The notes under the pieces were generated by a model. That model did not search any database. It saw nothing but the letters and a program-made list of their open reading frames with translations, and was not told the DNA's origin. The position numbers and the translations under genes were made by a program. Below, in pieces: positions 1-64,000 of a DNA stretch of 64,000 nucleotides. Positions within the stretch are counted from its first letter, which is position 1, and the number at the start of each line of letters is the position of its first letter. Origin of the DNA: Dehalococcoidia bacterium (GTDB taxonomy: Bacteria > Chloroflexota > Dehalococcoidia > Lucifugimonadales > QGNO01); assembly GCA_965197965.1 (NCBI GenBank), contig OZ240235.1:549820-613819 (forward strand), given 5' to 3'.

Positions 1-1226
1 TCCAGCTTGTATATCTTCCAGAACTCCTCCGCCTCCGTGGCGGCTGTTCCGGTCATGCCGGCCAGCTTGGAGTACATGCGGAAGTAGTTTTGCAGAGTGA
101 CGGTAGCGTAGGTCAGGCTCTCCTGCCTAACTTGGATGTTCTCCTTGGCCTCTATGGCCTGATGAAGGCCTTCCGAATAACGCCGACCCGGCATGAGGCG
201 TCCGGTGAACTCATCGACGATTATCACCTCTCCGTTCTGCACCACGTAATCAGTATCGCGCTGGTAAGCTACCTGGGCTCTGAGCGCATTCTCTACATAG
301 TGGGTCAGGGCGTAGTTTTCCGGGTCGTAGAGATTGTTCAGATTCAAAAGCTTCTCTACTTTGGATATACCATCTTCCGTGAGAACCACGGTGCGTTCCT
401 TCTCTTCAAAGACGTAGTCCTCTTCTCGGATGAGCCGCGGCACCATCTTGGCCATCGTGTTATACAGCTTGGTGGACTGGCGTGCAGGGCCGCTGATGAT
501 CAGCGGCGTTCTGGCCTCATCTATGAGGATGTTGTCCACTTCGTCAACTATGGCGTATTGCAATTCGCGGTGCACCATCATGTCCGCGCTGACCACTATG
601 TTGTCTCTCAAATAATCGAAGCCAAACTCGTTGTTGGTGCCGTAGGTGATGTCCGCGTGGTAGGCCTCTCGGCGGCTGATGGGACGCAAATGCTTCAGGG
701 CAGGGCCGTCGCCTTCGTAAGCCGGATCGAACAGGTAGGATGCGTCATGCTGCAGAGAGGCCACACTCAGCCCCAGAGAATGGAATATAGGCCCCATCCA
801 CTGGGCGTCGCGTTTCGCTAGGTAGTCGTTGACCGTGACCAGGTGCGCGCCCTTGCCTTCCAAAGCGTTGAGGTAGAGAGGCAGTGTGGCCACCAGCGTC
901 TTCCCCTCACCAGTTTTCATCTCGGCTATCTTGCCTTGATGCAGAACAATGCCACCCAAGAGCTGCACGTCGTAGTGCCTCATGCCTATGATCCGTTTAG
1001 AAGCTTCTCTAACGGCGGCAAATGCATCGGGCAGTAGATCGTCCAGAGACTTGCCCTCTGAGATGAGGTCTTTGAGTTCAGCCGTGGTCTGCTCAAGCTC
1101 CCCGGAGGAAAGCTTCTCAAACTCAGGCTCCAAACCGTTTACGTCCTCAACAAGCGATCTGAGCTTGTTGACCTCGTCCTCGTTAGAGCCTGTTATCTTC
1201 TTGAACGCGCTGGTTAAGATGCTCAT
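1..1226 (-). CDS. secA: Preprotein translocase ATPase SecA, N-terminal ~408 codons (gene continues beyond the left edge)
   Basis: My reverse translation from ATG (1226-1224) reads [22 protein letters not shown]...[67 protein letters not shown]. At the window edge it reads [37 protein letters not shown] and MTGTA are SecA hallmarks. The gene is absent from the ORF track because it is open at the edge. Track ORFs 90..821(+), 843..1037(+) and 982..1476(+) are antisense shadows. Confidence 0.9.
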
Positions 1227-1280
1227 GATTATTGCTAACAGCATGCAATGGAAGGCTATACCAAACTGCCTCCAAACCTT

Positions 1281-2228
1281 CTATTGGAACATTGCTCCCA
1301 CCGACAGCCCCCCATGGATCCTGTGTATGGCCTCTCCAAGCAAAGGAGCCACAGACAAGACGGTTATCTTTTCGTGCCTTCTGCCGTCCGTCATCTGCAT
1401 GGTGTCGGTGACAATGAGCTCCTTAAGGCGGCTGCCGCCTATCCTCTCCACGGCATTGCCGGACAGTACGGCATGAGTGCAGCAGGCGTAGACCTCGCGG
1501 ACGCCCCGCTGCTCCAGAGCTTCCACCGCAGATAGCAAGGAGCCGCCCGTATCTATTTCGTCATCCACGATGATGGCTATCTTGCCTTCCACCTCACCTA
1601 TAACGTTCAAGGTCTCCGCTCTATCTTCATTGCCGATTCGTCTCTTTTCAACTATGGCCAGCGGAGCGCCAACGCGTTGAGCCAAATCTCTGGCCCGCTT
1701 GATGGCTCCCAGGTCTACTCCTATGACCACGGCGTCGGGCAGTTCCTTTCCTTGGATATAGCGCGCCAGTATGGGCAGCGCAGTTAGCTCATCCACCGGT
1801 ATGTTGAAGAAACCCTGTATCTGGCCCGCATGCAGGTCTACGGTAAGCACCCTATCGGCTCCCGCCGTGGAGACCATGTCCGCTATCAACCGGGCGGAGA
1901 TGGGAACCCTGGGCTGGTCCTTCTTGTCCGTTCTGCCGTATGCAAAGTATGGGATTACGGCGGTCACTCTACCCGCGGAAGCCCTCTTGGCGGCGTCTAT
2001 CATTATCAGAAGCTCTACGATCTTATCGTTCACCGGGTAGGAAAATGGCTGCACAATGAAGACGTCCCGCTGGCGTATGTTCTCCTTGAACTGCACAAAC
2101 GTGTTGTCATTGGTGAACTTGAATACGTCCGCCCGTCCCACGGAAATGTCCAAATACTGGCAAATCGCTTCTGTAAGATCGGGGTGTGCCGTGCCGGAGA
2201 ATACCCGCAATTCGTCAAAGTTAGGCAT
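1281..2228 (-). CDS. prs: Ribose-phosphate pyrophosphokinase (PRPP synthetase)
   Basis: 315-aa ORF beginning MPNFDELRVFSGTAHPDLTEAICQYL. It has the PRPP-binding loop KIAIIVDDEIDTGGS and the length typical of Prs. Confidence 0.95.
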   Translation of the reverse strand: MPNFDELRVFSGTAHPDLTEAICQYLDISVGRADVFKFTNDNTFVQFKENIRQRDVFIVQPFSYPVNDKIVELLIMIDAAKRASAGRVTAVIPYFAYGRTDKKDQPRVPISARLIADMVSTAGADRVLTVDLHAGQIQGFFNIPVDELTALPILARYIQGKELPDAVVIGVDLGAIKRARDLAQRVGAPLAIVEKRRIGNEDRAETLNVIGEVEGKIAIIVDDEIDTGGSLLSAVEALEQRGVREVYACCTHAVLSGNAVERIGGSRLKELIVTDTMQMTDGRRHEKITVLSVAPLLGEAIHRIHGGLSVGAMFQ

Positions 2229-2385
2229 TACGTTCCCTTATGGCGTGTCAAGATTAAACTCCGATGCCTCTAACTGCGAATTCTTACATATCATAACACA
2301 GCCAGTCAGCCCACCAAGTGAATCGGCGGGAGTTTGACACTCCGTATTCAAGGGCAGAAAATGTGGCTTTACAAAGGAGCAGGTT

Positions 2386-3570
2386 ATGCAACAAGCGGTC
2401 ATAGTTAGTGGAGCACGCACCCCCATAGGCAGGTTTGGCGGCGCATTCAAATCGTTCGGTGCCCCGGACTTGGGCGCGGTCGCTATCAAAGCGGCCTTGG
2501 AAAGAACAGGCATAGACCCCGAGGAAGTAGACGAGGTAATACTAGGCAACGTCCTTCAGGCAGCCGACGCAGGATATGCTCCCCGTCTGGCTTCACTGAG
2601 AGCGGGCATCCCGGAGGAAGTCCCCGTTATAGCCATAAACCGTCAGTGCTCTTCAGGGCTGGAGGCAATAAATCTAGCCGCTCAGCTAATTCGCACGGGT
2701 GATGCCGACGTTGTGGTTGCGGGCGGTACGGAGAATATGAGCATGTCCCCTTATCTAATGCGCAACGTACGCTGGGATGGACTGCGCATGGGCAAGGCCA
2801 ACATGGACGATTCTTTGATAGAGGGGCTTAGCTGCCCGGTCAATAACTACCACATGGGCGTCACTGCTGAGAACGTGGCTTCGCGTTTTGAAGTGACCAG
2901 AGAGGACCAAGACCAGATGGCCGTCCTCAGCCATCAGCGTGCGGCGCACGCGGTGGATGCGGGCCTCTTCAAAGAGCAGATAGTGCCGGTCAGCGTACCG
3001 CAGCAACGCGGCGACCCCGTTTCTATCGACCGAGATGAAGGGCCCCGCGGCGATGCCACTCTGGAGAAGCTGGCCGAGCTGAGGCCCATCTTCAAAGACG
3101 GCGGCACAGTCACCGCGGGCAATGCATCCCAGGTCAACGACGGCGCCGCTGCCGTGGTGATGGTATCTATGGAAAAGGCCAAGTCCCTGGGACTGACACC
3201 CAGGCTGGAATGGGTGTCTCGTGCCGTAGCAGGAGTTGACCCGGCTTATATGGGCACCGGCCCGGTTCCCGCCGTGCGCAAGGTGTTGCAGAAAGCGGAG
3301 ATGTCCCTTGGCGATATAGACCTCATAGAGCTGAACGAGGCTTTCGCGGCTCAGGCTCTCTACTGCATACGGGAGCTTGATCTGGATATGGACAGGACCA
3401 ACGTGAACGGCAGCGGCATATCTCTGGGCCATCCCATAGGCGCTACCGGCGCCGTAATGACCGTGAAGTTGATGGAGGAGCTATCCTTGCGAGATGAGGA
3501 GACGGGCCTGGTCACAATGTGCGTGGGCGGAGGACAGGGCTGCGCCACAATTCTGAGGCGGGTGAGCTAG
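2386..3570 (+). CDS. Acetyl-CoA C-acetyltransferase (thiolase II family)
   Basis: 394 aa. It carries the active-site Cys region INRQCSSGLEAI and the C-terminal motifs NGSGISLGHPIGATGA and MCVGGGQG. Confidence 0.9.
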   Translation: MQQAVIVSGARTPIGRFGGAFKSFGAPDLGAVAIKAALERTGIDPEEVDEVILGNVLQAADAGYAPRLASLRAGIPEEVPVIAINRQCSSGLEAINLAAQLIRTGDADVVVAGGTENMSMSPYLMRNVRWDGLRMGKANMDDSLIEGLSCPVNNYHMGVTAENVASRFEVTREDQDQMAVLSHQRAAHAVDAGLFKEQIVPVSVPQQRGDPVSIDRDEGPRGDATLEKLAELRPIFKDGGTVTAGNASQVNDGAAAVVMVSMEKAKSLGLTPRLEWVSRAVAGVDPAYMGTGPVPAVRKVLQKAEMSLGDIDLIELNEAFAAQALYCIRELDLDMDRTNVNGSGISLGHPIGATGAVMTVKLMEELSLRDEETGLVTMCVGGGQGCATILRRVS

Positions 3571-3608
3571 CAGGAGCAATGCGCCTGTAAAGCCAGCCCA
3601 CTCACGCT

Positions 3609-3661
3609 TTCCAACTCCCCCTCTGCGCTGTTATAATCTCCAACTGCCCCGAGTTCGGGGC
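3609..3661 (+). promoter_or_regulatory. Candidate sigma70-type promoter plus leader hairpin upstream of purA
   Basis: TTCCAA (3609-3614), a 17-nt spacer, then TATAAT (3632-3637). This is followed by the hairpin GCCCCG-AGTT-CGGGGC (3646-3661) and TATCTTT. The hairpin could equally be the thiolase terminator. This is a sequence-pattern call only. Confidence 0.3.
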
Positions 3662-3675
3662 TATCTTTAGGTTAG

Positions 3676-4986
<1,311 letters not shown>

Positions 4987-5027
4987 AGGGCATCATACCG
5001 ATGCTCCATAGCCGGTAGGGAGGGAAT

Positions 5028-5927
5028 ATGAAGCTGGCCTACTTTGACGACTTTAGACTAGGTGTAGTCAGAGGCGAACACGTATTTGACGTAACTAACG
5101 TTGTGCAGGACATCCCGCACGTGGGCCCTCACGATCTGGTCAACTACCTCATAGAAGCGTTCGATACATACAGAGAGCGCTTAGAAGAGGCGTCCACCGG
5201 TTCTGAAGGGATCCCCATCAGCCAGGTCGCGTTCCGCCCGCCGTTGCCCAGGCCCGGCAAGATCCTTTGTATGGCTATCAACTACCTGGAGCACGGGCCG
5301 GAATCGGACATGCCTCCTATAAACGGCTTCCTCAAATCTCCCAACTCGGTGGCCGGAGACGGCGACACCGTGGAGTTACCCCCGGATCAGGCCTCCATAT
5401 TTGAACACGAGGCCGAATTGGGGGTTGTCATCGGCAAACGGGCCAGCAGAGTGAGTCAAGCCGATGCCTACAACTACGTCTTTGGCTACGTCAACCTGGT
5501 AGATGTATCGGCCCGCGACCTGGGCAATCCGCCGTACGACAGCTATTTCCCCATCAAGTCATGGCACAACTTCGCTCCCATAGGCCCTTACCTGGTCTCC
5601 GGCGACGAAATCAGCCAGCCCCAGAATACCCGCGTACGGCTCTGGGTCAGCGGCAAGCTGAACCAGGACTTCTATACCAGCGCCATGGCTCACAAGATAC
5701 CGGAATGCATCGAATGGGCATCCACCATCACCACTCTTGACCCCGGCGATATCATAGCCACGGGGACTCACCATCTTGACCTGGGACCGCTGCAAGACGG
5801 CGATGCGGTGGAGATGGAAGCGGATGGCTTGGGCAGGCTTCACTTCAAGGTAGTGGATCCTCTTAAACGTGAATGGCCCCGTGAAACACGCGCCGAAAAA
5901 GCCGCACGGGAAGCAGCAGGGAGATAG
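5028..5927 (+). CDS. Fumarylacetoacetate hydrolase (FAH) family protein
   Basis: 299 aa. The FAH-type core motifs are FEHEAELGVVIGK, FGYVNLVDVSARD and LDPGDIIATGT. Confidence 0.85.
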   Translation: MKLAYFDDFRLGVVRGEHVFDVTNVVQDIPHVGPHDLVNYLIEAFDTYRERLEEASTGSEGIPISQVAFRPPLPRPGKILCMAINYLEHGPESDMPPINGFLKSPNSVAGDGDTVELPPDQASIFEHEAELGVVIGKRASRVSQADAYNYVFGYVNLVDVSARDLGNPPYDSYFPIKSWHNFAPIGPYLVSGDEISQPQNTRVRLWVSGKLNQDFYTSAMAHKIPECIEWASTITTLDPGDIIATGTHHLDLGPLQDGDAVEMEADGLGRLHFKVVDPLKREWPRETRAEKAAREAAGR

Positions 5928-5930
5928 ACA

Positions 5931-6821
5931 GTGAAACTCGTTCTTTTCAACAGCACAAGACTAGGCGTGGTCAGCAACGGAAACGTTGTTGATATCACAG
6001 ACGCCGTTCAGGATATTCCTCACGTCACAACACAAGACCTGGTCAACGGAGTCATAGCCGGGTTCGACTCGCTTAAAAGCAAGCTGGAGGATGCGGCATC
6101 GTCCTCATCGGGGGTACCTCTGGAAAGCGTAACGCTGTCGCCTCCCCTGCCCAGGCCGGGCAAGCTCATCGCTATGGCGGTGAACTACATGGAGAACGGC
6201 GCTCTTAAAGAGAAGCCGCCCATCCATGCTTTTCTCAAATCACGCAACGCCGTCATTGGCCCGGGAGACACCATCGTTCTGCCAGAAGCTGAGGCTAACG
6301 TATTCCATCACGAGGCGGAACTGGGCGTAGTCATTGGCAAAGAGGCCACCAATGTAAAAGCCGAACAGGCTTTCGATTACGTGTTCGGCTATCTCAACTT
6401 CATCGACGTCTCGGCGAGGGGGCTCGGGGGCGGCAACTTCTTCTGGGTCAAGAGCTGGGACACCTTTGCCCCTATAGGTCCCTACCTTGTCAGCAAAGAC
6501 GAAATCGAGGACCCGCAAGACCTACCCATAAAGCTATGGGTGAACAATGAAATCCGGCAAGACTTGTCCACCAGCGATATGGCCCATGGCGTGGCCCGGT
6601 GTGTGGAATGGGTTTCGTCTATAACCACCCTTAACCCCGGCGACATCATTGCTACAGGAACCAACCATCAGGGTCTCGGCGCCATTCAGGACGGAGATGT
6701 CATCGATATGGAGATACAGGGTCTGGGCAGGCTAACCGTAAACGTACGGGATGACCGGAAGCGCGAGTGGCCCCGCAACGTAGACCAGCGTTTCGCAGAT
6801 AGAATGGCGGGACGGGCCTAG
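5931..6821 (+). CDS. FAH family protein, tandem paralog of the preceding gene
   Basis: 296 aa with a GTG start 3 nt after the upstream stop. It is collinear with the 5028..5927 product throughout (MKL..F....LGVV, PPLPRPGK, HHEAELGVVIGK, LNPGDIIATGT). Confidence 0.85.
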   Translation: MKLVLFNSTRLGVVSNGNVVDITDAVQDIPHVTTQDLVNGVIAGFDSLKSKLEDAASSSSGVPLESVTLSPPLPRPGKLIAMAVNYMENGALKEKPPIHAFLKSRNAVIGPGDTIVLPEAEANVFHHEAELGVVIGKEATNVKAEQAFDYVFGYLNFIDVSARGLGGGNFFWVKSWDTFAPIGPYLVSKDEIEDPQDLPIKLWVNNEIRQDLSTSDMAHGVARCVEWVSSITTLNPGDIIATGTNHQGLGAIQDGDVIDMEIQGLGRLTVNVRDDRKREWPRNVDQRFADRMAGRA

Positions 6822-6822
6822 C

Positions 6823-7521
6823 TTGCGCCTCAGCACGGTCCTGTTTGACTTCGACGATACTCTCGTTGACTCACTACAGGCGCGTGTGAATGCTCTTGGC
6901 TTGGTTTTCAATCGTGCGGGCATAGATGTCGATGCCGAAGCGTTCATGCTCGGGCTGAAGGGCCGCCAGCTGAAAAATGTGTTGGATGACCTGGAGGCGC
7001 GCGACGGGCGCAATTTAGGGCTTTTTGAAGCGTACAGAAGCACCTACTGGGGCAAACCGCCGGGCACCATCAAGCTGCTTCCAGGTGTGGCAGAGATGCT
7101 TCAGGAGCTGCACCATAGAGGCTTCAAACTGGGGATAGTGACCCAGAAGGGGCGCGACGTTGAGATAGACGGCCGGCGGGTCGGCGCTTGGCACGAGCTG
7201 GCAGAGCTCGGCATGGCGCATATGTTCCCCGTCATGGTGGGCTTTGAGGACGTGAGTCGTTACAAACCCGACCCTGAAGGAATACACATGGCGCTGGACC
7301 AGATCCAAGCGGATGCAGCAGCAACGATGTTCGTGGGTGACGGCGCCGCCGATATAGAAGCGGCACAGGCGGCAGGATGCTGGAGCTGTCACGCTGTATG
7401 GGGTATTCCACAAGAACAGCGCGTTCTGGACGGCGTGAGGCCGCACGCGGTGGCGGAGTCGCCCCAGGCGCTGCTTGATTTCGTTCTAACATTTAGTCAG
7501 GAGGTCGTGAGGCATGGCTGA
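6823..7521 (+). CDS. HAD-superfamily hydrolase (phosphatase-like)
   Basis: 232 aa with a non-ATG (TTG) start. HAD motif I is LFDFDDTLVDS and the late motif is FVGDGAADIEAA. The stop is TGA at 7519-7521, a genuine TGA stop. Confidence 0.8.
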   Translation: MRLSTVLFDFDDTLVDSLQARVNALGLVFNRAGIDVDAEAFMLGLKGRQLKNVLDDLEARDGRNLGLFEAYRSTYWGKPPGTIKLLPGVAEMLQELHHRGFKLGIVTQKGRDVEIDGRRVGAWHELAELGMAHMFPVMVGFEDVSRYKPDPEGIHMALDQIQADAAATMFVGDGAADIEAAQAAGCWSCHAVWGIPQEQRVLDGVRPHAVAESPQALLDFVLTFSQEVVRHG

Positions 7522-8227
7522 AGAGTCCAAAGAGCAGCCCTACAAACGAGGCATGGTGGTTGTAGCCCATCCGGATGACGCCGAGTTCGGTTGCTCTGCT
7601 TCCGTGGCCAGGTGGGTCAGAGAAGGCATCGAATTCGTCTACGTCCTTTGCACCGATGGCAGCAAAGGCACCTCCGACCGAAACATCACGTCAGAACAAC
7701 TGGTTGAAATACGCAAGCAGGAGCAGATAAGCGCGGGCAAAGTCCTAGGCCTCAAAGACGTGGTCTTTCTGGGCTATCCCGACGGTTATCTACAGCCCAC
7801 CCTAGACCTGCGCCGCGATATCGCCCGTGAGATACGCCGGTTCCGTCCCGATATCCTCATCACAACCAGTCCCACGCGTACGCTGACTGGCACCGGCTAC
7901 CTGGGCCATCCCGACCATTTCGCGGCGGGCGAAGCCGCGCTATCCGCCGTCTACCCGGCCGCACGGGACCACCTGACCTTTCCCGAACTGCTGGAACAGG
8001 GTTTGGAGCCTCACAAAGTACGGGAGGTCCTGATCATAGGGCACGACATATCCAATAAGTGGGTAGACGTTACTTCCGGCATAGACATCGCAATTCAGGC
8101 CCTGCTGGAGCACAAGAGCCAGGTTGGCGGCACCGCCGGGGAGCGCATGAAAGAGTGGAAGAGCCAGGCTGGCAAAGAGCACGGAATGGAATACGCCGAG
8201 GGATTCAAGAGCTTTACGTTGTCCTAG
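7514..8227 (+). CDS. PIG-L/LmbE family N-acetylglucosaminyl deacetylase
   Basis: 237 aa. It has VVAHPDDAEFG and GHPDH, the zinc-site motifs characteristic of PIG-L deacetylases. It overlaps the upstream gene by 8 nt. Confidence 0.8.
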   Translation: MAEESKEQPYKRGMVVVAHPDDAEFGCSASVARWVREGIEFVYVLCTDGSKGTSDRNITSEQLVEIRKQEQISAGKVLGLKDVVFLGYPDGYLQPTLDLRRDIAREIRRFRPDILITTSPTRTLTGTGYLGHPDHFAAGEAALSAVYPAARDHLTFPELLEQGLEPHKVREVLIIGHDISNKWVDVTSGIDIAIQALLEHKSQVGGTAGERMKEWKSQAGKEHGMEYAEGFKSFTLS

Positions 8228-8241
8228 CTCAGCTGCCTAAT

Positions 8242-9225
8242 CTATTTGTTGGCAGCGCGCTCCGCCCGTATCCGCTTGTAGTCCTCACGTCTCCAGCGAT
8301 AGGGCAAGCTGACGACCGTCCCCGCTTCTGTGGCCGTTTCCAGAACGTTCAGCGCGTCTTCCAGTATCACACGATGCTGGTCCGCATTGTTCGGCTCACC
8401 CATGGGCCGGCCAAATGGGAAGCGGACGTGGGCAACGCGAGGGGGATGAATCTTCTCCGCCATCTCCTTGTACATCATGACGAGCACCGTGGAGATGCCC
8501 TCCCCTTCTATTGCCCTTGCTATCAGTCCGCCGGACCGGTTGCACACCGGTCAGGTGGACGTGAGCACCACAGCCTGAACGCCGTCGGCCTTCAGACGTT
8601 TCGCCACTTCGGGAGCGGTCTCAGTGCTGAGCAGGTCGGGACGTTGTATGTACCCCATGAACGAGTAGTTGGTGCTCGCGAGACTCCCTATAACCCCTTC
8701 CTGTTCCAGTTCTACCATTCTGTCCAACGGGAAGACGCAGTTGATGTCTTCACGAGGCCCGGAGAGGTCGTAATGCAGGTGGGCCAGGCGAAGCTCATCG
8801 CGTGGAACATCCTTGGGAATCGCCCGCCACGACCAGTCGCCCAGGCCTTCCGGCCCATCCGTCTGGTAGGGTTCCTGACCCTCCACGTAAACGCCGCCTG
8901 TGGTAATCAAGGCGAATTTGGCCTGGTTCAGCGGCGCCGCAACAGGCGACCACGGTATTCCTTCCACATCCACGCCGCGGGCCCGTGCTCCGGCCAGAGC
9001 TCTGCCCCGTTCTTCCCATACCTCCAGGTAGTCCCATAGCGCCGCGGCGTCTCCAGCTTCCCTACTCTCAACCGCCTTTTGCAGCAGTCCGTTGAGAAAC
9101 TCCGCCTGCTCCTCCTCGCTCATGTGCGTGCCCACGTAGCGAATGAAGGAAAAAGCCGCCGTATTTGCGGGTGTCCTCAGTATCCGCCCCATGAGCGCTT
9201 TAACGTCTGTTGATTGCTCCGTCAT
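8242..9225 (-). CDS. Glycine/sarcosine/betaine/D-proline reductase selenoprotein-B (GRDB) family protein, with in-frame UGA read as selenocysteine
   Basis: Track ORFs 8551..9225 (224 aa) and 8242..8547 (101 aa) are in the same frame, separated only by TGA (8553-8551) plus CCG. The joined ~327-aa product reads ...ADGVQAVVLTST-U-PVCNRSGGLIARAIEGEGISTVLV, which contains a UxxC motif. ALITTGGV, NCVFPLDRMVELEQEGVIGSLA and FPFGRPMGEP fit the GRDB family as I remember it. Confidence 0.75.
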
Positions 9226-9339
9226 ATCACCAGCCCAGGTCAGGATGCCTTGATTTTAGCAGAAGGCCTAACGGCGTTGAAATCATGCTCCCTACCCAAG
9301 TAGAGTGTAGCCGTCTGTCCGCCCGCTGTCATACCGGAG

Positions 9340-10845
9340 TTGACGCCAATGACCCACGAGACGCCGCCTCAACTGTCCAAATCCAGGTTCGTAGCCGGGC
9401 TTCAGTGCCTGAAACGACTCTATCTGGACTGCTATCACCGCGAGCTTGCCGACCCCGTGGAAGCGGGCCAGCAAGCTGTCTTTGATACCGGAACCACCGT
9501 CGGCGAGCTGGCAAGACAGCGATTCCCCAAAGGGGTCCTCGTTGCGGAGCAGTACCATGAGCACTCCCAAGCAGTGCAATCAACGCAGGTTCTACTGTCT
9601 GACGTCTCCGTCCCCGTCATGTACGAGCCGGCCTTCGCCTTCCAGAGCATCAGGACGCGGGTCGACGTCCTCGTCCGGGCCGACGGGCAGGAGTTCGACC
9701 TAATCGAGGTCAAGTCGACCGCCAGCCCCAAGGAGCAGCACGTCCCTGACGTTGCAATTCAAATGTACGTTGTAGATGGCTGCGGCGTCCCCGTCAGAAG
9801 GGCGTATCTCATGCATATCAATACCGGATACGTTTACCAGGGCGGAGCCTATGACCTGGAACGGCTCTTCTCCCTAGAAGACGTTACGGACAAGGCCAGG
9901 ACGTACATAGCGGAACAAGTGCCCGGGGCCCTGTCGCAGATGTGGGAGTCGCTGCAGCTTGCCGAGACCCCGGACATCGAAACTGGCCCCCACTGCACGA
10001 CCCCCTATCGGTGTCCCTTCTTTGGACACTGCCATGCAGGTGAGCCGGAGCACCCAATTAGAGACTTGCCCCGGTTGAGGCATACAGACCGCAAACGCCT
10101 GAAGGAATCCGGAATACGGGACGTAGGCAGCATACCGCTGGACTTCCCGGGCCTCTTGCAGATACAGCGTCGAGTGCGGGACAGCGTGACCATGTGCCGA
10201 CCTTTCGTAGGTCCCAACTTGGCGTCGAGGCTGGCGGAGATAGACTTCCCGGCTGCCTTCCTGGACTTTGAGACGCTGGGCCCTGCCGTTCCCATATTCG
10301 CGGGCACAAGGCCCTACCAGACAATTCCGTTCCAGTGGTCGCTGCACGTGATGAACCGGGACGGCGGGCTGAGGCACAGCGCCTTCCTGGACAACGGCCT
10401 AGACGACCCTAGGGAGCGTCTGATAGTCGCTCTGCTTGAAGCAACGCCCTCCGAAGGCTCGATAGTTGTGTACTCGGGCTACGAGGCAACGGTTCTCAGA
10501 GAACTGGCGCAGGCGTTCCCCCAGTACGAAGGCCACCTGCTGGCCCTGTGCGACAGAATGGTCGATCTCCTGAGGATTATAAGGGAGAGCTACTATCACC
10601 CGGAGTTGCACGGCAGCTTCTCCATCAAATCGGTTGCGCCGGTCCTGGCTCCGGGACTGGCTTACGACGACCTAGAGGTGCCGGAGGGCATGGCGGCCGC
10701 GGCGGCCTACGCCCGCCTACTTACCGACGACCCGCTGGAGAGCGAGAGGGCCGCGACCAGGGAAGCGCTGCTGGCCTACTGCGAGCGTGACACGCTGGCT
10801 ATGGTCCGGGTATACGAAGCGCTGCTGGCGAAGGCGCGCCAGTAA
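9340..10845 (+). CDS. DUF2779 domain protein (Cas4/RecB-like PD-(D/E)xK nuclease superfamily with a Cys cluster)
   Basis: 501 aa. The N-terminus LSKSRFVAGLQCLKRLYL is typical of DUF2779. It has DLIEVKS (ExK-like) and the Cys cluster HCTTPYRCPFFGHCH. The start is TTG 9340 or ATG 9349. Confidence 0.7.
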   Translation: MTPMTHETPPQLSKSRFVAGLQCLKRLYLDCYHRELADPVEAGQQAVFDTGTTVGELARQRFPKGVLVAEQYHEHSQAVQSTQVLLSDVSVPVMYEPAFAFQSIRTRVDVLVRADGQEFDLIEVKSTASPKEQHVPDVAIQMYVVDGCGVPVRRAYLMHINTGYVYQGGAYDLERLFSLEDVTDKARTYIAEQVPGALSQMWESLQLAETPDIETGPHCTTPYRCPFFGHCHAGEPEHPIRDLPRLRHTDRKRLKESGIRDVGSIPLDFPGLLQIQRRVRDSVTMCRPFVGPNLASRLAEIDFPAAFLDFETLGPAVPIFAGTRPYQTIPFQWSLHVMNRDGGLRHSAFLDNGLDDPRERLIVALLEATPSEGSIVVYSGYEATVLRELAQAFPQYEGHLLALCDRMVDLLRIIRESYYHPELHGSFSIKSVAPVLAPGLAYDDLEVPEGMAAAAAYARLLTDDPLESERAATREALLAYCERDTLAMVRVYEALLAKARQ

Positions 10846-10863
10846 CGCTGAAAGGAGGCTTTG

Positions 10864-11595
10864 ATGAAGATTCTGGGCGACAAAGTAATTAACAGAACCG
10901 AAAACTGGAAGACGGTCAAGCATTTCTATGGACTAAAAGGAGAGGCCAAGGCCCGTCTCACTGGGAGCTTACTGGCGCATCACCTTGGAACCGATTCCGG
11001 GCAAATACCCGTTGATTCCGACGATGTAGAGATTGGACTTTTCTGGTATGGAATGCGCGATTACGTGCATCAGGACGACAGACAGACTAAAAAATTGAAG
11101 GCAGTTTTCGCGAACATCTATAATCTCTTATTCTCTAATTTGCGGAATGATTTGAAGGTATTTCGCCAAAAACTCCCCTACAGATTCCCGGAAATGAGAC
11201 CCTATCACTATGCTCTGCCTGACCCGACATACGAGTCTAAGTTTTACAACAACCTTACAAGTACTGAAGTAGATGTTGTCTTGGAAACTTCTGATTACCT
11301 CTTGATTGGAGAATGTAAACACGAAAGCGATCTTGGTGTGAATCCTGACTACATACTCGTGCATCAGGTTATTCGCCAGTATGTCATGGCAAGAATTCTC
11401 GTTAATCATATTTCAGCATCATCTAATGTTAAGGAAAAGAAGGTTGTTCCGTTTATTGTTGGAGATAAAGATAAGCTTCCGAGCATTAGAAACAGCACGC
11501 AAATCAAATTCATGACGGAAAGCGAGATGCCCTCGATGAGCAAGAAAAACGTGCTCACATGGAACTGCATAGAGAAACTAGCTGGCGGACCTTAA
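10864..11595 (+). CDS. Hypothetical protein with a PD-(D/E)xK-like motif, in a low-GC insertion
   Basis: The ATG at 10864 is preceded by AGGAGG 5 nt upstream. The ~243-aa product contains EVDVVLETSDYLLIGECKHESD (a D...ExK arrangement). The stretch is visibly AT-rich compared with both flanks. I recognise no family. Confidence 0.5.
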   Translation: MKILGDKVINRTENWKTVKHFYGLKGEAKARLTGSLLAHHLGTDSGQIPVDSDDVEIGLFWYGMRDYVHQDDRQTKKLKAVFANIYNLLFSNLRNDLKVFRQKLPYRFPEMRPYHYALPDPTYESKFYNNLTSTEVDVVLETSDYLLIGECKHESDLGVNPDYILVHQVIRQYVMARILVNHISASSNVKEKKVVPFIVGDKDKLPSIRNSTQIKFMTESEMPSMSKKNVLTWNCIEKLAGGP

Positions 11596-11721
11596 CCGGC
11601 AGTGGGGTCTCACCCCACCGTCCAGATACTCATGGATAACATGCTGACCCACGGATTCAGCCACCTAGGCGAGATGTGGCTCCTCCGTGGGATGCAGGGA
11701 ATGACTGGGACGCCCGTGTAA
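11596..11721 (+). pseudogene. C-terminal remnant of a DinB/YfiT-like protein
   Basis: The frame opening directly at the TAA of the preceding ORF reads PAVGSHPTVQILMDNMLTHGFSHLGEMWLLRGMQGMTGTPV*. The H..H.GE...LRG pattern resembles DinB-family C-termini. No N-terminal part is present. Confidence 0.35.
11602..11618 (+). terminator. GC-rich hairpin just after the low-GC ORF
   Basis: GTGGGGT-ctc-ACCCCAC forms a 7-bp stem 7 nt after the TAA. There is no T-tract, so terminator function is uncertain. Confidence 0.25.
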
Positions 11722-11766
11722 CCCAGCAGTCGCGCACCCGTGCTGAGTTGCTGGTCCGGGTCGCCA

Positions 11767-12165
11767 TCACTCCCTGGCATCCAGCCGGTTGAGGCTGCCG
11801 CTCCATCCCAGGATGCGGTCATCCGCAGTCAGCAACCGGTGTCCGCCCAAGGCCGTCGCCACTATGATGCGGTCGGCGGGGTCTGCGTGTAAGTCGGGCA
11901 AAGCGCTGGCTCGGATTGCAATATCGCCATCGACTGGGATCTCCGCTACTCCTTGGCCGAGCAATTCTCGACGCCACAGCCCTACGTCCTCCGGGAAGTC
12001 CAAGCGGCTCTTGGCCCTAAGCATGGCAACCTCCCAGAACGTCATAGCAGACACGGCGAGTTCCCGGTCGCGGAGAGCATCATCAAGCGTCCGTCTTGCG
12101 CCTGTTCCCAAGCGAGATTCACCGGTCCACAGCCAGACAAGCGTATGGGTGTCCGCTAGAATCAC
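11767..12165 (-). CDS. vapC: Type II toxin, PIN-domain VapC family
   Basis: 132 aa. MILADTHTLVWLWTG...MTFWEVAMLRAK...DPADRIIVATAL...LLTADDRIL carries the conserved PIN acidic residues. A 4-nt ATGA-type overlap links it to the upstream antitoxin gene. Confidence 0.85.
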   Translation of the reverse strand: MILADTHTLVWLWTGESRLGTGARRTLDDALRDRELAVSAMTFWEVAMLRAKSRLDFPEDVGLWRRELLGQGVAEIPVDGDIAIRASALPDLHADPADRIIVATALGGHRLLTADDRILGWSGSLNRLDARE

Positions 12166-12446
12166 GGATTCAACACCCGGTCAGGGTCGACCTCCGCTTC
12201 CCACTCGACGTCAATGGGACTGATGATATCGCCGACTATCTTCATCCGGCTGCGACCCGCGCCAAAGAGAGACTTGGGCCGTTCTCGGTAAGGCACCAGG
12301 CGGGAGACCGGCTTCCCGTTCTTGGTGATGACAATCTCGCCCCCGCCTTTGGCCACCTCGTCCATAAGCTGAAGGCACTTGGACTTGAACTCCGACGCCT
12401 TCATAGTCCGCGTGCCGATGGGTGTGTCGTTGTTTGCATCCGCCAC
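12162..12446 (-). CDS. Type II antitoxin, Phd/YefM family
   Basis: 94 aa. MKASEFKSKCLQLMDEVAKGGGEIVITKNGKPVSRLVPY is a typical Phd/YefM N-domain. The GTG start at 12446 has GGAGGA 6 nt upstream. Confidence 0.8.
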   Translation of the reverse strand: MADANNDTPIGTRTMKASEFKSKCLQLMDEVAKGGGEIVITKNGKPVSRLVPYRERPKSLFGAGRSRMKIVGDIISPIDVEWEAEVDPDRVLNP

Positions 12447-12527
12447 GCCGTTCCTCCAGACCTAGTCTGCTTCTATAATACCATAGTCACGACCATGGTC
12501 ACATGCACCCAGCCCGGCGCAGCTAAA

Positions 12528-14264
12528 TCAACGGCGCCACTCGGCAATGTTCCACAGCTCGCTGTCCCAGCCATTGATTCGAACGCCCCTCAGGGTGTCC
12601 AGGTGGGCCGAAACGATGCCCCGGTTAACCAGAGGAATCTCGTAGTAGCCCTGTACCAGCATGTCGTTCATGCTCTTGACAAGCTCGGTGCGGTCGGGGC
12701 CGATGGGGGTATGGGAAAGCTCCTCGACCAGCCCATCGAAATCAGGATCGCAGGACCGTGCGACGTTGCTTCCGCCCCAGTTGCTGTCCGCGTCCGGTAT
12801 CTCGTCGCAGGTCAAGCCAACAAGATACTGCTGAGGGTCGATGTCCGGACCGGTGGCGTACATCTGAATATCGGCGAAAAAGCGGACGTAAACCTGCTCC
12901 TTGTCGTCCACAGGGTCGCCGCCGAAGAAAACCGCAGCGTCGTGGTGGATGATCTCGGTCCCGATGCCGATTTGCGCCCACCAGTCTTTGACGAGGGCCT
13001 GTGTCTCCTGCCGAATATCGTTCGTGGATGTTTGGTAAGTGAGTCGGAGAGGGACACCGTTGTATTCGCGGACGCTGTCTCCGTCGGTGTCGATCACACC
13101 GTTATTGTCGAGCAGCTTGTTGGCGCCGTCGATGTCCTGGGTGAGACAGCCATCGTTGGCAGTGGAGACGTAAGCCGGGGGCCCAACGATGAGATTACAC
13201 GTGGGCTCACCGGCAAACCCGTATAGACGCTCCGAAATCAGGCCGCGGTCGATGGACATGGACATGGCCTGGGCTATGGGTGTGAAGGCGAGAAGCGGGT
13301 GGGGATTTGTACCGCCCAGGTACTCTGAGCGGTCATCTCCAAGACCAGGGTCGGGGTTGGTCTGGTTCAAGACTATACGTTCCACCAAGCTGGAGAACGC
13401 GGCTATCACCTTTCCTTTGCCCATCGCTTCCATGTTGGCCAAGTCCGTGGGGTCTATCTGGAGATTCCAGGCGTAGTCGGTGTTGCCGTGCTCCAAGACC
13501 GTCTGGGCTGCGGACAAGGCTTCGCCGCCACCCTGGAGGACAACGCGCCTGAAGTAGGGTATCTCGCCGTAATAGTGAGGATTGCGCTTGTAGACGGCCT
13601 TCTCATCGGGCACGAACTCCACTATTCGGTACGGCCCCGGCCCAAGGGGAGCATGGTTCTCTTCCTCGCAACCTGCAGCAGCCGCGCCGATGCAATCGCC
13701 GAACTGGGCCTGGCTGAGAATGGGGACTCCCGTGCCAACGAAGGCGCTGTAGGGGTAGGGTGTGGGGGCGTGAAAGGTGACTTTCACGGTCAGGTCATCC
13801 AAAGCCTCTACAGCTGTTACGTCAGCGAACGCACTGCTGGCGGTGCATCCTGTGGCTTCATCTACGCAGTATTGCCAGGTGAACACAACGTCATCGGCGG
13901 TGAGGCCGCTGCCGTCAGACCACTTGAGATTGTCCCTGAGCCTCCACGTGATGGAAGTCAGATCAGAGGAGATGCCCTCATTCTGCAGAGTGGGAATTTC
14001 GGCGGCAAGCGCCGGGACCAGAGCGCCGTCTGGATCGTACTTGGCCAACGGTTCCAGGGTGATGGCTCCCGCGTCTCGATCTTTGAATCCACCGGAAAGA
14101 TAGGGATTGGGAATGGAGGGAGCTTGCCAGTAGACCAGGGTTAGCGTCCTATCGTCGTCGGACGCAGGGTTGGAGAGAACGGCAACTACTAAGGTGACTA
14201 CGACAGCGGCGGTCAGGAAAAAGGCGAGTCCGCCAAGGATTACGGTGCGATTCATTGTTTGCAT
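12528..14264 (-). CDS. ABC transporter substrate-binding protein, family 5 (peptide/nickel/opine type)
   Basis: 578 aa with an N-terminal membrane/signal segment. LKWSDGSGLTADDVVFTW and the overall length fit SBP_bac_5. No cognate permease genes are adjacent. Confidence 0.8.
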   Translation of the reverse strand: MQTMNRTVILGGLAFFLTAAVVVTLVVAVLSNPASDDDRTLTLVYWQAPSIPNPYLSGGFKDRDAGAITLEPLAKYDPDGALVPALAAEIPTLQNEGISSDLTSITWRLRDNLKWSDGSGLTADDVVFTWQYCVDEATGCTASSAFADVTAVEALDDLTVKVTFHAPTPYPYSAFVGTGVPILSQAQFGDCIGAAAAGCEEENHAPLGPGPYRIVEFVPDEKAVYKRNPHYYGEIPYFRRVVLQGGGEALSAAQTVLEHGNTDYAWNLQIDPTDLANMEAMGKGKVIAAFSSLVERIVLNQTNPDPGLGDDRSEYLGGTNPHPLLAFTPIAQAMSMSIDRGLISERLYGFAGEPTCNLIVGPPAYVSTANDGCLTQDIDGANKLLDNNGVIDTDGDSVREYNGVPLRLTYQTSTNDIRQETQALVKDWWAQIGIGTEIIHHDAAVFFGGDPVDDKEQVYVRFFADIQMYATGPDIDPQQYLVGLTCDEIPDADSNWGGSNVARSCDPDFDGLVEELSHTPIGPDRTELVKSMNDMLVQGYYEIPLVNRGIVSAHLDTLRGVRINGWDSELWNIAEWRR

Positions 14265-14537
14265 ACGGTGTCCTTTTCCAAGCTAGAGTTATCTCACCTA
14301 TGACCGGCAAGGACGGCTTGCGGTCAGGTCTACGTGTACCATTATACCTGCCTTCTGCAATTCCATTCGTGGTGCCTCCAGCGCCGTGGAATAGACTACG
14401 GCCTGAGACACCCATTACCGTGCCCACGGCTTTGTGCTAAACTTAATATGTAGGCTTCCAGCCGTAGGCCCGGGGCCAGAAATCGCTTACAACAACCTAT
14501 AGAAGCTCTCTTTTTCCGCCTCAGGAGGGTACGACGC

Positions 14538-15707
14538 TTGCTCCGCAGTCTGGCGCGCCGGAAGCTACGAACCTCGCTTACCGTCCTCGGCATTGCTGTA
14601 GGCATTTGGACGCTCATAGTCATGAGCGCCATGGCCAACAAACTCACCGCCATAGTGGATGTTGGCTCCACCTATTTCGACAACAAGATCATGGTAAGTG
14701 ATGTGACGAATCCCGCTTTTGGTTTCGGCCTGACCCCCATGTCCGCCAGTGTGGTTGACCAAATTGCCCAAATCCAGGGAGTGGCGGTCGCAGCGCCGCG
14801 GGCACAGTTCCTCCTTGACCCTGATGACAGTGGTTCCGGCTTTGTCTCACCGGATTTTGTCGTCGCTTACAGGGCTGGCTTTGACCAAGGTTACGAGACA
14901 TTTCGGACAGAGATCTCCCAGGGGCGGCAGACCACGCTGGAGGATGAGGGGCAGCGAGTAGTTGTTCTGGGCGCGGACATAGCCAGAAAGTTTGACGTCA
15001 ACCCCAGCGACACCTTTGACATAAGAGGCGTCCCATTTGAAGTCATCGGGGTGATGGAGCCGACGTTGACGTTCTTTGACACGACCGCAATCATTCCTTG
15101 GACCGCCGGGCAGGAGATGCTGACCCGTGACAGAGCTGTTCCATCGGACGTGGACCCAACCGACCAAGAGCTGACGTCGATGGTGCTCGTGTACCCAGAA
15201 GCAGGAGCTGACACAGACTCCCTGATTCAGGCCATTGAAACGAGCTTCCCCGGATTGCGAGCAGCTTCCGGTGAAGACTTTGATGAGCAATTTGGGTCTA
15301 CCATCGCCATCTTCAACGCTATCATCCTGAGTGTGGCGCTGATCAGCGTAGTGGTTGGAGGTCTTTCCGTGATCAACACCATGACGATAAGCGTTGCGGA
15401 GCGCACCCGGGAGATCGGCATCAAGCGGGCGATCGGAGCGACGCGGCAAAGGATCATGCGAGAACTGGTTTGGGAATCCGGAGTCATGGGCTTTGTTGGT
15501 GGATTGGCCGGGCTGGGCCTTGCCGGCCTTGTAATCTACTTCTCCAACGACGCTGGTCAGGTCTCCGGTATCATACTGTTCCGGTTGACTCCATGGATTG
15601 CGGGCCTGGGCGTGACTTTCTCGACAATCCTGGGAGCGCTAGCCGGTGTGCTTCCCGCCTGGAAGGCAGCCCGAATGGACCCCGTGGAAGCGCTGAGGTA
15701 CAGCTAG
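14538..15707 (+). CDS. ABC transporter permease, FtsX/MacB-like
   Basis: 389 aa. It has an N-terminal TM segment, a large periplasmic loop and a C-terminal FtsX-type 3-TM bundle (ERTREIGIKRAIGATRQRI). Confidence 0.85.
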   Translation: MLRSLARRKLRTSLTVLGIAVGIWTLIVMSAMANKLTAIVDVGSTYFDNKIMVSDVTNPAFGFGLTPMSASVVDQIAQIQGVAVAAPRAQFLLDPDDSGSGFVSPDFVVAYRAGFDQGYETFRTEISQGRQTTLEDEGQRVVVLGADIARKFDVNPSDTFDIRGVPFEVIGVMEPTLTFFDTTAIIPWTAGQEMLTRDRAVPSDVDPTDQELTSMVLVYPEAGADTDSLIQAIETSFPGLRAASGEDFDEQFGSTIAIFNAIILSVALISVVVGGLSVINTMTISVAERTREIGIKRAIGATRQRIMRELVWESGVMGFVGGLAGLGLAGLVIYFSNDAGQVSGIILFRLTPWIAGLGVTFSTILGALAGVLPAWKAARMDPVEALRYS

Positions 15708-15714
15708 GAACGCT

Positions 15715-16410
15715 ATGGCCTTTTTGGAAGCGCACAACCTCCACAAGACCTACCGGCTAAACCGCAACAATGTCGTGCGCGCTCTTCGCGGCGTTGACAT
15801 CTCAGTGGAGGTCGGCGAGATGGTGGGTATCATGGGACCATCCGGCTGTGGCAAGAGCACGCTGATGCACATCCTGGGTCTGCTGCATTCGGCTGACCTG
15901 AGAACGAGTCCGCCGCCGACCCTGGTCATCGGCGACAACGACGTCACAGGGCTGAGTGACCGCGAGCGCACTCAAATGCGCGCGAAACAGATGGGCTTTG
16001 TGTTTCAAACGTTCAACCTGGTGCCAACCCTGACGGCACTGGAAAACGTCGCGCTTCCCGCCGAGTACGCGGGCTGGCGCCGGCGTGAGGCCAGGGCCAC
16101 AGCGGCGGAATCTCTGAAGTTAGTGGGCTTAGAGGAACGCTCGGCGCACAAGCCTACGGAGCTATCCGGTGGACAACAGCAGCGAGTCGCCATAGCGCGG
16201 GCTCTGGTCACGGAGCCAGCCCTACTGCTGGCGGACGAACCTACCGGGAACCTCGATTCGGAAAACACGGAAGAGGTCATGGCTCTCCTCCAACGGTTCA
16301 ACCGGGAGCTTGGGCAGACGATTGTCCTGGTGACACACGACACGAGAGTGAGCGAGGTGTGCAGTCGCGTGCTGACCATGTCCGACGGCGTGATTACGAA
16401 CGTGAGCTAA
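15715..16410 (+). CDS. ABC transporter ATP-binding protein (MacB/LolD-like)
   Basis: 231 aa. Walker A is GPSGCGKST, the signature is LSGGQQQRVAIARAL and Walker B is LLLADEPT. Confidence 0.9.
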   Translation: MAFLEAHNLHKTYRLNRNNVVRALRGVDISVEVGEMVGIMGPSGCGKSTLMHILGLLHSADLRTSPPPTLVIGDNDVTGLSDRERTQMRAKQMGFVFQTFNLVPTLTALENVALPAEYAGWRRREARATAAESLKLVGLEERSAHKPTELSGGQQQRVAIARALVTEPALLLADEPTGNLDSENTEEVMALLQRFNRELGQTIVLVTHDTRVSEVCSRVLTMSDGVITNVS

Positions 16411-16430
16411 CAACCACTTGGAGCCTCGGG

Positions 16431-17978
16431 TCAGGGTTCCGTGTACAACTCAGTATCCGGATGGAACTGGAACCACGCGAACCAGAACGACATGTGCGTG
16501 GGTATCCGCGCCAGCTTCTCCGACCCGTCTGTCGTGTTGACTAGAAACTCCTCGGTCACCTCCCATGTCCCGCCCGCGTCGTCCACTATCACGGACGGTA
16601 TGCCGGAGCCGCCGCCGTCCGGCGCCAGCCTGAACGACCTGCCTCCGCGGTAGTACGCCCTCGCGCCCTCGCTTCCAGCCGACCCCAGCACCAATATCTC
16701 CTCTCCTCCCACCACGTCGTTGACTATGCGGCTCCTCCGCAGCGCATCGGAGGAGTAAGCCTTGTAGCTCTCGTTCAGCTGTACCCCTAGCACTATGTCC
16801 TTTGTTTCAAGCCGTTCATCCCGTTGTGGGACTGGAAACATCGTCTCAGGCGAATTGAAGTATCTGTAGTAGATCGCCTGGGGATTCTCCTCGGGCACGT
16901 AGAATTCGGCGGGATACAGTCCCGTCTCCTGAGCCAGCACCGTAGTATCGGGATGAAGCTCCAGCCACTCCTGCCACGTCGTGAGCATAACAGGGAAGAA
17001 GTCCAGCTTTATCCCAGAGTCCCATAATGGCCCTATGATCGGCTCCATGGTGAGATGGTTCCACAGCGAGTTGGTCAGCCGGTCGTACATGACCTTGTTG
17101 CTGCGATACAGCATCCCCGACGTGCCGAAAGTGGTTGGCTCTCCGTTGATCCTGGCGGAATACACTATTCCGCTGCCGCAGAGCGTTCAGTAAGCCAGGG
17201 CAATCGGTTCGCCCCCCAACACGTCATTGGCCATTTCGTGGGCGTTCACAATGCGCAGCGGGTACGCCCTGTGCTCTCCGTTGATGGACACGCCAAAGAC
17301 CCGATCGGTAGGCAGCAAATAGTCCTGCTCCCCCGCCGAAACGACCGGGGCGTTTTGAAGATCCGGGATCCCGTCTGGCCGGACTCCTCCCCACGCGATT
17401 TCAAATACGTTTATTCGCGAGCCTTGCGCTGCCGGCTCCAGAAACTCGGCGAACCTGGGGTCAATCAGGCTCATGATCTCGCTCTTCCACCGCACGTACC
17501 CATCGGGCGGATGGTACTCGTCGGCGTTGTTGCCTAACCACTCCATCCACTCATTCCAGGCGCGGTAGCCACCCCTCAACTCCTGCCCCGTTATCGCCGA
17601 GATGCCACCGTTGAGCTCCTCTATTATGTCATCGTCCCCAAAGAAGAAGCGGAGCGTCTCTATCATTACTGGGACCATCGACTTATCTTTATGGAAGATG
17701 GCGAGTGCGATGGCCTCGTGCGTATCAAAGAGATCGTAGTCCCGGTCCGAGAAGAGCCGGAACATGTTCTCGGTGGAGTCGTAGCCCGCCGCAGGAGTCG
17801 GCGCAGCCGTCGTCGGGGTCTGGGTAGGTGAAGCCGTCGATGTCTCCTCGGCCGGCACGGTGGGCTCTTCCGTACCGGAGCAGGCAACAGCAGCAGCCGC
17901 CATAAACCCGGCCAACAGCAGTCCGAAATAAGGCAAGAGCCTGCTCAAAGTTTTCTTTCCTGGGACGTTTCGATTCAA
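16431..17978 (-). CDS. DUF3179 domain protein with in-frame UGA (candidate selenocysteine) at the first Cys of the family CxxC motif
   Basis: Track ORFs 17187..18128 and 16431..17165 are in frame. The junction reads ...NDVLGGEPIALAY-U(TGA 17189-17187)-TLCGSGIVYSARINGEPTTFGTSGMLYRSNKVMYDRLTNSLW, and the C-terminus reads FWFAWFQFHPDT. DUF3179 proteins have YCPLC(N/G)SG at this place. The open frame extends to 18128 but overlaps the divergent methyltransferase. A TTG at 17978 precedes a signal/lipoprotein-like segment (LLLAGFMAAAAVAC), so the true start is uncertain. Confidence 0.7.
17155..17173 (-). promoter_or_regulatory. Candidate bacterial SECIS hairpin for the DUF3179 UGA
   Basis: The mRNA reads UGA-ACGCUCUGCGGCA-GCGGAAUA-GUG-UAUUCCGC. 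This is a perfect 8-bp stem with a GUG apical loop, starting 13 nt 3' of the UGA. Confidence 0.55.
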
Positions 17979-18064
17979 CCTAGTAGTTGTAACTCTAATT
18001 ATATTGCATGCGACCCTATTATCCACCTCTACCGGTTCCGCTTTCGTAGTATCATGGATTGGAC

Positions 18065-18688
18065 ATGCCGAAGAACCCCAAGACGCTAGTCGAGGAAGGC
18101 TACGACCAAGTAGCCGAGGCCTACTCACGCCTTGAAGGCGACAATGAGTGGCCCAGGATGAAATGGCTGGGTAAGGTCCTAGCCAGACTGGACCCTGGGA
18201 GCGCCGTTCTTGACCTGGGCTGTGGATCCGGCGACCCGGCGGACATTGAGATCGCCAGGCTTCACCGGATTACCGGTGTGGACATATCCAACGTTCAAGT
18301 AGAACTGGCGCGTCGGAATGTTCCCCAAGGGAACTTCATCCACAGAGACCTCGGGGCGCTGGATTTCCCCGAAAGGTCTTTCGATGCCGTGGTCTCCTTC
18401 TATACGCTGGAGCACCTTCCCCGGGAGCAGCATGGCGAAATACTCAAGCGCATCCACGGCTGGCTGCAACCGGGGGGACTGCTGCTGTTTAGCCACGAAG
18501 CTGGCGACATGAACGATGTAACCGGTCAGTGGCTTGGCGTTCCCATGTTCCTCAGCGTATTTGATCCCGAGACGATGCGAAAACTTGTCCAGGACTCCGG
18601 TTTCCAGCTTGTTGAGACGGGGATCGAAAGCCAGTTGGAGCAAGGTCGAGAAGTACCCTACCTTTGGATATTAGCCCAGAGACGGTGA
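18065..18688 (+). CDS. Class I SAM-dependent methyltransferase
   Basis: About 207 aa. Motif I is VLDLGCGSGDP and the post-I acidic residue is in GVDIS. The track ORF starts at TTG 18059; ATG 18065 is more likely. Confidence 0.85.
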   Translation: MPKNPKTLVEEGYDQVAEAYSRLEGDNEWPRMKWLGKVLARLDPGSAVLDLGCGSGDPADIEIARLHRITGVDISNVQVELARRNVPQGNFIHRDLGALDFPERSFDAVVSFYTLEHLPREQHGEILKRIHGWLQPGGLLLFSHEAGDMNDVTGQWLGVPMFLSVFDPETMRKLVQDSGFQLVETGIESQLEQGREVPYLWILAQRR

Positions 18689-18709
18689 CATCGATCGAGA
18701 GGAATAACT

Positions 18710-19270
18710 TTGCGATACATTAGCAGGAATGAGTGGTTCTTCTACGGATTCATTGCCGCCGCCGTGCTGGCGTTATCGCTGCCCCTGTTCCCCTACCGGT
18801 GGCACACCTTCCTGCATATCGCTGGCGCGGTGGTTTTCCTTGGAAACATCATAGTCACCGCTGCATGGATGTTCATGGCGGAGCGAACGCATAGCGCCAA
18901 TGTCATACACTTCTCCGCCAAGGCAGTTATCCGTGCCGACCTCCTCTTCACCCTACCTGGTGTGCTCCTGGTACTGTTGAACGGGCTTGTCATGGTGTTT
19001 GACCGCTGGGGTGGCTGGAGCGCGCTTCACCAGTTGTCCTGGATCAGTGTCGCTCTGGCCCTGTTCACTGCATCCGGCGTGATATGGGTGGGAATACTTA
19101 TCCCTGTCCAGCATCGCATGGCTGTCTTCTCAAACCCGGCGGACTACCCCAACTCTCTGCCTCAGCAATTCTCCTCGGCCCTCCGCAGGTGGTACTTCTG
19201 GGGTGCGATTGCAATTGCCTTGCCCATCTGCTCGCTCTACCTGATGGTCAACAAACCAGCCTTAGGCTAG
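18710..19270 (+). CDS. Integral membrane protein (DUF2269-like)
   Basis: 186 aa with four to five hydrophobic helices, including FLHIAGAVVFLGNIIVTAAW. The family assignment is from memory only. Confidence 0.5.
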   Translation: MRYISRNEWFFYGFIAAAVLALSLPLFPYRWHTFLHIAGAVVFLGNIIVTAAWMFMAERTHSANVIHFSAKAVIRADLLFTLPGVLLVLLNGLVMVFDRWGGWSALHQLSWISVALALFTASGVIWVGILIPVQHRMAVFSNPADYPNSLPQQFSSALRRWYFWGAIAIALPICSLYLMVNKPALG

Positions 19271-19628
19271 GGTTGGGGGAACGCCGTACTCTCGGATCGA
19301 ACGTCCAACGTTCCGCGCCCGTCTCGGCGTCGAGCGCCGCTACCCGCGTGTACATCGTGGAGAGGTAGAGGATACCATCGACCATGATGGGAGTCGACTG
19401 GAATGGACCCGGCTGCGTGCCGTACTCTTCGAGAGGCGTCTCGTTCGGCTCCCACTTCCAGACAATCTCCAGTTCGCCGACGTTGGCGGCCGTGATTTCC
19501 TCGGCCTCCGAGTACTTGCTATGTGCCTGGTCGGAACCGACGGACGGCCAGCCGGTTGTTGGGTCAGGCTCTGGGCCGCATGCGACTGCGGCCGATATCA
19601 GGACTGTTGTGACAACAAGGCTCTTCAT
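19248..19628 (-). pseudogene. N-terminal fragment of a PQQ-dependent (quinoprotein) dehydrogenase
   Basis: 126 aa with a lipoprotein-like signal (ISAAVACG). ANVGELEIVWKWEP...PFQSTPIMVDGILYLSTMYTRVAALDAETGAERWTFDP matches the first propeller blades of quinoprotein dehydrogenases. These are normally 550 aa or more, and the rest is missing. The 3' end overlaps the convergent membrane-protein gene. Confidence 0.6.
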
Positions 19629-19768
19629 GAACTGGACTCCGATTGGGAATGACCGACCGCGAGCAGGTCATACTGGCTTGCCGGCGTGCGATCGACGGGG
19701 AAAGCTTGGTGCAGTTCCGCGCGGCTTCTGGGTCTTCGCCTTCGTCCCCAACAGCTACAGAAAGGCGC

Positions 19769-19843
19769 TGGTGGGCCCGGCTGGATTCGAACCAACGACC
19801 AATCGGTTATGAGCCGACCGCTCTGCCACTGAGCTACGGGCCC
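19769..19843 (-). tRNA. tRNA with CAU anticodon (Met, or lysidine-dependent Ile2)
   Basis: GGGCCCG-TA-GCTC-AGTGGCA-GAGC-G-GTCGG-CTCATAA-CCGAT-TGGTC-GTTGG-TTCGAAT-CCAGC-CGGGCCC-A-CCA folds into a full cloverleaf with encoded CCA. It is not initiator-like: 1-72 is paired and there is no GGG/CCC anticodon stem. The acceptor C4-G69/C5-G68 and the variable/T arm resemble E. coli ileX. Confidence 0.9.
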
Positions 19844-19861
19844 GTAATGACGCTGGCTTTC

Positions 19862-19891
19862 ATGATTGCTCAACCAGACGGGGCTTGTCAA
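19862..19891 (-). promoter_or_regulatory. Candidate promoter for the tRNA(CAU) gene
   Basis: On the minus strand there is a perfect TTGACA (19891-19886), an 18-nt spacer, then AATCAT (19867-19862), ending ~18 nt upstream of the tRNA 5' end. A second TTGACA and a 7-bp inverted repeat (AACGCTG/CAGCGTT) lie just upstream. Confidence 0.35.
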
Positions 19892-19979
19892 CGCTGAATC
19901 GCAGCGTTTGTCAAACGCATCTCGCCCGCATATCCCATGCTTTTCGACGAGACCTGAAGCAGACCACGAGACAGACGGG

Positions 19980-20438
19980 TCAGGATGCGCTGAACTTCTT
20001 TATCGCTTCCAACGACTCTTCGGCGTGTTGCTCCATGCTCTGAGCATCCTGGACAATGTGCCTGACCACTCCCTCTTTGTCTATGACGAACGTGACTCGG
20101 CTATCGCCAATGGTCTCCTCATTGAAGACCCCAAAAGCTCTGGAGGCTTCAAACTTGGGGAAGTCGGATACCAAAGGGAACTCCAGTCCACAGTGGCCGG
20201 CGAAGGCCCCCTGAGACGGTGCGGCGTCTGTGCTTGCACCCAGAACCTGGGTGTCCAGCTGCTGGAAGTCCGAGAGCAGGCTCTGGAACTTCCGCAGCTC
20301 CCGCTCTCAGCCGCCGGTGAAAGCCCTGGCGTAGAAGGCGATGACGAGGTTCTGCTTGCCTTTGAAATCCGCCAGCCTGATTTCCTGACGGTCGCCGGTA
20401 GTGAACCCAACGTCTGGGGTATGGTCACCTATGTTCAT
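19980..20438 (-). CDS. Peroxiredoxin (AhpC/TSA-Bcp type) with UGA/selenocysteine at the peroxidatic position
   Basis: My reverse translation from ATG 20438 reads MNIGDHTPDVGFTTGDRQEIRLADFKGKQNLVIAFYARAFTGG-U(TGA 20309-20307)-ERELRKFQSLLSDFQQLDTQVLGASTDAAPSQGAFAGHCGLEFPLVSDFPKFEASRAFGVFNEE.... Peroxiredoxins have FYPxAFTxxC(T/S)xE here. Only the last 64 aa appears in the ORF track (19980..20174). Confidence 0.8.
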
Positions 20439-20473
20439 ACTGCACCTCTTGAGCTTTGATGTGAGCGCTCAGG

Positions 20474-21826
20474 CTATAGGCCGAGCGTTTTCCTGTATTC
20501 CGGATCCCAGTAGGCGTATACGCCCTTGGACACCATATCGTCAAGGCTGCTTGTTGGGATTGGACGCTTATCAGCCGGGCTATCGGCGGTCACGCCCCCT
20601 TCTATCAGCTTCTGGTACTCCTCCTCGGAATGGCCAAGCTCTTCTACTATGTAGCGGTGGTTGCCCTCGCCGAGCTTGGGGCCAGGGCCCTTTATGGAGA
20701 CCGGCGTGTTGCTCAGCTTCCAAGGCCGGCCCATGAGCACCCGCGTACCCAGTGTGGGATCGTCCGAGGGTACTTTCTCCAGGAATCCGCGCTTCCAGTA
20801 ATGTACGTTGGTGTTCATATCGCGGGAGTCCATAACGGGCCCCGCCGGTACACCTGCGTCCTGCAACTTTTCCATCACGTCCCACTTGCTATGCTTCTCA
20901 GTCCACTCTTTGATGATACCGTCAAGCTCATCGTGGTGCTTCCAGCGGTTCAAGTGGCCAATGTACTTGGGGTCGTCCACCAAGTCTTCCCTGTCGATGG
21001 TGCGGCAAAGCGCTTCCCACTCGTGGTCGTCGCGCACAGAGAGCACGGCCCAGCCGTCTTCATCGGCGCAGGGGTAGCAGCCCTGCGGAGCGAACCAAGG
21101 ATGGCGGTTCCCTATGCGCTTGGAGTTGTCCTTGCCGTTGGCTATCCAGTCCATGAGGAACTCACTGATGTGGAACACGCCCAGCTGATACATGCCAATG
21201 TCCACCCACATACCCTTTCCCGTCTTCTTTCGGTGCCTGAGCGCCATGGAGAGGGCGAACAGACACGTCCACGAGGCCACAAAGTCCACGTAGGACTGCC
21301 CCACCTTGGATGGAATGTCTCCGTTGTATCCGGTGAGGTGGGTCAGGCCATGGGTGGCCTCCTGAGACGTGGCCACCGCGGGATAATCCGAGTAGGGGCC
21401 CTTGCCGTGACCGTATCCGGTGTTGGACATCATGATGATGTCAGGCTTCATCTCCTTCAGCTTGGGCCAGTCCATGCCCCAGTTGCGGGTGACCCTGGGA
21501 GTGAAATTCTCCATGAACACGTCCGCCGAGAGCACAAGCTCCTTCAGAACCTTGAGTCCTTCAGGGTTGCGCAGATCAAGTACCAGGGACTTCTTACCGC
21601 GGTTCACCACGTGGAAAGTAGGCGTGCGATTCCAGGGGTCGGCGCCGGGGTCGTTCTCGGGATAGGCTCCGGAAAGCATGCCGGTGCGTATAGGCTCAAC
21701 GCGAGTGGGGCCCTCTATCTTGATGACCTCAGCGCCAAGATCGGCCATTACCCCTGCCGCATAGGGGAACGCGAAGATAGCGGAGGTGTCTACTACTCTG
21801 ATTCCTTCCAATGGCAGTCTACCCAT
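20474..21826 (-). CDS. CoA-transferase family III (CaiB/BaiF-like)
   Basis: 450 aa. LEGIRVVDTSAIFAFPYAAGVMADLGAEVIKIEGP is the family III N-terminal signature region. Confidence 0.9.
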   Translation of the reverse strand: MGRLPLEGIRVVDTSAIFAFPYAAGVMADLGAEVIKIEGPTRVEPIRTGMLSGAYPENDPGADPWNRTPTFHVVNRGKKSLVLDLRNPEGLKVLKELVLSADVFMENFTPRVTRNWGMDWPKLKEMKPDIIMMSNTGYGHGKGPYSDYPAVATSQEATHGLTHLTGYNGDIPSKVGQSYVDFVASWTCLFALSMALRHRKKTGKGMWVDIGMYQLGVFHISEFLMDWIANGKDNSKRIGNRHPWFAPQGCYPCADEDGWAVLSVRDDHEWEALCRTIDREDLVDDPKYIGHLNRWKHHDELDGIIKEWTEKHSKWDVMEKLQDAGVPAGPVMDSRDMNTNVHYWKRGFLEKVPSDDPTLGTRVLMGRPWKLSNTPVSIKGPGPKLGEGNHRYIVEELGHSEEEYQKLIEGGVTADSPADKRPIPTSSLDDMVSKGVYAYWDPEYRKTLGL

Positions 21827-21861
21827 TCTTAGCTCCTTGGTTCTACGTGTTTGAGTGCGTC

Positions 21862-23058
21862 TTAGATGATGTTCAACTCACGGAGTCTTATCAGGTCCTC
21901 CTTGGAGTAGCCCATTGTCTCCGTATAGACCTCTTCATTGTGCTGGCCCAGTAGAGGCGCGGGCATCCTCTGCTGGAACGGGCTCTCCGATATATGGAAA
22001 AGCCTGAACGGAATCTTGGTCTTGCCTATGACGGGGTGCTCTATATCCTGGTAGAACTCCCTGTCGGCGAGCTGCGGGCAGTCCATCAGGTCCTCCGGAG
22101 TCTGCGATATGCCGAACAGCATGCCGAATTCCTCTGATGCCGTCTTGAACATCTCTTTCATGGTGCGGTCTTTGACGGCATCCACAAGGATGGAGTCGAA
22201 CTCTTCACCATGGTCCAGACGCTGGACCGGGTTGGCGAACCGATCCTCCGCCAGCTCAGGCTTGCCGTAGAACCGCACCTGATCGTCCCAGGTGGCCCTG
22301 GCGCCAGTCTGGCTCACAAAGTAGCCATCTTTACAGGGCATAACTTGGGTGTACATGGTACCCTTGGGGTTACGACGCCCCTGAACCGCTCCGCTGAAGG
22401 AGAACAGGGGCTGGTTCACCACCAGGGACGCGTTCACGGACTCTTGTGCGGAGACATCTATATGCTGGCTTTCGCCATCGAAGTCCCTGGCAAAAAGAGC
22501 GAACCCGGTGGCTATGGCTCCATTGAGCCCGGCCTCGTATTGCGACTGGAAGCCGCCGTGTTTCAGCGGCTCCTTGTCCTTGGTACCGCTGAAGGCCATG
22601 ATGCCGCCCATGGCGTACGCCACTATATCCTCGCTCTTGTAGTCGCGGTACGGACCGGACTGCCCGAATCCAGTTATAGAAGTCATGATGACTTTGGGGT
22701 TCGCCTTCTCCAGTTCCTGGAAACCCAGTCCCAGAGAATCCAAATAGCCGGGCTGGTAGTTTTCGATTACTACGTCCACCCCTGCCACCAGTCTCTTGAG
22801 CAACCTAGCCCCGGATGATGTTTCCAGATTAAGGGTGATGCCCTTCTTATTGTTGTTGAGCACAATGTGTATGAGACTCTTTTCCGGATGGGGGTCATCG
22901 GTGAAAAACGGGCCTATTGACCTCAGCAACTCGCCTCCCGGGGGCTCGACCTTTATCACGTCGGCGCCAAAGTCGGCCAGCAGCTTGGCGCAATAAGCCC
23001 CTGAGATTCCCTGGCTGATATCCAGAATCTTGATGTCGTCCAGAGCTGCAGGTAACAT
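21862..23058 (-). CDS. CoA-transferase family III (CaiB/BaiF-like), second copy
   Basis: The open frame runs to 23283, but MLPAALDDIKILDISQGISGAYCAKLLADFGADVIKVEPP starts at ATG 23058. That start gives the usual ~398 aa. Confidence 0.85.
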   Translation of the reverse strand: MLPAALDDIKILDISQGISGAYCAKLLADFGADVIKVEPPGGELLRSIGPFFTDDPHPEKSLIHIVLNNNKKGITLNLETSSGARLLKRLVAGVDVVIENYQPGYLDSLGLGFQELEKANPKVIMTSITGFGQSGPYRDYKSEDIVAYAMGGIMAFSGTKDKEPLKHGGFQSQYEAGLNGAIATGFALFARDFDGESQHIDVSAQESVNASLVVNQPLFSFSGAVQGRRNPKGTMYTQVMPCKDGYFVSQTGARATWDDQVRFYGKPELAEDRFANPVQRLDHGEEFDSILVDAVKDRTMKEMFKTASEEFGMLFGISQTPEDLMDCPQLADREFYQDIEHPVIGKTKIPFRLFHISESPFQQRMPAPLLGQHNEEVYTETMGYSKEDLIRLRELNII

Positions 23059-23266
23059 AAACAGGTACCCCCTGTCATGGATTGATGCGTCGCCGGTGCC
23101 ATCAGGCCCACTGGTTGAAGATACGGCCAACCAGTCCAACCAGTCGTGCTTCGCTGGGCTACTATATCCAACGGCCAGTGAATTGACAAGCATGGTCATT
23201 GACCGCACTGGCCGATAGTCGTAATGTGCAGCCAACACAACTTCCCTACCAAGGAGCAGGTCCAAC

Positions 23267-24766
23267 TTGGCCGACGACCCCATCGATACACCAGGAACCC
23301 CTGAGTGTCCTCCGGCAACACAGGGCAGGGAGGAGACCGCTCCACAAAGCTACCAGCGTCGGCCGGCGCGCTACGGGAAAGATCTGACAAAGGGAAGCAT
23401 ACCCCGCAACCTCTGGTGGCTGGCCTGGCCCCAAATGGTGGAAAACGTCCTCAACGTTGTGGACCAACTGGCGGATCTGGTGTGGGCGGGGTTCATCGGC
23501 GCCAGCACCATTGCCGGGGTGGGCATAGGACAAAGTTACAAACAGCTTGTAATGACAGGACGCTTGGGGCTGGACACCGCTATGCGAGCCACGGTGTCCA
23601 GGGCCATTGGCGCGGTGAACCCGGCGCTAGCCAACCACTATGCTCTACAGGGATTCACTCTCAGCGCAGGTTACTCTCTAATCATGGTGCTGATTGGGGT
23701 ATTTCTCACCGTTCCCCTGATGCGCGTGCTGGGCCTCAGCGAAGATATCATTGATTCCGGGTCGCTCTATCTCAGGATCCAGTTCATCGGCACCGGCGCC
23801 ATGGCGTTCCGGCAGACCAGCGGTTCCGCCCTGGTGGCCTCAGGGGATGCCATAACGCCAATGAAGGCGACTCTGCTGACCAGGGCCACCCACATAGCCC
23901 TGACTCCCTTCCTCATCTTTGGATGGCTTGGGCTTCCCGAAATGGGAATCGCCGGAGCGGCCATGGCCGACTTGCTGGCACAAAGCCTGGGCACAACCTG
24001 GAACCTTCGAGTGCTGTTCCGCGGCTCGTCCCGCCTTCACCTTTCGCTGAGAGGCTACCGGGTCGACTTTCCCACCATGGGCCGGCTGATCAGGATAGGA
24101 GCGCCAGCCTCTGTAACGGGCATGGAGAGGTCGATAGCTCAGTTGGTGGTGGTAGGTCTGGCTGCTCAGTTCGGCACATTTGCCGTGGCCGCATTTTCAT
24201 TGGGACGGCGCACCGAGAACCTGGCGCACCTGGGCAGCGGAGGCCTGGGCCGGGCTTCCGGCGTTCTTGTGGGCCAGAACCTGGGAGCGGGCAAGCCGGA
24301 AAGGGCCAGGATGACAGTGAAGTGGGCGTTGCTCTTTGTCTTCACCATTGGTCTGGTCTTGACACTCCTGCTTTTTGCTCTGGCGCCGCTCCTAGTCAAG
24401 CTTTTCACCCGCGAAGCTGAGCTTGTAGCTCTAGCAACCACCTGGCTGCGCATCCAGGCATTGAGCCTGGTTTTCCTTGGCGCCGGACAGGTCTTGGGAC
24501 AGTCGTTCAACACGGCCGGGGATACTATGGCTCCAATGCTGGTAACTCTGCTCAGCATGTGGTTTTTGGAGATCCCCTTGGCCCTGATGTTGACCGGCAC
24601 GACCCATACCTTTGGCCTGTTCGGAGGGTCCTTTACCCTACCGGTGCTGGCGCATCTCAACGAGTTCGGCATAGCGTGGGCGGTTGTAGTCGCTATGGTG
24701 GCCCGGTTTGGCTTGTACATGCCGTATTTCATGGCGGGCCGCTGGCTGCGAGTCAAAGTAATGTAG
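23267..24766 (+). CDS. MATE family efflux transporter
   Basis: 499 aa and about 12 hydrophobic segments. The N-terminal region LTKGSIPRNLWWLAWPQMVENVLNVVDQLADLVWAGFIG is typical of MatE. The start codon is uncertain (TTG at 23267). Confidence 0.8.
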   Translation: MADDPIDTPGTPECPPATQGREETAPQSYQRRPARYGKDLTKGSIPRNLWWLAWPQMVENVLNVVDQLADLVWAGFIGASTIAGVGIGQSYKQLVMTGRLGLDTAMRATVSRAIGAVNPALANHYALQGFTLSAGYSLIMVLIGVFLTVPLMRVLGLSEDIIDSGSLYLRIQFIGTGAMAFRQTSGSALVASGDAITPMKATLLTRATHIALTPFLIFGWLGLPEMGIAGAAMADLLAQSLGTTWNLRVLFRGSSRLHLSLRGYRVDFPTMGRLIRIGAPASVTGMERSIAQLVVVGLAAQFGTFAVAAFSLGRRTENLAHLGSGGLGRASGVLVGQNLGAGKPERARMTVKWALLFVFTIGLVLTLLLFALAPLLVKLFTREAELVALATTWLRIQALSLVFLGAGQVLGQSFNTAGDTMAPMLVTLLSMWFLEIPLALMLTGTTHTFGLFGGSFTLPVLAHLNEFGIAWAVVVAMVARFGLYMPYFMAGRWLRVKVM

Positions 24767-24813
24767 CGTCCTAGCCAACCGCGGGGCAATGCTATAAACT
24801 AGGGTGTACCCCA

Positions 24814-24888
24814 GCGGGGGTAGCTCAGTGGTAGAGCCCCTGCCTTCCAAGCAGGCTGTCGCGGGTTCGAGTCCCGTCCCCCGCTCCA
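24814..24888 (+). tRNA. tRNA-Gly (UCC)
   Basis: GCGGGGG-TA-GCTC-AGTGGTA-GAGC-C-CCTGC-CTTCCAA-GCAGG-CTGTC-GCGGG-TTCGAGT-CCCGT-CCCCCGC-T-CCA folds into a cloverleaf. The discriminator is U and CCA is encoded. Confidence 0.9.
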
Positions 24889-25103
24889 CGGCTATCTGTA
24901 TTTATGCCTATATATCGCAAATATTTCCATTAGTTATCACTTCCTGTATCATCTTGTGCTTCTCGTGTCTGACAATCCTTGGCTCCGGACATGGGGATTC
25001 GACCGGGGAGTCGAAACCGAGGGACTGAAGGCGTTGGCAATGTCATGCAGAACTGCTCGGACCACCCTGCAGGGTTAGCATCCCTGCAAATCGATAGCCC
25101 GTA

Positions 25104-25140
25104 GAGCCGCCCATTTAATCGGGGCGGCTCCTCTTGTTTG
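25104..25140 (+). terminator. Intrinsic-terminator-like hairpin
   Basis: GAGCCGCCC (25104-25112), a 9-nt loop, GGGCGGCTC (25122-25130), then CTCTTGTTTG. A second hairpin, TGCAGGG/CCCTGCA, lies at 25068-25088. Confidence 0.35.
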
Positions 25141-25362
25141 CCATTAATTCCGACAGATCCCCCTTTTACCGACGAGATTGCATGTGGTACGATTAAGATA
25201 CGTAGTTGCCCCACGAGAACAAATATAAGACTGAGACGCCTGCTAAACAGCTGCTTCAGTCTTAACGCAAACTCTTCCGGTAACCGTGCGGGTCCACCGA
25301 GAAGACGGCTTAATTCTTAGATCTCTTTCCGCTGGGTTGTTTGGCTGGGGTCAAGAGAACTA

Positions 25363-25587
25363 ATGAGTACACGTGTCCTAAGACTGCCGGAAATCCAGCA
25401 GTTGCTGGGTGGCGTTTCAAGAAGCACGATCTATAGATGGATCGCGGCTGGAATCTTCCCACAACCCCTCCACTTAGGCCCCCGGTCTGTGGGCTGGCCT
25501 TCGACCGATATTGAAGCTTGGATAAAGAGCCGCCGAAGGCGTGGCGGGTCTGATGGCGGAGGCATAGGGAACCAACCCTCTGCCTGA
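25363..25587 (+). CDS. AlpA-family phage/ICE transcriptional regulator (excisionase-like HTH)
   Basis: 74 aa. LRLPEIQQLLGGVSRSTIYRWIAAGIFPQPLHLGPRSVGWPSTDIEAWI matches the Phage_AlpA pattern. Confidence 0.75.
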   Translation: MSTRVLRLPEIQQLLGGVSRSTIYRWIAAGIFPQPLHLGPRSVGWPSTDIEAWIKSRRRRGGSDGGGIGNQPSA

Positions 25588-25599
25588 CTCGGGTATCTT

Positions 25600-26147
25600 G
25601 AACTACTTGGGGTAAGGCGGCGGTGTTCCTGCCTTCACGCGCCGGTGGGTCCGGCGCTTGCCAATCAGGCTAACTGTTTGGCGTGTCACTCCATAGCCCG
25701 CGGCGATCTCCTGGACGGGGTACTAGGTCATATCGGCGGCGTATTTCCAAGACTACATCACGATCAAGCATGGTCCTGGCTCCGGCGGCGGTTTGCCTTG
25801 ATGCGGCGCGCTATGGCTGTTGCACGTTCTTGCACAGCAGCTCTATCCCGTGCCGCCCTACCAGGCGAGCCGTCCGGTAAGTGGGGCAACTGCTCCGGCA
25901 TCTCGATCGGTACGAGGGACTTGAGGCGGCCGTCCGCGCGAACTCGCTTGTGGGTGTGCCCGTTGACTATGCGGGAGATAGTAGAGCGGGAGATAGGCTT
26001 GAACGTCGCCGTTATCTCCCCTACCTGATAGCCCTGGTTGTGGTACTGTAGTTGGGCCACGTCTTCTGTCACGAGACTCGTCTTTCCGATATGAAGTTCA
26101 GAACCACTAGACTTTGTGACTACCAAGTCGCCAACTGGCCGCCTCAA
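25600..26147 (-). pseudogene. Frameshifted HTH-domain gene remnants
   Basis: Two HTH-like segments lie on the minus strand in different frames: VAQLQYHNQGYQVGEITATFKPISRSTISRIVNGHTHKRV and VLEIRRRYD...QEIAAGYGVTRQTVSLIGKRRTHRRV. There is no intact long ORF. Confidence 0.3.
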
Positions 26148-26542
26148 GTTTCACAAGGCCATGCCGACATATGCTGGTAGTGATGCCGGGGAATGTTGAA
26201 GGCTACGCGGCACGCAGGGCGCAGGCTGTTTGCGTAGGGCTACGCCGGAACACAGGACGGTGGGGATTAGCTGGTGGCCATGCCCAGGCTACACACTCAC
26301 GACTAAATATAAAACCCCTCACGCCCTATATACGAGGTTTTGGAAGGTCTACTTTAACTCTCCTAAAATATGTATATATAAGTGACTGGAACACACCAGC
26401 GGTTCCGGCGCTGGCCCCGGGGCGGGGGTGAAACGGAGGGTGTCAACTTCGTTTCTCTAAAATATTATATAGGTGCCCCGCATGTCGCTCTCCCCAAACC
26501 CCGCCTTTGTGCCTGTAACGCCTTACTATAGGGGTGTTTGCG

Positions 26543-27054
26543 TTATGGAAACGACGCATAACGCCATGAAAGAGTCATGCTATCGACCGATAAGTGGGTG
26601 GAATTCGCCTGACTTTCTGCTTCGGCGAACAGCCCAGGCCACCTGCGCTTCGTCTCCACCCATCTCTGGCGGGACTGGAAGGGGCAGGCGACGCAGGCTG
26701 AGCGTTCTAGGGGCCTGTCGTAGCGGGCGTCCCACCAGTCGGCGCAGTCCCTCCTGGACATGCCAACCTCGATAAGCGGGTAGCGGTTCGTCATCCACGG
26801 GTCCCGGGAGTCCTTCATGCGGATGGCCTCGTCGGTGGAGATGCCGAGCTACGGTTCGACGTTCTTGCCGGCGGGTACGCGTTGCCGAGGCTTCGGCCCC
26901 AGCAACTCCCGTATCCTACGGCGGATGGGCCTGACCTTGTAGTTGGTGGTGCATTGGCGCATGCCCTCTGGGGCCTGGAATCCGCCAACGAGCTGTCCTA
27001 CCATGATGGTCATGCTGGCGTTGGTCCGGCAGTCCCCTTCTACCCCTCGTATTC
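26543..27054 (-). pseudogene. PAPS-reductase-family (phage-type) gene remnant with an internal stop
   Basis: The minus-strand reading is ...CTTNYKVRPIRRRIRELLGPKPRQRVPAGKNVEP*LGISTDEAIRMKDSRDPWMTNRYPLIEVGMSRRDCADWWDARYDRPLERSACVACPFQS. It resembles the C-terminal half of phage PAPS-reductase-like proteins. It is interrupted by TAG and lacks the N-terminal half. Confidence 0.45.
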
Positions 27055-27507
27055 CTCAATGCGCTGAGCGTCGACTACAACATCTACCTAATGTCACGCA
27101 TCCGCGAGGATGCAAGAGGAGCCCCGCTTACGGAGGCGACCCGCTATGCACTCGCGCGCACCGGACCCGTCATCACCTCGGCTGGGATTATCCTAGCTGG
27201 TACGTTCTCCGCTCTGATGACCCTTCCTCCCCAGGACCTGTTGCAGTTCGGATTCGGGGTTGCCGCTGGCGTTCTTATCGACACTTTCGTCACGCGCACA
27301 TTGATTGTTCCGTCGGTGGTTTCCATGGTAGGTCGATGGAACTGGTGGGCCTTCCCGCATCGGATACTGACTTGCTTTGTTCCGCATATGTCGCAACTGG
27401 TTGGATCAGCAATGGAACTTAATCCTTGCGGATCGCTTAGTCAAATGAAGTTATGGCGACCTAGCGACAGCCCGCTCCCTACGGCACACGGCGACAGCCC
27501 CTTGTAG
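27055..27507 (+). pseudogene. C-terminal fragment of an MMPL/RND-type transporter
   Basis: LNALSVDYNIYLMSRIREDARGAPLTEATRYALARTGPVITSAGIILAGTFSALM...GVLIDTFVTRTLIVPSVVSMVGRWNWW is the last TM bundle of MMPL proteins. The upstream ~700 aa is absent. Confidence 0.6.
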
Positions 27508-27787
27508 GCGTCCAAAGCCTCCCGGATGGACCGAGACCCAGGTCGTCTGCCAGGTCCTGAAGCGCCTTCAAATGCCGATAGCTGGGCCGTACTCCTCGCT
27601 GCCACCAACGCCTTACGGTGACGGGATCGACGCCGAGACGACAGGCGATCTCCACCCATGACAGGCCGGACGCGTGCTTGAACCACACCAGCCGTTGCGG
27701 AAAGTCGTCTGGGTAGGCGGGGGGCTTTCTCCCGTACTGTTCGCGCTGTCGAGTCATAGCGCCAATCCTTGTCACGGACGACCGCAA
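27479..27787 (-). CDS. HTH-domain protein (IS/phage type), function unknown
   Basis: 102 aa. SGLSWVEIACRLGVDPVTVRRWWQRG is a clear HTH. There is no transposase catalytic domain following. Confidence 0.4.
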   Translation of the reverse strand: MRSSVTRIGAMTRQREQYGRKPPAYPDDFPQRLVWFKHASGLSWVEIACRLGVDPVTVRRWWQRGVRPSYRHLKALQDLADDLGLGPSGRLWTPTRGCRRVP

Positions 27788-27842
27788 TCCAATCCGCAGT
27801 GGCTTTCCTGTTGCCAGGAAGCCCGAGCGATTGACCTCCCAC

Positions 27843-28913
27843 TCAATTCCCCGACGCGTCGTGGCGCCAGCCCGAGCCGAACGTCATCCCACCGTCGCTG
27901 ACTACCCAAACGCGCACGTCCTCCGTGGTCACCCAGTTGCCCTCTGCGGTGGCCTTGAACATATCCGTGCCGAGCAAGTCTTTGAGGTCCCTTCCCACCA
28001 TGCCTTTGTCGTAGTGGTCTACGATCGTACCGCTATCGTCCGCTATGAACGCGAACCAATCCCCTTCAACGTTCTCGGCACTGTTGTAGTACTCGATGGC
28101 CGCTGTCAGTCCGGCAAAATCGCTCTGCGGGCTGTTGAAGTATGCGATGGTCCCTTCCAGTCCTACCGAGCGGAACACGAGGACGGCGGCTGCCACAAAG
28201 GACTTGGTGAACTCGTCGGCGATGATGTACCAGCCGGAGGCGAACAGCAGCCCGTCGTGCCTCACCACCCAAGCGTTCTTGAGCTGCAACGTGCCGGTGT
28301 GGTCGTCCCCGATGCCGCCGCTCTCCGGGTTCCTGAACACGTAGGACACCCACTTGCCGTCCTCGGTGGCCGACAGCATGTCCGGCCCGAAGTTGTACCC
28401 GTTGGCGTCGGTCCCGACCCAGCCATTCACGTCCAGCCCCAGGCGCTGGGATTCGGGATGCCCGATGACCGCATCGTTCTCGTCTATGATGAACACGTAC
28501 CACTGGCCGTCGATGCTCTCTGGGCGGTTGTAGTAGGCGAGGGTGGCGTCGAGTCCCTGGGTCTCATACCTGCTGATGGCCTTCTCTACGAAGAACTTGG
28601 TGTACTCGGCAGGAGCGGACTTGGGCGGTACGGAGGCGACGACGCTGCGGGCGATGCGCTCGGCTTCGGCGGCGGTGACTCCGGGTTGCGCCGTGGGGAC
28701 CAAGGCGATGGCCGATTCGACTATCCGTTCGACCTCGGCGCGGGTGAGCCCGCGTTCCGACTGGGGCGTCGCAGGCGCTTCGGCCATCTCCGTGCGCACT
28801 ATCTCCTCGACCTCGGCCCGGGACAGCCCCGCGTCCTCGCCGCAGCCAACCAGGAGGAGGGTGATCAGCACGGCTGGCGCCGCCCATGAAAATGCTACCC
28901 TGGTGTTCTTCAT
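27843..28913 (-). CDS. Lipoprotein with tandem Cache-like sensory domains
   Basis: 356 aa with the lipobox LLLVGC. It has three short LxRAEVExIV repeats. Two segments have the Cache-type pattern (QWYVFIIDENDAVIGHPE... and DWFAFIADDSGTIVDHYD...). The stop is TGA. Confidence 0.65.
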   Translation of the reverse strand: MKNTRVAFSWAAPAVLITLLLVGCGEDAGLSRAEVEEIVRTEMAEAPATPQSERGLTRAEVERIVESAIALVPTAQPGVTAAEAERIARSVVASVPPKSAPAEYTKFFVEKAISRYETQGLDATLAYYNRPESIDGQWYVFIIDENDAVIGHPESQRLGLDVNGWVGTDANGYNFGPDMLSATEDGKWVSYVFRNPESGGIGDDHTGTLQLKNAWVVRHDGLLFASGWYIIADEFTKSFVAAAVLVFRSVGLEGTIAYFNSPQSDFAGLTAAIEYYNSAENVEGDWFAFIADDSGTIVDHYDKGMVGRDLKDLLGTDMFKATAEGNWVTTEDVRVWVVSDGGMTFGSGWRHDASGN

Positions 28914-28937
28914 GTCAATTGCTGGCTCCCTTGAACA

Positions 28938-29891
28938 TTAGAGACCTCCGATGTCGGCACTCCCATCGACCACGAAGTTGGAGTCTTCGGCAACTGCGTC
29001 GTGAGTTAGAACGGCGTCGTTTCCAGCGGCGTCCTTGATGACGCCGCCGTTCAAGCTCACTGCGTTCGCGCCGACGGCAACCCCATCACTGTCCGAGTCG
29101 TCGCTCAGTACCGTATAGCCAAACACCAGCCGGACTCCTCGGACTCCGGGGTTGAAGGCGCAGAAAGCAATCCCGAATTGGTTTGGCTCACATTTGGGCA
29201 CGGCGTAGTCGAAGTCAGCCAATTTGGCCGTACCCTCAAAGTCCAGTTCCAGATGGGGTGTGCCAGTGGCGACTACGTCTTCGCTGAACACCGCGTCAGT
29301 AACGAGCTTTTCTCCGGCGGTGTAGACGCCATCTCTTCCTCCGGTACTTGAGACGAAGGAGACGGACGATATGGTGGGGCGAACCCCGTCCACCTTGTGG
29401 CCCGTCTGGACGGCCAGTGCACCATGGGACAGGTCGGCTGCGTTGTCGGCGGCGTCCTTGATGGTGCCCCCGTTCAGCGTCAGCTTGTTGGCGCCTATGG
29501 CGATTCCGTCGTCGTCCGAGACGCCCTCTGCCACCGTGTAGCTGAAGACCACATTGGTAGTTGTGACGCTCTCGTAGGCAGCAGCTTTGCCGCTCCCGCC
29601 GATTTCCAGTTCGAGCTGGGGCGAGCCTGTAACGGTAATGTTCTCGCTGAACGTCACCGTTACCTTGATACTGTCGCCGATCCCGTAGACGCCATCATCA
29701 TCGAAGGATGAGTCGTCATCACCAGTGTCGCTGGTGATGGCAACGGACGAGATGGTTGGAGCCGTCGTGTCGGTCTGAGCCGACACCGAGGGTAGACCGT
29801 CGAATGCGAACAGTCCGATGATTCCCATGAGCGCTCCAACCACAAGCGCCCATGCCAGTTTCCCTCTAACCGTTCCAATCTCTATGGCCAT
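28938..29891 (-). CDS. Membrane-anchored/secreted protein with two ~115-aa Ig-like surface repeats
   Basis: 317 aa with an N-terminal hydrophobic anchor. The repeats run (A/R)PTISSV...P(Q/H)LEL...(F)(S/G)YTV...DSDG(I/V)A(I/V)GAN...LNGG(T/V)IKDAA(D/G)N. It ends ...ADIGGL. By my count the stop triplet sits 1 nt left of the track coordinate; I kept the track coordinates. Confidence 0.6.
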   Translation of the reverse strand: MAIEIGTVRGKLAWALVVGALMGIIGLFAFDGLPSVSAQTDTTAPTISSVAITSDTGDDDSSFDDDGVYGIGDSIKVTVTFSENITVTGSPQLELEIGGSGKAAAYESVTTTNVVFSYTVAEGVSDDDGIAIGANKLTLNGGTIKDAADNAADLSHGALAVQTGHKVDGVRPTISSVSFVSSTGGRDGVYTAGEKLVTDAVFSEDVVATGTPHLELDFEGTAKLADFDYAVPKCEPNQFGIAFCAFNPGVRGVRLVFGYTVLSDDSDSDGVAVGANAVSLNGGVIKDAAGNDAVLTHDAVAEDSNFVVDGSADIGGL

Positions 29892-29952
29892 CTTGTTCCT
29901 CTCTCTGGAGATTTGGGAGCCTTCCCTTGGGTTCGCTCCGAGGGTTTAGTCG

Positions 29953-31905
29953 TCATAGCCCTCCCATCACCACTGCCGTCGTACTCTCGCTGGTCAGCAA
30001 CTCAAAATTGCCGGCGTCGTCTGAGAACCGGACCCGCACCTTCATGACCTTGCCGTTGTCGGAAGCCTGGAGCGTGTATGTGGAACTCGTCGCCCCGTCG
30101 ATTTCCGTGTCGTCAGCCAGCCACTGGTATCTGTAGGACACGTTGTCCAGGCCGTCGGCGTCGGAGATTCCATCCGTGCTTGCCGTCAGGGTTTGTCCCA
30201 CCTGCGGCGTTCCACTGATGGTGGGGGCACCCGTGGCGGGGGAGTTGGAGACCTGCTGCTGTTCCACCACGCGGGCAGGTGTTGCCGTGACTTCAGTAGA
30301 TGGGTCACCATCGCCAACACCGTTCGCCGCGATGACCCGCACAGTATAAGAGACGCCGTTGGTCAAACCTGTGATGATATGTGAAGTTGCGGTGACCGTT
30401 TCCTCAGAGACGTCGTCCGGAGTTTCCCAGCTGTCCGAATCTTCCTTCCACTGCACTTTGTACCCGGTGATTGCCGTGCCGCCGTTGGAACGAGGCATTT
30501 CCCAGGACAGGGCAAGTTGAGCGTCACCAGGAGTGGCCGTCAGGTCATACGGGAACCGCGGCGAGTTAAAGACTAAGCCGAACCAGCGGTACCGCCTCGT
30601 CTCCATACCAAACCGTATCCCACCGGCGGCGTCACTGTCCTGGACCGCGGCGGACAGCAAGCCGACCTTGCCGTTGAACTGTATTTCACCGGCGAAGATT
30701 GGGGTCGCCGTAATCACTCCACTCGAAGTGTCTCCGGCGTTGAGGGTGACCGTCGTGCTGGACAGCGTAACTCTCTCGCCCCAAAGGGTGACTTCCAGGT
30801 TGGATGGAGCGGGTTTACTGAGGGTGACCTCCCAGGCAAAGGTATAGAACTCCTCGGCATCGCGCGATTCCAAACTTACCTCGATAGCGGTTACCGCCAT
30901 CTCTGTGACTTCAGCCGACGCTGCGTTGTCACCGTTCTGGTTGAATGCCAGCACTCGCACCGTGTAGGCGACGCCATCGGTCAAATCTGTGATGGTGTGC
31001 GACATTCCGGTCACTGTAGCCTCGGACACGTCGTCCGGAGTTACCCAGCTGCCCGAATCCTCCTTCCACTGCGCTTTGTATCCTTGTATCGGAGAACCGC
31101 CGTCGCTGGCAGGCGCTTCCCAGGACACGGCAAGTTCCTGGCTTTCACCCGAAGAGACCTTCAGGTTCCGAGGCGCGTCCTCCGCTGTGGTCGCCACTAC
31201 CGCAGTCGCAGCGCTCGTGAGCGTTTCGTTGTTGTCGGCGTCGTCGGTGAAGTTCACCTGCACCTTGATGGTCTTTCCCATGTCTTCGTCGGACAGCGTG
31301 TATGTGGCCTCCAACATGCCCCAAATGTCTATGTCCCCGACCCCCCGCGCGCCCGGAATGTCTGTGTCTTCAACCCCGTCGTTGGATATCCACTGATAGA
31401 TAAGGAAGAATCGGCTGTACCCCTCTTCGTCCTCGATGTCCGACATGGAGACTGTGAGTGTCTGCCCTGCCTGTGCTACTCCAATGATGACAGGCGCGCC
31501 CGTCGCGGGCGTGTTCGCAGCGCGGGTCACCGTCACGGTGTACGTCTGTGTGGTGTTCCCGTCTTCGGCGGTTACTTCTACTGTGATGACGTTGCTACCT
31601 ACACTCAGTGAAACGGTGCCATCCGTGTCTTCAACTCCGCCGAGCTTTGTGACGTAGCTGGCCCCTGAGTGGCTCACGGTGGGAGTGACGGTGGTCTGTT
31701 TCACGCCATTGGCGACGCTGGCAGTGTAAGAAGTGGTGCCTGATGCGAATGTGGCCAAGTCCACGTCACTCAGCGTCAGGTCACTGAGCGTGGCGTCGCT
31801 GCTCTGGCCCTCGGCCAGGACCGTATGGGTGAGGAAGACCAACCCCACCGCGAGGGCAATGAGCAAGATTCGAACAGTTAGGCTGATTCGCTTTGTTGTG
31901 CCCAT
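29953..31905 (-). CDS. Secreted protein: cadherin-like beta-sandwich + 2 FN3 + 2 'YQW' modules
   Basis: 650 aa with a signal peptide. ATLSDLTLSDVDL...TTQTYTVTVTR is a cadherin-like beta-sandwich pattern. Two FN3-like units are present (SWE(A/M)P...GG..I.GYK.QWKEDS.SW...YTVRV.A.N). Two ~88-aa YQW modules are present. It ends AVVMGGL-TGA. Confidence 0.75.
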   Translation of the reverse strand: MGTTKRISLTVRILLIALAVGLVFLTHTVLAEGQSSDATLSDLTLSDVDLATFASGTTSYTASVANGVKQTTVTPTVSHSGASYVTKLGGVEDTDGTVSLSVGSNVITVEVTAEDGNTTQTYTVTVTRAANTPATGAPVIIGVAQAGQTLTVSMSDIEDEEGYSRFFLIYQWISNDGVEDTDIPGARGVGDIDIWGMLEATYTLSDEDMGKTIKVQVNFTDDADNNETLTSAATAVVATTAEDAPRNLKVSSGESQELAVSWEAPASDGGSPIQGYKAQWKEDSGSWVTPDDVSEATVTGMSHTITDLTDGVAYTVRVLAFNQNGDNAASAEVTEMAVTAIEVSLESRDAEEFYTFAWEVTLSKPAPSNLEVTLWGERVTLSSTTVTLNAGDTSSGVITATPIFAGEIQFNGKVGLLSAAVQDSDAAGGIRFGMETRRYRWFGLVFNSPRFPYDLTATPGDAQLALSWEMPRSNGGTAITGYKVQWKEDSDSWETPDDVSEETVTATSHIITGLTNGVSYTVRVIAANGVGDGDPSTEVTATPARVVEQQQVSNSPATGAPTISGTPQVGQTLTASTDGISDADGLDNVSYRYQWLADDTEIDGATSSTYTLQASDNGKVMKVRVRFSDDAGNFELLTSESTTAVVMGGL

Positions 31906-31918
31906 ATCTAGTCTCCTT

Positions 31919-33232
31919 CTACAGGCCTCCCACGAGCGTCAGGTCACTGCCGGCGACTATCTCAAGACCTATGAGCCTGGTCCCACTCTTAGCAACCGAA
32001 TCGACGCTGACCGTGACCGTGCCGGAGGCCGTCACGGTGATGGTCTCGCTCTCCAAGGCGCCGCGAGCGATTGTGACAGTCTCGGCGGAAAGCGTGCCTC
32101 CTATGGCCGAAAGGGTTACCGACAACGAAGACGGCGCTCCCTGGTCGATACTGACGACCACACCGGCGCCTTTCTTTTCCAACTCCGCGGTGATGGTGAA
32201 CGGCGCCCCGGGGTTTTGGTCGAATTCCACGCTATCCAGATTTCCGAGGCCTTCGAACACGCCTGCGGGCAATGTTGATATCTGGTTATGACTCATGACT
32301 AAGGAATTCAAATCGCCCAGACCCTCGAACGCGCCTGAGGGCAACGCCGTGATTTTGTTGTTGAATAGGGTCAGTTGCTGCAGTTCGCCAAGGTCGCCGA
32401 ATACGCCCGAGGGCAACGCCGTGAGCTCGTTCCTGCTCAGGTACAACCACGTCAAATTGCCGAGGCCGTCGAACACCCCCTCGGGCAACGCGGTGATCTT
32501 GTTCTGGTGCAGGTTCAGGGCCATCAGGTTGGTGAGCCCGTCGAACACCTCCTCCGGCAATGCAGCGACCGAATTCCTGGGGAGCTCCAGTGAGTTGAGG
32601 CTAGTTAGCCCATCGAACACTTCCTCCGGGAGCGCGCTGACCTTGTTGGCGGTGAATGTGAGATCCTTCAGGTTGGTCAGGCCATCGAATATTTCCTCAG
32701 GCAGCGCCGTAAGACCGTTCTGGTACAGCTTCAGGTTCTGTAGGTTGGTCAGGCCGTCGAACAGGTTCTCCGGGAGCGAGCTCACCTCGGTGAAGGTCAG
32801 GTTCAGGCGTTTGAGTTCGGTGAGTCCGGAGAAGATGTCCTCGGGCAGCGAGGTGATCTGGTTGTCGTCCAGTTTCAGTTCCTGCAACCCGCTGAGACCG
32901 GCGAAGTCCCCGGACTTGAGGGAGGTCACCCCCATATTGGACAGAGCAAGCGTCCCGCTTATCCCTGACAGGTTGGCGTCGGTGACGTCCCCGCAGGCGG
33001 TAACGTCTGACAGCTTGGCAAGGATGGCGTCCTGGACCTTCTGGGTGCGGCCGCAGATACCCGGCGTGGGAGTGGGAGAGGGTGTGGGGGTAACGGCTTG
33101 CGCCAGGGCCATGCCGTGATTCGTGGGGAGGGCGAGACCTGCCGCCAGTGCGGCAGCGACCGCAAGAGCCGCGAGCAGGATAGCTGCACGCTTCAAGCTG
33201 ACCCAGCTCGTCAATACGGTCAATCTGCTCAT
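31919..33232 (-). CDS. Secreted leucine-rich-repeat (LRR) protein
   Basis: 437 aa with a signal peptide. It has the Cys-containing cap GICGRTQKVQDAILAKLSDVTACGDVTDANLSGIS and about 11 LRRs (L..L.L..N.(I/L)(T/S)(S/A)LPE..F.GL). The C-terminal beta-rich cap is NPGAPFTITAELEKKG.... It ends LTLVGGL-TAG. Confidence 0.8.
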   Translation of the reverse strand: MSRLTVLTSWVSLKRAAILLAALAVAAALAAGLALPTNHGMALAQAVTPTPSPTPTPGICGRTQKVQDAILAKLSDVTACGDVTDANLSGISGTLALSNMGVTSLKSGDFAGLSGLQELKLDDNQITSLPEDIFSGLTELKRLNLTFTEVSSLPENLFDGLTNLQNLKLYQNGLTALPEEIFDGLTNLKDLTFTANKVSALPEEVFDGLTSLNSLELPRNSVAALPEEVFDGLTNLMALNLHQNKITALPEGVFDGLGNLTWLYLSRNELTALPSGVFGDLGELQQLTLFNNKITALPSGAFEGLGDLNSLVMSHNQISTLPAGVFEGLGNLDSVEFDQNPGAPFTITAELEKKGAGVVVSIDQGAPSSLSVTLSAIGGTLSAETVTIARGALESETITVTASGTVTVSVDSVAKSGTRLIGLEIVAGSDLTLVGGL

Positions 33233-33272
33233 CGATTCTCCTGAATGTCAGGCCGATGCAATTGGCAGCTCC

Positions 33273-34415
33273 CTACAACCCGCCCATAACCACCGCCGTG
33301 GTTCCCTCGCTTGTCAGCGATTCTTCGTAGCCCGCGTCGTCCGTGAAGCTCACTCGCACCTTGATGACCTTGCCGTTGTCCGATGACTGGAGCGTGTAGG
33401 TGGAGCTCGTAGCCCCATCGATTTCGGTGTCCCTGCTCGACAGCCACTGGTAGCTGTAGGACACGTTGTCCAAGCCGTCAGCGTCAGAGATTTCAGACGT
33501 GTCTGCTGTCAAAGTCTGTCCCACCTGCGCCGTTCCGCTGATTGTCGGCGCACCAGTGGCGGAGGAGTTCTGAACGGTAACCGTCAGGTAGTACAGGTGG
33601 CCTGCGCCGTTGTTTACGTTTCCTGTATTGATGCCGATGCCAAGCCGGTTTTCGCCCCGGCCCAGATTAATCTGAAAGCCATTTGTGTCGTCGTCGGCAT
33701 CGTTGAGGACGATACCGGTAGTGGTCCCGTTCCCGTAGGAGTAGTTGCAGGTTCCTTGCAACGGTCCACCCCAGCAACCTGAGATTACTCCCCAGATCGG
33801 GTTCTTGACGAAGACGGTAAAGTAGCCGGTCAAGACGGTGGATTCCAAGGTGATGGATTCAGTATCGGTGGGGACTTCAGCGTCATATCGATTTATTCCC
33901 CTATCAAAGGAAGGGTTCAGAGTTCCAGAACTGATGGTCAGCGCCGTCAGTGGCGCCGACGAGTAAGTGCCTTCCCTGAGATTGAACGCCCCCATGGCAA
34001 TTTGAGTTGAGGAAACGAGGTTGTTCGCTTCGTTTTCGCCGCAGTACAGTTCCACTTCGACTTTCGGAAGTCTGGTAACGCCGCTCGGACTAAGGGGGAT
34101 TTCATGGGAGATTGCCTTGGTTGCCTCATTGCTGCCGGAGGCCACTGAGCCGAGGTGGGTGCGGGACGTCTCCGCGTCGTTGCTAGGGGGTCTGACCGCC
34201 AGGTAGAGGTTGTAATCGGATGAGCAGTTGTCCGGATCTGACCAGGAGACGGTGTCATCGGCGTCAGTTATCACAACCGTGATGTACGCTTCGGGGTCAG
34301 ACCCGCTCTGAGCGGCAACGTGAGAGGGACTACCCGACACCACAAGAGTCAGCCCTAACACGGCCCCAATGAGGGCCACCACTATCGGAATGCCTGCTCG
34401 ATTCACTATGTTCAT
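33273..34415 (-). CDS. Secreted protein: unknown N-domain + cadherin-like beta-sandwich + C-terminal YQW module
   Basis: 380 aa with a signal peptide. LTALTISSGTLNPSFDRGINRYDAEVPTDTESITLE is present. The C-terminus ATGAPTISGTAQVGQTLTADTSEISDADGLDNVSYSYQW...KVIKVRVSFTDDAGYEESLTSEGTTAVVMGGL is followed by TAG. Confidence 0.65.
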   Translation of the reverse strand: MNIVNRAGIPIVVALIGAVLGLTLVVSGSPSHVAAQSGSDPEAYITVVITDADDTVSWSDPDNCSSDYNLYLAVRPPSNDAETSRTHLGSVASGSNEATKAISHEIPLSPSGVTRLPKVEVELYCGENEANNLVSSTQIAMGAFNLREGTYSSAPLTALTISSGTLNPSFDRGINRYDAEVPTDTESITLESTVLTGYFTVFVKNPIWGVISGCWGGPLQGTCNYSYGNGTTTGIVLNDADDDTNGFQINLGRGENRLGIGINTGNVNNGAGHLYYLTVTVQNSSATGAPTISGTAQVGQTLTADTSEISDADGLDNVSYSYQWLSSRDTEIDGATSSTYTLQSSDNGKVIKVRVSFTDDAGYEESLTSEGTTAVVMGGL

Positions 34416-34474
34416 CTCGCCTCTCTCCTATCTCAGGTTTGATCTTCGGACAGACGTCTGCCTGGTTCCGATTC

Positions 34475-36442
34475 CTACAGCCCACCCATCACCACTGCTG
34501 CCGTTCCTATGCTTGTCAGGGACTCCTCGTTGCCCGCGTCGTCGGTGAAGGTGACCCTGACCTTTATGACCTTGCCGTTGTCGGTTGACTGGACGGTGTA
34601 GATGGAGTTCGTCGCGTCGTTGATTTCGGTATCGTCAGCCAGCCACTGGTAGCTATAGCTCACGTTGGTCAGACCGTCGGCGTCGGAGATCCCGGACGTG
34701 CTTGCCGTCAGGGTCTGGCCAACTTGTGCGGTTCCACTAATGGTGGGAGCGCCTGTTGCCGGAGTGTTGGCCTGCGACGCAGACGAGAGGGTGAGGCTAT
34801 CGCCAAGGCCGGTCTGGATGCCCTGGTATGAACCCTCCAGGAAGGCGGAGGCAACCACGGAGACCGTCACGCCGTCGTCATCGCTTATCGGGGAGGTGAT
34901 GACACCGCTCTCCAGATCGCCGCCGTTTACGGAGACGATCAGGTTGGAAGAAAGCACCCCGGCTTTGAAGTTCAGGGTGACCGACATGTTGAAGGGAGCG
35001 CCCTCGGCGATCTTGACCACCACGCCGTTGTCGCCCCGCTGCTCCAACTCCGCCGTGAACGTGAAGGGTGTTCCGGGGTTGTTGCCCATGTAGAGGGTTT
35101 CCAGGTCGCCAAGGTCCTGAAAAATCCCATCGGGCAATGCATTCAGTTTGTTGTTGGTGAATATCAACCTGTCGAGGTTGGTGAGGCCGTCGAACAGGTC
35201 CTCGGGCAATGCAGTAATCGGGTTGGTGGAGAGCACTAAGTTTTCCAGGCTGCTGAGGCCGTCGAACACGTCCTCCGGCAGTGCAGTCAGCTGGTTGTTG
35301 TGCAGACGCAGGTCCGTCAGGCTGGTGAGCCCGTCGAATACCTCCTTGTGCAGCTCCCTTATCTGGTTAGTTCCCCCCAAGGCCAGGATTTGCAGGCTGG
35401 TCAGTCCGTCGAATACGTCCTCGGGCAGTGCCGTCAGGTCGAGGAACAGGTACAGCCGTTGCAGATTGCCGAGTCCCTCGAATACGTCCTTGGGCACCGA
35501 CCTGATGTAGGAGGAGCCGGTCGGTTGAAGCCACGTCATGGAGCTGAGTCCAGCGAAGTCCCCGGACTTGATGGACGTGGCGCTTGTGAAGCTGACGACC
35601 AACTTGGTTATGCCGGCCAGGTGCGCGTCCGTGACGTCGGCGCAGTCGCTGACGTCGGACAGCAGGGCCAGAATGGCGTCCTGCACCTCCTGGGTCCGGC
35701 CGCAGATGCCCAGAGGAGCGGCCAGCGTGAGTTCAAGATCGTCGGCCTCTTCCCACGTGAGGCCAAAGTAGCTTGAATAGTCGGTGGCGCTGAAGTCGGA
35801 CGACTCCACGCTCACGGTCACCTGCACGTCGGCGGTCTGTACCCGGCTCTGGTCGCTGGGGGAGAGGCTCACAGCATCGCTCTTGATGCTGCCTCCCTCA
35901 ACTGTGACCGCCGTCGAGGACAGTGTTCCGCCCTCGGCGGACAGCGTGATTTCCATGTCGAAGGGCGCGCCCTCGGCGACCTTGACCACCACCGAGTTCG
36001 AGCCCTCCTGCTCCAGCGTCATCGTGAGGCTGAAGGGAGACCCCGTATTGAAGTTCAGCCACAGGGTGTCGAGGCTCTCGAGGCCCTCGAAGATGCCGTC
36101 CGGTAGATCGCTCAGGTCGTTGGTGTCGAGATAGAGCTGCTCCAGGCCGGACAACCCCTTGAAGTCTCCGGTCTTGAGCGCAGAAATGCTCTTGTCCGAA
36201 AGGGTCAGGGCGCCCGTTATGCCTGCCAGGTGTGAGTCGGTGACATTGGCGCATTCGCTAACGTCGGACAGCTTGGCGAGAATGGCATCTCGCACTTCCT
36301 GGGTGCGCTCGCAGATGCCGGAAGACTGGGCGAGGACCGTGCTGCTCGGCGGGATGGACACTGAGGCGGCGACGACGGCCATCACCAGCAGCGCCATGGC
36401 TACCGCAGTCTTGGTTCGCATTTTAGGTCTTCGAATTGTCAT
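34475..36442 (-). CDS. Secreted double-LRR protein with C-terminal YQW module
   Basis: 655 aa with a signal peptide. It has two GIC(E/G)RTQEV(R/Q)DAILA.LSDVS.CA.VTD.HLAGIT caps, each followed by LRRs and an NPG(T/S)PF(T/S)... cap, then a YQW module. It ends AAVVMGGL-TAG. Confidence 0.8.
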   Translation of the reverse strand: MTIRRPKMRTKTAVAMALLVMAVVAASVSIPPSSTVLAQSSGICERTQEVRDAILAKLSDVSECANVTDSHLAGITGALTLSDKSISALKTGDFKGLSGLEQLYLDTNDLSDLPDGIFEGLESLDTLWLNFNTGSPFSLTMTLEQEGSNSVVVKVAEGAPFDMEITLSAEGGTLSSTAVTVEGGSIKSDAVSLSPSDQSRVQTADVQVTVSVESSDFSATDYSSYFGLTWEEADDLELTLAAPLGICGRTQEVQDAILALLSDVSDCADVTDAHLAGITKLVVSFTSATSIKSGDFAGLSSMTWLQPTGSSYIRSVPKDVFEGLGNLQRLYLFLDLTALPEDVFDGLTSLQILALGGTNQIRELHKEVFDGLTSLTDLRLHNNQLTALPEDVFDGLSSLENLVLSTNPITALPEDLFDGLTNLDRLIFTNNKLNALPDGIFQDLGDLETLYMGNNPGTPFTFTAELEQRGDNGVVVKIAEGAPFNMSVTLNFKAGVLSSNLIVSVNGGDLESGVITSPISDDDGVTVSVVASAFLEGSYQGIQTGLGDSLTLSSASQANTPATGAPTISGTAQVGQTLTASTSGISDADGLTNVSYSYQWLADDTEINDATNSIYTVQSTDNGKVIKVRVTFTDDAGNEESLTSIGTAAVVMGGL

Positions 36443-36536
36443 AGCTCGGCCTTTGCGTCGGGAACAGGTCCTCCGGTAGAACTACGCTTACCTTGAGTGC
36501 CAGCCTTAAGCTCCGCCTGTCATCTGATCGGTATTG

Positions 36537-36660
36537 CCCATATAAACACTAGAGCCCCTTCATCGTTTTGGTAAGTGCTTAATCACACTCTTAGGACGGC
36601 AAAAGTGTTAGCTCTGAGAGAGAGTGTTTCTGCAACTTTTCGCTCTTGCTGACATAGACG
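36537..36660. repeat. Conserved intergenic cassette, copy A (short form)
   Basis: CCCATATAAACACTAGAGCCCCTTCATCG(T/A)TTTGGTAAGTGCTTAATCACACT...GTTAGCT...AGAGAGTGT(G)TTTCTGCAACTTTT(T/C)GCTCTTGCTGACATAGACG is shared with copies at 46304, 51098 and 62260. It lies ~95 nt upstream of the 34475..36442 start. The minus-strand promoter candidate is TTACCA (36574-36569), 17 nt, then TAGTGT (36551-36546). Confidence 0.8.
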
Positions 36661-36790
36661 CGACCGGGAGATGCCGCTGCCCTCTCCCCCGGCCATCCGC
36701 ATACGCGGGCATTTCTTGTTGCCCGGAAAGACAAGCGCTATGCACCGCCCGATCTATCTTTTAGGCCCGGAACCCTCTATAGCGACGGGA

Positions 36791-39700
36791 CTACTGCCCC
36801 GGCCCGGAAACAGTGAACACCAGACTATTGGACAGCTTTCTGCCGTCCTCCGTGCAGACGGCTCCCTGAGCCTCGCAGTCCGTCGTGACGGGCAGAACGA
36901 TGGTCACATCCTCGCTGGAGTCTGGCCTCACCATTATTCGCCACTTGATGTTGCTTGGCTTGTCCATGCGTTGAGCCTTTAGAATGGACCCACCGGTCAC
37001 AGTAAAGGCATGGAACTTTAGGGTCTTGTAGCTGAGCGGAATTTCCTCGCTGAACCGGATGTCGAATGTGAAGACATTCGAGGCGCCGTGGTGGCCGGCC
37101 ACGGGGAACACCAGGCGGACGGTCAGCGGCGTGGGCTTCGCCGCCACCGCCGCCGTCGCATCGCTGGTCAGCGTCTCATCGTTGTCGGCATCGTCGCGGA
37201 AGGAGACCCGCACTTGGATTGTCTGCCCTTTCTGCATGTCCTTGAGGGTGTAGCTGGAGCCGGTGGCCCCCGAGATGTCCGACCCTCCGGCGGTCCACTG
37301 GTAGCTGTACGAGACGTTGGTCAGCCCGTCCTGGTCGGCGATGTTAGACGTGTCAGCGGTCAGCGTCTGGTCCACCTGGGGCGTCCCGCCGATGGTGGGC
37401 AGTCCGGTGGCCGGAGAGTTGGGCTTGGCCGCAACCACCCCTGTCGCCGCGCTGGTCAGCGATTCGATGTTGTCCCGGTCGTCGGCGAATCTCACCCTTA
37501 CCGTGACGGTCTTGCCCTGCTCGTTGGCGGTGAGGGTGTAGGTCGAGCGGGTGGCCCCGATGGTCAGGCCCCCGGCCCTCCACTGGTAGAAGAAGGTGGC
37601 GTTCGTTATCCCGTCGAGGTCGGAGATGTTCGAGGTGTCCGCCGTCAGCGTCTGGCCCACGCGGGCCGTACCGTCGATGGTGGGCTTGCCGGTGGCCTGA
37701 CGGTTGGGTGCCGCAACCACCGCGCCCGTCGCATCGCTGGTCCGGGCCTCTGCGTTGTTCCGGTCGTCGATGAAGAACACCCTGACCTGGATGGTCTGCC
37801 CCTGCTCGCTGGAGGTGAGCAGGTAGCTGGGTCCGGTGGCTCCGTCGATGTCCGTACCGCCGGAAATCCACTGGTAGCCGTAGGACACGTTGGTCAGCCC
37901 GTCCTGGTCGTCTATGGGCGAGGTGTCCGCAGTCAACGTCTGGTCCACCTGGGGGGTCCCGCCGATGGTGGGCTTGCCCGTGGCCGGGGTGTTCTCGGCT
38001 GGCTCAATCACTCTGACGGCAACCTCATCCCCCTCGGACAAGTCCAGTCCCGGGTCGTTCCACTGGAACTGGATGATGGAGATGGAGTCCCTCTCCAGGG
38101 TCGATGCGTCGGTAGAGGCGAATTCGTCCGTCCCAACCACTAGGACAAAGTCGGCAGCCAATTTTGGCATCACTGAGAGAATCAGCTTGCCGTTCAGAAC
38201 CCCCAAGGCCCTGACGGTGTAGCTGGCATCGTCCAACGTGATGGTGTCGGACGAGAGAGCACCCAGGGTGTTGGTTTCCGGCAAAGACAGGAATGTCGTA
38301 TAGCCGGCAAAATTCTCTCCGCCCCCTACCGTCAAGGTCGCGGACCATATCGGTTCTTCCTGTGGTGTTCCAGAGGCTTCGGCCGACGTGGGAACGCCAA
38401 ACACCCAGGGGCGGGCCTGTTTGATGGACAGAACATCGTCGCTGGTGATCTTGAACTCGATTTCCATTGCGAAGGGTTCGTCGGGTCCGGGGTTGTACAG
38501 ACCCTCGAAATGGTCATGGATATCCTGGAGATGCCGGCGCAACTGGTCAATTTGAGCATCGCTCATGAGGAGTTGTCCTCGCGGCACCTGGTTGGAGGTT
38601 ACCAGGGTGGTGTATGAACCGGACAGGTCCAACAGGATTTCCTCGGGCACCGAGTGTGCGTCGGGATTGGTGACCAGGTCCTCACCCAGTTGCGTGTTGA
38701 CGTAGTAGCTCCCGTCCGTTTCGTAGATAGGGTCGAAGCTGACGGCCACGCCGTTGGCCAGCTCGTCCGAGTAGTTGGGATGGACCAGCACCCCCATCGC
38801 CGTCGCCAGGTGGTCGATGCGGTGGAACTCGCGTTCAGTGAATGCCCGGAAGTTCCACAGGCTGGCCCACACCCCTTTGATGGACTTGTCGATGCCGTCC
38901 TCCTCCGTCTCCTCCGGGTCCTGGGTCTTGGAGTCGTACAGCCCGGCGCCGCTGAAGCCCGGCAGGTCTTCGTTGTTGGTGCTGGACCGGTATCGCAGCG
39001 ATTGCCCTTCAGGGTAGGTGGCGTGCATCTCCTCCAGCGCGTCGATGATCCAGTCGGGCGTCTCCCCCTTCTTTATCTTCTTGCGGAGTTTCTTGAGTTC
39101 TTTCTCTTGAGTGTCATAGTCCGACTGGAAGTCCGGGTCTTCCAGCATCTCTTCGATATCGTCATAGAACCCGTTGTGCTTCATGAACTCGTCGTAGAAG
39201 TAGAAGGGCACCACGAACCCGTCGGGGACGGTTCCGTCGGGAAAACCCAGCGTCCGCAGCACGGCCACGTTGGCCGCCTTGACTCCAAACGCATTCCAGT
39301 CGTCGAAGCCAATGTCGTCCAGGTCGGTGATCTGGGTGACTGTGAGGTCCCGTTCCGGCGTCTGGGTTCCGGGAGGGCGCGAAGCGGCGAAGTAGGCCTC
39401 GACTTCGGCGGGAGTGGCGGCGCGGATGGAGTAGCCGTCCGCCGTGACGCTGTAGTGGACGTATCTGCCGATGAGATCATCGATGTCGCCGTCGTCTAGG
39501 GCGTCGCGAATGAAGGCGTTGGGGACACCGTCCTGGACGGCCCGCAGGTTGACGTGGGAAAGCGGTGTCTGGGGTACGGTGGTGATGAGGCCGGCGACCC
39601 GGGAAAGCTCGTTGGGGATAGTCTCGTAGATCACCACGTCGCGCGGGTCGGGGCGTTCCTCCAGCGACATGAGCCTGAGGAAACCGTACCCTTCCCCAAC

Positions 39701-42700
39701 GTTGAGGGGGAGGAATGGAACATCTGGCAGGATGTCCTCTCTCAACACCACATTGATCCGGGAATCATCGTAGAGGGCCCGTTCTCTGTGATAGAGCGGC
39801 AGGGCTCTCCTCGGCATGGGGTAATAGGCAAGGTTGTCATCAAGCAGCGCCATACTGGCCGCCAAAACCTCATACGAACGGGCCACATGGCCGAAGGGGT
39901 ATGCATCCATAGGCTGGAACTGGTAAAGGTAGACGCCCAGGGAACCATCAGGAGCAACCACATTGGGGTGGTATATGATCTCGCCGCCCATGTACCCCTG
40001 TCCCCAGAGTGGGTCGTCCCAGAGACCGATTGCATCCCCGAAATCGGGATGTATTCGGTGGGTCTCGGTGTTCATGAAATAGATGCCCATGTTGCCGGTA
40101 GACACGCCGATAATGTAGAACTTGACAAACTCCAGGTCCTGGAGATGGCGGTGATAGGGAACGTCTCTGCCCTTGTAGGAAAGCGCCTCAAATGTCTCAC
40201 GGTCTGGAATGGCAACAGCGCCATCAGGAAAAGGGACCGCCCTAGCGGGGTTCAGCGGGTTCATCGTCACCGGGTCCCCCAATTCGGTGATGTCGTCGAT
40301 GCAGTCGTTGTCGATGTCGGCCGGGTCGGCAATGAGGAACTTTTCCACCCGGTAATGTTCCTTGGGGAGCGGGGACAACTGCTCAGTCAGCGTTGTTGTG
40401 CCGTCTTCGCCCAGGGTCACCGAGACCGGGAACTCTCGTTCGGAGTCCAGGGCGGGCCGCACGTAGAGCACAAAGTATTCCTCGGTGGTGGACTCGACGA
40501 TAGCGGGAACGGCTTGAACCTCTACCGCCGTTGCCGCCGTGGCATGCTCGCCGACCGTGCACGCCACGACTGATACCTTGACCGTCCTATCACTGGTCAG
40601 CGCCTCCAGGCTGCCTGCGTCGTCATAGAACGACACCCGCACGCTAATGGTCTTGCCAAGGTCAGCCATAACCAGGGTGTAGGTCGAAGCCGTCGCTCCT
40701 TCGATGTCGGAGGAATTGCTCCCGAAGGGGCTGCGGACCCACTGGAAACTGAACGCGTCATCGTCGAGCCCGTCGGGGTCGGCGACCCCTGACACGTCCG
40801 CCGTCAGCGATTCGCCGACTTGGACGGCGCCGCTAATGACGGGCGCTCCCGTCGCGGCACGGTTGGCGGCCACCCTGAGAATCCTGTCGACGCCGGGTCT
40901 GTTGGAGGTGGCGATGTACAGAGCCCCGTCGGGGCCGAGCACCGGGGTCCGCAGTCGGCCGTGGCTGCCGTCGAGCTCCGGAACGACGATCTGACCCGCG
41001 AAATCGCCCTGTTCGGTGAACTCGAAGACCCGCAGCGACTTCGTCTTGAGCGTGGCCACCGCGAGTCGCCCTTCCCACTCCCCCCATTGGGGGCCCTGCA
41101 GGAAGACGGCCCCGCTGGTCGCCAGGGTGGGGAATCCCGAGGACCATCTGGCCTGGCGGGCAGATGGGAACTTCGCCAGGTCAGTCATGGGGACGCCGGC
41201 CTCGTCGGAATAGTCGTAGAAGACCAACGTGCCGTCGTCCGGGATCGGGTCCCAGCCGTAGTTGCCCCCTGGTGCGAGCAGATTGATCTCGTCGTCGTGT
41301 TTCGGGCCGTGCTCCACCAGCCACATCTGATCCGTGCCCGGGCGCAGAGCCAGGCCCTGGGGGTTGCGGAATCCGTAGGCGTACACCGGCGAGGAGGCGT
41401 CGAATGGATTGCCGGGCGCCCCGGCGCCCGTCCGTGGGTCTACGCGGAGGACCTTGCCGCCCAAGGACGTCAGGTCCTGCGCGCCCGTTACCACCCGCCC
41501 GTCGCCGGTCGCGATCCATAGATATCCCTCCGGACCGAAAAGCAGCCGGCCTCCCGAGTGCCAGGGGCCCGGACCGATCGGCATGCCCTTTACCAGGGGA
41601 TCGACGACGCGTGTGGCTTCGTCGTAGTCCGCGTCGATCGTCCAGGCGATCACCTGCATCTCGCGTCCGGCGTGCCCCTGGAGCGTGTAGAACCGCCGGT
41701 TGGTCGTAAAGTCCGGGTCCACGGCCAGCGCCTGCAGACCGGCGAACCCGTCGACCAACAGATCTCCGAGATCCGCGGCGACCCGCTTGACGGTGCCGTC
41801 GGTCAGCCTCGCGTTCAGCACGCCGGCGCGCTGGGTGAACAGCATCGTCCCGTCTGGGGTGAAATCAATGCCCCAGGGGTAGGACAGGCCCGTGACTATT
41901 TCCGTCACCGTCAGTTCCGGACCCGGCTCGCGGGCGCCCACGACGGCGGGCGAAACAGCTTCCGCGGACTTGCCGGGGCCCTGCCCGTCGGTGTACGACG
42001 CCTCGGCCTTGAGCAGCATCCCTTCGTCTTCTTCAGTTGGAACGTAGCTGTCTCCGTCGTCGTAGGCCTCGACGCCGGTCCAGGCGGTTCCGTCGGAGGA
42101 CCTGGCCCAGCTCCAAGAAACCGCGCCCGAAGACGCCGCAGGGCCCGAGCCGCCGCCCTCGAGGCCGTCGGGATCGCTCAGCGCGGCGCTGACCACCGTC
42201 CCGACCCTCGGCCTCGCCGGAAAGAGCGAAACGGTTCCGGGCCAATCCGCCGCCTTGATAGCCTCGGTGGCCTCGCTGGTCAGCGTTTCATAATTGCCAC
42301 GGTCGTCGACGAACGCCACCCGCACTTTGATCCGCTTGCCCATATCCTCGGCGACGAGCGTGTAGGTGGGCGAGCCGGTCCCGATGTTCGTCTCGGTCGC
42401 GCCGTCGACCCGCATCCACTGGTACGAGTAGGCCGCCCGGGTCAGCCCGTCGTCGTCCGACACGTCGGAGACCGCCGAGGCGAGCGTCCCCTTCACCTGC
42501 GGCGTGCCCGTGACCGTCGCCTCGCCGGCAGCCGGGTTGTTGATGAAGGAGCCTCTCGCCTCGATCTTGTAGGAAAACGCGTCGGAGGCCCATCCCTGAG
42601 CAGCGGCCTGAGGAGAATATGTCGCGCTTCCGTCCGCGATGGACCACCCCTCCGCGGCTCCCGTGTCTTCGGAGCCTCTCGCCGTTCCACTGATGGCGAT

Positions 42701-45700
42701 GGCGCCGGAACCGGTGACGCGGACCCTTTCGACGACCACGAAGTAGGTCCTCTCTTTCACGAGAGCCGGGCAGGTCGTCCCAGAGGCCGGAGCGGCGAAG
42801 GTGTTCACGCTCCGCTCGGACAGGCTCGCCAGGGCGATCAGCGTGCAGAGAGCGTCGCCCGGGACGCCGCCGCCGTCCGCGTTGAGCGTCACCTCGAGGT
42901 CGGACGACGTGTCCGAAACTTCGCCGAACTCGATCCCTACGGACGCCAGCGCGTACCCGGCTTTGCTGGTCCCGGTGGTGAACGCCTGGGCCCTCTTCGC
43001 GCCGGCCGAGCCCAGGTCATGGCCGACATCGCCGGACTGCCCCGTGTTGCCGACCAGCGCGGCGGCGGTCTCCGCGTCTTCGACGAACGGCCGAACGACA
43101 CCGCCGACGCCATGATAGGTGTAGATCATGGCATCGTCGGCGTCGACGACGTAGAAGGTCTCCCCGTCCGACCAGATGCCGGAGGCGTGGTCGTTGTCCT
43201 CGTGGAGCGGAAAGTCGTACCCCGCCTCGGTTCCGTCGGACAGTTTCACGCTCCGCACCGAGGCGTCGTTCGAGGCGAACCTGACGCCCCACATCGTCCG
43301 TCCGTCGGTGAAGAGGCCCCTCAGCTGGCCCCTGCCGGGGATCGTCAGCTTCCGGGACGTGTCCAGCCTCCCGTATTCGTCATCCCGCGTCTCGGGGTCG
43401 TCGAACAGACGGAAGGCGTGCGCGTGCGACGTGGTGTTGGTGATCCACAGGTGACGGCCGTCCGTCGCCATGCCGCGCACTATGAACACTCCCCCCGCGA
43501 CGTTCAAGCCCCCGTAGACGAAGTCCCGATCTTCCGCGCGCGTGAAACTCGTCAGGTCGTAGCCGAAGACGTCCCGGCTGGCGCCGTCAAGGGACTCTTC
43601 GGCCACGTACAGGCGGGGGCCGTGACCGGTGACGTAATGGTCCTCCTGGCCGAGGCTCGGAACGTCCCAGCCGGGGTCCCGGGTCCCGTACTCGCTGACC
43701 GCTGTGCCGGGGTTGTCCCACAGCTTGTAGGCGAAGACCTGCCGGGCGCTGCTGTCGCCGACCCACAGCGTTTCGCCGTCCGACCAGATGCTCTTCGGGC
43801 TCGCGTTCTCCGGATGCAGAGCAAAATCTTCGTCCTGGATCCATTCCCTTTGAACCAATGGTCTGCCGATCCACAAATGCATGTCACTGCCGCGGTCGGT
43901 GCGGATCCCCGACGTGGAACCTCCTGCAGGCAACAGAAAAGCAGCGGAGTCGATCTCTATCGTGACGGGATGGTGCCCGTGCGCACGAACATCGACAACG
44001 TCCGAATTTGAACTGCCCGAGGCGATGGTGACGGTCTCGGCGGACAGCTCTCCGTTACGGGCCGACAGTTCGACCTTCAGGTCGAGCGGCGTCGCGCCTT
44101 CGGCCAATCGGACCACGACCGTATCGTCTCCCCGCCGCTCCAGCTCCGCGGTGAACGTGAAAGGTGCGCCAGGATTGTCGCCCGCGTCGAGATCCGTCAG
44201 CCCCGAAAGACCTTCGAAGAGGCCGGTCGGCAGATCCTTGAGCTCGTTTCCCGAAAGGTCCAGCTCAGCGAGACTTCCGGTCTCGGCGAACACGTCCTCC
44301 GGCAAGCTCTTCAGGTCGTTCCCCGCGAGCGACAGTCTCTGCAGGTTGCCGAGACCGCCAAACACCCCGGCCGGCAGCTCGTCTATCGAGTTGGCGGACA
44401 GGTCCAGCTCCTCGATTTCGACCAGGTCGTCGAAAAGGCCGGCCGGTAGGTCCGAGAGCCCGTTGCCCGTGAGCGACAGCGAGACGAGTGCGTCCAAGTT
44501 TCCTAGCACGCCGTCCGGCAGCCACTCCAGGCGGTTCGCCGACAGGTCCAGAACGTTCAGATTCGCGGTTTGGCCGGCGAACGTCCCGTCAGGCAGTTCG
44601 TTCAGAAGGTTTCCCGACAGATAGATCTCCTCCACCGTCCGAAGGTCTTCGAAGAGGCCCTCCGAAACCGTCTCGAGGAAGTTTCTGTTCAGGTCCAGGG
44701 CGCGCAGCGCGTGCAGGTCCTGGAAATCCCCGGCCTGCAGGGCCGACAGTCCTCTCCCCTGAAGGTACAGCCCGGGCGTGACGTCGGGGCCGAAGTGCTG
44801 GGAGCCGGTCCAAGTCCTGAGCCTCGTCTCGGAAACCTCCGAGCAGTCGCCGACGCCGGGCATCCCGGCGACGATGGCCGCCATCACCGCAGGCGTCCGG
44901 TCGCAGATGCCGGGGGCGCCGACCCGGCCCGTCGGCTCGCTGGTAAGCGACTCTTCGTTGCCGGCGCCGTCGGTGAAGGACACCCTGACCTTGACGGCCC
45001 TGTCCCGGTCGCCGGGGACGATGGTGTAGGTTGAATCGGTCGCGCCCGCGATGTCCGTCTCGGCGTTCCCGTCGTTCGAAACCCATTGATATTCGAAGAT
45101 GGCGGCGTCCAGCCCGTCCGCGTCGGCGATGGAGCGGGTGCCCGCCGCCAGCGTCTCGTCCACTCGGACCGCGCCGGTTATCGTCGGCGCGCCCGCGGCA
45201 GGATTGTTCCAGTCGTATGCGTAGAGCTTAGCGTCATCGCGGGACGCCACCCACATCGTGGACCCGGCCGACCAGATGCCCTCGTAAGATTCATCGTCGG
45301 CGTCCAGCGCGAAGTCCTTGCTGCCGTCCCAGCTCCGGTCCGACATCCGGTAGGCGTACAGCTTGGAGTCCCGCCAGTCCGAAACCCACATCGTGGATCC
45401 GTTCGACCAGATGCCCATCGGAGAGTCGTGGCCGGGGCCCAGCGTGATGTCCTTCTCGAAGTCCCAGGCCCTGGTCGACAGGTCGTAGGCGAAGACCGTG
45501 TCGTTGCCGGTGTCCGCCACCCACATGGTGGTCCCGTCCGACCAGATGCCCTCGGGAAATCTGTTGCCGGCGGCGAACAACGTGTTGAAGTCCTTGCCCG
45601 AGTCCCGGCTCCGGTCCGACATCCGGTAGGCGTACAGCTTGGCGTCGGTGAAGTCCGACGCCCACATGGTGATCCCGTCCGACCAGATGCCCACCGGAGA

Positions 45701-45976
45701 GCCGTTGGCGGCGTCCAGGGTGAAATCCTTGCCCGAGTCCCGGCTCCGGTCCGACATCCGGTAGGCGTACAGCTTGTGATCCTCGAAGTCCGCGACCCAC
45801 ATGGTGGTCCCGTCCGACCAGACTCCGGTCGGATAGCCGTTGGCGGCGGCCAGAGTGAAATCGCTGCCGGAGTCCCGGCTCTGGGCGTGGGCATCAGGAG
45901 TGAGAAGCAGGGCGGCGATGACCGTCAGTCCGATGAGCAGCAGTGGGAGTGGAGCAAGACGCCGGGAGGCGGTCAT
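36791..45976 (-). CDS. Giant secreted mosaic protein (3061 aa): propeller repeats, YQW modules, LRR, PQQ-type sugar dehydrogenase propeller, PEP-utilising/PPDK_N-like domains
   Basis: The signal peptide is MTASRRLAPLPLLLIGLTVIAALLLTPDAHAQ.
- Five ~46-aa repeats (GIWSDG.TMWV.D....KLYAY) at ~45210-45890.
- LRR block at ~44000-44915.
- GSDH-like propeller at ~40870-41910 (GLSYPWGIDFTPDG...HSGGRLLFGPEGYLW...GFRNPQGLA...GGNYGWD).
- PEP-utilising His-domain-like plus PPDK_N-like region at ~38600-39700.
- Three tandem YQW modules at ~37130-38000.
- A unique C-terminal domain. Confidence 0.85.
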   Translation of the reverse strand: MTASRRLAPLPLLLIGLTVIAALLLTPDAHAQSRDSGSDFTLAAANGYPTGVWSDGTTMWVADFEDHKLYAYRMSDRSRDSGKDFTLDAANGSPVGIWSDGITMWASDFTDAKLYAYRMSDRSRDSGKDFNTLFAAGNRFPEGIWSDGTTMWVADTGNDTVFAYDLSTRAWDFEKDITLGPGHDSPMGIWSNGSTMWVSDWRDSKLYAYRMSDRSWDGSKDFALDADDESYEGIWSAGSTMWVASRDDAKLYAYDWNNPAAGAPTITGAVRVDETLAAGTRSIADADGLDAAIFEYQWVSNDGNAETDIAGATDSTYTIVPGDRDRAVKVRVSFTDGAGNEESLTSEPTGRVGAPGICDRTPAVMAAIVAGMPGVGDCSEVSETRLRTWTGSQHFGPDVTPGLYLQGRGLSALQAGDFQDLHALRALDLNRNFLETVSEGLFEDLRTVEEIYLSGNLLNELPDGTFAGQTANLNVLDLSANRLEWLPDGVLGNLDALVSLSLTGNGLSDLPAGLFDDLVEIEELDLSANSIDELPAGVFGGLGNLQRLSLAGNDLKSLPEDVFAETGSLAELDLSGNELKDLPTGLFEGLSGLTDLDAGDNPGAPFTFTAELERRGDDTVVVRLAEGATPLDLKVELSARNGELSAETVTIASGSSNSDVVDVRAHGHHPVTIEIDSAAFLLPAGGSTSGIRTDRGSDMHLWIGRPLVQREWIQDEDFALHPENASPKSIWSDGETLWVGDSSARQVFAYKLWDNPGTAVSEYGTRDPGWDVPSLGQEDHYVTGHGPRLYVAEESLDGASRDVFGYDLTSFTRAEDRDFVYGGLNVAGGVFIVRGMATDGRHLWITNTTSHAHAFRLFDDPETRDDEYGRLDTSRKLTIPGRGQLRGLFTDGRTMWGVRFASNDASVRSVKLSDGTEAGYDFPLHEDNDHASGIWSDGETFYVVDADDAMIYTYHGVGGVVRPFVEDAETAAALVGNTGQSGDVGHDLGSAGAKRAQAFTTGTSKAGYALASVGIEFGEVSDTSSDLEVTLNADGGGVPGDALCTLIALASLSERSVNTFAAPASGTTCPALVKERTYFVVVERVRVTGSGAIAISGTARGSEDTGAAEGWSIADGSATYSPQAAAQGWASDAFSYKIEARGSFINNPAAGEATVTGTPQVKGTLASAVSDVSDDDGLTRAAYSYQWMRVDGATETNIGTGSPTYTLVAEDMGKRIKVRVAFVDDRGNYETLTSEATEAIKAADWPGTVSLFPARPRVGTVVSAALSDPDGLEGGGSGPAASSGAVSWSWARSSDGTAWTGVEAYDDGDSYVPTEEDEGMLLKAEASYTDGQGPGKSAEAVSPAVVGAREPGPELTVTEIVTGLSYPWGIDFTPDGTMLFTQRAGVLNARLTDGTVKRVAADLGDLLVDGFAGLQALAVDPDFTTNRRFYTLQGHAGREMQVIAWTIDADYDEATRVVDPLVKGMPIGPGPWHSGGRLLFGPEGYLWIATGDGRVVTGAQDLTSLGGKVLRVDPRTGAGAPGNPFDASSPVYAYGFRNPQGLALRPGTDQMWLVEHGPKHDDEINLLAPGGNYGWDPIPDDGTLVFYDYSDEAGVPMTDLAKFPSARQARWSSGFPTLATSGAVFLQGPQWGEWEGRLAVATLKTKSLRVFEFTEQGDFAGQIVVPELDGSHGRLRTPVLGPDGALYIATSNRPGVDRILRVAANRAATGAPVISGAVQVGESLTADVSGVADPDGLDDDAFSFQWVRSPFGSNSSDIEGATASTYTLVMADLGKTISVRVSFYDDAGSLEALTSDRTVKVSVVACTVGEHATAATAVEVQAVPAIVESTTEEYFVLYVRPALDSEREFPVSVTLGEDGTTTLTEQLSPLPKEHYRVEKFLIADPADIDNDCIDDITELGDPVTMNPLNPARAVPFPDGAVAIPDRETFEALSYKGRDVPYHRHLQDLEFVKFYIIGVSTGNMGIYFMNTETHRIHPDFGDAIGLWDDPLWGQGYMGGEIIYHPNVVAPDGSLGVYLYQFQPMDAYPFGHVARSYEVLAASMALLDDNLAYYPMPRRALPLYHRERALYDDSRINVVLREDILPDVPFLPLNVGEGYGFLRLMSLEERPDPRDVVIYETIPNELSRVAGLITTVPQTPLSHVNLRAVQDGVPNAFIRDALDDGDIDDLIGRYVHYSVTADGYSIRAATPAEVEAYFAASRPPGTQTPERDLTVTQITDLDDIGFDDWNAFGVKAANVAVLRTLGFPDGTVPDGFVVPFYFYDEFMKHNGFYDDIEEMLEDPDFQSDYDTQEKELKKLRKKIKKGETPDWIIDALEEMHATYPEGQSLRYRSSTNNEDLPGFSGAGLYDSKTQDPEETEEDGIDKSIKGVWASLWNFRAFTEREFHRIDHLATAMGVLVHPNYSDELANGVAVSFDPIYETDGSYYVNTQLGEDLVTNPDAHSVPEEILLDLSGSYTTLVTSNQVPRGQLLMSDAQIDQLRRHLQDIHDHFEGLYNPGPDEPFAMEIEFKITSDDVLSIKQARPWVFGVPTSAEASGTPQEEPIWSATLTVGGGENFAGYTTFLSLPETNTLGALSSDTITLDDASYTVRALGVLNGKLILSVMPKLAADFVLVVGTDEFASTDASTLERDSISIIQFQWNDPGLDLSEGDEVAVRVIEPAENTPATGKPTIGGTPQVDQTLTADTSPIDDQDGLTNVSYGYQWISGGTDIDGATGPSYLLTSSEQGQTIQVRVFFIDDRNNAEARTSDATGAVVAAPNRQATGKPTIDGTARVGQTLTADTSNISDLDGITNATFFYQWRAGGLTIGATRSTYTLTANEQGKTVTVRVRFADDRDNIESLTSAATGVVAAKPNSPATGLPTIGGTPQVDQTLTADTSNIADQDGLTNVSYSYQWTAGGSDISGATGSSYTLKDMQKGQTIQVRVSFRDDADNDETLTSDATAAVAAKPTPLTVRLVFPVAGHHGASNVFTFDIRFSEEIPLSYKTLKFHAFTVTGGSILKAQRMDKPSNIKWRIMVRPDSSEDVTIVLPVTTDCEAQGAVCTEDGRKLSNSLVFTVSGPGQ

Positions 45977-45991
45977 GAATCACCCCTAACC

Positions 45992-46253
45992 GGCCCGGAA
46001 ACAGTGAACACCAGACTATTGGACAGCTTTCTGCCGTCTCCGGTGCAGACGGCCCCGTCAGCGTCGCAGTCCGTCGTGGCGGGCAGAACGATGGTCACAT
46101 CCTCGTTGGAGTCTGGCCTCACCATTATTCGCCACTTGATGTTGCTTGGCTTGTCCATGCGTTGAGCCTTTAGTATGGATCCACCGGTCACAGTAAAGGC
46201 GTGGAACTTTAGCGTCTTGTAGCTGAGGGGAATATCCTCGCTGAACCGGATGT
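45992..46253 (-). pseudogene. Remnant copy of the 3' end of the giant gene (C-terminal domain only)
   Basis: About 260 bp is nearly identical by eye to 36801-37062. Track ORF 45973..46191 reads (M)TGGSILKAQRMDKPSNIKWRIMVRPDSNEDVTIVLPATTDCDADGAVCTGDGRKLSNSLVFTVSGP, against the genuine C-terminus ...VTGGSILKAQRMDKPSNIKWRIMVRPDSSEDVTIVLPVTTDCEAQGAVCTEDGRKLSNSLVFTVSGPGQ. Its TGA overlaps the ATG of the 3061-aa gene (ATGA). Confidence 0.75.
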
Positions 46254-46303
46254 GGAACTTACGACCTCCTCCGCTGTCCCCACGTAGAGCGGCGGCCTGT
46301 GAT

Positions 46304-46957
46304 TCCGCTTATCGTATGGTTCTTCTTACGCATCTACCCATAAGAACACTAGAGCCCCTTCATCGATTTGGTAAGTGCCTAATCACACTGTCGCGGCAGC
46401 AATTTTGTTAGCTTTTAGAGAGTGTGTTTCTGCAACTTTTTGCTCTTGCTAACATAGACGGAAGTGGCTAGATTGGTAGTCATCTACAGACCGCCGTGAC
46501 CGCCAAACACTCCATGGTCTCACGCGCATACCGGAGAGCAGATGTCTCAGCCCGCCTGCGTCTGGCGGAACTGGCGCACCGGCCTTCGGGTTGCCCGGAG
46601 CGATATGTCGTGTATGCGCCGCTATTCCTGCCGCAAAGGCCGGGGGCAGGCCGGCGCGAGGTCGCTGCGCCAGTTCCGCCGGCGGTCCAGTGTCATCTGA
46701 CCGGGCTCCGGCGTCGCTTCGCACCAGGGTTGGGTTGGATATTGGAATAGGGGCCTGACTTGATGAAGGCAGCGTTCGGCGCAATACAGACGCGGGTTCT
46801 TCAGATGCTCTGGCTCGACCCGGGCGAGGCATCGTACGCCGCCAAGGTCACGGTGTGGCTACGCTGGCTATTCTGGGTCGGCGCCGTGATCGAACTCGCC
46901 TATCGCCCGACGTTCACGCAAGCGAAGTACATTCCGTTCATGCTCATGCATGTGCCG
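46304..46957. repeat. Conserved intergenic cassette, copy B (long form, includes duplicated kinase 5' end)
   Basis: It is collinear with 62260-62876, with high identity in the core and in the kinase N-terminal coding part, and a patchy middle. The rightward promoter candidate is TTGCTA (46446-46451), 17 nt, then TAGATT (46469-46474). The leftward candidate is TTACCA (46374-46369), 17 nt, then TAGTGT (46351-46346). Confidence 0.8.
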
Positions 46958-47056
46958 GTGGGCGGACGAGAGACCACGACTCAGGGTCACCAGTCCGGGA
47001 CCGAACCCCTGCTGGACGGGCTAGATGCGGTTCAAGTTATTCAATCACCACTGTAG
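46760..47056 (+). pseudogene. Truncated duplicate of the sensor-kinase N-terminus
   Basis: MKAAFGAIQTRVLQMLWLDPGEASYAAKVTVWLRWLFWVGAVIELAYRPTFTQAKYIPFMLMHVP matches the first ~65 aa of the 62681..63892 kinase. It then diverges and stops. No HisKA or ATPase part is present. Confidence 0.75.
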
Positions 47057-47130
47057 GGACAAGTAGTACCGGGGAGAGACGGGAGGCAGGCATCGCAATC
47101 AGGGAGTTCATACGTGGCCCAGGCCTGACC

Positions 47131-48267
47131 ATGAAGGCGGCCAGGTTGTCGTTGTCGTTGTTGGCAGTAGTCGGAGTACTTCTAACGCTGCTCATCCTTC
47201 TTACTCCACAGGGACGGACCGCGTTCCATACCGCGTTGTTCGTCATGCAGGTGTTGGAGATGCCGGTGCAGGCCCAGTCCTGGTTTACGGACGAACCGTT
47301 GCGGCATAGAGTGCACTTCCCCACCTCCAGCGGCGCGTCTGAGGCTGAAGTGTACCGTCTGCCCGACGGGAATCTCCAGCCTGCGGTGGTGCTCTCTCTA
47401 GGAGTTGCCAATGAAGGGTTTAGCGATCCCCGCGTGGTCAACCTTGGCAACGCACTTTCGCGGGCTGGCGTAGTCGTGATGATCTACTGGTCACCGGAGA
47501 TGGCCCTGCGCCATCAACTCGACCCCGACGAACCTGATAAACTGGTGTCGGCATACCTCTATCTGGCGGAGCAGGACTACGTGGACCCGGAATGGGTCGG
47601 CATAGGTGGGTTCTCCGCCGGGGCAGCCTTCGCCTTGATGGCTGCTGCCGACCGCCGAATCAGAGACCAGATTTACCTGGTCAATGTCTTTGGCCCCTAC
47701 TTCGATGCGGAGACACTGCTACTCCAGGCGACTTCCCGGTCCGTAGTCTACGAAGGAGAGCAGCGTCCGTGGGAGCCTGACTGGCTCGTCATGCAGGTTC
47801 TTGCCACCGAGCTGATTGAGGTCCTGAATAATCCCGAAGAAGCGGCCCTGCTGACTCGCCGCTACGTGGACGGCTATACTATCTCATCCGAAAAGTTGGG
47901 CGGGCTGTCTTCTCAGGGCAAAGTGATAGTCCGCCTACTGGACGGCGTATCTCTTGAGGAGGCGAAGACCCTTTATGGACTGCTGCCATCCAGCAAGCGA
48001 CGGGAACTGGCACAAATCTCCCCGGCCACCTATATCAGTGATGTTCGCGCCAGAGTGCTGGTGCTTCATGACTACAACGACAATATGGTGCCGTCCTCCG
48101 AATCCAGGCGCTTGATGGAGGCGTTAAAGAGCCGGGGGAATATTCGCTACACCGAGGTTCGATCCTTCGACCACGCCACCGTGGGTCGCAGCAACGTGCT
48201 GGCTTATCTTGGGGATGCGGCCCGTCTTTACTGGCACATGTACGAGATATTGCGAGTCGCTTCCTGA
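47131..48267 (+). CDS. Alpha/beta hydrolase (membrane-anchored; S9/dienelactone-hydrolase-like)
   Basis: The track ORF is open from 46855, but MKAARLSLSLLAVVGVLLTLLILL (ATG 47131) is a plausible signal anchor. The nucleophile elbow is GIGGFSAGAA (GxSxG). Late D and H candidates are VLHDYNDNMV and FDHAT. Confidence 0.7.
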   Translation: MKAARLSLSLLAVVGVLLTLLILLTPQGRTAFHTALFVMQVLEMPVQAQSWFTDEPLRHRVHFPTSSGASEAEVYRLPDGNLQPAVVLSLGVANEGFSDPRVVNLGNALSRAGVVVMIYWSPEMALRHQLDPDEPDKLVSAYLYLAEQDYVDPEWVGIGGFSAGAAFALMAAADRRIRDQIYLVNVFGPYFDAETLLLQATSRSVVYEGEQRPWEPDWLVMQVLATELIEVLNNPEEAALLTRRYVDGYTISSEKLGGLSSQGKVIVRLLDGVSLEEAKTLYGLLPSSKRRELAQISPATYISDVRARVLVLHDYNDNMVPSSESRRLMEALKSRGNIRYTEVRSFDHATVGRSNVLAYLGDAARLYWHMYEILRVAS

Positions 48268-48422
48268 CCGTCTCGGATTGACCGATGGCCCCTGCAGGAA
48301 CGACGAGCCGCCAAGCCAACCCTGACGTGACAGAAACCTTGTCCTGTGAGTGAGTGTATCTCGACCTACGGACTAGACCGGCATTGGAGAGTCAGACCTG
48401 AAGTGAAGTCAACCGTACAGCT

Positions 48423-51041
48423 ATGAAAGATGCAGCTTCGCAGAGATTCAGTACCTTTCTGGAGAGGCGCTCCGGCTGGATAGTATTCGGGGTTCTCGTA
48501 GTAACCCTGCTGCTTGTCATACCTCTCATAGCCCTCGCGCCGGACGAGCAGGCTTCAACAGAGCCCGGCGGGCCCGTTTTCGACCTGCGCGATCAGGTAG
48601 ACGAGCGCTTTCCCCCTGCACTCTACGTCCCGACCTACATGCTGGAATCTCTCGACGGTCCGGATGGCGACGTCTTGATCCAAGCTGCCCTGTGGGAGCT
48701 GTACCAGAATGAGAATACCCTCCGCCGGGCCGACGAACGCGGGGAGCTGCGCCCCCCCAAGCTGGAGGCCCAGCCTCATTTGTACCGGGGCAACAACCCC
48801 AGCACCCAGCACCCCATGCACGGAATCTTCACCGTCGCCGACGCGGTTCAGGCCGTCCTCGCCGAAATGGGCACTGACCTTGAACGCGCCAGCGACGATG
48901 AAGTCAAGCTCGCCCTCCACTACGTGCTTCTCGAGGACTCGCCCACATCTAGTCTGCTGAGGTCCTTATCGGAGATGGCCTCGTTCACTCTGGAGGAATC
49001 GGAGGACATCGGGCAGTACAGGCGCTGGCGCTCTCCAGCCATCATTATCTTTGTAATGGCCGAAAACAGCCGGCTGGGCGGGGGACCGCTGACCATAAAC
49101 ATCGGAGGGGACGACACCGCCATACAGAAGGAGCACTTTGGCCGAAATGTACAGAGAATCCTAAGAGGCGAAGAGCGGAACTATCGACTTTGGGGCGTCG
49201 CCATAGACCCAAACCTGGAATCTCAGGATCAGGGACGAATTGCCATCCCCTTCATCTTCGCAACCGTGGTGGCCGTTCTGGTGGTAATCGGGATAAGCCT
49301 GCGCTCCTGGCGGGTGGTGCTCCTTACAGCCGTCGGCCTGACAATGCTCATCCTGTGGCTCAAGGGAATATCGAACCTCCTTGGCCTCAAGGGCGGCTTA
49401 GTCGTGGAACTGATCGTGCCCATCGCCATGATCTCCCTGGGAGTCGACTTCGCCATTCACGCCCTGCACCGCTATCGAGAGGAGAGGAGCAGAGGACTTG
49501 GACCGCGCATGGCATTGAGAGCGGGATTCGCAGGCGTAATGGGTGCGCTGGTGCTTGCTATGCTCACAGACGGAATGGCCTTCTTCTCCAACACTGTTTC
49601 AGGCATAGAATCAATAGTTGGGTTTGGAATCGCCGCTGGTATAGCCGTAATGTCCTCCTTCATTATCATGGGTATATTCGTGCCCCTGGTGTTCATGCGG
49701 ATGGACGCGCGAAGTGAAACCGGGCAGGCCAACTCTGAGCCGGTATCCGATCCAGGTCCTTCTGCGAATAGCAGCCAATCCAGCAGGGCTCTGAGCGCCG
49801 AGTGGGTTGTGGCGAGACTAGCTCGGAGTTGCTTCATTGTGCTCCCTGTGGTGGCGGTATTGACCGGGGTAGCCCTGCTTTTCGCCAGCAGGCTAGAGGC
49901 GCAGCTGGACGTCAAGGACTTCTTCGATAGCGACTCGGACTTCGTGGTTGGACTGGACAAGCTTGACCAGCACGCTGGGGCCACCCAAGGCGAGCCGGGG
50001 ATCATCTACATAGAGGGCGACCTGTCGGCCAGCGAGTCTCTTGAGGCACTCAGAGAGCTTCAATCAAAGTTGAAGGCCAACCCCTACGTGGCCAAGGGCG
50101 TCGATGGAGAGCCCACTCTATACAGCACGACGGTCTTTGAGTTGATGGAGCGTCTCATCGGCAGCGAGTACGCCCTTTACCAGGTGGAGCTTGTAACGGA
50201 GCAGGCCATCACGGACACGGACGGCGACAAAATGCCGGACACCCAGGCCCAGATCAGGGCTGCCTTCGACTACATTGTAGACCGAGGCGTTCCACTGGAC
50301 GAGTCGACTTTGGCTTTCACGCCGTCCCAGGTTCAGGGGAGCCTATTCCACGATCCCTCCGGACATGACCCCGATGCTCTCCAAATTCGCGTTGGCCTGC
50401 CCGGCACCAGGGAGCAATCTTTGGTATCCGGGGCGCGGCAGGCCGTCGAGGCTAACCTGGAGTTTCTTGAGGACGTGCCCTCTATCTCCGCGGCTGGTCT
50501 CACCGGCTCAGCCTTAACCAGGGCTGCCTCCCTGGATGCGGCTGTGCGCTCCCTGCTCATCTCGCTGCCCATTGCCGTGGCGTCCTGCTTCCTGGTGGTG
50601 GCGGTGTTCATGCGCTCAGTGCGTTATGCCATCGTGACCATCATCCCCATAGGCCTGGTGGTGACCTGGCTGTACGCCATGATGCACCTGATGGGATTTC
50701 ACCTCAACTTCGTGACGGCCACCATCGGGGCGGTCTCCATCGGAGTCGGCGTGGACTTCTCCATCCACATGACCCAGCGGTTCCGGGAAGAGATGGGAAG
50801 GGTCGGCGATGGAATGCGCGCGATGGAGCGGACCGCGAGAGGCACGGGGACAGCCCTCATGGCGTCGGCAGGGTCAAGCATCTGCGGATTCGCGATCATG
50901 GCCCTTGCTCCCATGCCCATGTTCTCCGCCTACGGCATTCTCACCGCCGTCATGGTCTTCATGGCGGCCGCAGCAGCCCTGCTGGTCCTGCCGTCCCTGC
51001 TGTTGCTGGTGACCCCCGAACCCCGACAGGTGGATGGTTAA
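48423..51041 (+). CDS. MMPL/RND-superfamily transporter
   Basis: 872 aa. It has two 6-TM bundles, each preceded by a large soluble domain. GVDFAIHALHRYREE and GVDFSIHMTQRFREE are the duplicated MMPL-type motifs. Confidence 0.85.
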   Translation: MKDAASQRFSTFLERRSGWIVFGVLVVTLLLVIPLIALAPDEQASTEPGGPVFDLRDQVDERFPPALYVPTYMLESLDGPDGDVLIQAALWELYQNENTLRRADERGELRPPKLEAQPHLYRGNNPSTQHPMHGIFTVADAVQAVLAEMGTDLERASDDEVKLALHYVLLEDSPTSSLLRSLSEMASFTLEESEDIGQYRRWRSPAIIIFVMAENSRLGGGPLTINIGGDDTAIQKEHFGRNVQRILRGEERNYRLWGVAIDPNLESQDQGRIAIPFIFATVVAVLVVIGISLRSWRVVLLTAVGLTMLILWLKGISNLLGLKGGLVVELIVPIAMISLGVDFAIHALHRYREERSRGLGPRMALRAGFAGVMGALVLAMLTDGMAFFSNTVSGIESIVGFGIAAGIAVMSSFIIMGIFVPLVFMRMDARSETGQANSEPVSDPGPSANSSQSSRALSAEWVVARLARSCFIVLPVVAVLTGVALLFASRLEAQLDVKDFFDSDSDFVVGLDKLDQHAGATQGEPGIIYIEGDLSASESLEALRELQSKLKANPYVAKGVDGEPTLYSTTVFELMERLIGSEYALYQVELVTEQAITDTDGDKMPDTQAQIRAAFDYIVDRGVPLDESTLAFTPSQVQGSLFHDPSGHDPDALQIRVGLPGTREQSLVSGARQAVEANLEFLEDVPSISAAGLTGSALTRAASLDAAVRSLLISLPIAVASCFLVVAVFMRSVRYAIVTIIPIGLVVTWLYAMMHLMGFHLNFVTATIGAVSIGVGVDFSIHMTQRFREEMGRVGDGMRAMERTARGTGTALMASAGSSICGFAIMALAPMPMFSAYGILTAVMVFMAAAAALLVLPSLLLLVTPEPRQVDG

Positions 51042-51097
51042 AGCAAGGCAGGACTGCCCCACGAGAAATAACCGCCGGACATCCCTGGCAGCAGCCT

Positions 51098-51191
51098 TAT
51101 CACACTGTCGCGGCAGCAATTTTGTTAGCTTTTAGAGAGTGTGTTTCTGCAACTTTTCGCTCTTGCTGACATAAACGGAAGTGGCTAGATT
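51098..51191. repeat. Conserved intergenic cassette, copy C (right half only)
   Basis: ATCACACTGTCGCGGCAGCAATTTTGTTAGCTTTTAGAGAGTGTGTTTCTGCAACTTTTCGCTCTTGCTGACATAAACGGAAGTGGCTAGATT is near-identical to copies B and D. It retains the rightward promoter candidate TTGCTG (51163-51168), 17 nt, then TAGATT (51186-51191). It lacks the leftward half. Confidence 0.8.
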
Positions 51192-51329
51192 ATCGTTCAG
51201 GCCCTGGCCGACGTCCCTCGCCCATGCTAAGACAGGCTCTGTTAGCCGCAGTTTCTCAGCTCCGCTCGCTGCCCAGGCACGGTAATCGTCAAGCTTTGCC
51301 CGGGGCGTTCTCAAGTCGCTCGGTGATGA

Positions 51330-51407
51330 ACTTGCGCTGAATACGTCGAAGGGCGATTCGGCCCCGGTTCGGGACAATGGTACGAAGCCCAACTCGTCTA
51401 TGATCAA
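51330..51407 (-). pseudogene. Short IS21-family IstB (helper ATPase) fragment
   Basis: The minus-strand sequence MIIDELGFVPLSRTGAESPFDVFS resembles the Walker-B region of IstB (..IIDE(L/W)GY.P......LF.(V/L)...). The remainder of track ORF 51132..51407 does not look like IstB. Confidence 0.35.
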
Positions 51408-51491
51408 CAGCTTGAGCCGGGACAGTTGTCTTTGCAGAACTGGCGTCTCCGCATTGCTATACCTGATTGTTCCCCTACCGCGGACTGCGGT

Positions 51492-52322
51492 CTACCGCCG
51501 CCGTCTACGGACATACGCCACGACGACGCCTACCACGAGGACTATCCCGGCAACCACCAGGACGATCAACCATGCCGGCGCGCCGCCGCTCGACTCCTGT
51601 GCTGGAGGGGTCGGGGGAGCGGCCGTCGCCGGGGCGGCCGTCGGTTCGGGCTCAGGCGTGACCGTCGGTTCGGGTTCGGGCGTGGCCGTCGGTTCGGGCT
51701 CAGGAGTGGCCGTAGGCTCAGGCTCAGGCGTGACCGTTGGTTCGGGCTCAGGAGTGGCCGTTGGTTCGGGCTCAGGAGTGGCCGTAGGCTCAGGCTCAGG
51801 AGTGGCCGTAGGCTCAGGCTCGGGCGTGGCCGTCGGTTCGGGCTCGGGCGTGGCCGTCGGCTCGGGCTCAGGCGGTGGCGGTGGCGGCGGTGGTGGCCCC
51901 ACCCGCAGCATCGTGTCGCCCGAAATAGTCCGCTCCTCGCGGTCTTCATTCTTGACGACGCCCGAGAAGGTGTACTCCCCTTCGGCGCTTGGGACGGTTA
52001 GGACATAGGTGAAGGCTGGGTTGCCAAGCAGGTTGAACGAAACAGTCTGCCCGTTGACCTCAACTTGGAAGTCGTCAAGGCTCGTGCGGACGTAGGTGAA
52101 TCCCGCCGGCAGTTCTTCGACCACCTGGCCGATGGGACCGTAGTTGCTGGCGGTGATTGTGACCCGGAATTCGCTGCCGGGCGCCGCCCAGTCCTGCTGA
52201 AAGGTCCTGGTGGCGTTGTGGGATTGCGCCTCCACGCCGTCGGGCTGCGCCAACAGCACGACGGCGCCCACCATGGCGGCGATTGCCAGGGCCGCAATTG
52301 CTCCAATGGGAGTTCGGATCAA
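51492..52322 (-). CDS. Membrane-anchored surface protein: beta-sandwich domain + Pro9 + (PEPEPTAT)x~10 linker + C-terminal TM/Arg5 anchor
   Basis: 276 aa. It has a signal peptide, a ~110-aa domain (EFRVTITASNYGPIGQVVEELPAGFTYV...YTFSGVV), PPPPPPPPP, then PEPEPT(A/V)T repeats. It ends SSGGAPAWLIVLVVAGIVLVVGVVVAYVRRRRR. It lies 39 nt downstream of the 3236-aa gene on the same strand. Confidence 0.7.
   Translation of the reverse strand: MIRTPIGAIAALAIAAMVGAVVLLAQPDGVEAQSHNATRTFQQDWAAPGSEFRVTITASNYGPIGQVVEELPAGFTYVRTSLDDFQVEVNGQTVSFNLLGNPAFTYVLTVPSAEGEYTFSGVVKNEDREERTISGDTMLRVGPPPPPPPPPEPEPTATPEPEPTATPEPEPTATPEPEPTATPEPEPTATPEPEPTVTPEPEPTATPEPEPTATPEPEPTVTPEPEPTAAPATAAPPTPPAQESSGGAPAWLIVLVVAGIVLVVGVVVAYVRRRRR
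51636..51872. repeat. 24-bp tandem repeat array (~10 units) encoding PEPEPTAT
   Basis: The units are GGTTCGGGCTCAGG(C/A)GTG(A/G)CCGT(C/T/A), imperfect and contiguous without spacers. The array lies inside CDS 51492..52322. Confidence 0.9.
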
Positions 52323-52361
52323 TTTGTCCTCCTTTTTGCCTGCGTTACGCCTCTGCCCCCA

Positions 52362-55300
52362 CTACACAGCAAAATAGCGCGCGACGAGCGCCAGAACGTC
52401 GTTCTTCTCTATGAGGCCGGCGAAGTAATCGGAAACCGCCGCTAGAACCTCGTCTTTCTCAATTGTTCCGTTGCGATTGAAGTCGTAGCGAATGGCCGGC
52501 GGCTCAGGCTCGGTGACCCGTATGGACACCCCGATTTCCACGGTGATGGTGGACCCTCCGACCCGGGCGACCGAGGCGCGCAGCGTGACATCGTAGGTAT
52601 CCCCCTCCTCCAGCGACACTTCCTGACCGACGCGAATCTGACCCGTACTCTCGTCGACAGTGAACTTGGTGGAGTCGGTCCCGCTCAGCAAATATGTGAA
52701 GCCAGAGTAGGTGGGGTGCGTTGCGACCAAAGGCTTGCCCACGGCGTCGCCGGGCCGCGCGCTCGCCGGCAGCAGGCGTGTCGTACTGGAGCCTTCGGCA
52801 AAGCTCGGCGGATCGACCTCCGGGACGGTTACGCCACCACCTCCTCCTCCGCCACCACCTCCTCCGCCGCCACCCTGCGGCGGCCTTGCGGAAGAGGCAG
52901 CGGTCACCGTTATGGTCACCTCGATGGTGGCGTCCGAGGCGCTGGACTCGTTGTAGCCCCCGTCGAAGCCGTCGTGGACGGACACCATCACTTCGTAGGT
53001 GTTGTCACCGTCCGGGTCCGGGTCGTGCTCGAGGACATCTTTCGTCCGGATCTGGCCGGTGGCCGCATCGATGTCGAAGGCATCACCGTCTGTCCCGCTC
53101 AGCGAGTAGGTCAGGACATCGCCCTGGTCGGCATCGGTGGCTCTGACACGCGAGCCGACGTTCCGGCCTGACGCCGTGCCCGCAGAAACTTTGCGAGTTA
53201 CCGGCGCCGTCTCTGTGAACTCGGGCGCCGTGTTCGCTGCGGGCCGTGTATCGCCGACCGGCGACGACAGCACGGCAGAAGCCGTCTTGTTGCTACCCCG
53301 GCGGTCCTCGTAGGAGGCGCTTGCCCGAAGGTACTGGTTGGCGTCGTCGGCAGTGACCGTGTAGCTGCTCGACGTTTCGCCGGCGATGTCCGTCCAACTG
53401 CTCCTGCCGTTGGGCGACCGCGCCCACTGCCACGTCTCGCCGGTGACGCCGCCATCGTCGTCGGTCAGGACGGCCATGAACTCTGTCAGAACGTTCACCC
53501 AGCCTCGCGGCGGGGTGATGACTACCGCTCCCTCTTCCTCCGCGTCCGTCACCGTGACGGTCACGTCGAGCGTCCCTGACAGGGGTGTTGTCACGTCGTC
53601 GTCGGTGGCGGTGACCGTCACCTGGTACGACGTCTGAGTCTCGTAGCTGGGCGGCGTGCGGAAGTACAGCTGGCCGCGCTGCGAGATCCAGAAGTCGTCG
53701 CTGCTCACCGACCACGTGAGCGTGTCGCGCTCCGGGTCCGTGCCGGTGTAGGTCGCGATAGCCCGGTTGGCGTCCTCCTGGTAAGACACCGTCGCGTCGC
53801 CCGTGACCTCCGGCGCCTCGTTGACGTTGGTCACAGTGATGGTCACGTTTTGACTGTCGTCGATCGCGTCCATGTCGTCGTCGCCGTTCTGGTCCCTGCC
53901 GTCGGTGACTTCCACGGTGACGCGGTACGTCCGCTTGTCCTCGTAGTCCAGTTGCGCACCCGCCGCCAAGCTGATCTGCCCCGTGCTGGAGTCGATGGTG
54001 AACGACGCCACGTCCGTGCCGCTCAATGAGTAGGCAAGCGGGTCATTGACCGCCGAGTCGCCGGCGTTCAGATCTGTCGCCGCCACCGGGGTTCCGACAG
54101 CCGAGTCCTCCGCGGAGTTCTCCTCCACTTCGCGCCGGCCGTCCTCCGTCGAAGGGAAGACAGGCTCCGAGTTCACCGGCGGCGGGTCTCCCACGCGCGC
54201 CGATACGGCGTTGGCCGTCTTGTTCGGGCCGTGCCCGTCCGTGTACGACGCCGTGGCGCGGATGTAGTTGCCCCGGTCCTCCTCCAGCGTTGGCGTGTAC
54301 GCGGCAAGCGTGGCGCCCTGGATGTTGACCCAGTCCGTCCGCCCGTTCGGGGAGCGCGACCACTGCCAGGTGACGCCGGAGGGAATGTCGTCGTCCTCGA
54401 GCGCCGCCGTCACTTCCACGCGGGCCTGGATCGACTGGGTGTCGGTGGTGAGCGTTATCGTCCCGGGCTCTTCCACGTTCTCCACCGTGATCGTGACCGC
54501 CTGCGTATCGTCGATGGTGGTGGACGTGGCGCCGGAGCCGTCCCGCCCGTCGTGCACCTCGATGGTGAAGCTGTAGCTGGGCTTTGTCTCGTAGTCCAGG
54601 TCGTCCTTCACCCGGATCTGGCCCGTCGTCTCCACGATGGTGAAGGCGGCGGCGTCCGAGCCAGTCAGTGTGTACGTCAGACTGTCATTCTCCGAGTCGT
54701 CGGCGGCCACGGGAGCGCCGATGTTCGCGCCCGCCCTGCTGTTCTCGGGCACGGTGCGCTGGCCGGTTTCGGTGGACGGGAAACGAGGGCGCCGGTTCTC
54801 GCTCGGAACGGGGTCGTCCGTGACCGCCTCCGCGCTCTTTCCGGCGCCGCGCCGGTCCGTGTACGTGACGGTGGCCCGCAGGAAGAAGTCCTCATCGGCC
54901 ACGGTTGGCGTGTAGCTGCTTGACGTGGCCCCCGAGATGTTGGTCCAGCCGGTGCGCCCGTTCTCGGACCGCGCCCACTGCCATATCTCGCCGGTGACGA
55001 CGCCGTCGCCGTCCTCGAGGGTTGCGGTCAACGGCATCCCCGTCTCCGGCTCATCGGTCGAGAGGGTGACGACCCCGTCCTCCTCCACGTCCACGACACT
55101 GATGGTCGCCGACCTGGTGGCGTCGATCGAGGAGTCGTCGATCTCGGCGTTGTTTGCGTCAACGCCCTTGCCGTCGTGCAGCGTCAGGTAAAAGAACAGG
55201 GGTCCCGGCGTCGTTTCGAAGTCCAACGCCTGGGCGAGCCGGACCTGCCCGGTGGACGGGTCGATCTCGAAGTATGCGGAGTCTCCTCCTGACTGGATGC

Positions 55301-58300
55301 CGTACGTCAGGGTGTCGTTGTCGCGGTCAGTCGCGTGGGTGGGGGCGCCGACGGCCCCGCCTGCGGGGCCCTCCTCGACAGACCATGAGCTGTCCCCCCG
55401 GAACCGTGGCGGCGCGTTGACAATGGGATCAGCCGTTACCTCAGCGGTCTCCCGGCTCAGGGCTGTCTTCCCCGACCCTCTCCGGTCGGTGTAGGTAACC
55501 ATGGCGCGGATCGCCTTCCCCGTGACGTCCTCGTCAACGACCCACGGGAAGGTCGTCGAGGCGGGGGTGAGTACGCCGGAGACCCTCGCCCATGATCCCC
55601 CGGTCGCCTTTGATTGGATAGCCCAGGTCATGCTGGAGGTGTCGATGCTGCCGTCCGGGTCGGTCAGCCTGAATGTCACGGTCTCTCCCGCCGCCGGACT
55701 CAGGTTCTCCACCTCGAGGGTCCCGTCTTCTTCCACGTCCCCGACGGTCACCGTGACGGCGACACTGACGTTCCGGCGGCTGGAGCCGCTCCGGACGTCG
55801 GTGGCGACCACATTGAACTCGTAGACGTTGTCGCCGCCGGAGTCCTCCGGCGCCTCGTAGTTGGGCGTTTTGACGAAGGTGAGCACGCCGTCGGCGCTGA
55901 TGGCAAAATCGCGCCTGTCCGTGCCCGTCCGCGACCAGGTCACGCCGACCTCCTCGTCTTCCGCGTCGTAGTCCGCAAGGTCCATCACAACGTAGTTGGT
56001 GTTCGCATCATGCTCATCGAGGGTTATCGCCGTTTCGGGAGTCCCGGTAAACTCCGGGACCTCGTTCACGTCAGTCACCGTGATGACGACGGCGTAGTCC
56101 GTGGTCTTCTTGTCGGTGGCGTCGTCAAAAGCCCGCACGGTGATGGAGTAGGTGTTGCTGCTGCCGTCACCGACGTCGTCGTCGCGGGGATGCTCGAAGT
56201 TGGGCAGCGGGCCCTGGCCGAAGCCGCTGTCCTGCGTGAAGGTCAGGACGCCCGTTGTGGGGTCGATTTCCAGGTAGGCCGCGTCCGTGCCGACAAGCGC
56301 CCACCCGATGGTGTCCCCAACGTCATAGTCTTCGGCGGTGAAGGTGTGGACGTTGTCCGGCGTCCCCGTGAAGTCGTACTCGATCTCCATGTAGTTCTGC
56401 GGCGCGTTGAAATTCTCGTCGATGTCCGGCCGCTCGTTCACGTCCGTGACCGTGACGACAACCTCGAGCTCCCTGGTGTTCGAGGCGGTGTCCCTGGCCC
56501 TCACGGTGACGTTGTACACGTTGTCTGTGCCGGCATCCGCCGGCATCTCGAAGTTGGGGAAGTTGGGCCGCTGGGCAAACGACAGGACTCCGGTACTGCT
56601 GTCGATGGTGAAGTCGGCGGCGTCCGTGCCCGTCCGCGACCAGGTGATGGTCTGGCCCTCCTCGTCGCGCCCGTCGTAGTCGGCGATGGTGAGGACCGCG
56701 GTCATGGCGTCGTACTCGATCTCCATGAACGAAGGAGCGGTATGGCTCGCGTCCGTGGTCGTGATCTCCGGCGTCTCATCAACGTTGGTGACGGTCACGG
56801 TCACCGTAAATGTCCCGACGCTGTTGCTCTCACCCTGACCGTCATCCGCCTCCACGACGATCTCGTAGGTGTTGCTGGAGCCCATATCGACGGCGTTTTC
56901 GAAGTCCGGACGGATGCTGAAGGAGAGGACGCCGGACGAGCTGTCGATGGTGAAGTGCGCCGCGTCGTCGCCGCTCACGTCCCATGTGATGGTCTGTAGG
57001 TTGGCGTTGTCGCTGTTGTCATCGTCGGTGGCCGAGTAGGTGGCGATAATGTAGTTCGCGGCGGTGAGGTCCGCGTCGAGGACGTCGTACTCGATCTCCG
57101 CGAAGTCCGGGGAGTTGTCGCCGCTGACCACCGGCGTCTCGTTCACGTCCGTCACCGTGACTTGGACCATGAGCGTGGTACCTAGACCGCCGGCGTCCCT
57201 GACCCTTACCGTCACGTCGTACGCGTTGTCGGTGTCGTCGTCGACCGGCATCTCAAAGTTGGGTACGTTCCTGAACTCGAGCTCCCCGTGACCATCGGCG
57301 TTCTTCGTGATGGTGAAGTCGCCCGCGTCATCGCCATGCAGGTCCCACGTCAGCACGCTGTTCGCGTCCGGGTCTGCCGCTTCGTAGGTCTTGATGACCA
57401 CCGAGGTTGCCGTGTTCTCAGCGACGTCGAAGCTCGTGTCGGTCACTTCAAGGGTCGTGATCTTCGGCGGCTCATTGACGTTGGTCACCGTGACCGTGAC
57501 CTCGTGCGTGTCGGGCAGGCCGCCGGCGTCTGTGACCTTCACCGTCACGACGTAGGTGTTGTTCATGGCGGTGCTGCCGACATCGGTCGGCGTCTCGAAG
57601 TCGGGGGCGTTCTTGAAGGTGAGCGCGCCGGTCGTGGAGTCGATGTCGAACTTGCCCCCGTCATCGGCGGTCTCCACGGACCACGTGAGCGTGTCCGACG
57701 CGTCCACGTCAGTCGCCGCAAACGTATGGACGGCGGTCGAGTTCTCGGGCACGGACCTTGTGGCCGGGGGAGACGTGATCACCGGCTCCTCGTTGACGTC
57801 GGTCACGTGGACGTTGACCCCAATGGTGTCTTCCTTCCTTGGAGAACCGTTGTCCCTGACCCTCACGACCAGGACGTATATGTTCCCGTCGACCGAGCCT
57901 TTCGGGTCCTCGAAGTCAGGCACGTTCCTGAACTTGAGCTCCCCTTGCCCCTGGGGGTTGGTCGTGATTCTGAAGTCGCCCGCGTCAGCGCCTTCCAGGC
58001 TCCACGTCAACGTGGTGCTCGCGTCTACGTCGGTCGCTTCGAATGTCTCGATGACCACCGATGTCGCCGTGTTCTCAGCTTCGCTAAGGATGTGGGCTGC
58101 ACCGGAATTAGTCGTGATCTCCGGCGCCTCGTTCACGTTGGTCACCGTGACCGTGAACGTGAGCGTGTCACTCAGGCCGCCGCTGTCGGTGAGCTTCACC
58201 TTCACGACGTAGGTGTTGTTCATGGCAGTGTCGCCAACGTCGGTCGGCGTCTCGAAGTCCGGCTGGTCCTTGAAGGAGAGCATCGTGAGAAAGTCGCTCG

Positions 58301-61300
58301 CGACCTGAAACTTGTCCCCGTCGTCGGTGGACTCCACGGACCAAGTCTGCGTATCCGGCACGTCGACGTCCAACGCCATAAGGAGGATAGTTCCGCTGGA
58401 GTTCTCGGGCACGTTGGGTGCATCCAAAAGGTTCGTGATCTCCGGCGCCTCGTTGACGTTGGTCAGGTTGATGGTCACCGCGATGGTGTCGTCGGTGGCG
58501 GTGTTGGCGTTGCCGGCGGCGTCCTTGCTGTCGCGCACGCTCACGGTCACGCTGTAGCTCTTCTTCGAGGACTCGAAGTTGAAGGTGTGCGTGGACCCGG
58601 TCTTGACCTTGATCTGGCCGTCCGAGTCGATCTCGAAGCGAGCTGCGTCCGCGCCGGTCAGCGAGTAGGTCAGCGTGTCCGAGTCGCCGTCCGTGGCCGT
58701 GATCACGCCCCCGACGACGTCCACCCCGGCGCCGCTGTTCTCCGGCAGGGTGCGCGTGGCCGTCTCCGCGCTGAACTCCGGCTCGGCGTTGCCGGCGCCC
58801 ACCGCGCTGCTCGACACCGCGCTGGCAGTCTTGCCCGAACCCTGGGGATCTGTGTAGGTCACCGTGGCCCGCAGGTACTTGCCCACGTCCGCGGCGACCG
58901 GCGTGTAGCCGGCGGTGATGGCCCCGCTGATATCGTTGAACGACCCGGTGGCCGTGCTCCCCCTCGCCCATCGCCACGAAGCGCCGGAGACGGTCCCGTC
59001 AAGGTCGCTCACCGATGCCGTGGCCGCCGTACCCCCGGTGAACGTGGCCGGCAGCGTCACCGTCCCGGCCTCGTCCAGGTTGTTGACGGAGATGGTGACG
59101 GCAATCGTGGCGTCGACGGTGGTGTCGGCCACGCCGACGGCGTTCTTGCCGTCGTGCACGGTCACGTTCACCGAGTAGCTGCTATCGGTCTCAAAGTCCA
59201 GGGAGGCGCTCGTCTTCAGCTGGCCGCTGGCCGTGTCGATGGTGAAGGATGACGCGTCCGTGCCGGTCAGCCCGTAGACCAGCGTATCGCTTTCGGGGTC
59301 GGTGGCCGCGACGGCAGCGCCGATGTCGGCGGCCGAGGCTGTGTTCTCGTCCACGCTGCGCGTCGTGGGCGCGGTGTCGGTGAACTCCGGCGGGTTGTTG
59401 ACCACCTCCAGCAGGTAGACGACGGTCTCCTCGCCTACGGTCCACTCGACGTCCTCGGCGACGGCCGGCCAGAGCAAGAACATTTGGCCCCCAGCCTTGT
59501 TTATTGAGATGTCGTCGTCCGACACAAGCCACTCGCGGCCCGTGTCGACGATCCACGCCTCCTCTTCGTTAGCGCCCGGAATCGGGCTCATGGTGATAGC
59601 GAGTCCGGTGCTCGGGACAGGGCCGAAATCTATTTGGTCGAACGCGTAGGTGTCCGAACCGTAGGTGAACGACGAGGGGCTGAGGGAACCGTCAGTGCCG
59701 GCGGTGTTTACGCCGATCGCGCCGAAGCCGCGGTCCGCGGGCGTGAGCGTTCCCACCCAGAGCAGCTTCCGCGTGGCGCCGGAGGCGACCACCTCGTGGG
59801 TCTCGGCGCTGGTCAGCGACTCCGAGTAGCCCTCGACGTCGGTAAACGTCACCGTGAGGCTGATGGCGTCTCTCACCTCGGATGCCGTGAGCGTGTAGGT
59901 CGATGAGGTCGCGCCGGATATGGCCGTGCCGTCGGCGAGCCACTGGTAGGAGAGCGTGCCCAGGCCGTCGGCGTCGGCGATGCCCGCGGTGTCCGCCGTC
60001 AGGACCTCGTCCTGCTGAAGCACGCCGCTGATGGAGGGCGCGCCGGTGGCGAAGTTGTTGTCGGCGTCAGTGCCCTTGACCTCAATGAGGAGGGGACGCA
60101 TGTTGCTGAACCACCGACCTGGATTGGAAGACACAGGACCCTGACGCTGCGTGTGGCCATCTCCGATGGACCAGCCCGCCGCGCCGCCGGGGTCCTCTGC
60201 GTCGTTGTCGGTTGCGGACAGGTAAGTGAATGTCCTCGAGTCGTTCTTGAGGAGAACCCAATAGGTGGTGCCCGCATGAAGCGTGGGGCAGGTTGTGCCC
60301 ATGGTTGGGGCGGCAAATGCGTGCAGCCCGGAGCCGCCGAAGGTCGCCGGGTTGGCCAGGCTACACAGCTCGGCACTGTCGCCGTCCGCGTTCAGCGTCG
60401 CGCTGATACGGTTGGCGGCTGGCGAGAGGTTGTTCGCGGTGCTGAAGAAGTGAACGCCGATCGAGTCCAGGGTATAGCCGCCGGTGTTCGCGCCGGTTGT
60501 GAATCCCTGGGCAATTAGGTCAGGGCTTTGCGAATCAAAATCCTCGCCGGAACTCCTGCGGGTCTGCCTCGTGTTCCTGACCAGGACGTCGGCCGGGACA
60601 ATGGTGTCGGACAGTGCGCTGGAGAGCGGCCCCTCGGCGTTGGTGAGGTCGTCGGTGAAGGTGACGTCCACCCTGATCCGCCTCTCCGCGTCGTCGTCCA
60701 TGAGGGTGTAGGTGGAGGAGTCCGTGCCGATGTTGGTGGTGCTGCCGCCGACGACGCGGACCCACTGGTAGGTGAATGTCGCGGAGGTCGTCCCGTCGTC
60801 GTCCATGATGGCCGAGGTGTCCGCGGTGAGCTCCTCGCCCACGCGCGGAGTGCCGGTGATTGTCGGCGCGCCGGTGGCCGGGTTGTTGATTGCGTAGCCC
60901 CTGACGGCCAGCTGGTGGTTAAAATTGGCGTTTGCTACCCACGCGGCCCCGGGGTTCACAACCACATAGCTGCTATCCCCGATTGTCCAGCCCGTCGCGC
61001 CGCCGGTGTCCTCGCCGTCCGCGGCAGTAACGTCCAAAGACATCGTGGATGTTGCGGTGTTCGCCACCCGCTGAACCACCGCAAAGTAGGTCTTGTTCGC
61101 CTCCAGCGTTGGGCACGAGTCCGTGGTCGACGCGTCGAAGGTCTGCACGCCCGAGCCGGAGAAGGTCCCCGGGTCGATCAGCGTGCACAGCGCAGCGTCC
61201 GGATTGGTGCTGCTGTCCACCCCGTTCAGCGTCACAGCCAGGTCGCCGCCGGCTGTCGAGGTGCTGGCGATGCCGCCGAAGCTGAAGCCGATGGAGCCCA

Positions 61301-62072
61301 GCGTGTATCCGGCGGGGTTGGCGCCGGTGGTGAACGCCTGGGCACGCTTGGAGTTGCCACCGACGCCCAGACCGTAGTCACCGCTGTCGGTTTGCCCCGT
61401 GTTCTTGATCAGGACGGGTGGGACTATCACGGAGCCCTTGACCTCGATCAGGAGGGCCGCTGCCTCTTCTGACCATTCCATGCCATCATAGGTGAAGGCC
61501 AAGCCGTCCACTTCCCAGCCCGCCGCAGCGCCGGAGTCCTCGGCAGCGCTAATGGTTTGGTCGACAGCGATTGCGCCTGTATTGGTGTTCGCCCGCTCGA
61601 TGACAGCGAAGTAGAGCGTTTCCGGCAGAAGCGTGGGGCACGGGTCCGTGGTTGGCACATCGAAGGTTTGCACGCCTGAGCCGGAGAAGGTCCCCGGGTC
61701 GGTGAGCGTGCACAGCGGACTGTTTGGCGCGTCGACGGAGTAAGTCTCATCAAAGGTCGCGTCGTAAAGCTTGACCGTCAGCTCGGCCCCTGCCGTCGTG
61801 GTGTCGCCGATGGTCCGGAATCTGATGCCGATGGAGCTCAGCGTGTAGCCGGAGGCGTGGGCGCCGGTGGTGAATCCCTGGGCTTGGCCGGGGAACGAGG
61901 CGTTAATCAAACCACTTGTACCAGTGGCGGCCTGCCCCGTGTTCTTGACCAGGACGGTGGCCGTCTGCGCCTGGACCGTCGATGACCAGAGGAGCACGCC
62001 GCCCAGGGCCAGCAGGGCGAGCAGTGCGATGAGCACCCGGGGGAGCGGCGCAAAGCGCCGGGAGGTGGTCAT
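52362..62072 (-). CDS. Giant secreted cadherin-repeat protein (3236 aa)
   Basis: The signal peptide is MTTSRRFAPLPRVLIALLALLALGGVLLWSSTVQAQ.
- Four ~190-aa N-terminal repeats (NTGQ...AQ(G/A)FTTG...GYTL.SIG..F...LCTL.DPGTFSGSGVQTFD) at ~59600-61960.
- Two YQW modules.
- About 16 cadherin-type repeats with (T)V(T)(N/D)VNE.P linkers, interleaved with 5 'W(Q/R)WARS' ~95-aa modules, at ~52900-59400.
- A Gly14 run (52833-52874).
- A C-terminal EF-hand/dockerin-like segment YDFNRNGTIEKDEVLAAVSDYFAG. Confidence 0.85.
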   Translation of the reverse strand: MTTSRRFAPLPRVLIALLALLALGGVLLWSSTVQAQTATVLVKNTGQAATGTSGLINASFPGQAQGFTTGAHASGYTLSSIGIRFRTIGDTTTAGAELTVKLYDATFDETYSVDAPNSPLCTLTDPGTFSGSGVQTFDVPTTDPCPTLLPETLYFAVIERANTNTGAIAVDQTISAAEDSGAAAGWEVDGLAFTYDGMEWSEEAAALLIEVKGSVIVPPVLIKNTGQTDSGDYGLGVGGNSKRAQAFTTGANPAGYTLGSIGFSFGGIASTSTAGGDLAVTLNGVDSSTNPDAALCTLIDPGTFSGSGVQTFDASTTDSCPTLEANKTYFAVVQRVANTATSTMSLDVTAADGEDTGGATGWTIGDSSYVVVNPGAAWVANANFNHQLAVRGYAINNPATGAPTITGTPRVGEELTADTSAIMDDDGTTSATFTYQWVRVVGGSTTNIGTDSSTYTLMDDDAERRIRVDVTFTDDLTNAEGPLSSALSDTIVPADVLVRNTRQTRRSSGEDFDSQSPDLIAQGFTTGANTGGYTLDSIGVHFFSTANNLSPAANRISATLNADGDSAELCSLANPATFGGSGLHAFAAPTMGTTCPTLHAGTTYWVLLKNDSRTFTYLSATDNDAEDPGGAAGWSIGDGHTQRQGPVSSNPGRWFSNMRPLLIEVKGTDADNNFATGAPSISGVLQQDEVLTADTAGIADADGLGTLSYQWLADGTAISGATSSTYTLTASEVRDAISLTVTFTDVEGYSESLTSAETHEVVASGATRKLLWVGTLTPADRGFGAIGVNTAGTDGSLSPSSFTYGSDTYAFDQIDFGPVPSTGLAITMSPIPGANEEEAWIVDTGREWLVSDDDISINKAGGQMFLLWPAVAEDVEWTVGEETVVYLLEVVNNPPEFTDTAPTTRSVDENTASAADIGAAVAATDPESDTLVYGLTGTDASSFTIDTASGQLKTSASLDFETDSSYSVNVTVHDGKNAVGVADTTVDATIAVTISVNNLDEAGTVTLPATFTGGTAATASVSDLDGTVSGASWRWARGSTATGSFNDISGAITAGYTPVAADVGKYLRATVTYTDPQGSGKTASAVSSSAVGAGNAEPEFSAETATRTLPENSGAGVDVVGGVITATDGDSDTLTYSLTGADAARFEIDSDGQIKVKTGSTHTFNFESSKKSYSVTVSVRDSKDAAGNANTATDDTIAVTINLTNVNEAPEITNLLDAPNVPENSSGTILLMALDVDVPDTQTWSVESTDDGDKFQVASDFLTMLSFKDQPDFETPTDVGDTAMNNTYVVKVKLTDSGGLSDTLTFTVTVTNVNEAPEITTNSGAAHILSEAENTATSVVIETFEATDVDASTTLTWSLEGADAGDFRITTNPQGQGELKFRNVPDFEDPKGSVDGNIYVLVVRVRDNGSPRKEDTIGVNVHVTDVNEEPVITSPPATRSVPENSTAVHTFAATDVDASDTLTWSVETADDGGKFDIDSTTGALTFKNAPDFETPTDVGSTAMNNTYVVTVKVTDAGGLPDTHEVTVTVTNVNEPPKITTLEVTDTSFDVAENTATSVVIKTYEAADPDANSVLTWDLHGDDAGDFTITKNADGHGELEFRNVPNFEMPVDDDTDNAYDVTVRVRDAGGLGTTLMVQVTVTDVNETPVVSGDNSPDFAEIEYDVLDADLTAANYIIATYSATDDDNSDNANLQTITWDVSGDDAAHFTIDSSSGVLSFSIRPDFENAVDMGSSNTYEIVVEADDGQGESNSVGTFTVTVTVTNVDETPEITTTDASHTAPSFMEIEYDAMTAVLTIADYDGRDEEGQTITWSRTGTDAADFTIDSSTGVLSFAQRPNFPNFEMPADAGTDNVYNVTVRARDTASNTRELEVVVTVTDVNERPDIDENFNAPQNYMEIEYDFTGTPDNVHTFTAEDYDVGDTIGWALVGTDAAYLEIDPTTGVLTFTQDSGFGQGPLPNFEHPRDDDVGDGSSNTYSITVRAFDDATDKKTTDYAVVITVTDVNEVPEFTGTPETAITLDEHDANTNYVVMDLADYDAEDEEVGVTWSRTGTDRRDFAISADGVLTFVKTPNYEAPEDSGGDNVYEFNVVATDVRSGSSRRNVSVAVTVTVGDVEEDGTLEVENLSPAAGETVTFRLTDPDGSIDTSSMTWAIQSKATGGSWARVSGVLTPASTTFPWVVDEDVTGKAIRAMVTYTDRRGSGKTALSRETAEVTADPIVNAPPRFRGDSSWSVEEGPAGGAVGAPTHATDRDNDTLTYGIQSGGDSAYFEIDPSTGQVRLAQALDFETTPGPLFFYLTLHDGKGVDANNAEIDDSSIDATRSATISVVDVEEDGVVTLSTDEPETGMPLTATLEDGDGVVTGEIWQWARSENGRTGWTNISGATSSSYTPTVADEDFFLRATVTYTDRRGAGKSAEAVTDDPVPSENRRPRFPSTETGQRTVPENSRAGANIGAPVAADDSENDSLTYTLTGSDAAAFTIVETTGQIRVKDDLDYETKPSYSFTIEVHDGRDGSGATSTTIDDTQAVTITVENVEEPGTITLTTDTQSIQARVEVTAALEDDDIPSGVTWQWSRSPNGRTDWVNIQGATLAAYTPTLEEDRGNYIRATASYTDGHGPNKTANAVSARVGDPPPVNSEPVFPSTEDGRREVEENSAEDSAVGTPVAATDLNAGDSAVNDPLAYSLSGTDVASFTIDSSTGQISLAAGAQLDYEDKRTYRVTVEVTDGRDQNGDDDMDAIDDSQNVTITVTNVNEAPEVTGDATVSYQEDANRAIATYTGTDPERDTLTWSVSSDDFWISQRGQLYFRTPPSYETQTSYQVTVTATDDDVTTPLSGTLDVTVTVTDAEEEGAVVITPPRGWVNVLTEFMAVLTDDDGGVTGETWQWARSPNGRSSWTDIAGETSSSYTVTADDANQYLRASASYEDRRGSNKTASAVLSSPVGDTRPAANTAPEFTETAPVTRKVSAGTASGRNVGSRVRATDADQGDVLTYSLSGTDGDAFDIDAATGQIRTKDVLEHDPDPDGDNTYEVMVSVHDGFDGGYNESSASDATIEVTITVTAASSARPPQGGGGGGGGGGGGGGVTVPEVDPPSFAEGSSTTRLLPASARPGDAVGKPLVATHPTYSGFTYLLSGTDSTKFTVDESTGQIRVGQEVSLEEGDTYDVTLRASVARVGGSTITVEIGVSIRVTEPEPPAIRYDFNRNGTIEKDEVLAAVSDYFAGLIEKNDVLALVARYFAV

Positions 62073-62300
62073 GACCTACCCCCGGCTAGCCGAGTCCAAA
62101 AATCGGGGGCTGACAGGGGTATTGCCGTCACCGTTAAAGCGTCTCTTACGTTTCCGTTCGGCATCTTTACGTCGTCAGGTGAAACCTTGGGCTAACCACT
62201 CGCCAGCTTGAGACCCCCGTATGCAATCACTGTCCTATCGCAGAGTGGCAGCCTGAGGGTCCGCTTATCGTATGGTCTTCTTACGCATCCACCCATATAA

Positions 62301-62329
62301 ACAGTAGAGCCCCTTCATCGATTTGGTAA
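62301..62329 (-). promoter_or_regulatory. Candidate leftward promoter for the 3236-aa gene
   Basis: On the minus strand: TTACCA (62329-62324), a 17-nt spacer, then TACTGT (62306-62301). The same geometry is conserved in copies A and B (-10 TAGTGT). It would give a ~230-nt 5' UTR. Confidence 0.3.
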
Positions 62330-62400
62330 GTGCTTAATCACACTGTCGCGGCAGCAATTTTGTTAGCTTTTAGAGAGTGTGTTTCTGCAACTTTTTGCTC

Positions 62401-62429
62401 TTGTGGACACAAACAAAAGTGGCTAGATT
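62401..62429 (+). promoter_or_regulatory. Candidate rightward promoter for the kinase/regulator operon
   Basis: TTGTGG (62401-62406), a 17-nt spacer, then TAGATT (62424-62429). The -10 and spacing are conserved in copies B and C (-35 TTGCTA / TTGCTG). About 250 nt of leader precede ATG 62681. Confidence 0.35.
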
Positions 62430-62680
62430 AGTAGCATCTTCACACCGTCGTGACCGCCAAACACTCCTTGGTCTCACGCGCAAACCGGAGAGGAGATGTC
62501 TCAGCCACATTGCCTAAGCCGGGGCCTGCGTCCAATCAGAGCAGCCGCCAGCGTCTTTGGCATGAGCGTCGAGCCGCTCATCCGCCTCAGACTCGGACTG
62601 GCTGGGATGCACCGCTATTCCCGCTGGGGGCAGGTCGGCGCCAGGGTTAGGTTGGGTGTTGGAAGAGGGGCCTGTACTTT

Positions 62681-63892
62681 ATGAAGACATCGATGGGCGC
62701 AATACAGACGCGGCTTCTCCAGATGCTCTGGCTCGACCCGGACGAGGCATCGTACGCCGCCAATATCACGGTGTGGCTACGCTGGCTCTTCTGGGTCGGC
62801 GCCGTGATCGAGCTTGCCTATCGACCGGCGTTCACGCATGCCAAGTACATTCCGTTCATGCTCATGCACGTGCCGCTGGTCGCGCTCAACGGCTATGTGC
62901 ACTACCGTCTGCTCTCCCGGCGCAGGGTGACGTGGCGTCACCTGCTCCTCCTCAGCGCCATGGACATAGCCCTGATCACGGCCAGCGTCGTCGTCGATGG
63001 TGGTTTCGACACCTTCCTCTACATCCCCTACTATCCCGCCCTTGCCGCCTTTGCCGCCATCTTCACCTCCGCTCTGCTGAATCTCACCTGGACTACGATC
63101 ACAGCCTCCACATACGTCGGCGTGAGCTTGATCATGGGCATGGGCTTCGATGGGATCAATGAGAAGATGCTGTTCTCCAGGGTGCTCGCGATGTTTGGGG
63201 TTGTCCTGGCTGTCAACTTCATCACCCGGTTTCAACGGCGCAGGGCGAGAGCGGCGATGGAACGGGAGCGGGAGCTGCAACGGGAACGGATCGAGCTCTC
63301 TCAGACGATTCACGATACGGTCGCCCAGACCGCCTTCATGATCGGCCTGGGGATAGACGCGGCCAAGCAGGTTGCCGGAGACTCGAACGAGGAGCTCACC
63401 GCCAGGCTCGATGCGACCTCACGGCTTTCCAAGATCTCCGTCTGGCAGTTGAGACACTCGATAGACATGGGCCGCATCTTCGAGGGTAGTGAGCTGGGCT
63501 GGACCCTGGACTCGCACGTTGCGACGTTCAGGACCATCACGTCGGTGTCGGCGGAGCTGACTCAGAACGGGGCGGAGCCGCCACTTTCGATGGAGGCTAA
63601 GAGTCTCCTGTTCTCCATAGCCCACAACGCCCTCGCCAACGCCTTTCGCCATGCCTGGGCGAGCCGGGTGCTGGTCGAGCTCGACTTCGGACGGGATGAG
63701 CTCAGGTTGTCGGTGTCGGACGACGGGGCGGGGCTTCCCGACGACTACGAGGAGCGCGGCCACGGCTTCGCAAATATGCGGGCGTACGCCGAACGTCTGG
63801 GCGGACGGCTTATCGTCGAGCCCAGGGGACCGGACGGGGGCGCGAGCGTGACCTGCCTGATGCCATTGTCTCGCGATAGAAAGGAGGGATAG
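62681..63892 (+). CDS. Sensor histidine kinase, HisKA_3 (NarX/LiaS-like) type, polytopic N-terminal domain
   Basis: 403 aa with ~5-6 hydrophobic segments. The H-box is LSQTIHDTVAQTAF. The ATPase motifs are HNALANAFRHA, SVSDDGAGLP and GHGFANMRAYAERLGGRL. Confidence 0.85.
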   Translation: MKTSMGAIQTRLLQMLWLDPDEASYAANITVWLRWLFWVGAVIELAYRPAFTHAKYIPFMLMHVPLVALNGYVHYRLLSRRRVTWRHLLLLSAMDIALITASVVVDGGFDTFLYIPYYPALAAFAAIFTSALLNLTWTTITASTYVGVSLIMGMGFDGINEKMLFSRVLAMFGVVLAVNFITRFQRRRARAAMERERELQRERIELSQTIHDTVAQTAFMIGLGIDAAKQVAGDSNEELTARLDATSRLSKISVWQLRHSIDMGRIFEGSELGWTLDSHVATFRTITSVSAELTQNGAEPPLSMEAKSLLFSIAHNALANAFRHAWASRVLVELDFGRDELRLSVSDDGAGLPDDYEERGHGFANMRAYAERLGGRLIVEPRGPDGGASVTCLMPLSRDRKEG

Positions 63893-63893
63893 G

Positions 63894-64000
63894 TTGCCAA
63901 CGGAATCTCGTCGCATAAGGGTGCTGCTGGCCGACGACCATGCGGTCACGCGGGAAGGTCTTCAGGTGATGCTGGAGCGGTCTGGGGAGTTCGAGGTGGT
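63894..64000 (+). CDS. Response regulator, NarL/LuxR-type receiver domain (5' part; runs off the right edge)
   Basis: The TTG at 63894 is preceded by AAGGAGGG. It reads (M)PTESRRIRVLLADDHAVTREGLQVMLERSGEFEVV, a typical REC N-terminus paired with HisKA_3 kinases. Confidence 0.75.
   Translation, partial: MPTESRRIRVLLADDHAVTREGLQVMLERSGEFEV

Follow-up and report, generated by a model that had tools for sequence, protein, structure and literature searches.

Surface-protein gene families undergo concerted evolution and recombination among their repeated 5' regions. Deletion-mediated promoter capture in P. fluorescens raised transcription 23- to 219-fold (PMC4395868), and the Cit+ case of E. coli is cited in the same paper as a further example of promoter capture. 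The DNA analyzed here, a stretch of 64,000 nucleotides called the window throughout, comes from an uncultured Dehalococcoidia bacterium. In it the 5' end of a sensor kinase gene, with a leader and a promoter-like cassette (copy B), is joined to an alpha/beta hydrolase-MMPL transporter gene pair (Table 1). The join is real and inherited, and it has plausibly rewired the regulation of the pair. The rearrangement itself is an ordinary, already known kind of event; the example is new.

Table 1. Coordinates of the features discussed (window positions; strand given where assigned).
Feature	Position	Strand	Remarks
Cassette A	36521..36679		Left half and core kept, plus-strand -10 gone
Surface-protein gene 3' remnant	45990..46257	-	Between giant gene start (45976) and cassette B
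Cassette B	46274..46479		Conserved divergent intergenic, promoter-like region
Cassette B minus-strand elements	TTACCA 46374-46369, TAGTGT 46351-46346	-	17-nt spacer
Cassette B plus-strand elements	TTGCTA 46446-46451, TAGATT 46469-46474	+	17-nt spacer
Leader of B	46480..46762	+	5' 75 nt conserved, then L-type remnant, then ribosome-binding region
Stub ORF	46763..47056	+	97-98 aa: first 65 kinase codons and 32 read-through codons before the stop
Recombination junction	46958..46964		Microhomology CCG(G/C)TGG
Native hydrolase 5' region kept	46965..47130	+	166 nt
Alpha/beta hydrolase, membrane-anchored, 378 aa	47131..48267	+	Pfam Peptidase_S9, BD-FAE
MMPL/RND (HAE3-like) transporter, 872 aa	48423..51041	+	Pfam MMPL
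Half-cassette C, 96 nt	51097..51192		Core and plus-strand -35/-10 only
IstB (IS21 helper)-like fragment, ~32 codons	51336..51431	-	PF01695
Cassette D and leader	62230..62680	+	Upstream ORF of 62 aa (62496-62684) in leader
Kinase D	62681..63892	+	Intact HisKA_3/HATPase_c sensor kinase (Pfam)
Response regulator start	63894..64000	+	MPTESRRIRVLLADDH...; extends past window end

The stub ORF is a gene fragment, not a kinase. Pfam assigned it to no family, HisKA_3 and HATPase_c both being absent, and its N-terminal membrane sensor region is 88–94% identical in nucleotides to those of L025, L015, L011, L017, and L018. Its reading frame closes at a TAG (47054–47056), where an earlier sequence-only reading of this DNA had put the end, after read-through codons that derive from the hydrolase upstream region. 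The junction microhomology is common to kinase codons 65–67 and that upstream region. P0078 (97%) and P0079 (93%) are orthologous 97-aa stubs; the variants P0080-83 also carry the junction, with frameshifted tails in P0081-83. The protein collection used did not contain the window's own genome.

The identical stub-hydrolase junction is present in L030 and in L029 (OZ244716.1), whose circular chromosome of 2.15 Mb is covered 34x. The pair does occur at this site in related genomes, a check that the sequence-only reading had proposed. Since the same join is found in at least two other independent assemblies, it is real and inherited, neither an artefact nor a recent copy, and it is older than the window's lineage. 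The pair is seen in its pre-fusion state in L001 and L002-L007. To the left of the junction, L001 and L002-5 continue into a different sequence that they share; ~26 further upstream bases there have no counterpart in the window, which makes the window's junction the derived one. The native stretch kept before the hydrolase is 97–99% identical in L001, L029, and L030 and ~94% identical in L002/3, there as part of a longer match (46955–48375). Set beside these pre-fusion relatives, the junction supports the earlier proposal that recombination placed the pair between two cassette copies.

Pfam confirmed the hydrolase and the MMPL transporter that had been recognized on the same strand. The hydrolase matches PF00326 (Peptidase_S9; 34.2 bits, cut-off 22.6) and PF20434 (BD-FAE; 34 bits, cut-off 26.8) and carries a nucleophile elbow GFSAG (GxSxG) at codons 160–164; a ribosome-binding site is not obvious at its start. 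Every homologue at 85–97% identity adjoins an MMPL gene. The pairing is limited to the clade of at least 85% identity and is absent from homologues at 57–59%. The transporter matches PF03176 in two stretches (106 bits, cut-off 20.5); its scores against the NCBIfam HAE3, MMPL, and HpnN-like models all fall under the cut-offs, so the subfamily is not assignable.

Half-cassette C lies just past the transporter stop, as previously noticed; it begins 55 nt beyond the stop, and the window breaks after TAGATTA. The same MMPL/55-nt spacer/cassette junction occurs in L008 and L029, where a full kinase (419 aa) and a response regulator (207 aa) follow. Half-cassette C appears from this comparison to be the relic promoter region of an L-type kinase/regulator pair lost here. 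Its origin as a product of the stub-hydrolase event was considered and rejected, as it is the promoter region of the full kinase/regulator pair in L008/L029. Where an IS21 IstB fragment had been reported after it, there is a tiny, weak and sub-threshold IstB-like match (E=5e-4, 20.1 bits vs. a gathering score of 24.1, profile positions 149–180 of 238). A BLASTP comparison with the IstB of L005 gave no match; L002-4 have a similar fragment ~3 kb downstream of MMPL.

We consider it rather probable that copy B is a paralogous stump, joined to hydrolase-MMPL and later converted, and that a kinase-type promoter reads into the pair. Stub B is closer to L025 than to kinase D, and the 5' end of kinase D is closest to L017 and L011 (95–96%), which makes B and D old paralogous loci. 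In L025 and L018 an orthologue of giant-1 is followed by the cassette, a full 406-aa kinase, and a regulator. By this comparison B appears to be the stump of a separate, older paralogous locus of adhesin gene, cassette, and sensor kinase that would have lost the rest of the kinase and its response regulator. On the adhesin side, 45990–46257 is a 94% copy of 36799–37066, the 3' end of the giant gene 36791–45976; a 72-aa ORF is all that remains of it.

A single illegitimate recombination at CCG(G/C)TGG would have linked kinase codon ~67 with a site that lies 166 nt before hydrolase-MMPL, either by deletion or by insertion, leaving the remainder of the kinase and the response regulator missing from the B position. 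A simple deletion would not predict that the mosaic switch in kinase D coincides, to the codon, with the end of the stub. The join would have arisen in an ancestor common to at least two other sequenced genomes. Afterwards, paralogous cassette/kinase 5' ends would have repeatedly overwritten the cassette and stub, by gene conversion or homologous recombination, while hydrolase-MMPL remained nearly unchanged since the fusion. When the window is compared with L030, identity is 87% in the cassette and 98% elsewhere (p=6e-10); when it is compared with L029, dS is 0.23 in the stub vs. 0.007 in the hydrolase. Downstream, the window's second (L-type) kinase/regulator pair would have been lost in a later rearrangement beside the putative IS21 remnant.

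The cassette itself appears to be a conserved divergent regulatory region. It is conserved in 24 distinct copies from ~18 Dehalococcoidia species, and a search with the core pattern gave 21 matches in ~18 species; a kinase usually lies on the plus side of the match and surface-protein genes on its minus side. Across species its neighbors are giant adhesin-like genes and, divergently oriented, HisKA_3 kinase/response-regulator pairs; hexamer pairs with 17-nt spacing are kept on both strands. Cassette B matches the sigma-70 consensus at 8/12 and was not called by the promoter scanner, whose threshold is 9/12, so its plus-strand promoter is predicted, and termed promoter-like, solely from position and conservation. 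Each of the cassettes B and D has the other as its best match (89%). Cassette A, a right-truncated fourth copy in the window, is 72% identical to B in register and lies upstream of a 655-aa LRR surface-protein gene (34475–36442, minus strand). Its right-hand break is also present in L013, and the orthologous L017 locus still has the full kinase. The half kept by cassette A faces its surface-protein gene, and the half kept by cassette C is the one facing the kinase in L029; these natural half-deletions fit a two-part promoter. Identity as a mobile element or MITE, marked by terminal inverted repeats, target-site duplications, and high copy number, was rejected: a search of the cassette found no inverted repeats, and exact core matches number only 1–2 per genome, always in adhesin/kinase context.

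Promoter capture of hydrolase-MMPL by the cassette is plausible from the sequence. Before the hydrolase, no intact gene now stands behind the plus-strand promoter-like elements of the cassette, which are intact in all three fused genomes (window, L029, and L030). Stub, hydrolase, and MMPL are on the same strand, and the last two genes are intact. A foreign promoter-like region and a 5' fragment are thus found before an intact co-oriented gene at a derived join, the structure expected of promoter capture. Consensus scans detected no terminator-like site on the plus strand of 46475–47131 and neither promoter-like nor terminator-like sites in 46965–47130; a separate promoter immediately upstream of 47131, which the sequence-only reading had named as speaking against it, was therefore not found. 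The spacer before the hydrolase folds less well than its shuffled versions (z=+1.9). Transcripts from the plus-strand promoter would run through the 97-codon stub and an unstructured 75-nt spacer into hydrolase-MMPL, adding kinase-type, probably autoregulated control to the native promoter of the pair. That control would now act in trans from paralogous regulators, e.g., the one after kinase D, and may tie the pair to the regulon of the surface proteins, as the sequence-only reading had proposed.

The pair is found in other contexts without any cassette (L002-L007), so it must own a promoter, possibly within the retained 166 nt, and read-through would then be unnecessary. The stub could on this account be an inert scar, a decaying pseudogene fragment; the pair would owe its transcription solely to a promoter of its own within or close to the 166 nt, and the plus-strand promoter of the cassette would have no effect on it. 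Signs of decay agree with it: frameshifts separate the stub tails in P0081-83, deletions are visibly eroding the leader's older L-type remnant, and the window and L030 stubs differ by 0 synonymous and 3 non-synonymous changes. We nevertheless regard an inert scar as somewhat unlikely, as the scan detected no promoter-like site in the retained stretch, that stretch lacks conservation in L006/7, both the promoter elements of the cassette and the stub ORF have stayed intact in three diverged genomes, and no terminator-like site intervenes.

The history of the join could also be that of a split gene. Kinase D (HisKA_3 at residues 202–261, HATPase_c at 309–397 in Pfam) is a mosaic with a switch at ~62875–62887, where the B/D homology ends: up to 62882 the informative sites favor L017 over L025 by 21:4, and thereafter they favor L025 by 42:17 (Fisher p=3.5e-6). 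Stub B is likewise L025-type, and recombination between B and D would bring back giant-1, cassette, and full kinase in the arrangement seen in L025. One ancestral kinase would then survive as two halves, stub B and the 3' portion of kinase D, separated by insertion at codon ~65 of a 15.9-kb block (from the hydrolase through giant-2 and cassette D, with 65 codons). Homology would have joined one end of the block and microhomology the other, in a Campbell-like event or by homology-facilitated illegitimate recombination. We judge such a split-gene or insertion history unlikely. In L029 the left junction is followed by MMPL, cassette C, an L-type kinase, a regulator, and HsdM, the giant-2/D block is not within 6 kb, and cassette C of the window derives by truncation from the state kept in L029. 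The 65-codon segments are moreover patchworks across species, which leaves the type assignments soft. Orthologous regulators of 204–217 aa follow the kinases in L018 and L025, and one regulator in L029 has Response_reg and GerE domains; none of the NCBIfam equivalogs scored above cut-off.

The stub might instead be a functional small membrane protein, with one full transmembrane helix and part of a second, that could for example modulate paralogous kinases. Its 97-aa ORF is intact in three genomes, omega between the window and L029 is 0.18, and other short N-terminal kinase ORFs exist, e.g., the 148-aa ORFs in L009 and L020. Such a function is quite improbable: dS in the stub is ~30x that of the adjacent hydrolase, so that the low omega is explained by functional kinases acting as donors in gene conversion; frameshifts alter the tails in P0081-83, the second helix is incomplete, and no family match was found.

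The sequence-only reading had explained copy B as a segmental duplicate of D, its promoter, leader, and kinase 5' end now standing before hydrolase-MMPL. Pairwise alignment upheld the high identity it had seen by eye. Copy B (46274–46964) and copy D (62230–62882) are ~90% identical over their alignable parts, ~520 nt in two blocks: 46274–46319 vs. 62230–62275 at 80%, 46321–46479 vs. 62276–62434 at 92%, 46481–46568 vs. 62435–62522 at 84%, and 46724–46964 vs. 62641–62882 at 88–90%, the last including the ribosome-binding region and the first 65–67 kinase codons. The homology ends as sharply as had been reported, at ...CATGTGCCGGTGG (46964). What needs qualifying is the copying through the leader: the leader middles (46554–46723 vs. 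62508–62640, 170 vs. 133 nt) could not be aligned, so the leader was not copied along its whole length.

The leader middles of B and D are different deletion derivatives. The B leader holds a decayed, older L-type kinase 5' end with an ATG at 46542 (46562–46630, LAELAHRPSGCPERYVVYAPLFL); residues 55–77 of the L029 L-type kinase match it at 74% in tblastn, and L001 8579–8661 at 84% in blastn. The ORF in the D leader is a remnant of L-type kinase codons 1–31, with an ATGA overlap at the kinase start. A known structured RNA or riboswitch was rejected for the leader, which had no Rfam match (two tRNAs were the only hits in the window) and folded no better than shuffled sequence (z=-0.9 for B; a further leader fold gave z=-0.05); its content is accounted for by the decayed kinase 5' remnant. 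Mutual best match of the cassettes notwithstanding, a recent duplication is very improbable: over the first 65 codons the stub is closer to L025 (94%) than to kinase D (91%), each 65-codon end has closer relatives in other species, intact locus-B orthologues exist (L025 and L018), and L029 and L030 carry the fusion as well. An assembly chimera at a repeat is hardly credible, for although the region is rich in repeats and the JGI metagenome contigs searched did not contain the junction, three assemblies made independently from different samples share it, among them a closed chromosome at 34x, and it lies at a 7-nt microhomology outside any long repeat.

Beyond the paralogous stump and its join, it is a speculative and rather doubtful extension that the cassette, leader, and ~65–77 kinase codons form a reusable docking module that repeatedly places genes under the adhesin-island promoter. 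Recombination inside the module or at its 3' edge would bring in new genes. The stubs are nested, with an older L-type stub before every D-type kinase and a D-type stub before hydrolase-MMPL, and their breakpoints are only ~4–5 homologous codons apart. The mosaic kinase D, with its donor switch at the codon of the stub breakpoint, fits such a module, and in L009 and L020, too, truncated kinase N-termini precede unrelated genes. If true, this would be recurrent, perhaps selected regulatory rewiring, not a one-off accident, by a mechanism belonging to these (possibly sponge-associated) Dehalococcoidia.

Among known systems, the wrinkly spreaders of P. fluorescens (PMC4395868) and Cit+ resemble this locus in that a gene truncated by rearrangement leaves its promoter and 5' end before an intact co-oriented gene. 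Here, unlike in the wrinkly spreaders, stub and hydrolase do not share a reading frame and have a stop and 75 nt between them, so any capture would be transcriptional only. Expression was measured in that evolution experiment, whereas capture here is predicted from sequence; the rearrangement here took place in nature and long ago, and gene conversion has continued since. As in NarL/LuxR-type two-component loci (HisKA_3 kinase and GerE-type regulator), a response regulator follows kinase D, and the cassette occupies the place expected of the promoter that such loci autoregulate. Copy B differs in lacking a catalytic domain and a regulator, and binding of a regulator to the cassette is putative. 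The MMPL transporter adjoins a membrane-anchored serine hydrolase, as MmpL/HpnN-type RND lipid exporters adjoin envelope hydrolases, but its HpnN, MmpL3, and BstA matches are far under the equivalog cut-offs. No recombinase, invertible segment, or archive of silent cassettes was identified, and compared with recombination in surface-protein families the exchanges look sporadic, not programmed. The likeness to concerted evolution of the 5' regions in those families lies in homogenized paralogous upstream modules, crossover points, and mosaic loci, as seen here in the cassette (87% vs. 98% in its flanks), the mosaic kinase D, and the nested stubs.

Repeat finding and pairwise alignment were used to compare the loci around cassettes B and D, two of the four copies (A to D) of a conserved divergent promoter-like region in the window. 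Two blocks of similarity were found: B 46274-46553 matches D 62230-62507 (sub-blocks at 80-92% identity), and B 46724-46964 matches D 62641-62882 (88-90% identity), the second block spanning the ribosome-binding region and kinase codons 1 to 65-67. The stretch between the blocks (170 nt in B, 133 nt in D) could not be aligned. The sequence-only reading that B reproduces D thus stands for the cassette, the 5' part of the leader and the kinase 5' end, but not for the middle of the leader. The abrupt end of homology that it described was confirmed at ...GTGCCGGTGG (46964), where the frame continues to a TAG at 47054-47056 and closes a 97-aa stub ORF. A hydrolase and an MMPL transporter do follow B on the same strand, both recovered by profile matches; the features of the locus are listed below.

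Coordinates of features at and around cassettes A to D in the window
Feature	Position	Strand	Description
Cassette A	36521-36679		Fourth copy
B minus-strand elements	46374-46346	-	TTACCA, 17 nt, TAGTGT
B plus-strand elements	46446-46474	+	TTGCTA, 17 nt, TAGATT
Alpha/beta hydrolase	47131-48267	+	Peptidase_S9 and BD-FAE over cut-offs; GFSAG motif
MMPL transporter	48423-51041	+	106 bits
Half-cassette C	51097-51192		96 nt; after the MMPL gene
IstB-like short fragment	51336-51431	-	Under Pfam threshold
Kinase D	62681-63892	+	HisKA_3 and HATPase_c domains (Pfam)
Response regulator	from 63894	+	Start only; directly after kinase D

B had been taken for a segmental duplicate of D, and the related genomes argue against this. 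At two homologous loci, L025 and L018, the giant surface-protein gene beside B has an orthologue (90-92% identity across the 333 N-terminal aa used as query), after which come a cassette, a complete kinase of 406 aa and a regulator. Identity of stub B to the L025 kinase 5' end is 94%, vs. 91% to D, and codons 1-65 of kinase D are nearest to those of L017 and L011 (95-96%). These relationships indicate that B and D are old paralogous loci and that B has lost all that lay past about codon 67.

The comparison with related genomes called for by the sequence-only reading (loci of 8-20 kb each) placed the hydrolase-MMPL pair in several settings. Hydrolase homologues with 85-97% identity all adjoin an MMPL gene, whereas those with 57-59% identity do not. 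L006 and L007 have the pair among housekeeping genes and lack a cassette there. In L002-L005 (90%-identical relatives) it is ringed by IS elements, with one or two IS110-family transposase genes between hydrolase and MMPL, so the pair does not form a single transcription unit in every genome. In L001 a cassette and a complete kinase of the second type (L-type) stand ahead of the hydrolase. Approximately 26 bases left of window position 46955 are common to L001 and L002-L005 and missing from the window; the join at 46958-46964, which sits at the microhomology CCG(G/C)TGG, must therefore be derived. With the 97-aa stub protein as query, orthologous stubs of full length were recovered on contigs that carry this join, in L029 (OZ244716.1, a 2.15-Mb chromosome, closed and covered 34x) and in L030, which comes from another sample. 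An assembly artefact is thereby excluded, and the event predates the split of these lineages. Two scans of JGI metagenome contigs for the exact junction, the second with a degenerate junction codon, gave no match, so that support for the junction comes from ENA/NCBI assemblies only. The Chi-like octamer GCTGGTGG was sought near the breakpoints and is absent from the window junction; the whole window has 7 occurrences vs. 3.2±1.7 expected (at least 7 matches in 4 of 100 shuffles), and the idea was dropped.

Downstream of the transporter, half-cassette C was found as the sequence-only reading had proposed; the IstB fragment said to follow it is a sub-threshold Pfam match and gave no BLASTP match to the IstB of a related genome. 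In L029 an identical 55-nt spacer and cassette edge come after the MMPL gene, and a complete L-type kinase (419 aa) and a regulator (207 aa) lie beyond them. This arrangement shows C to be the leftover of an L029-like cassette; the kinase/regulator pair has been lost from the window at 51192, beside the IstB remnant. In L030, homology to the window stops at 14330-14336, no more than 3 nt from the left edge of C (...GCAGCCTTA), with an fn3-like ORF beyond; two different rearrangements have thus broken at one and the same nucleotide position. Further on, 51492-52322 (minus strand) encodes a 276-aa secreted protein with a weak DUF11-like domain and a C-terminal transmembrane anchor whose last residues are RRRRR. 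Its gene contains about fourteen tandem repeats of 24 nt that code for PEPEPTAT (51583-51918), and an orthologue is present in L026 (52% identity over 117 aa).

A census with a 24-base core pattern, taking one genome per species, detected 21 cassette loci in about 18 Dehalococcoidia MAG species, at 1-2 per genome. Usually the minus strand carries at least one giant surface-protein gene, the cassette comes next, and a HisKA_3 kinase and response regulator lie beyond it on the plus strand. Alignment of 24 distinct cassette copies showed that hexamer pairs with 17-nt spacing are kept on both strands. Cassette A and L013 retain the half facing a 655-aa LRR gene, and cassette C and L008/L029 the half facing a kinase; these natural half-deletions agree with a two-part divergent promoter. 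Position and conservation suggest that the cassette is a promoter. A promoter consensus scanner called cassette C only. A MITE or other mobile element was ruled out by the low copy number, the fixed genomic context and the lack of inverted repeats in a repeat search; Rfam gave no match to the cassette. The giant genes adjoining the window cassettes encode a cadherin-rich protein and an LRR/GSDH/PPDK_N protein. The latter (36791-45976, minus strand, 3061 aa) combines LRR repeats with glucose/sorbosone dehydrogenase (GSDH) and pyruvate phosphate dikinase nucleotide-binding (PPDK_N) domains, an unusual mix for an adhesin-like protein. Directly upstream of its start codon, 45990-46257 is a 94% copy of 36799-37066, the last ~270 nt of the same gene; it is a remnant of a deleted tandem paralogue, now in the 5' untranslated region of the giant gene.

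By tblastn, the leaders of all loci checked with a kinase like D (B and D in the window; L011, L017, L023, L025, L030) hold a decayed L-type kinase remnant that spans at most the initial ~77 codons, with stops, frameshifts and differing deletions. The remnant accounts for the failure of the B and D leaders to align in their middle, for the 62-aa ORF upstream of kinase D, and for the lack of a significant RNA fold: folding of both leaders was no better than that of shuffled sequence. The leader remnant records an earlier event of the same kind as the B fusion, with a breakpoint about 4-5 homologous codons from that of B. The 62-aa ORF (62496-62684; MSQPHCLSRGLRPIRAAASVFGMSVEPLIRL...) closes in an ATGA that overlaps the kinase D start codon, and over its first 31 codons it has 74% identity to the L-type N-terminus; this remnant might still be translated and coupled to kinase D. 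In L009 (4233-4679) and L020 (4850-5296), numbered on cassette-oriented copies in which the cassette was already on the plus strand, a 148-aa ORF limited to the N-terminal membrane portion of an L-type kinase comes after the cassette, and an unrelated 143-aa lipoprotein-like gene comes next, making this a further truncated-kinase stub before foreign genes. Rfam matched only two tRNAs in the whole window, with none in the leaders: tRNA-Met (CAT) at 19769-19843 (minus strand) and tRNA-Gly (TCC) at 24814-24888 (plus strand), both in the housekeeping half. The other half is a surface-protein island of higher G+C (0.62-0.68).

Recombination has continued since the fusion. Identity between the window and L030 is 87% in the cassette and 5' leader vs. 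98% from 46554 to the hydrolase start (p=6e-10). Against L029, dS was 0.23 for the stub, 0.007 for the hydrolase and 0.053 for the MMPL gene. Purifying selection as the cause of the stub omega of 0.18 was rejected: stub dS is about 30x that of the neighboring hydrolase, so the low omega comes from conversion by functional kinases. Cassettes B and D are mutual best matches. Informative sites in kinase D favor L017 over L025 by 21:4 up to 62882, and L025 over L017 by 42:17 past it (Fisher p=3.5e-6). Kinase D is a mosaic whose nearest relative switches from L017-type to L025-type at 62875-62887, at the codon where B/D homology ends. The mosaic may reflect conversion tracts bounded by the stub homology. 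Stub B and the 3' part of D may instead be halves of one gene split by an insertion, against which the L029 layout argues.

The sequence-only reading had also proposed promoter capture. All three fused genomes retain intact promoter-like elements, 5' leader, ribosome-binding region and stub ORF. No terminator-like site was found between about 46475 and 47131, and 46958-47140, from the read-through tail of the stub to the hydrolase start, has less structure than shuffled sequence. Transcription from cassette B would read through the stub into the hydrolase-MMPL pair and, with the kinase and regulator of B lost, paralogous regulators would exert control in trans. Against capture, the pair works without a cassette in other genomes and must therefore have its own promoter. 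A promoter scan of the hydrolase upstream region and comparison with L006 did not locate it; this region does not align to the L006 locus (87% identical), so a native promoter could not be recognized by its conservation.

We concluded that a rearrangement of a known kind, natural and inherited, has occurred here within an adhesin/two-component island prone to recombination; the original observation holds and its interpretation is partly supported. The ~300-nt conserved promoter region and gene 5' end act as a recombination substrate that reshuffles the adhesin island. For genome annotation, the stubs and "leaders" are pseudogene remnants, neither small proteins nor riboswitches. If read-through occurs, an envelope hydrolase and a lipid-type exporter would be wired to the two-component-controlled promoter family facing giant LRR/cadherin adhesin-like genes, a natural and inherited promoter capture in an uncultured Dehalococcoidia lineage. 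Transcriptional promoter capture created by deletion was shown experimentally in P. fluorescens (PMC4395868), and the read-through proposed at B would be the same kind of capture as in those deletions.
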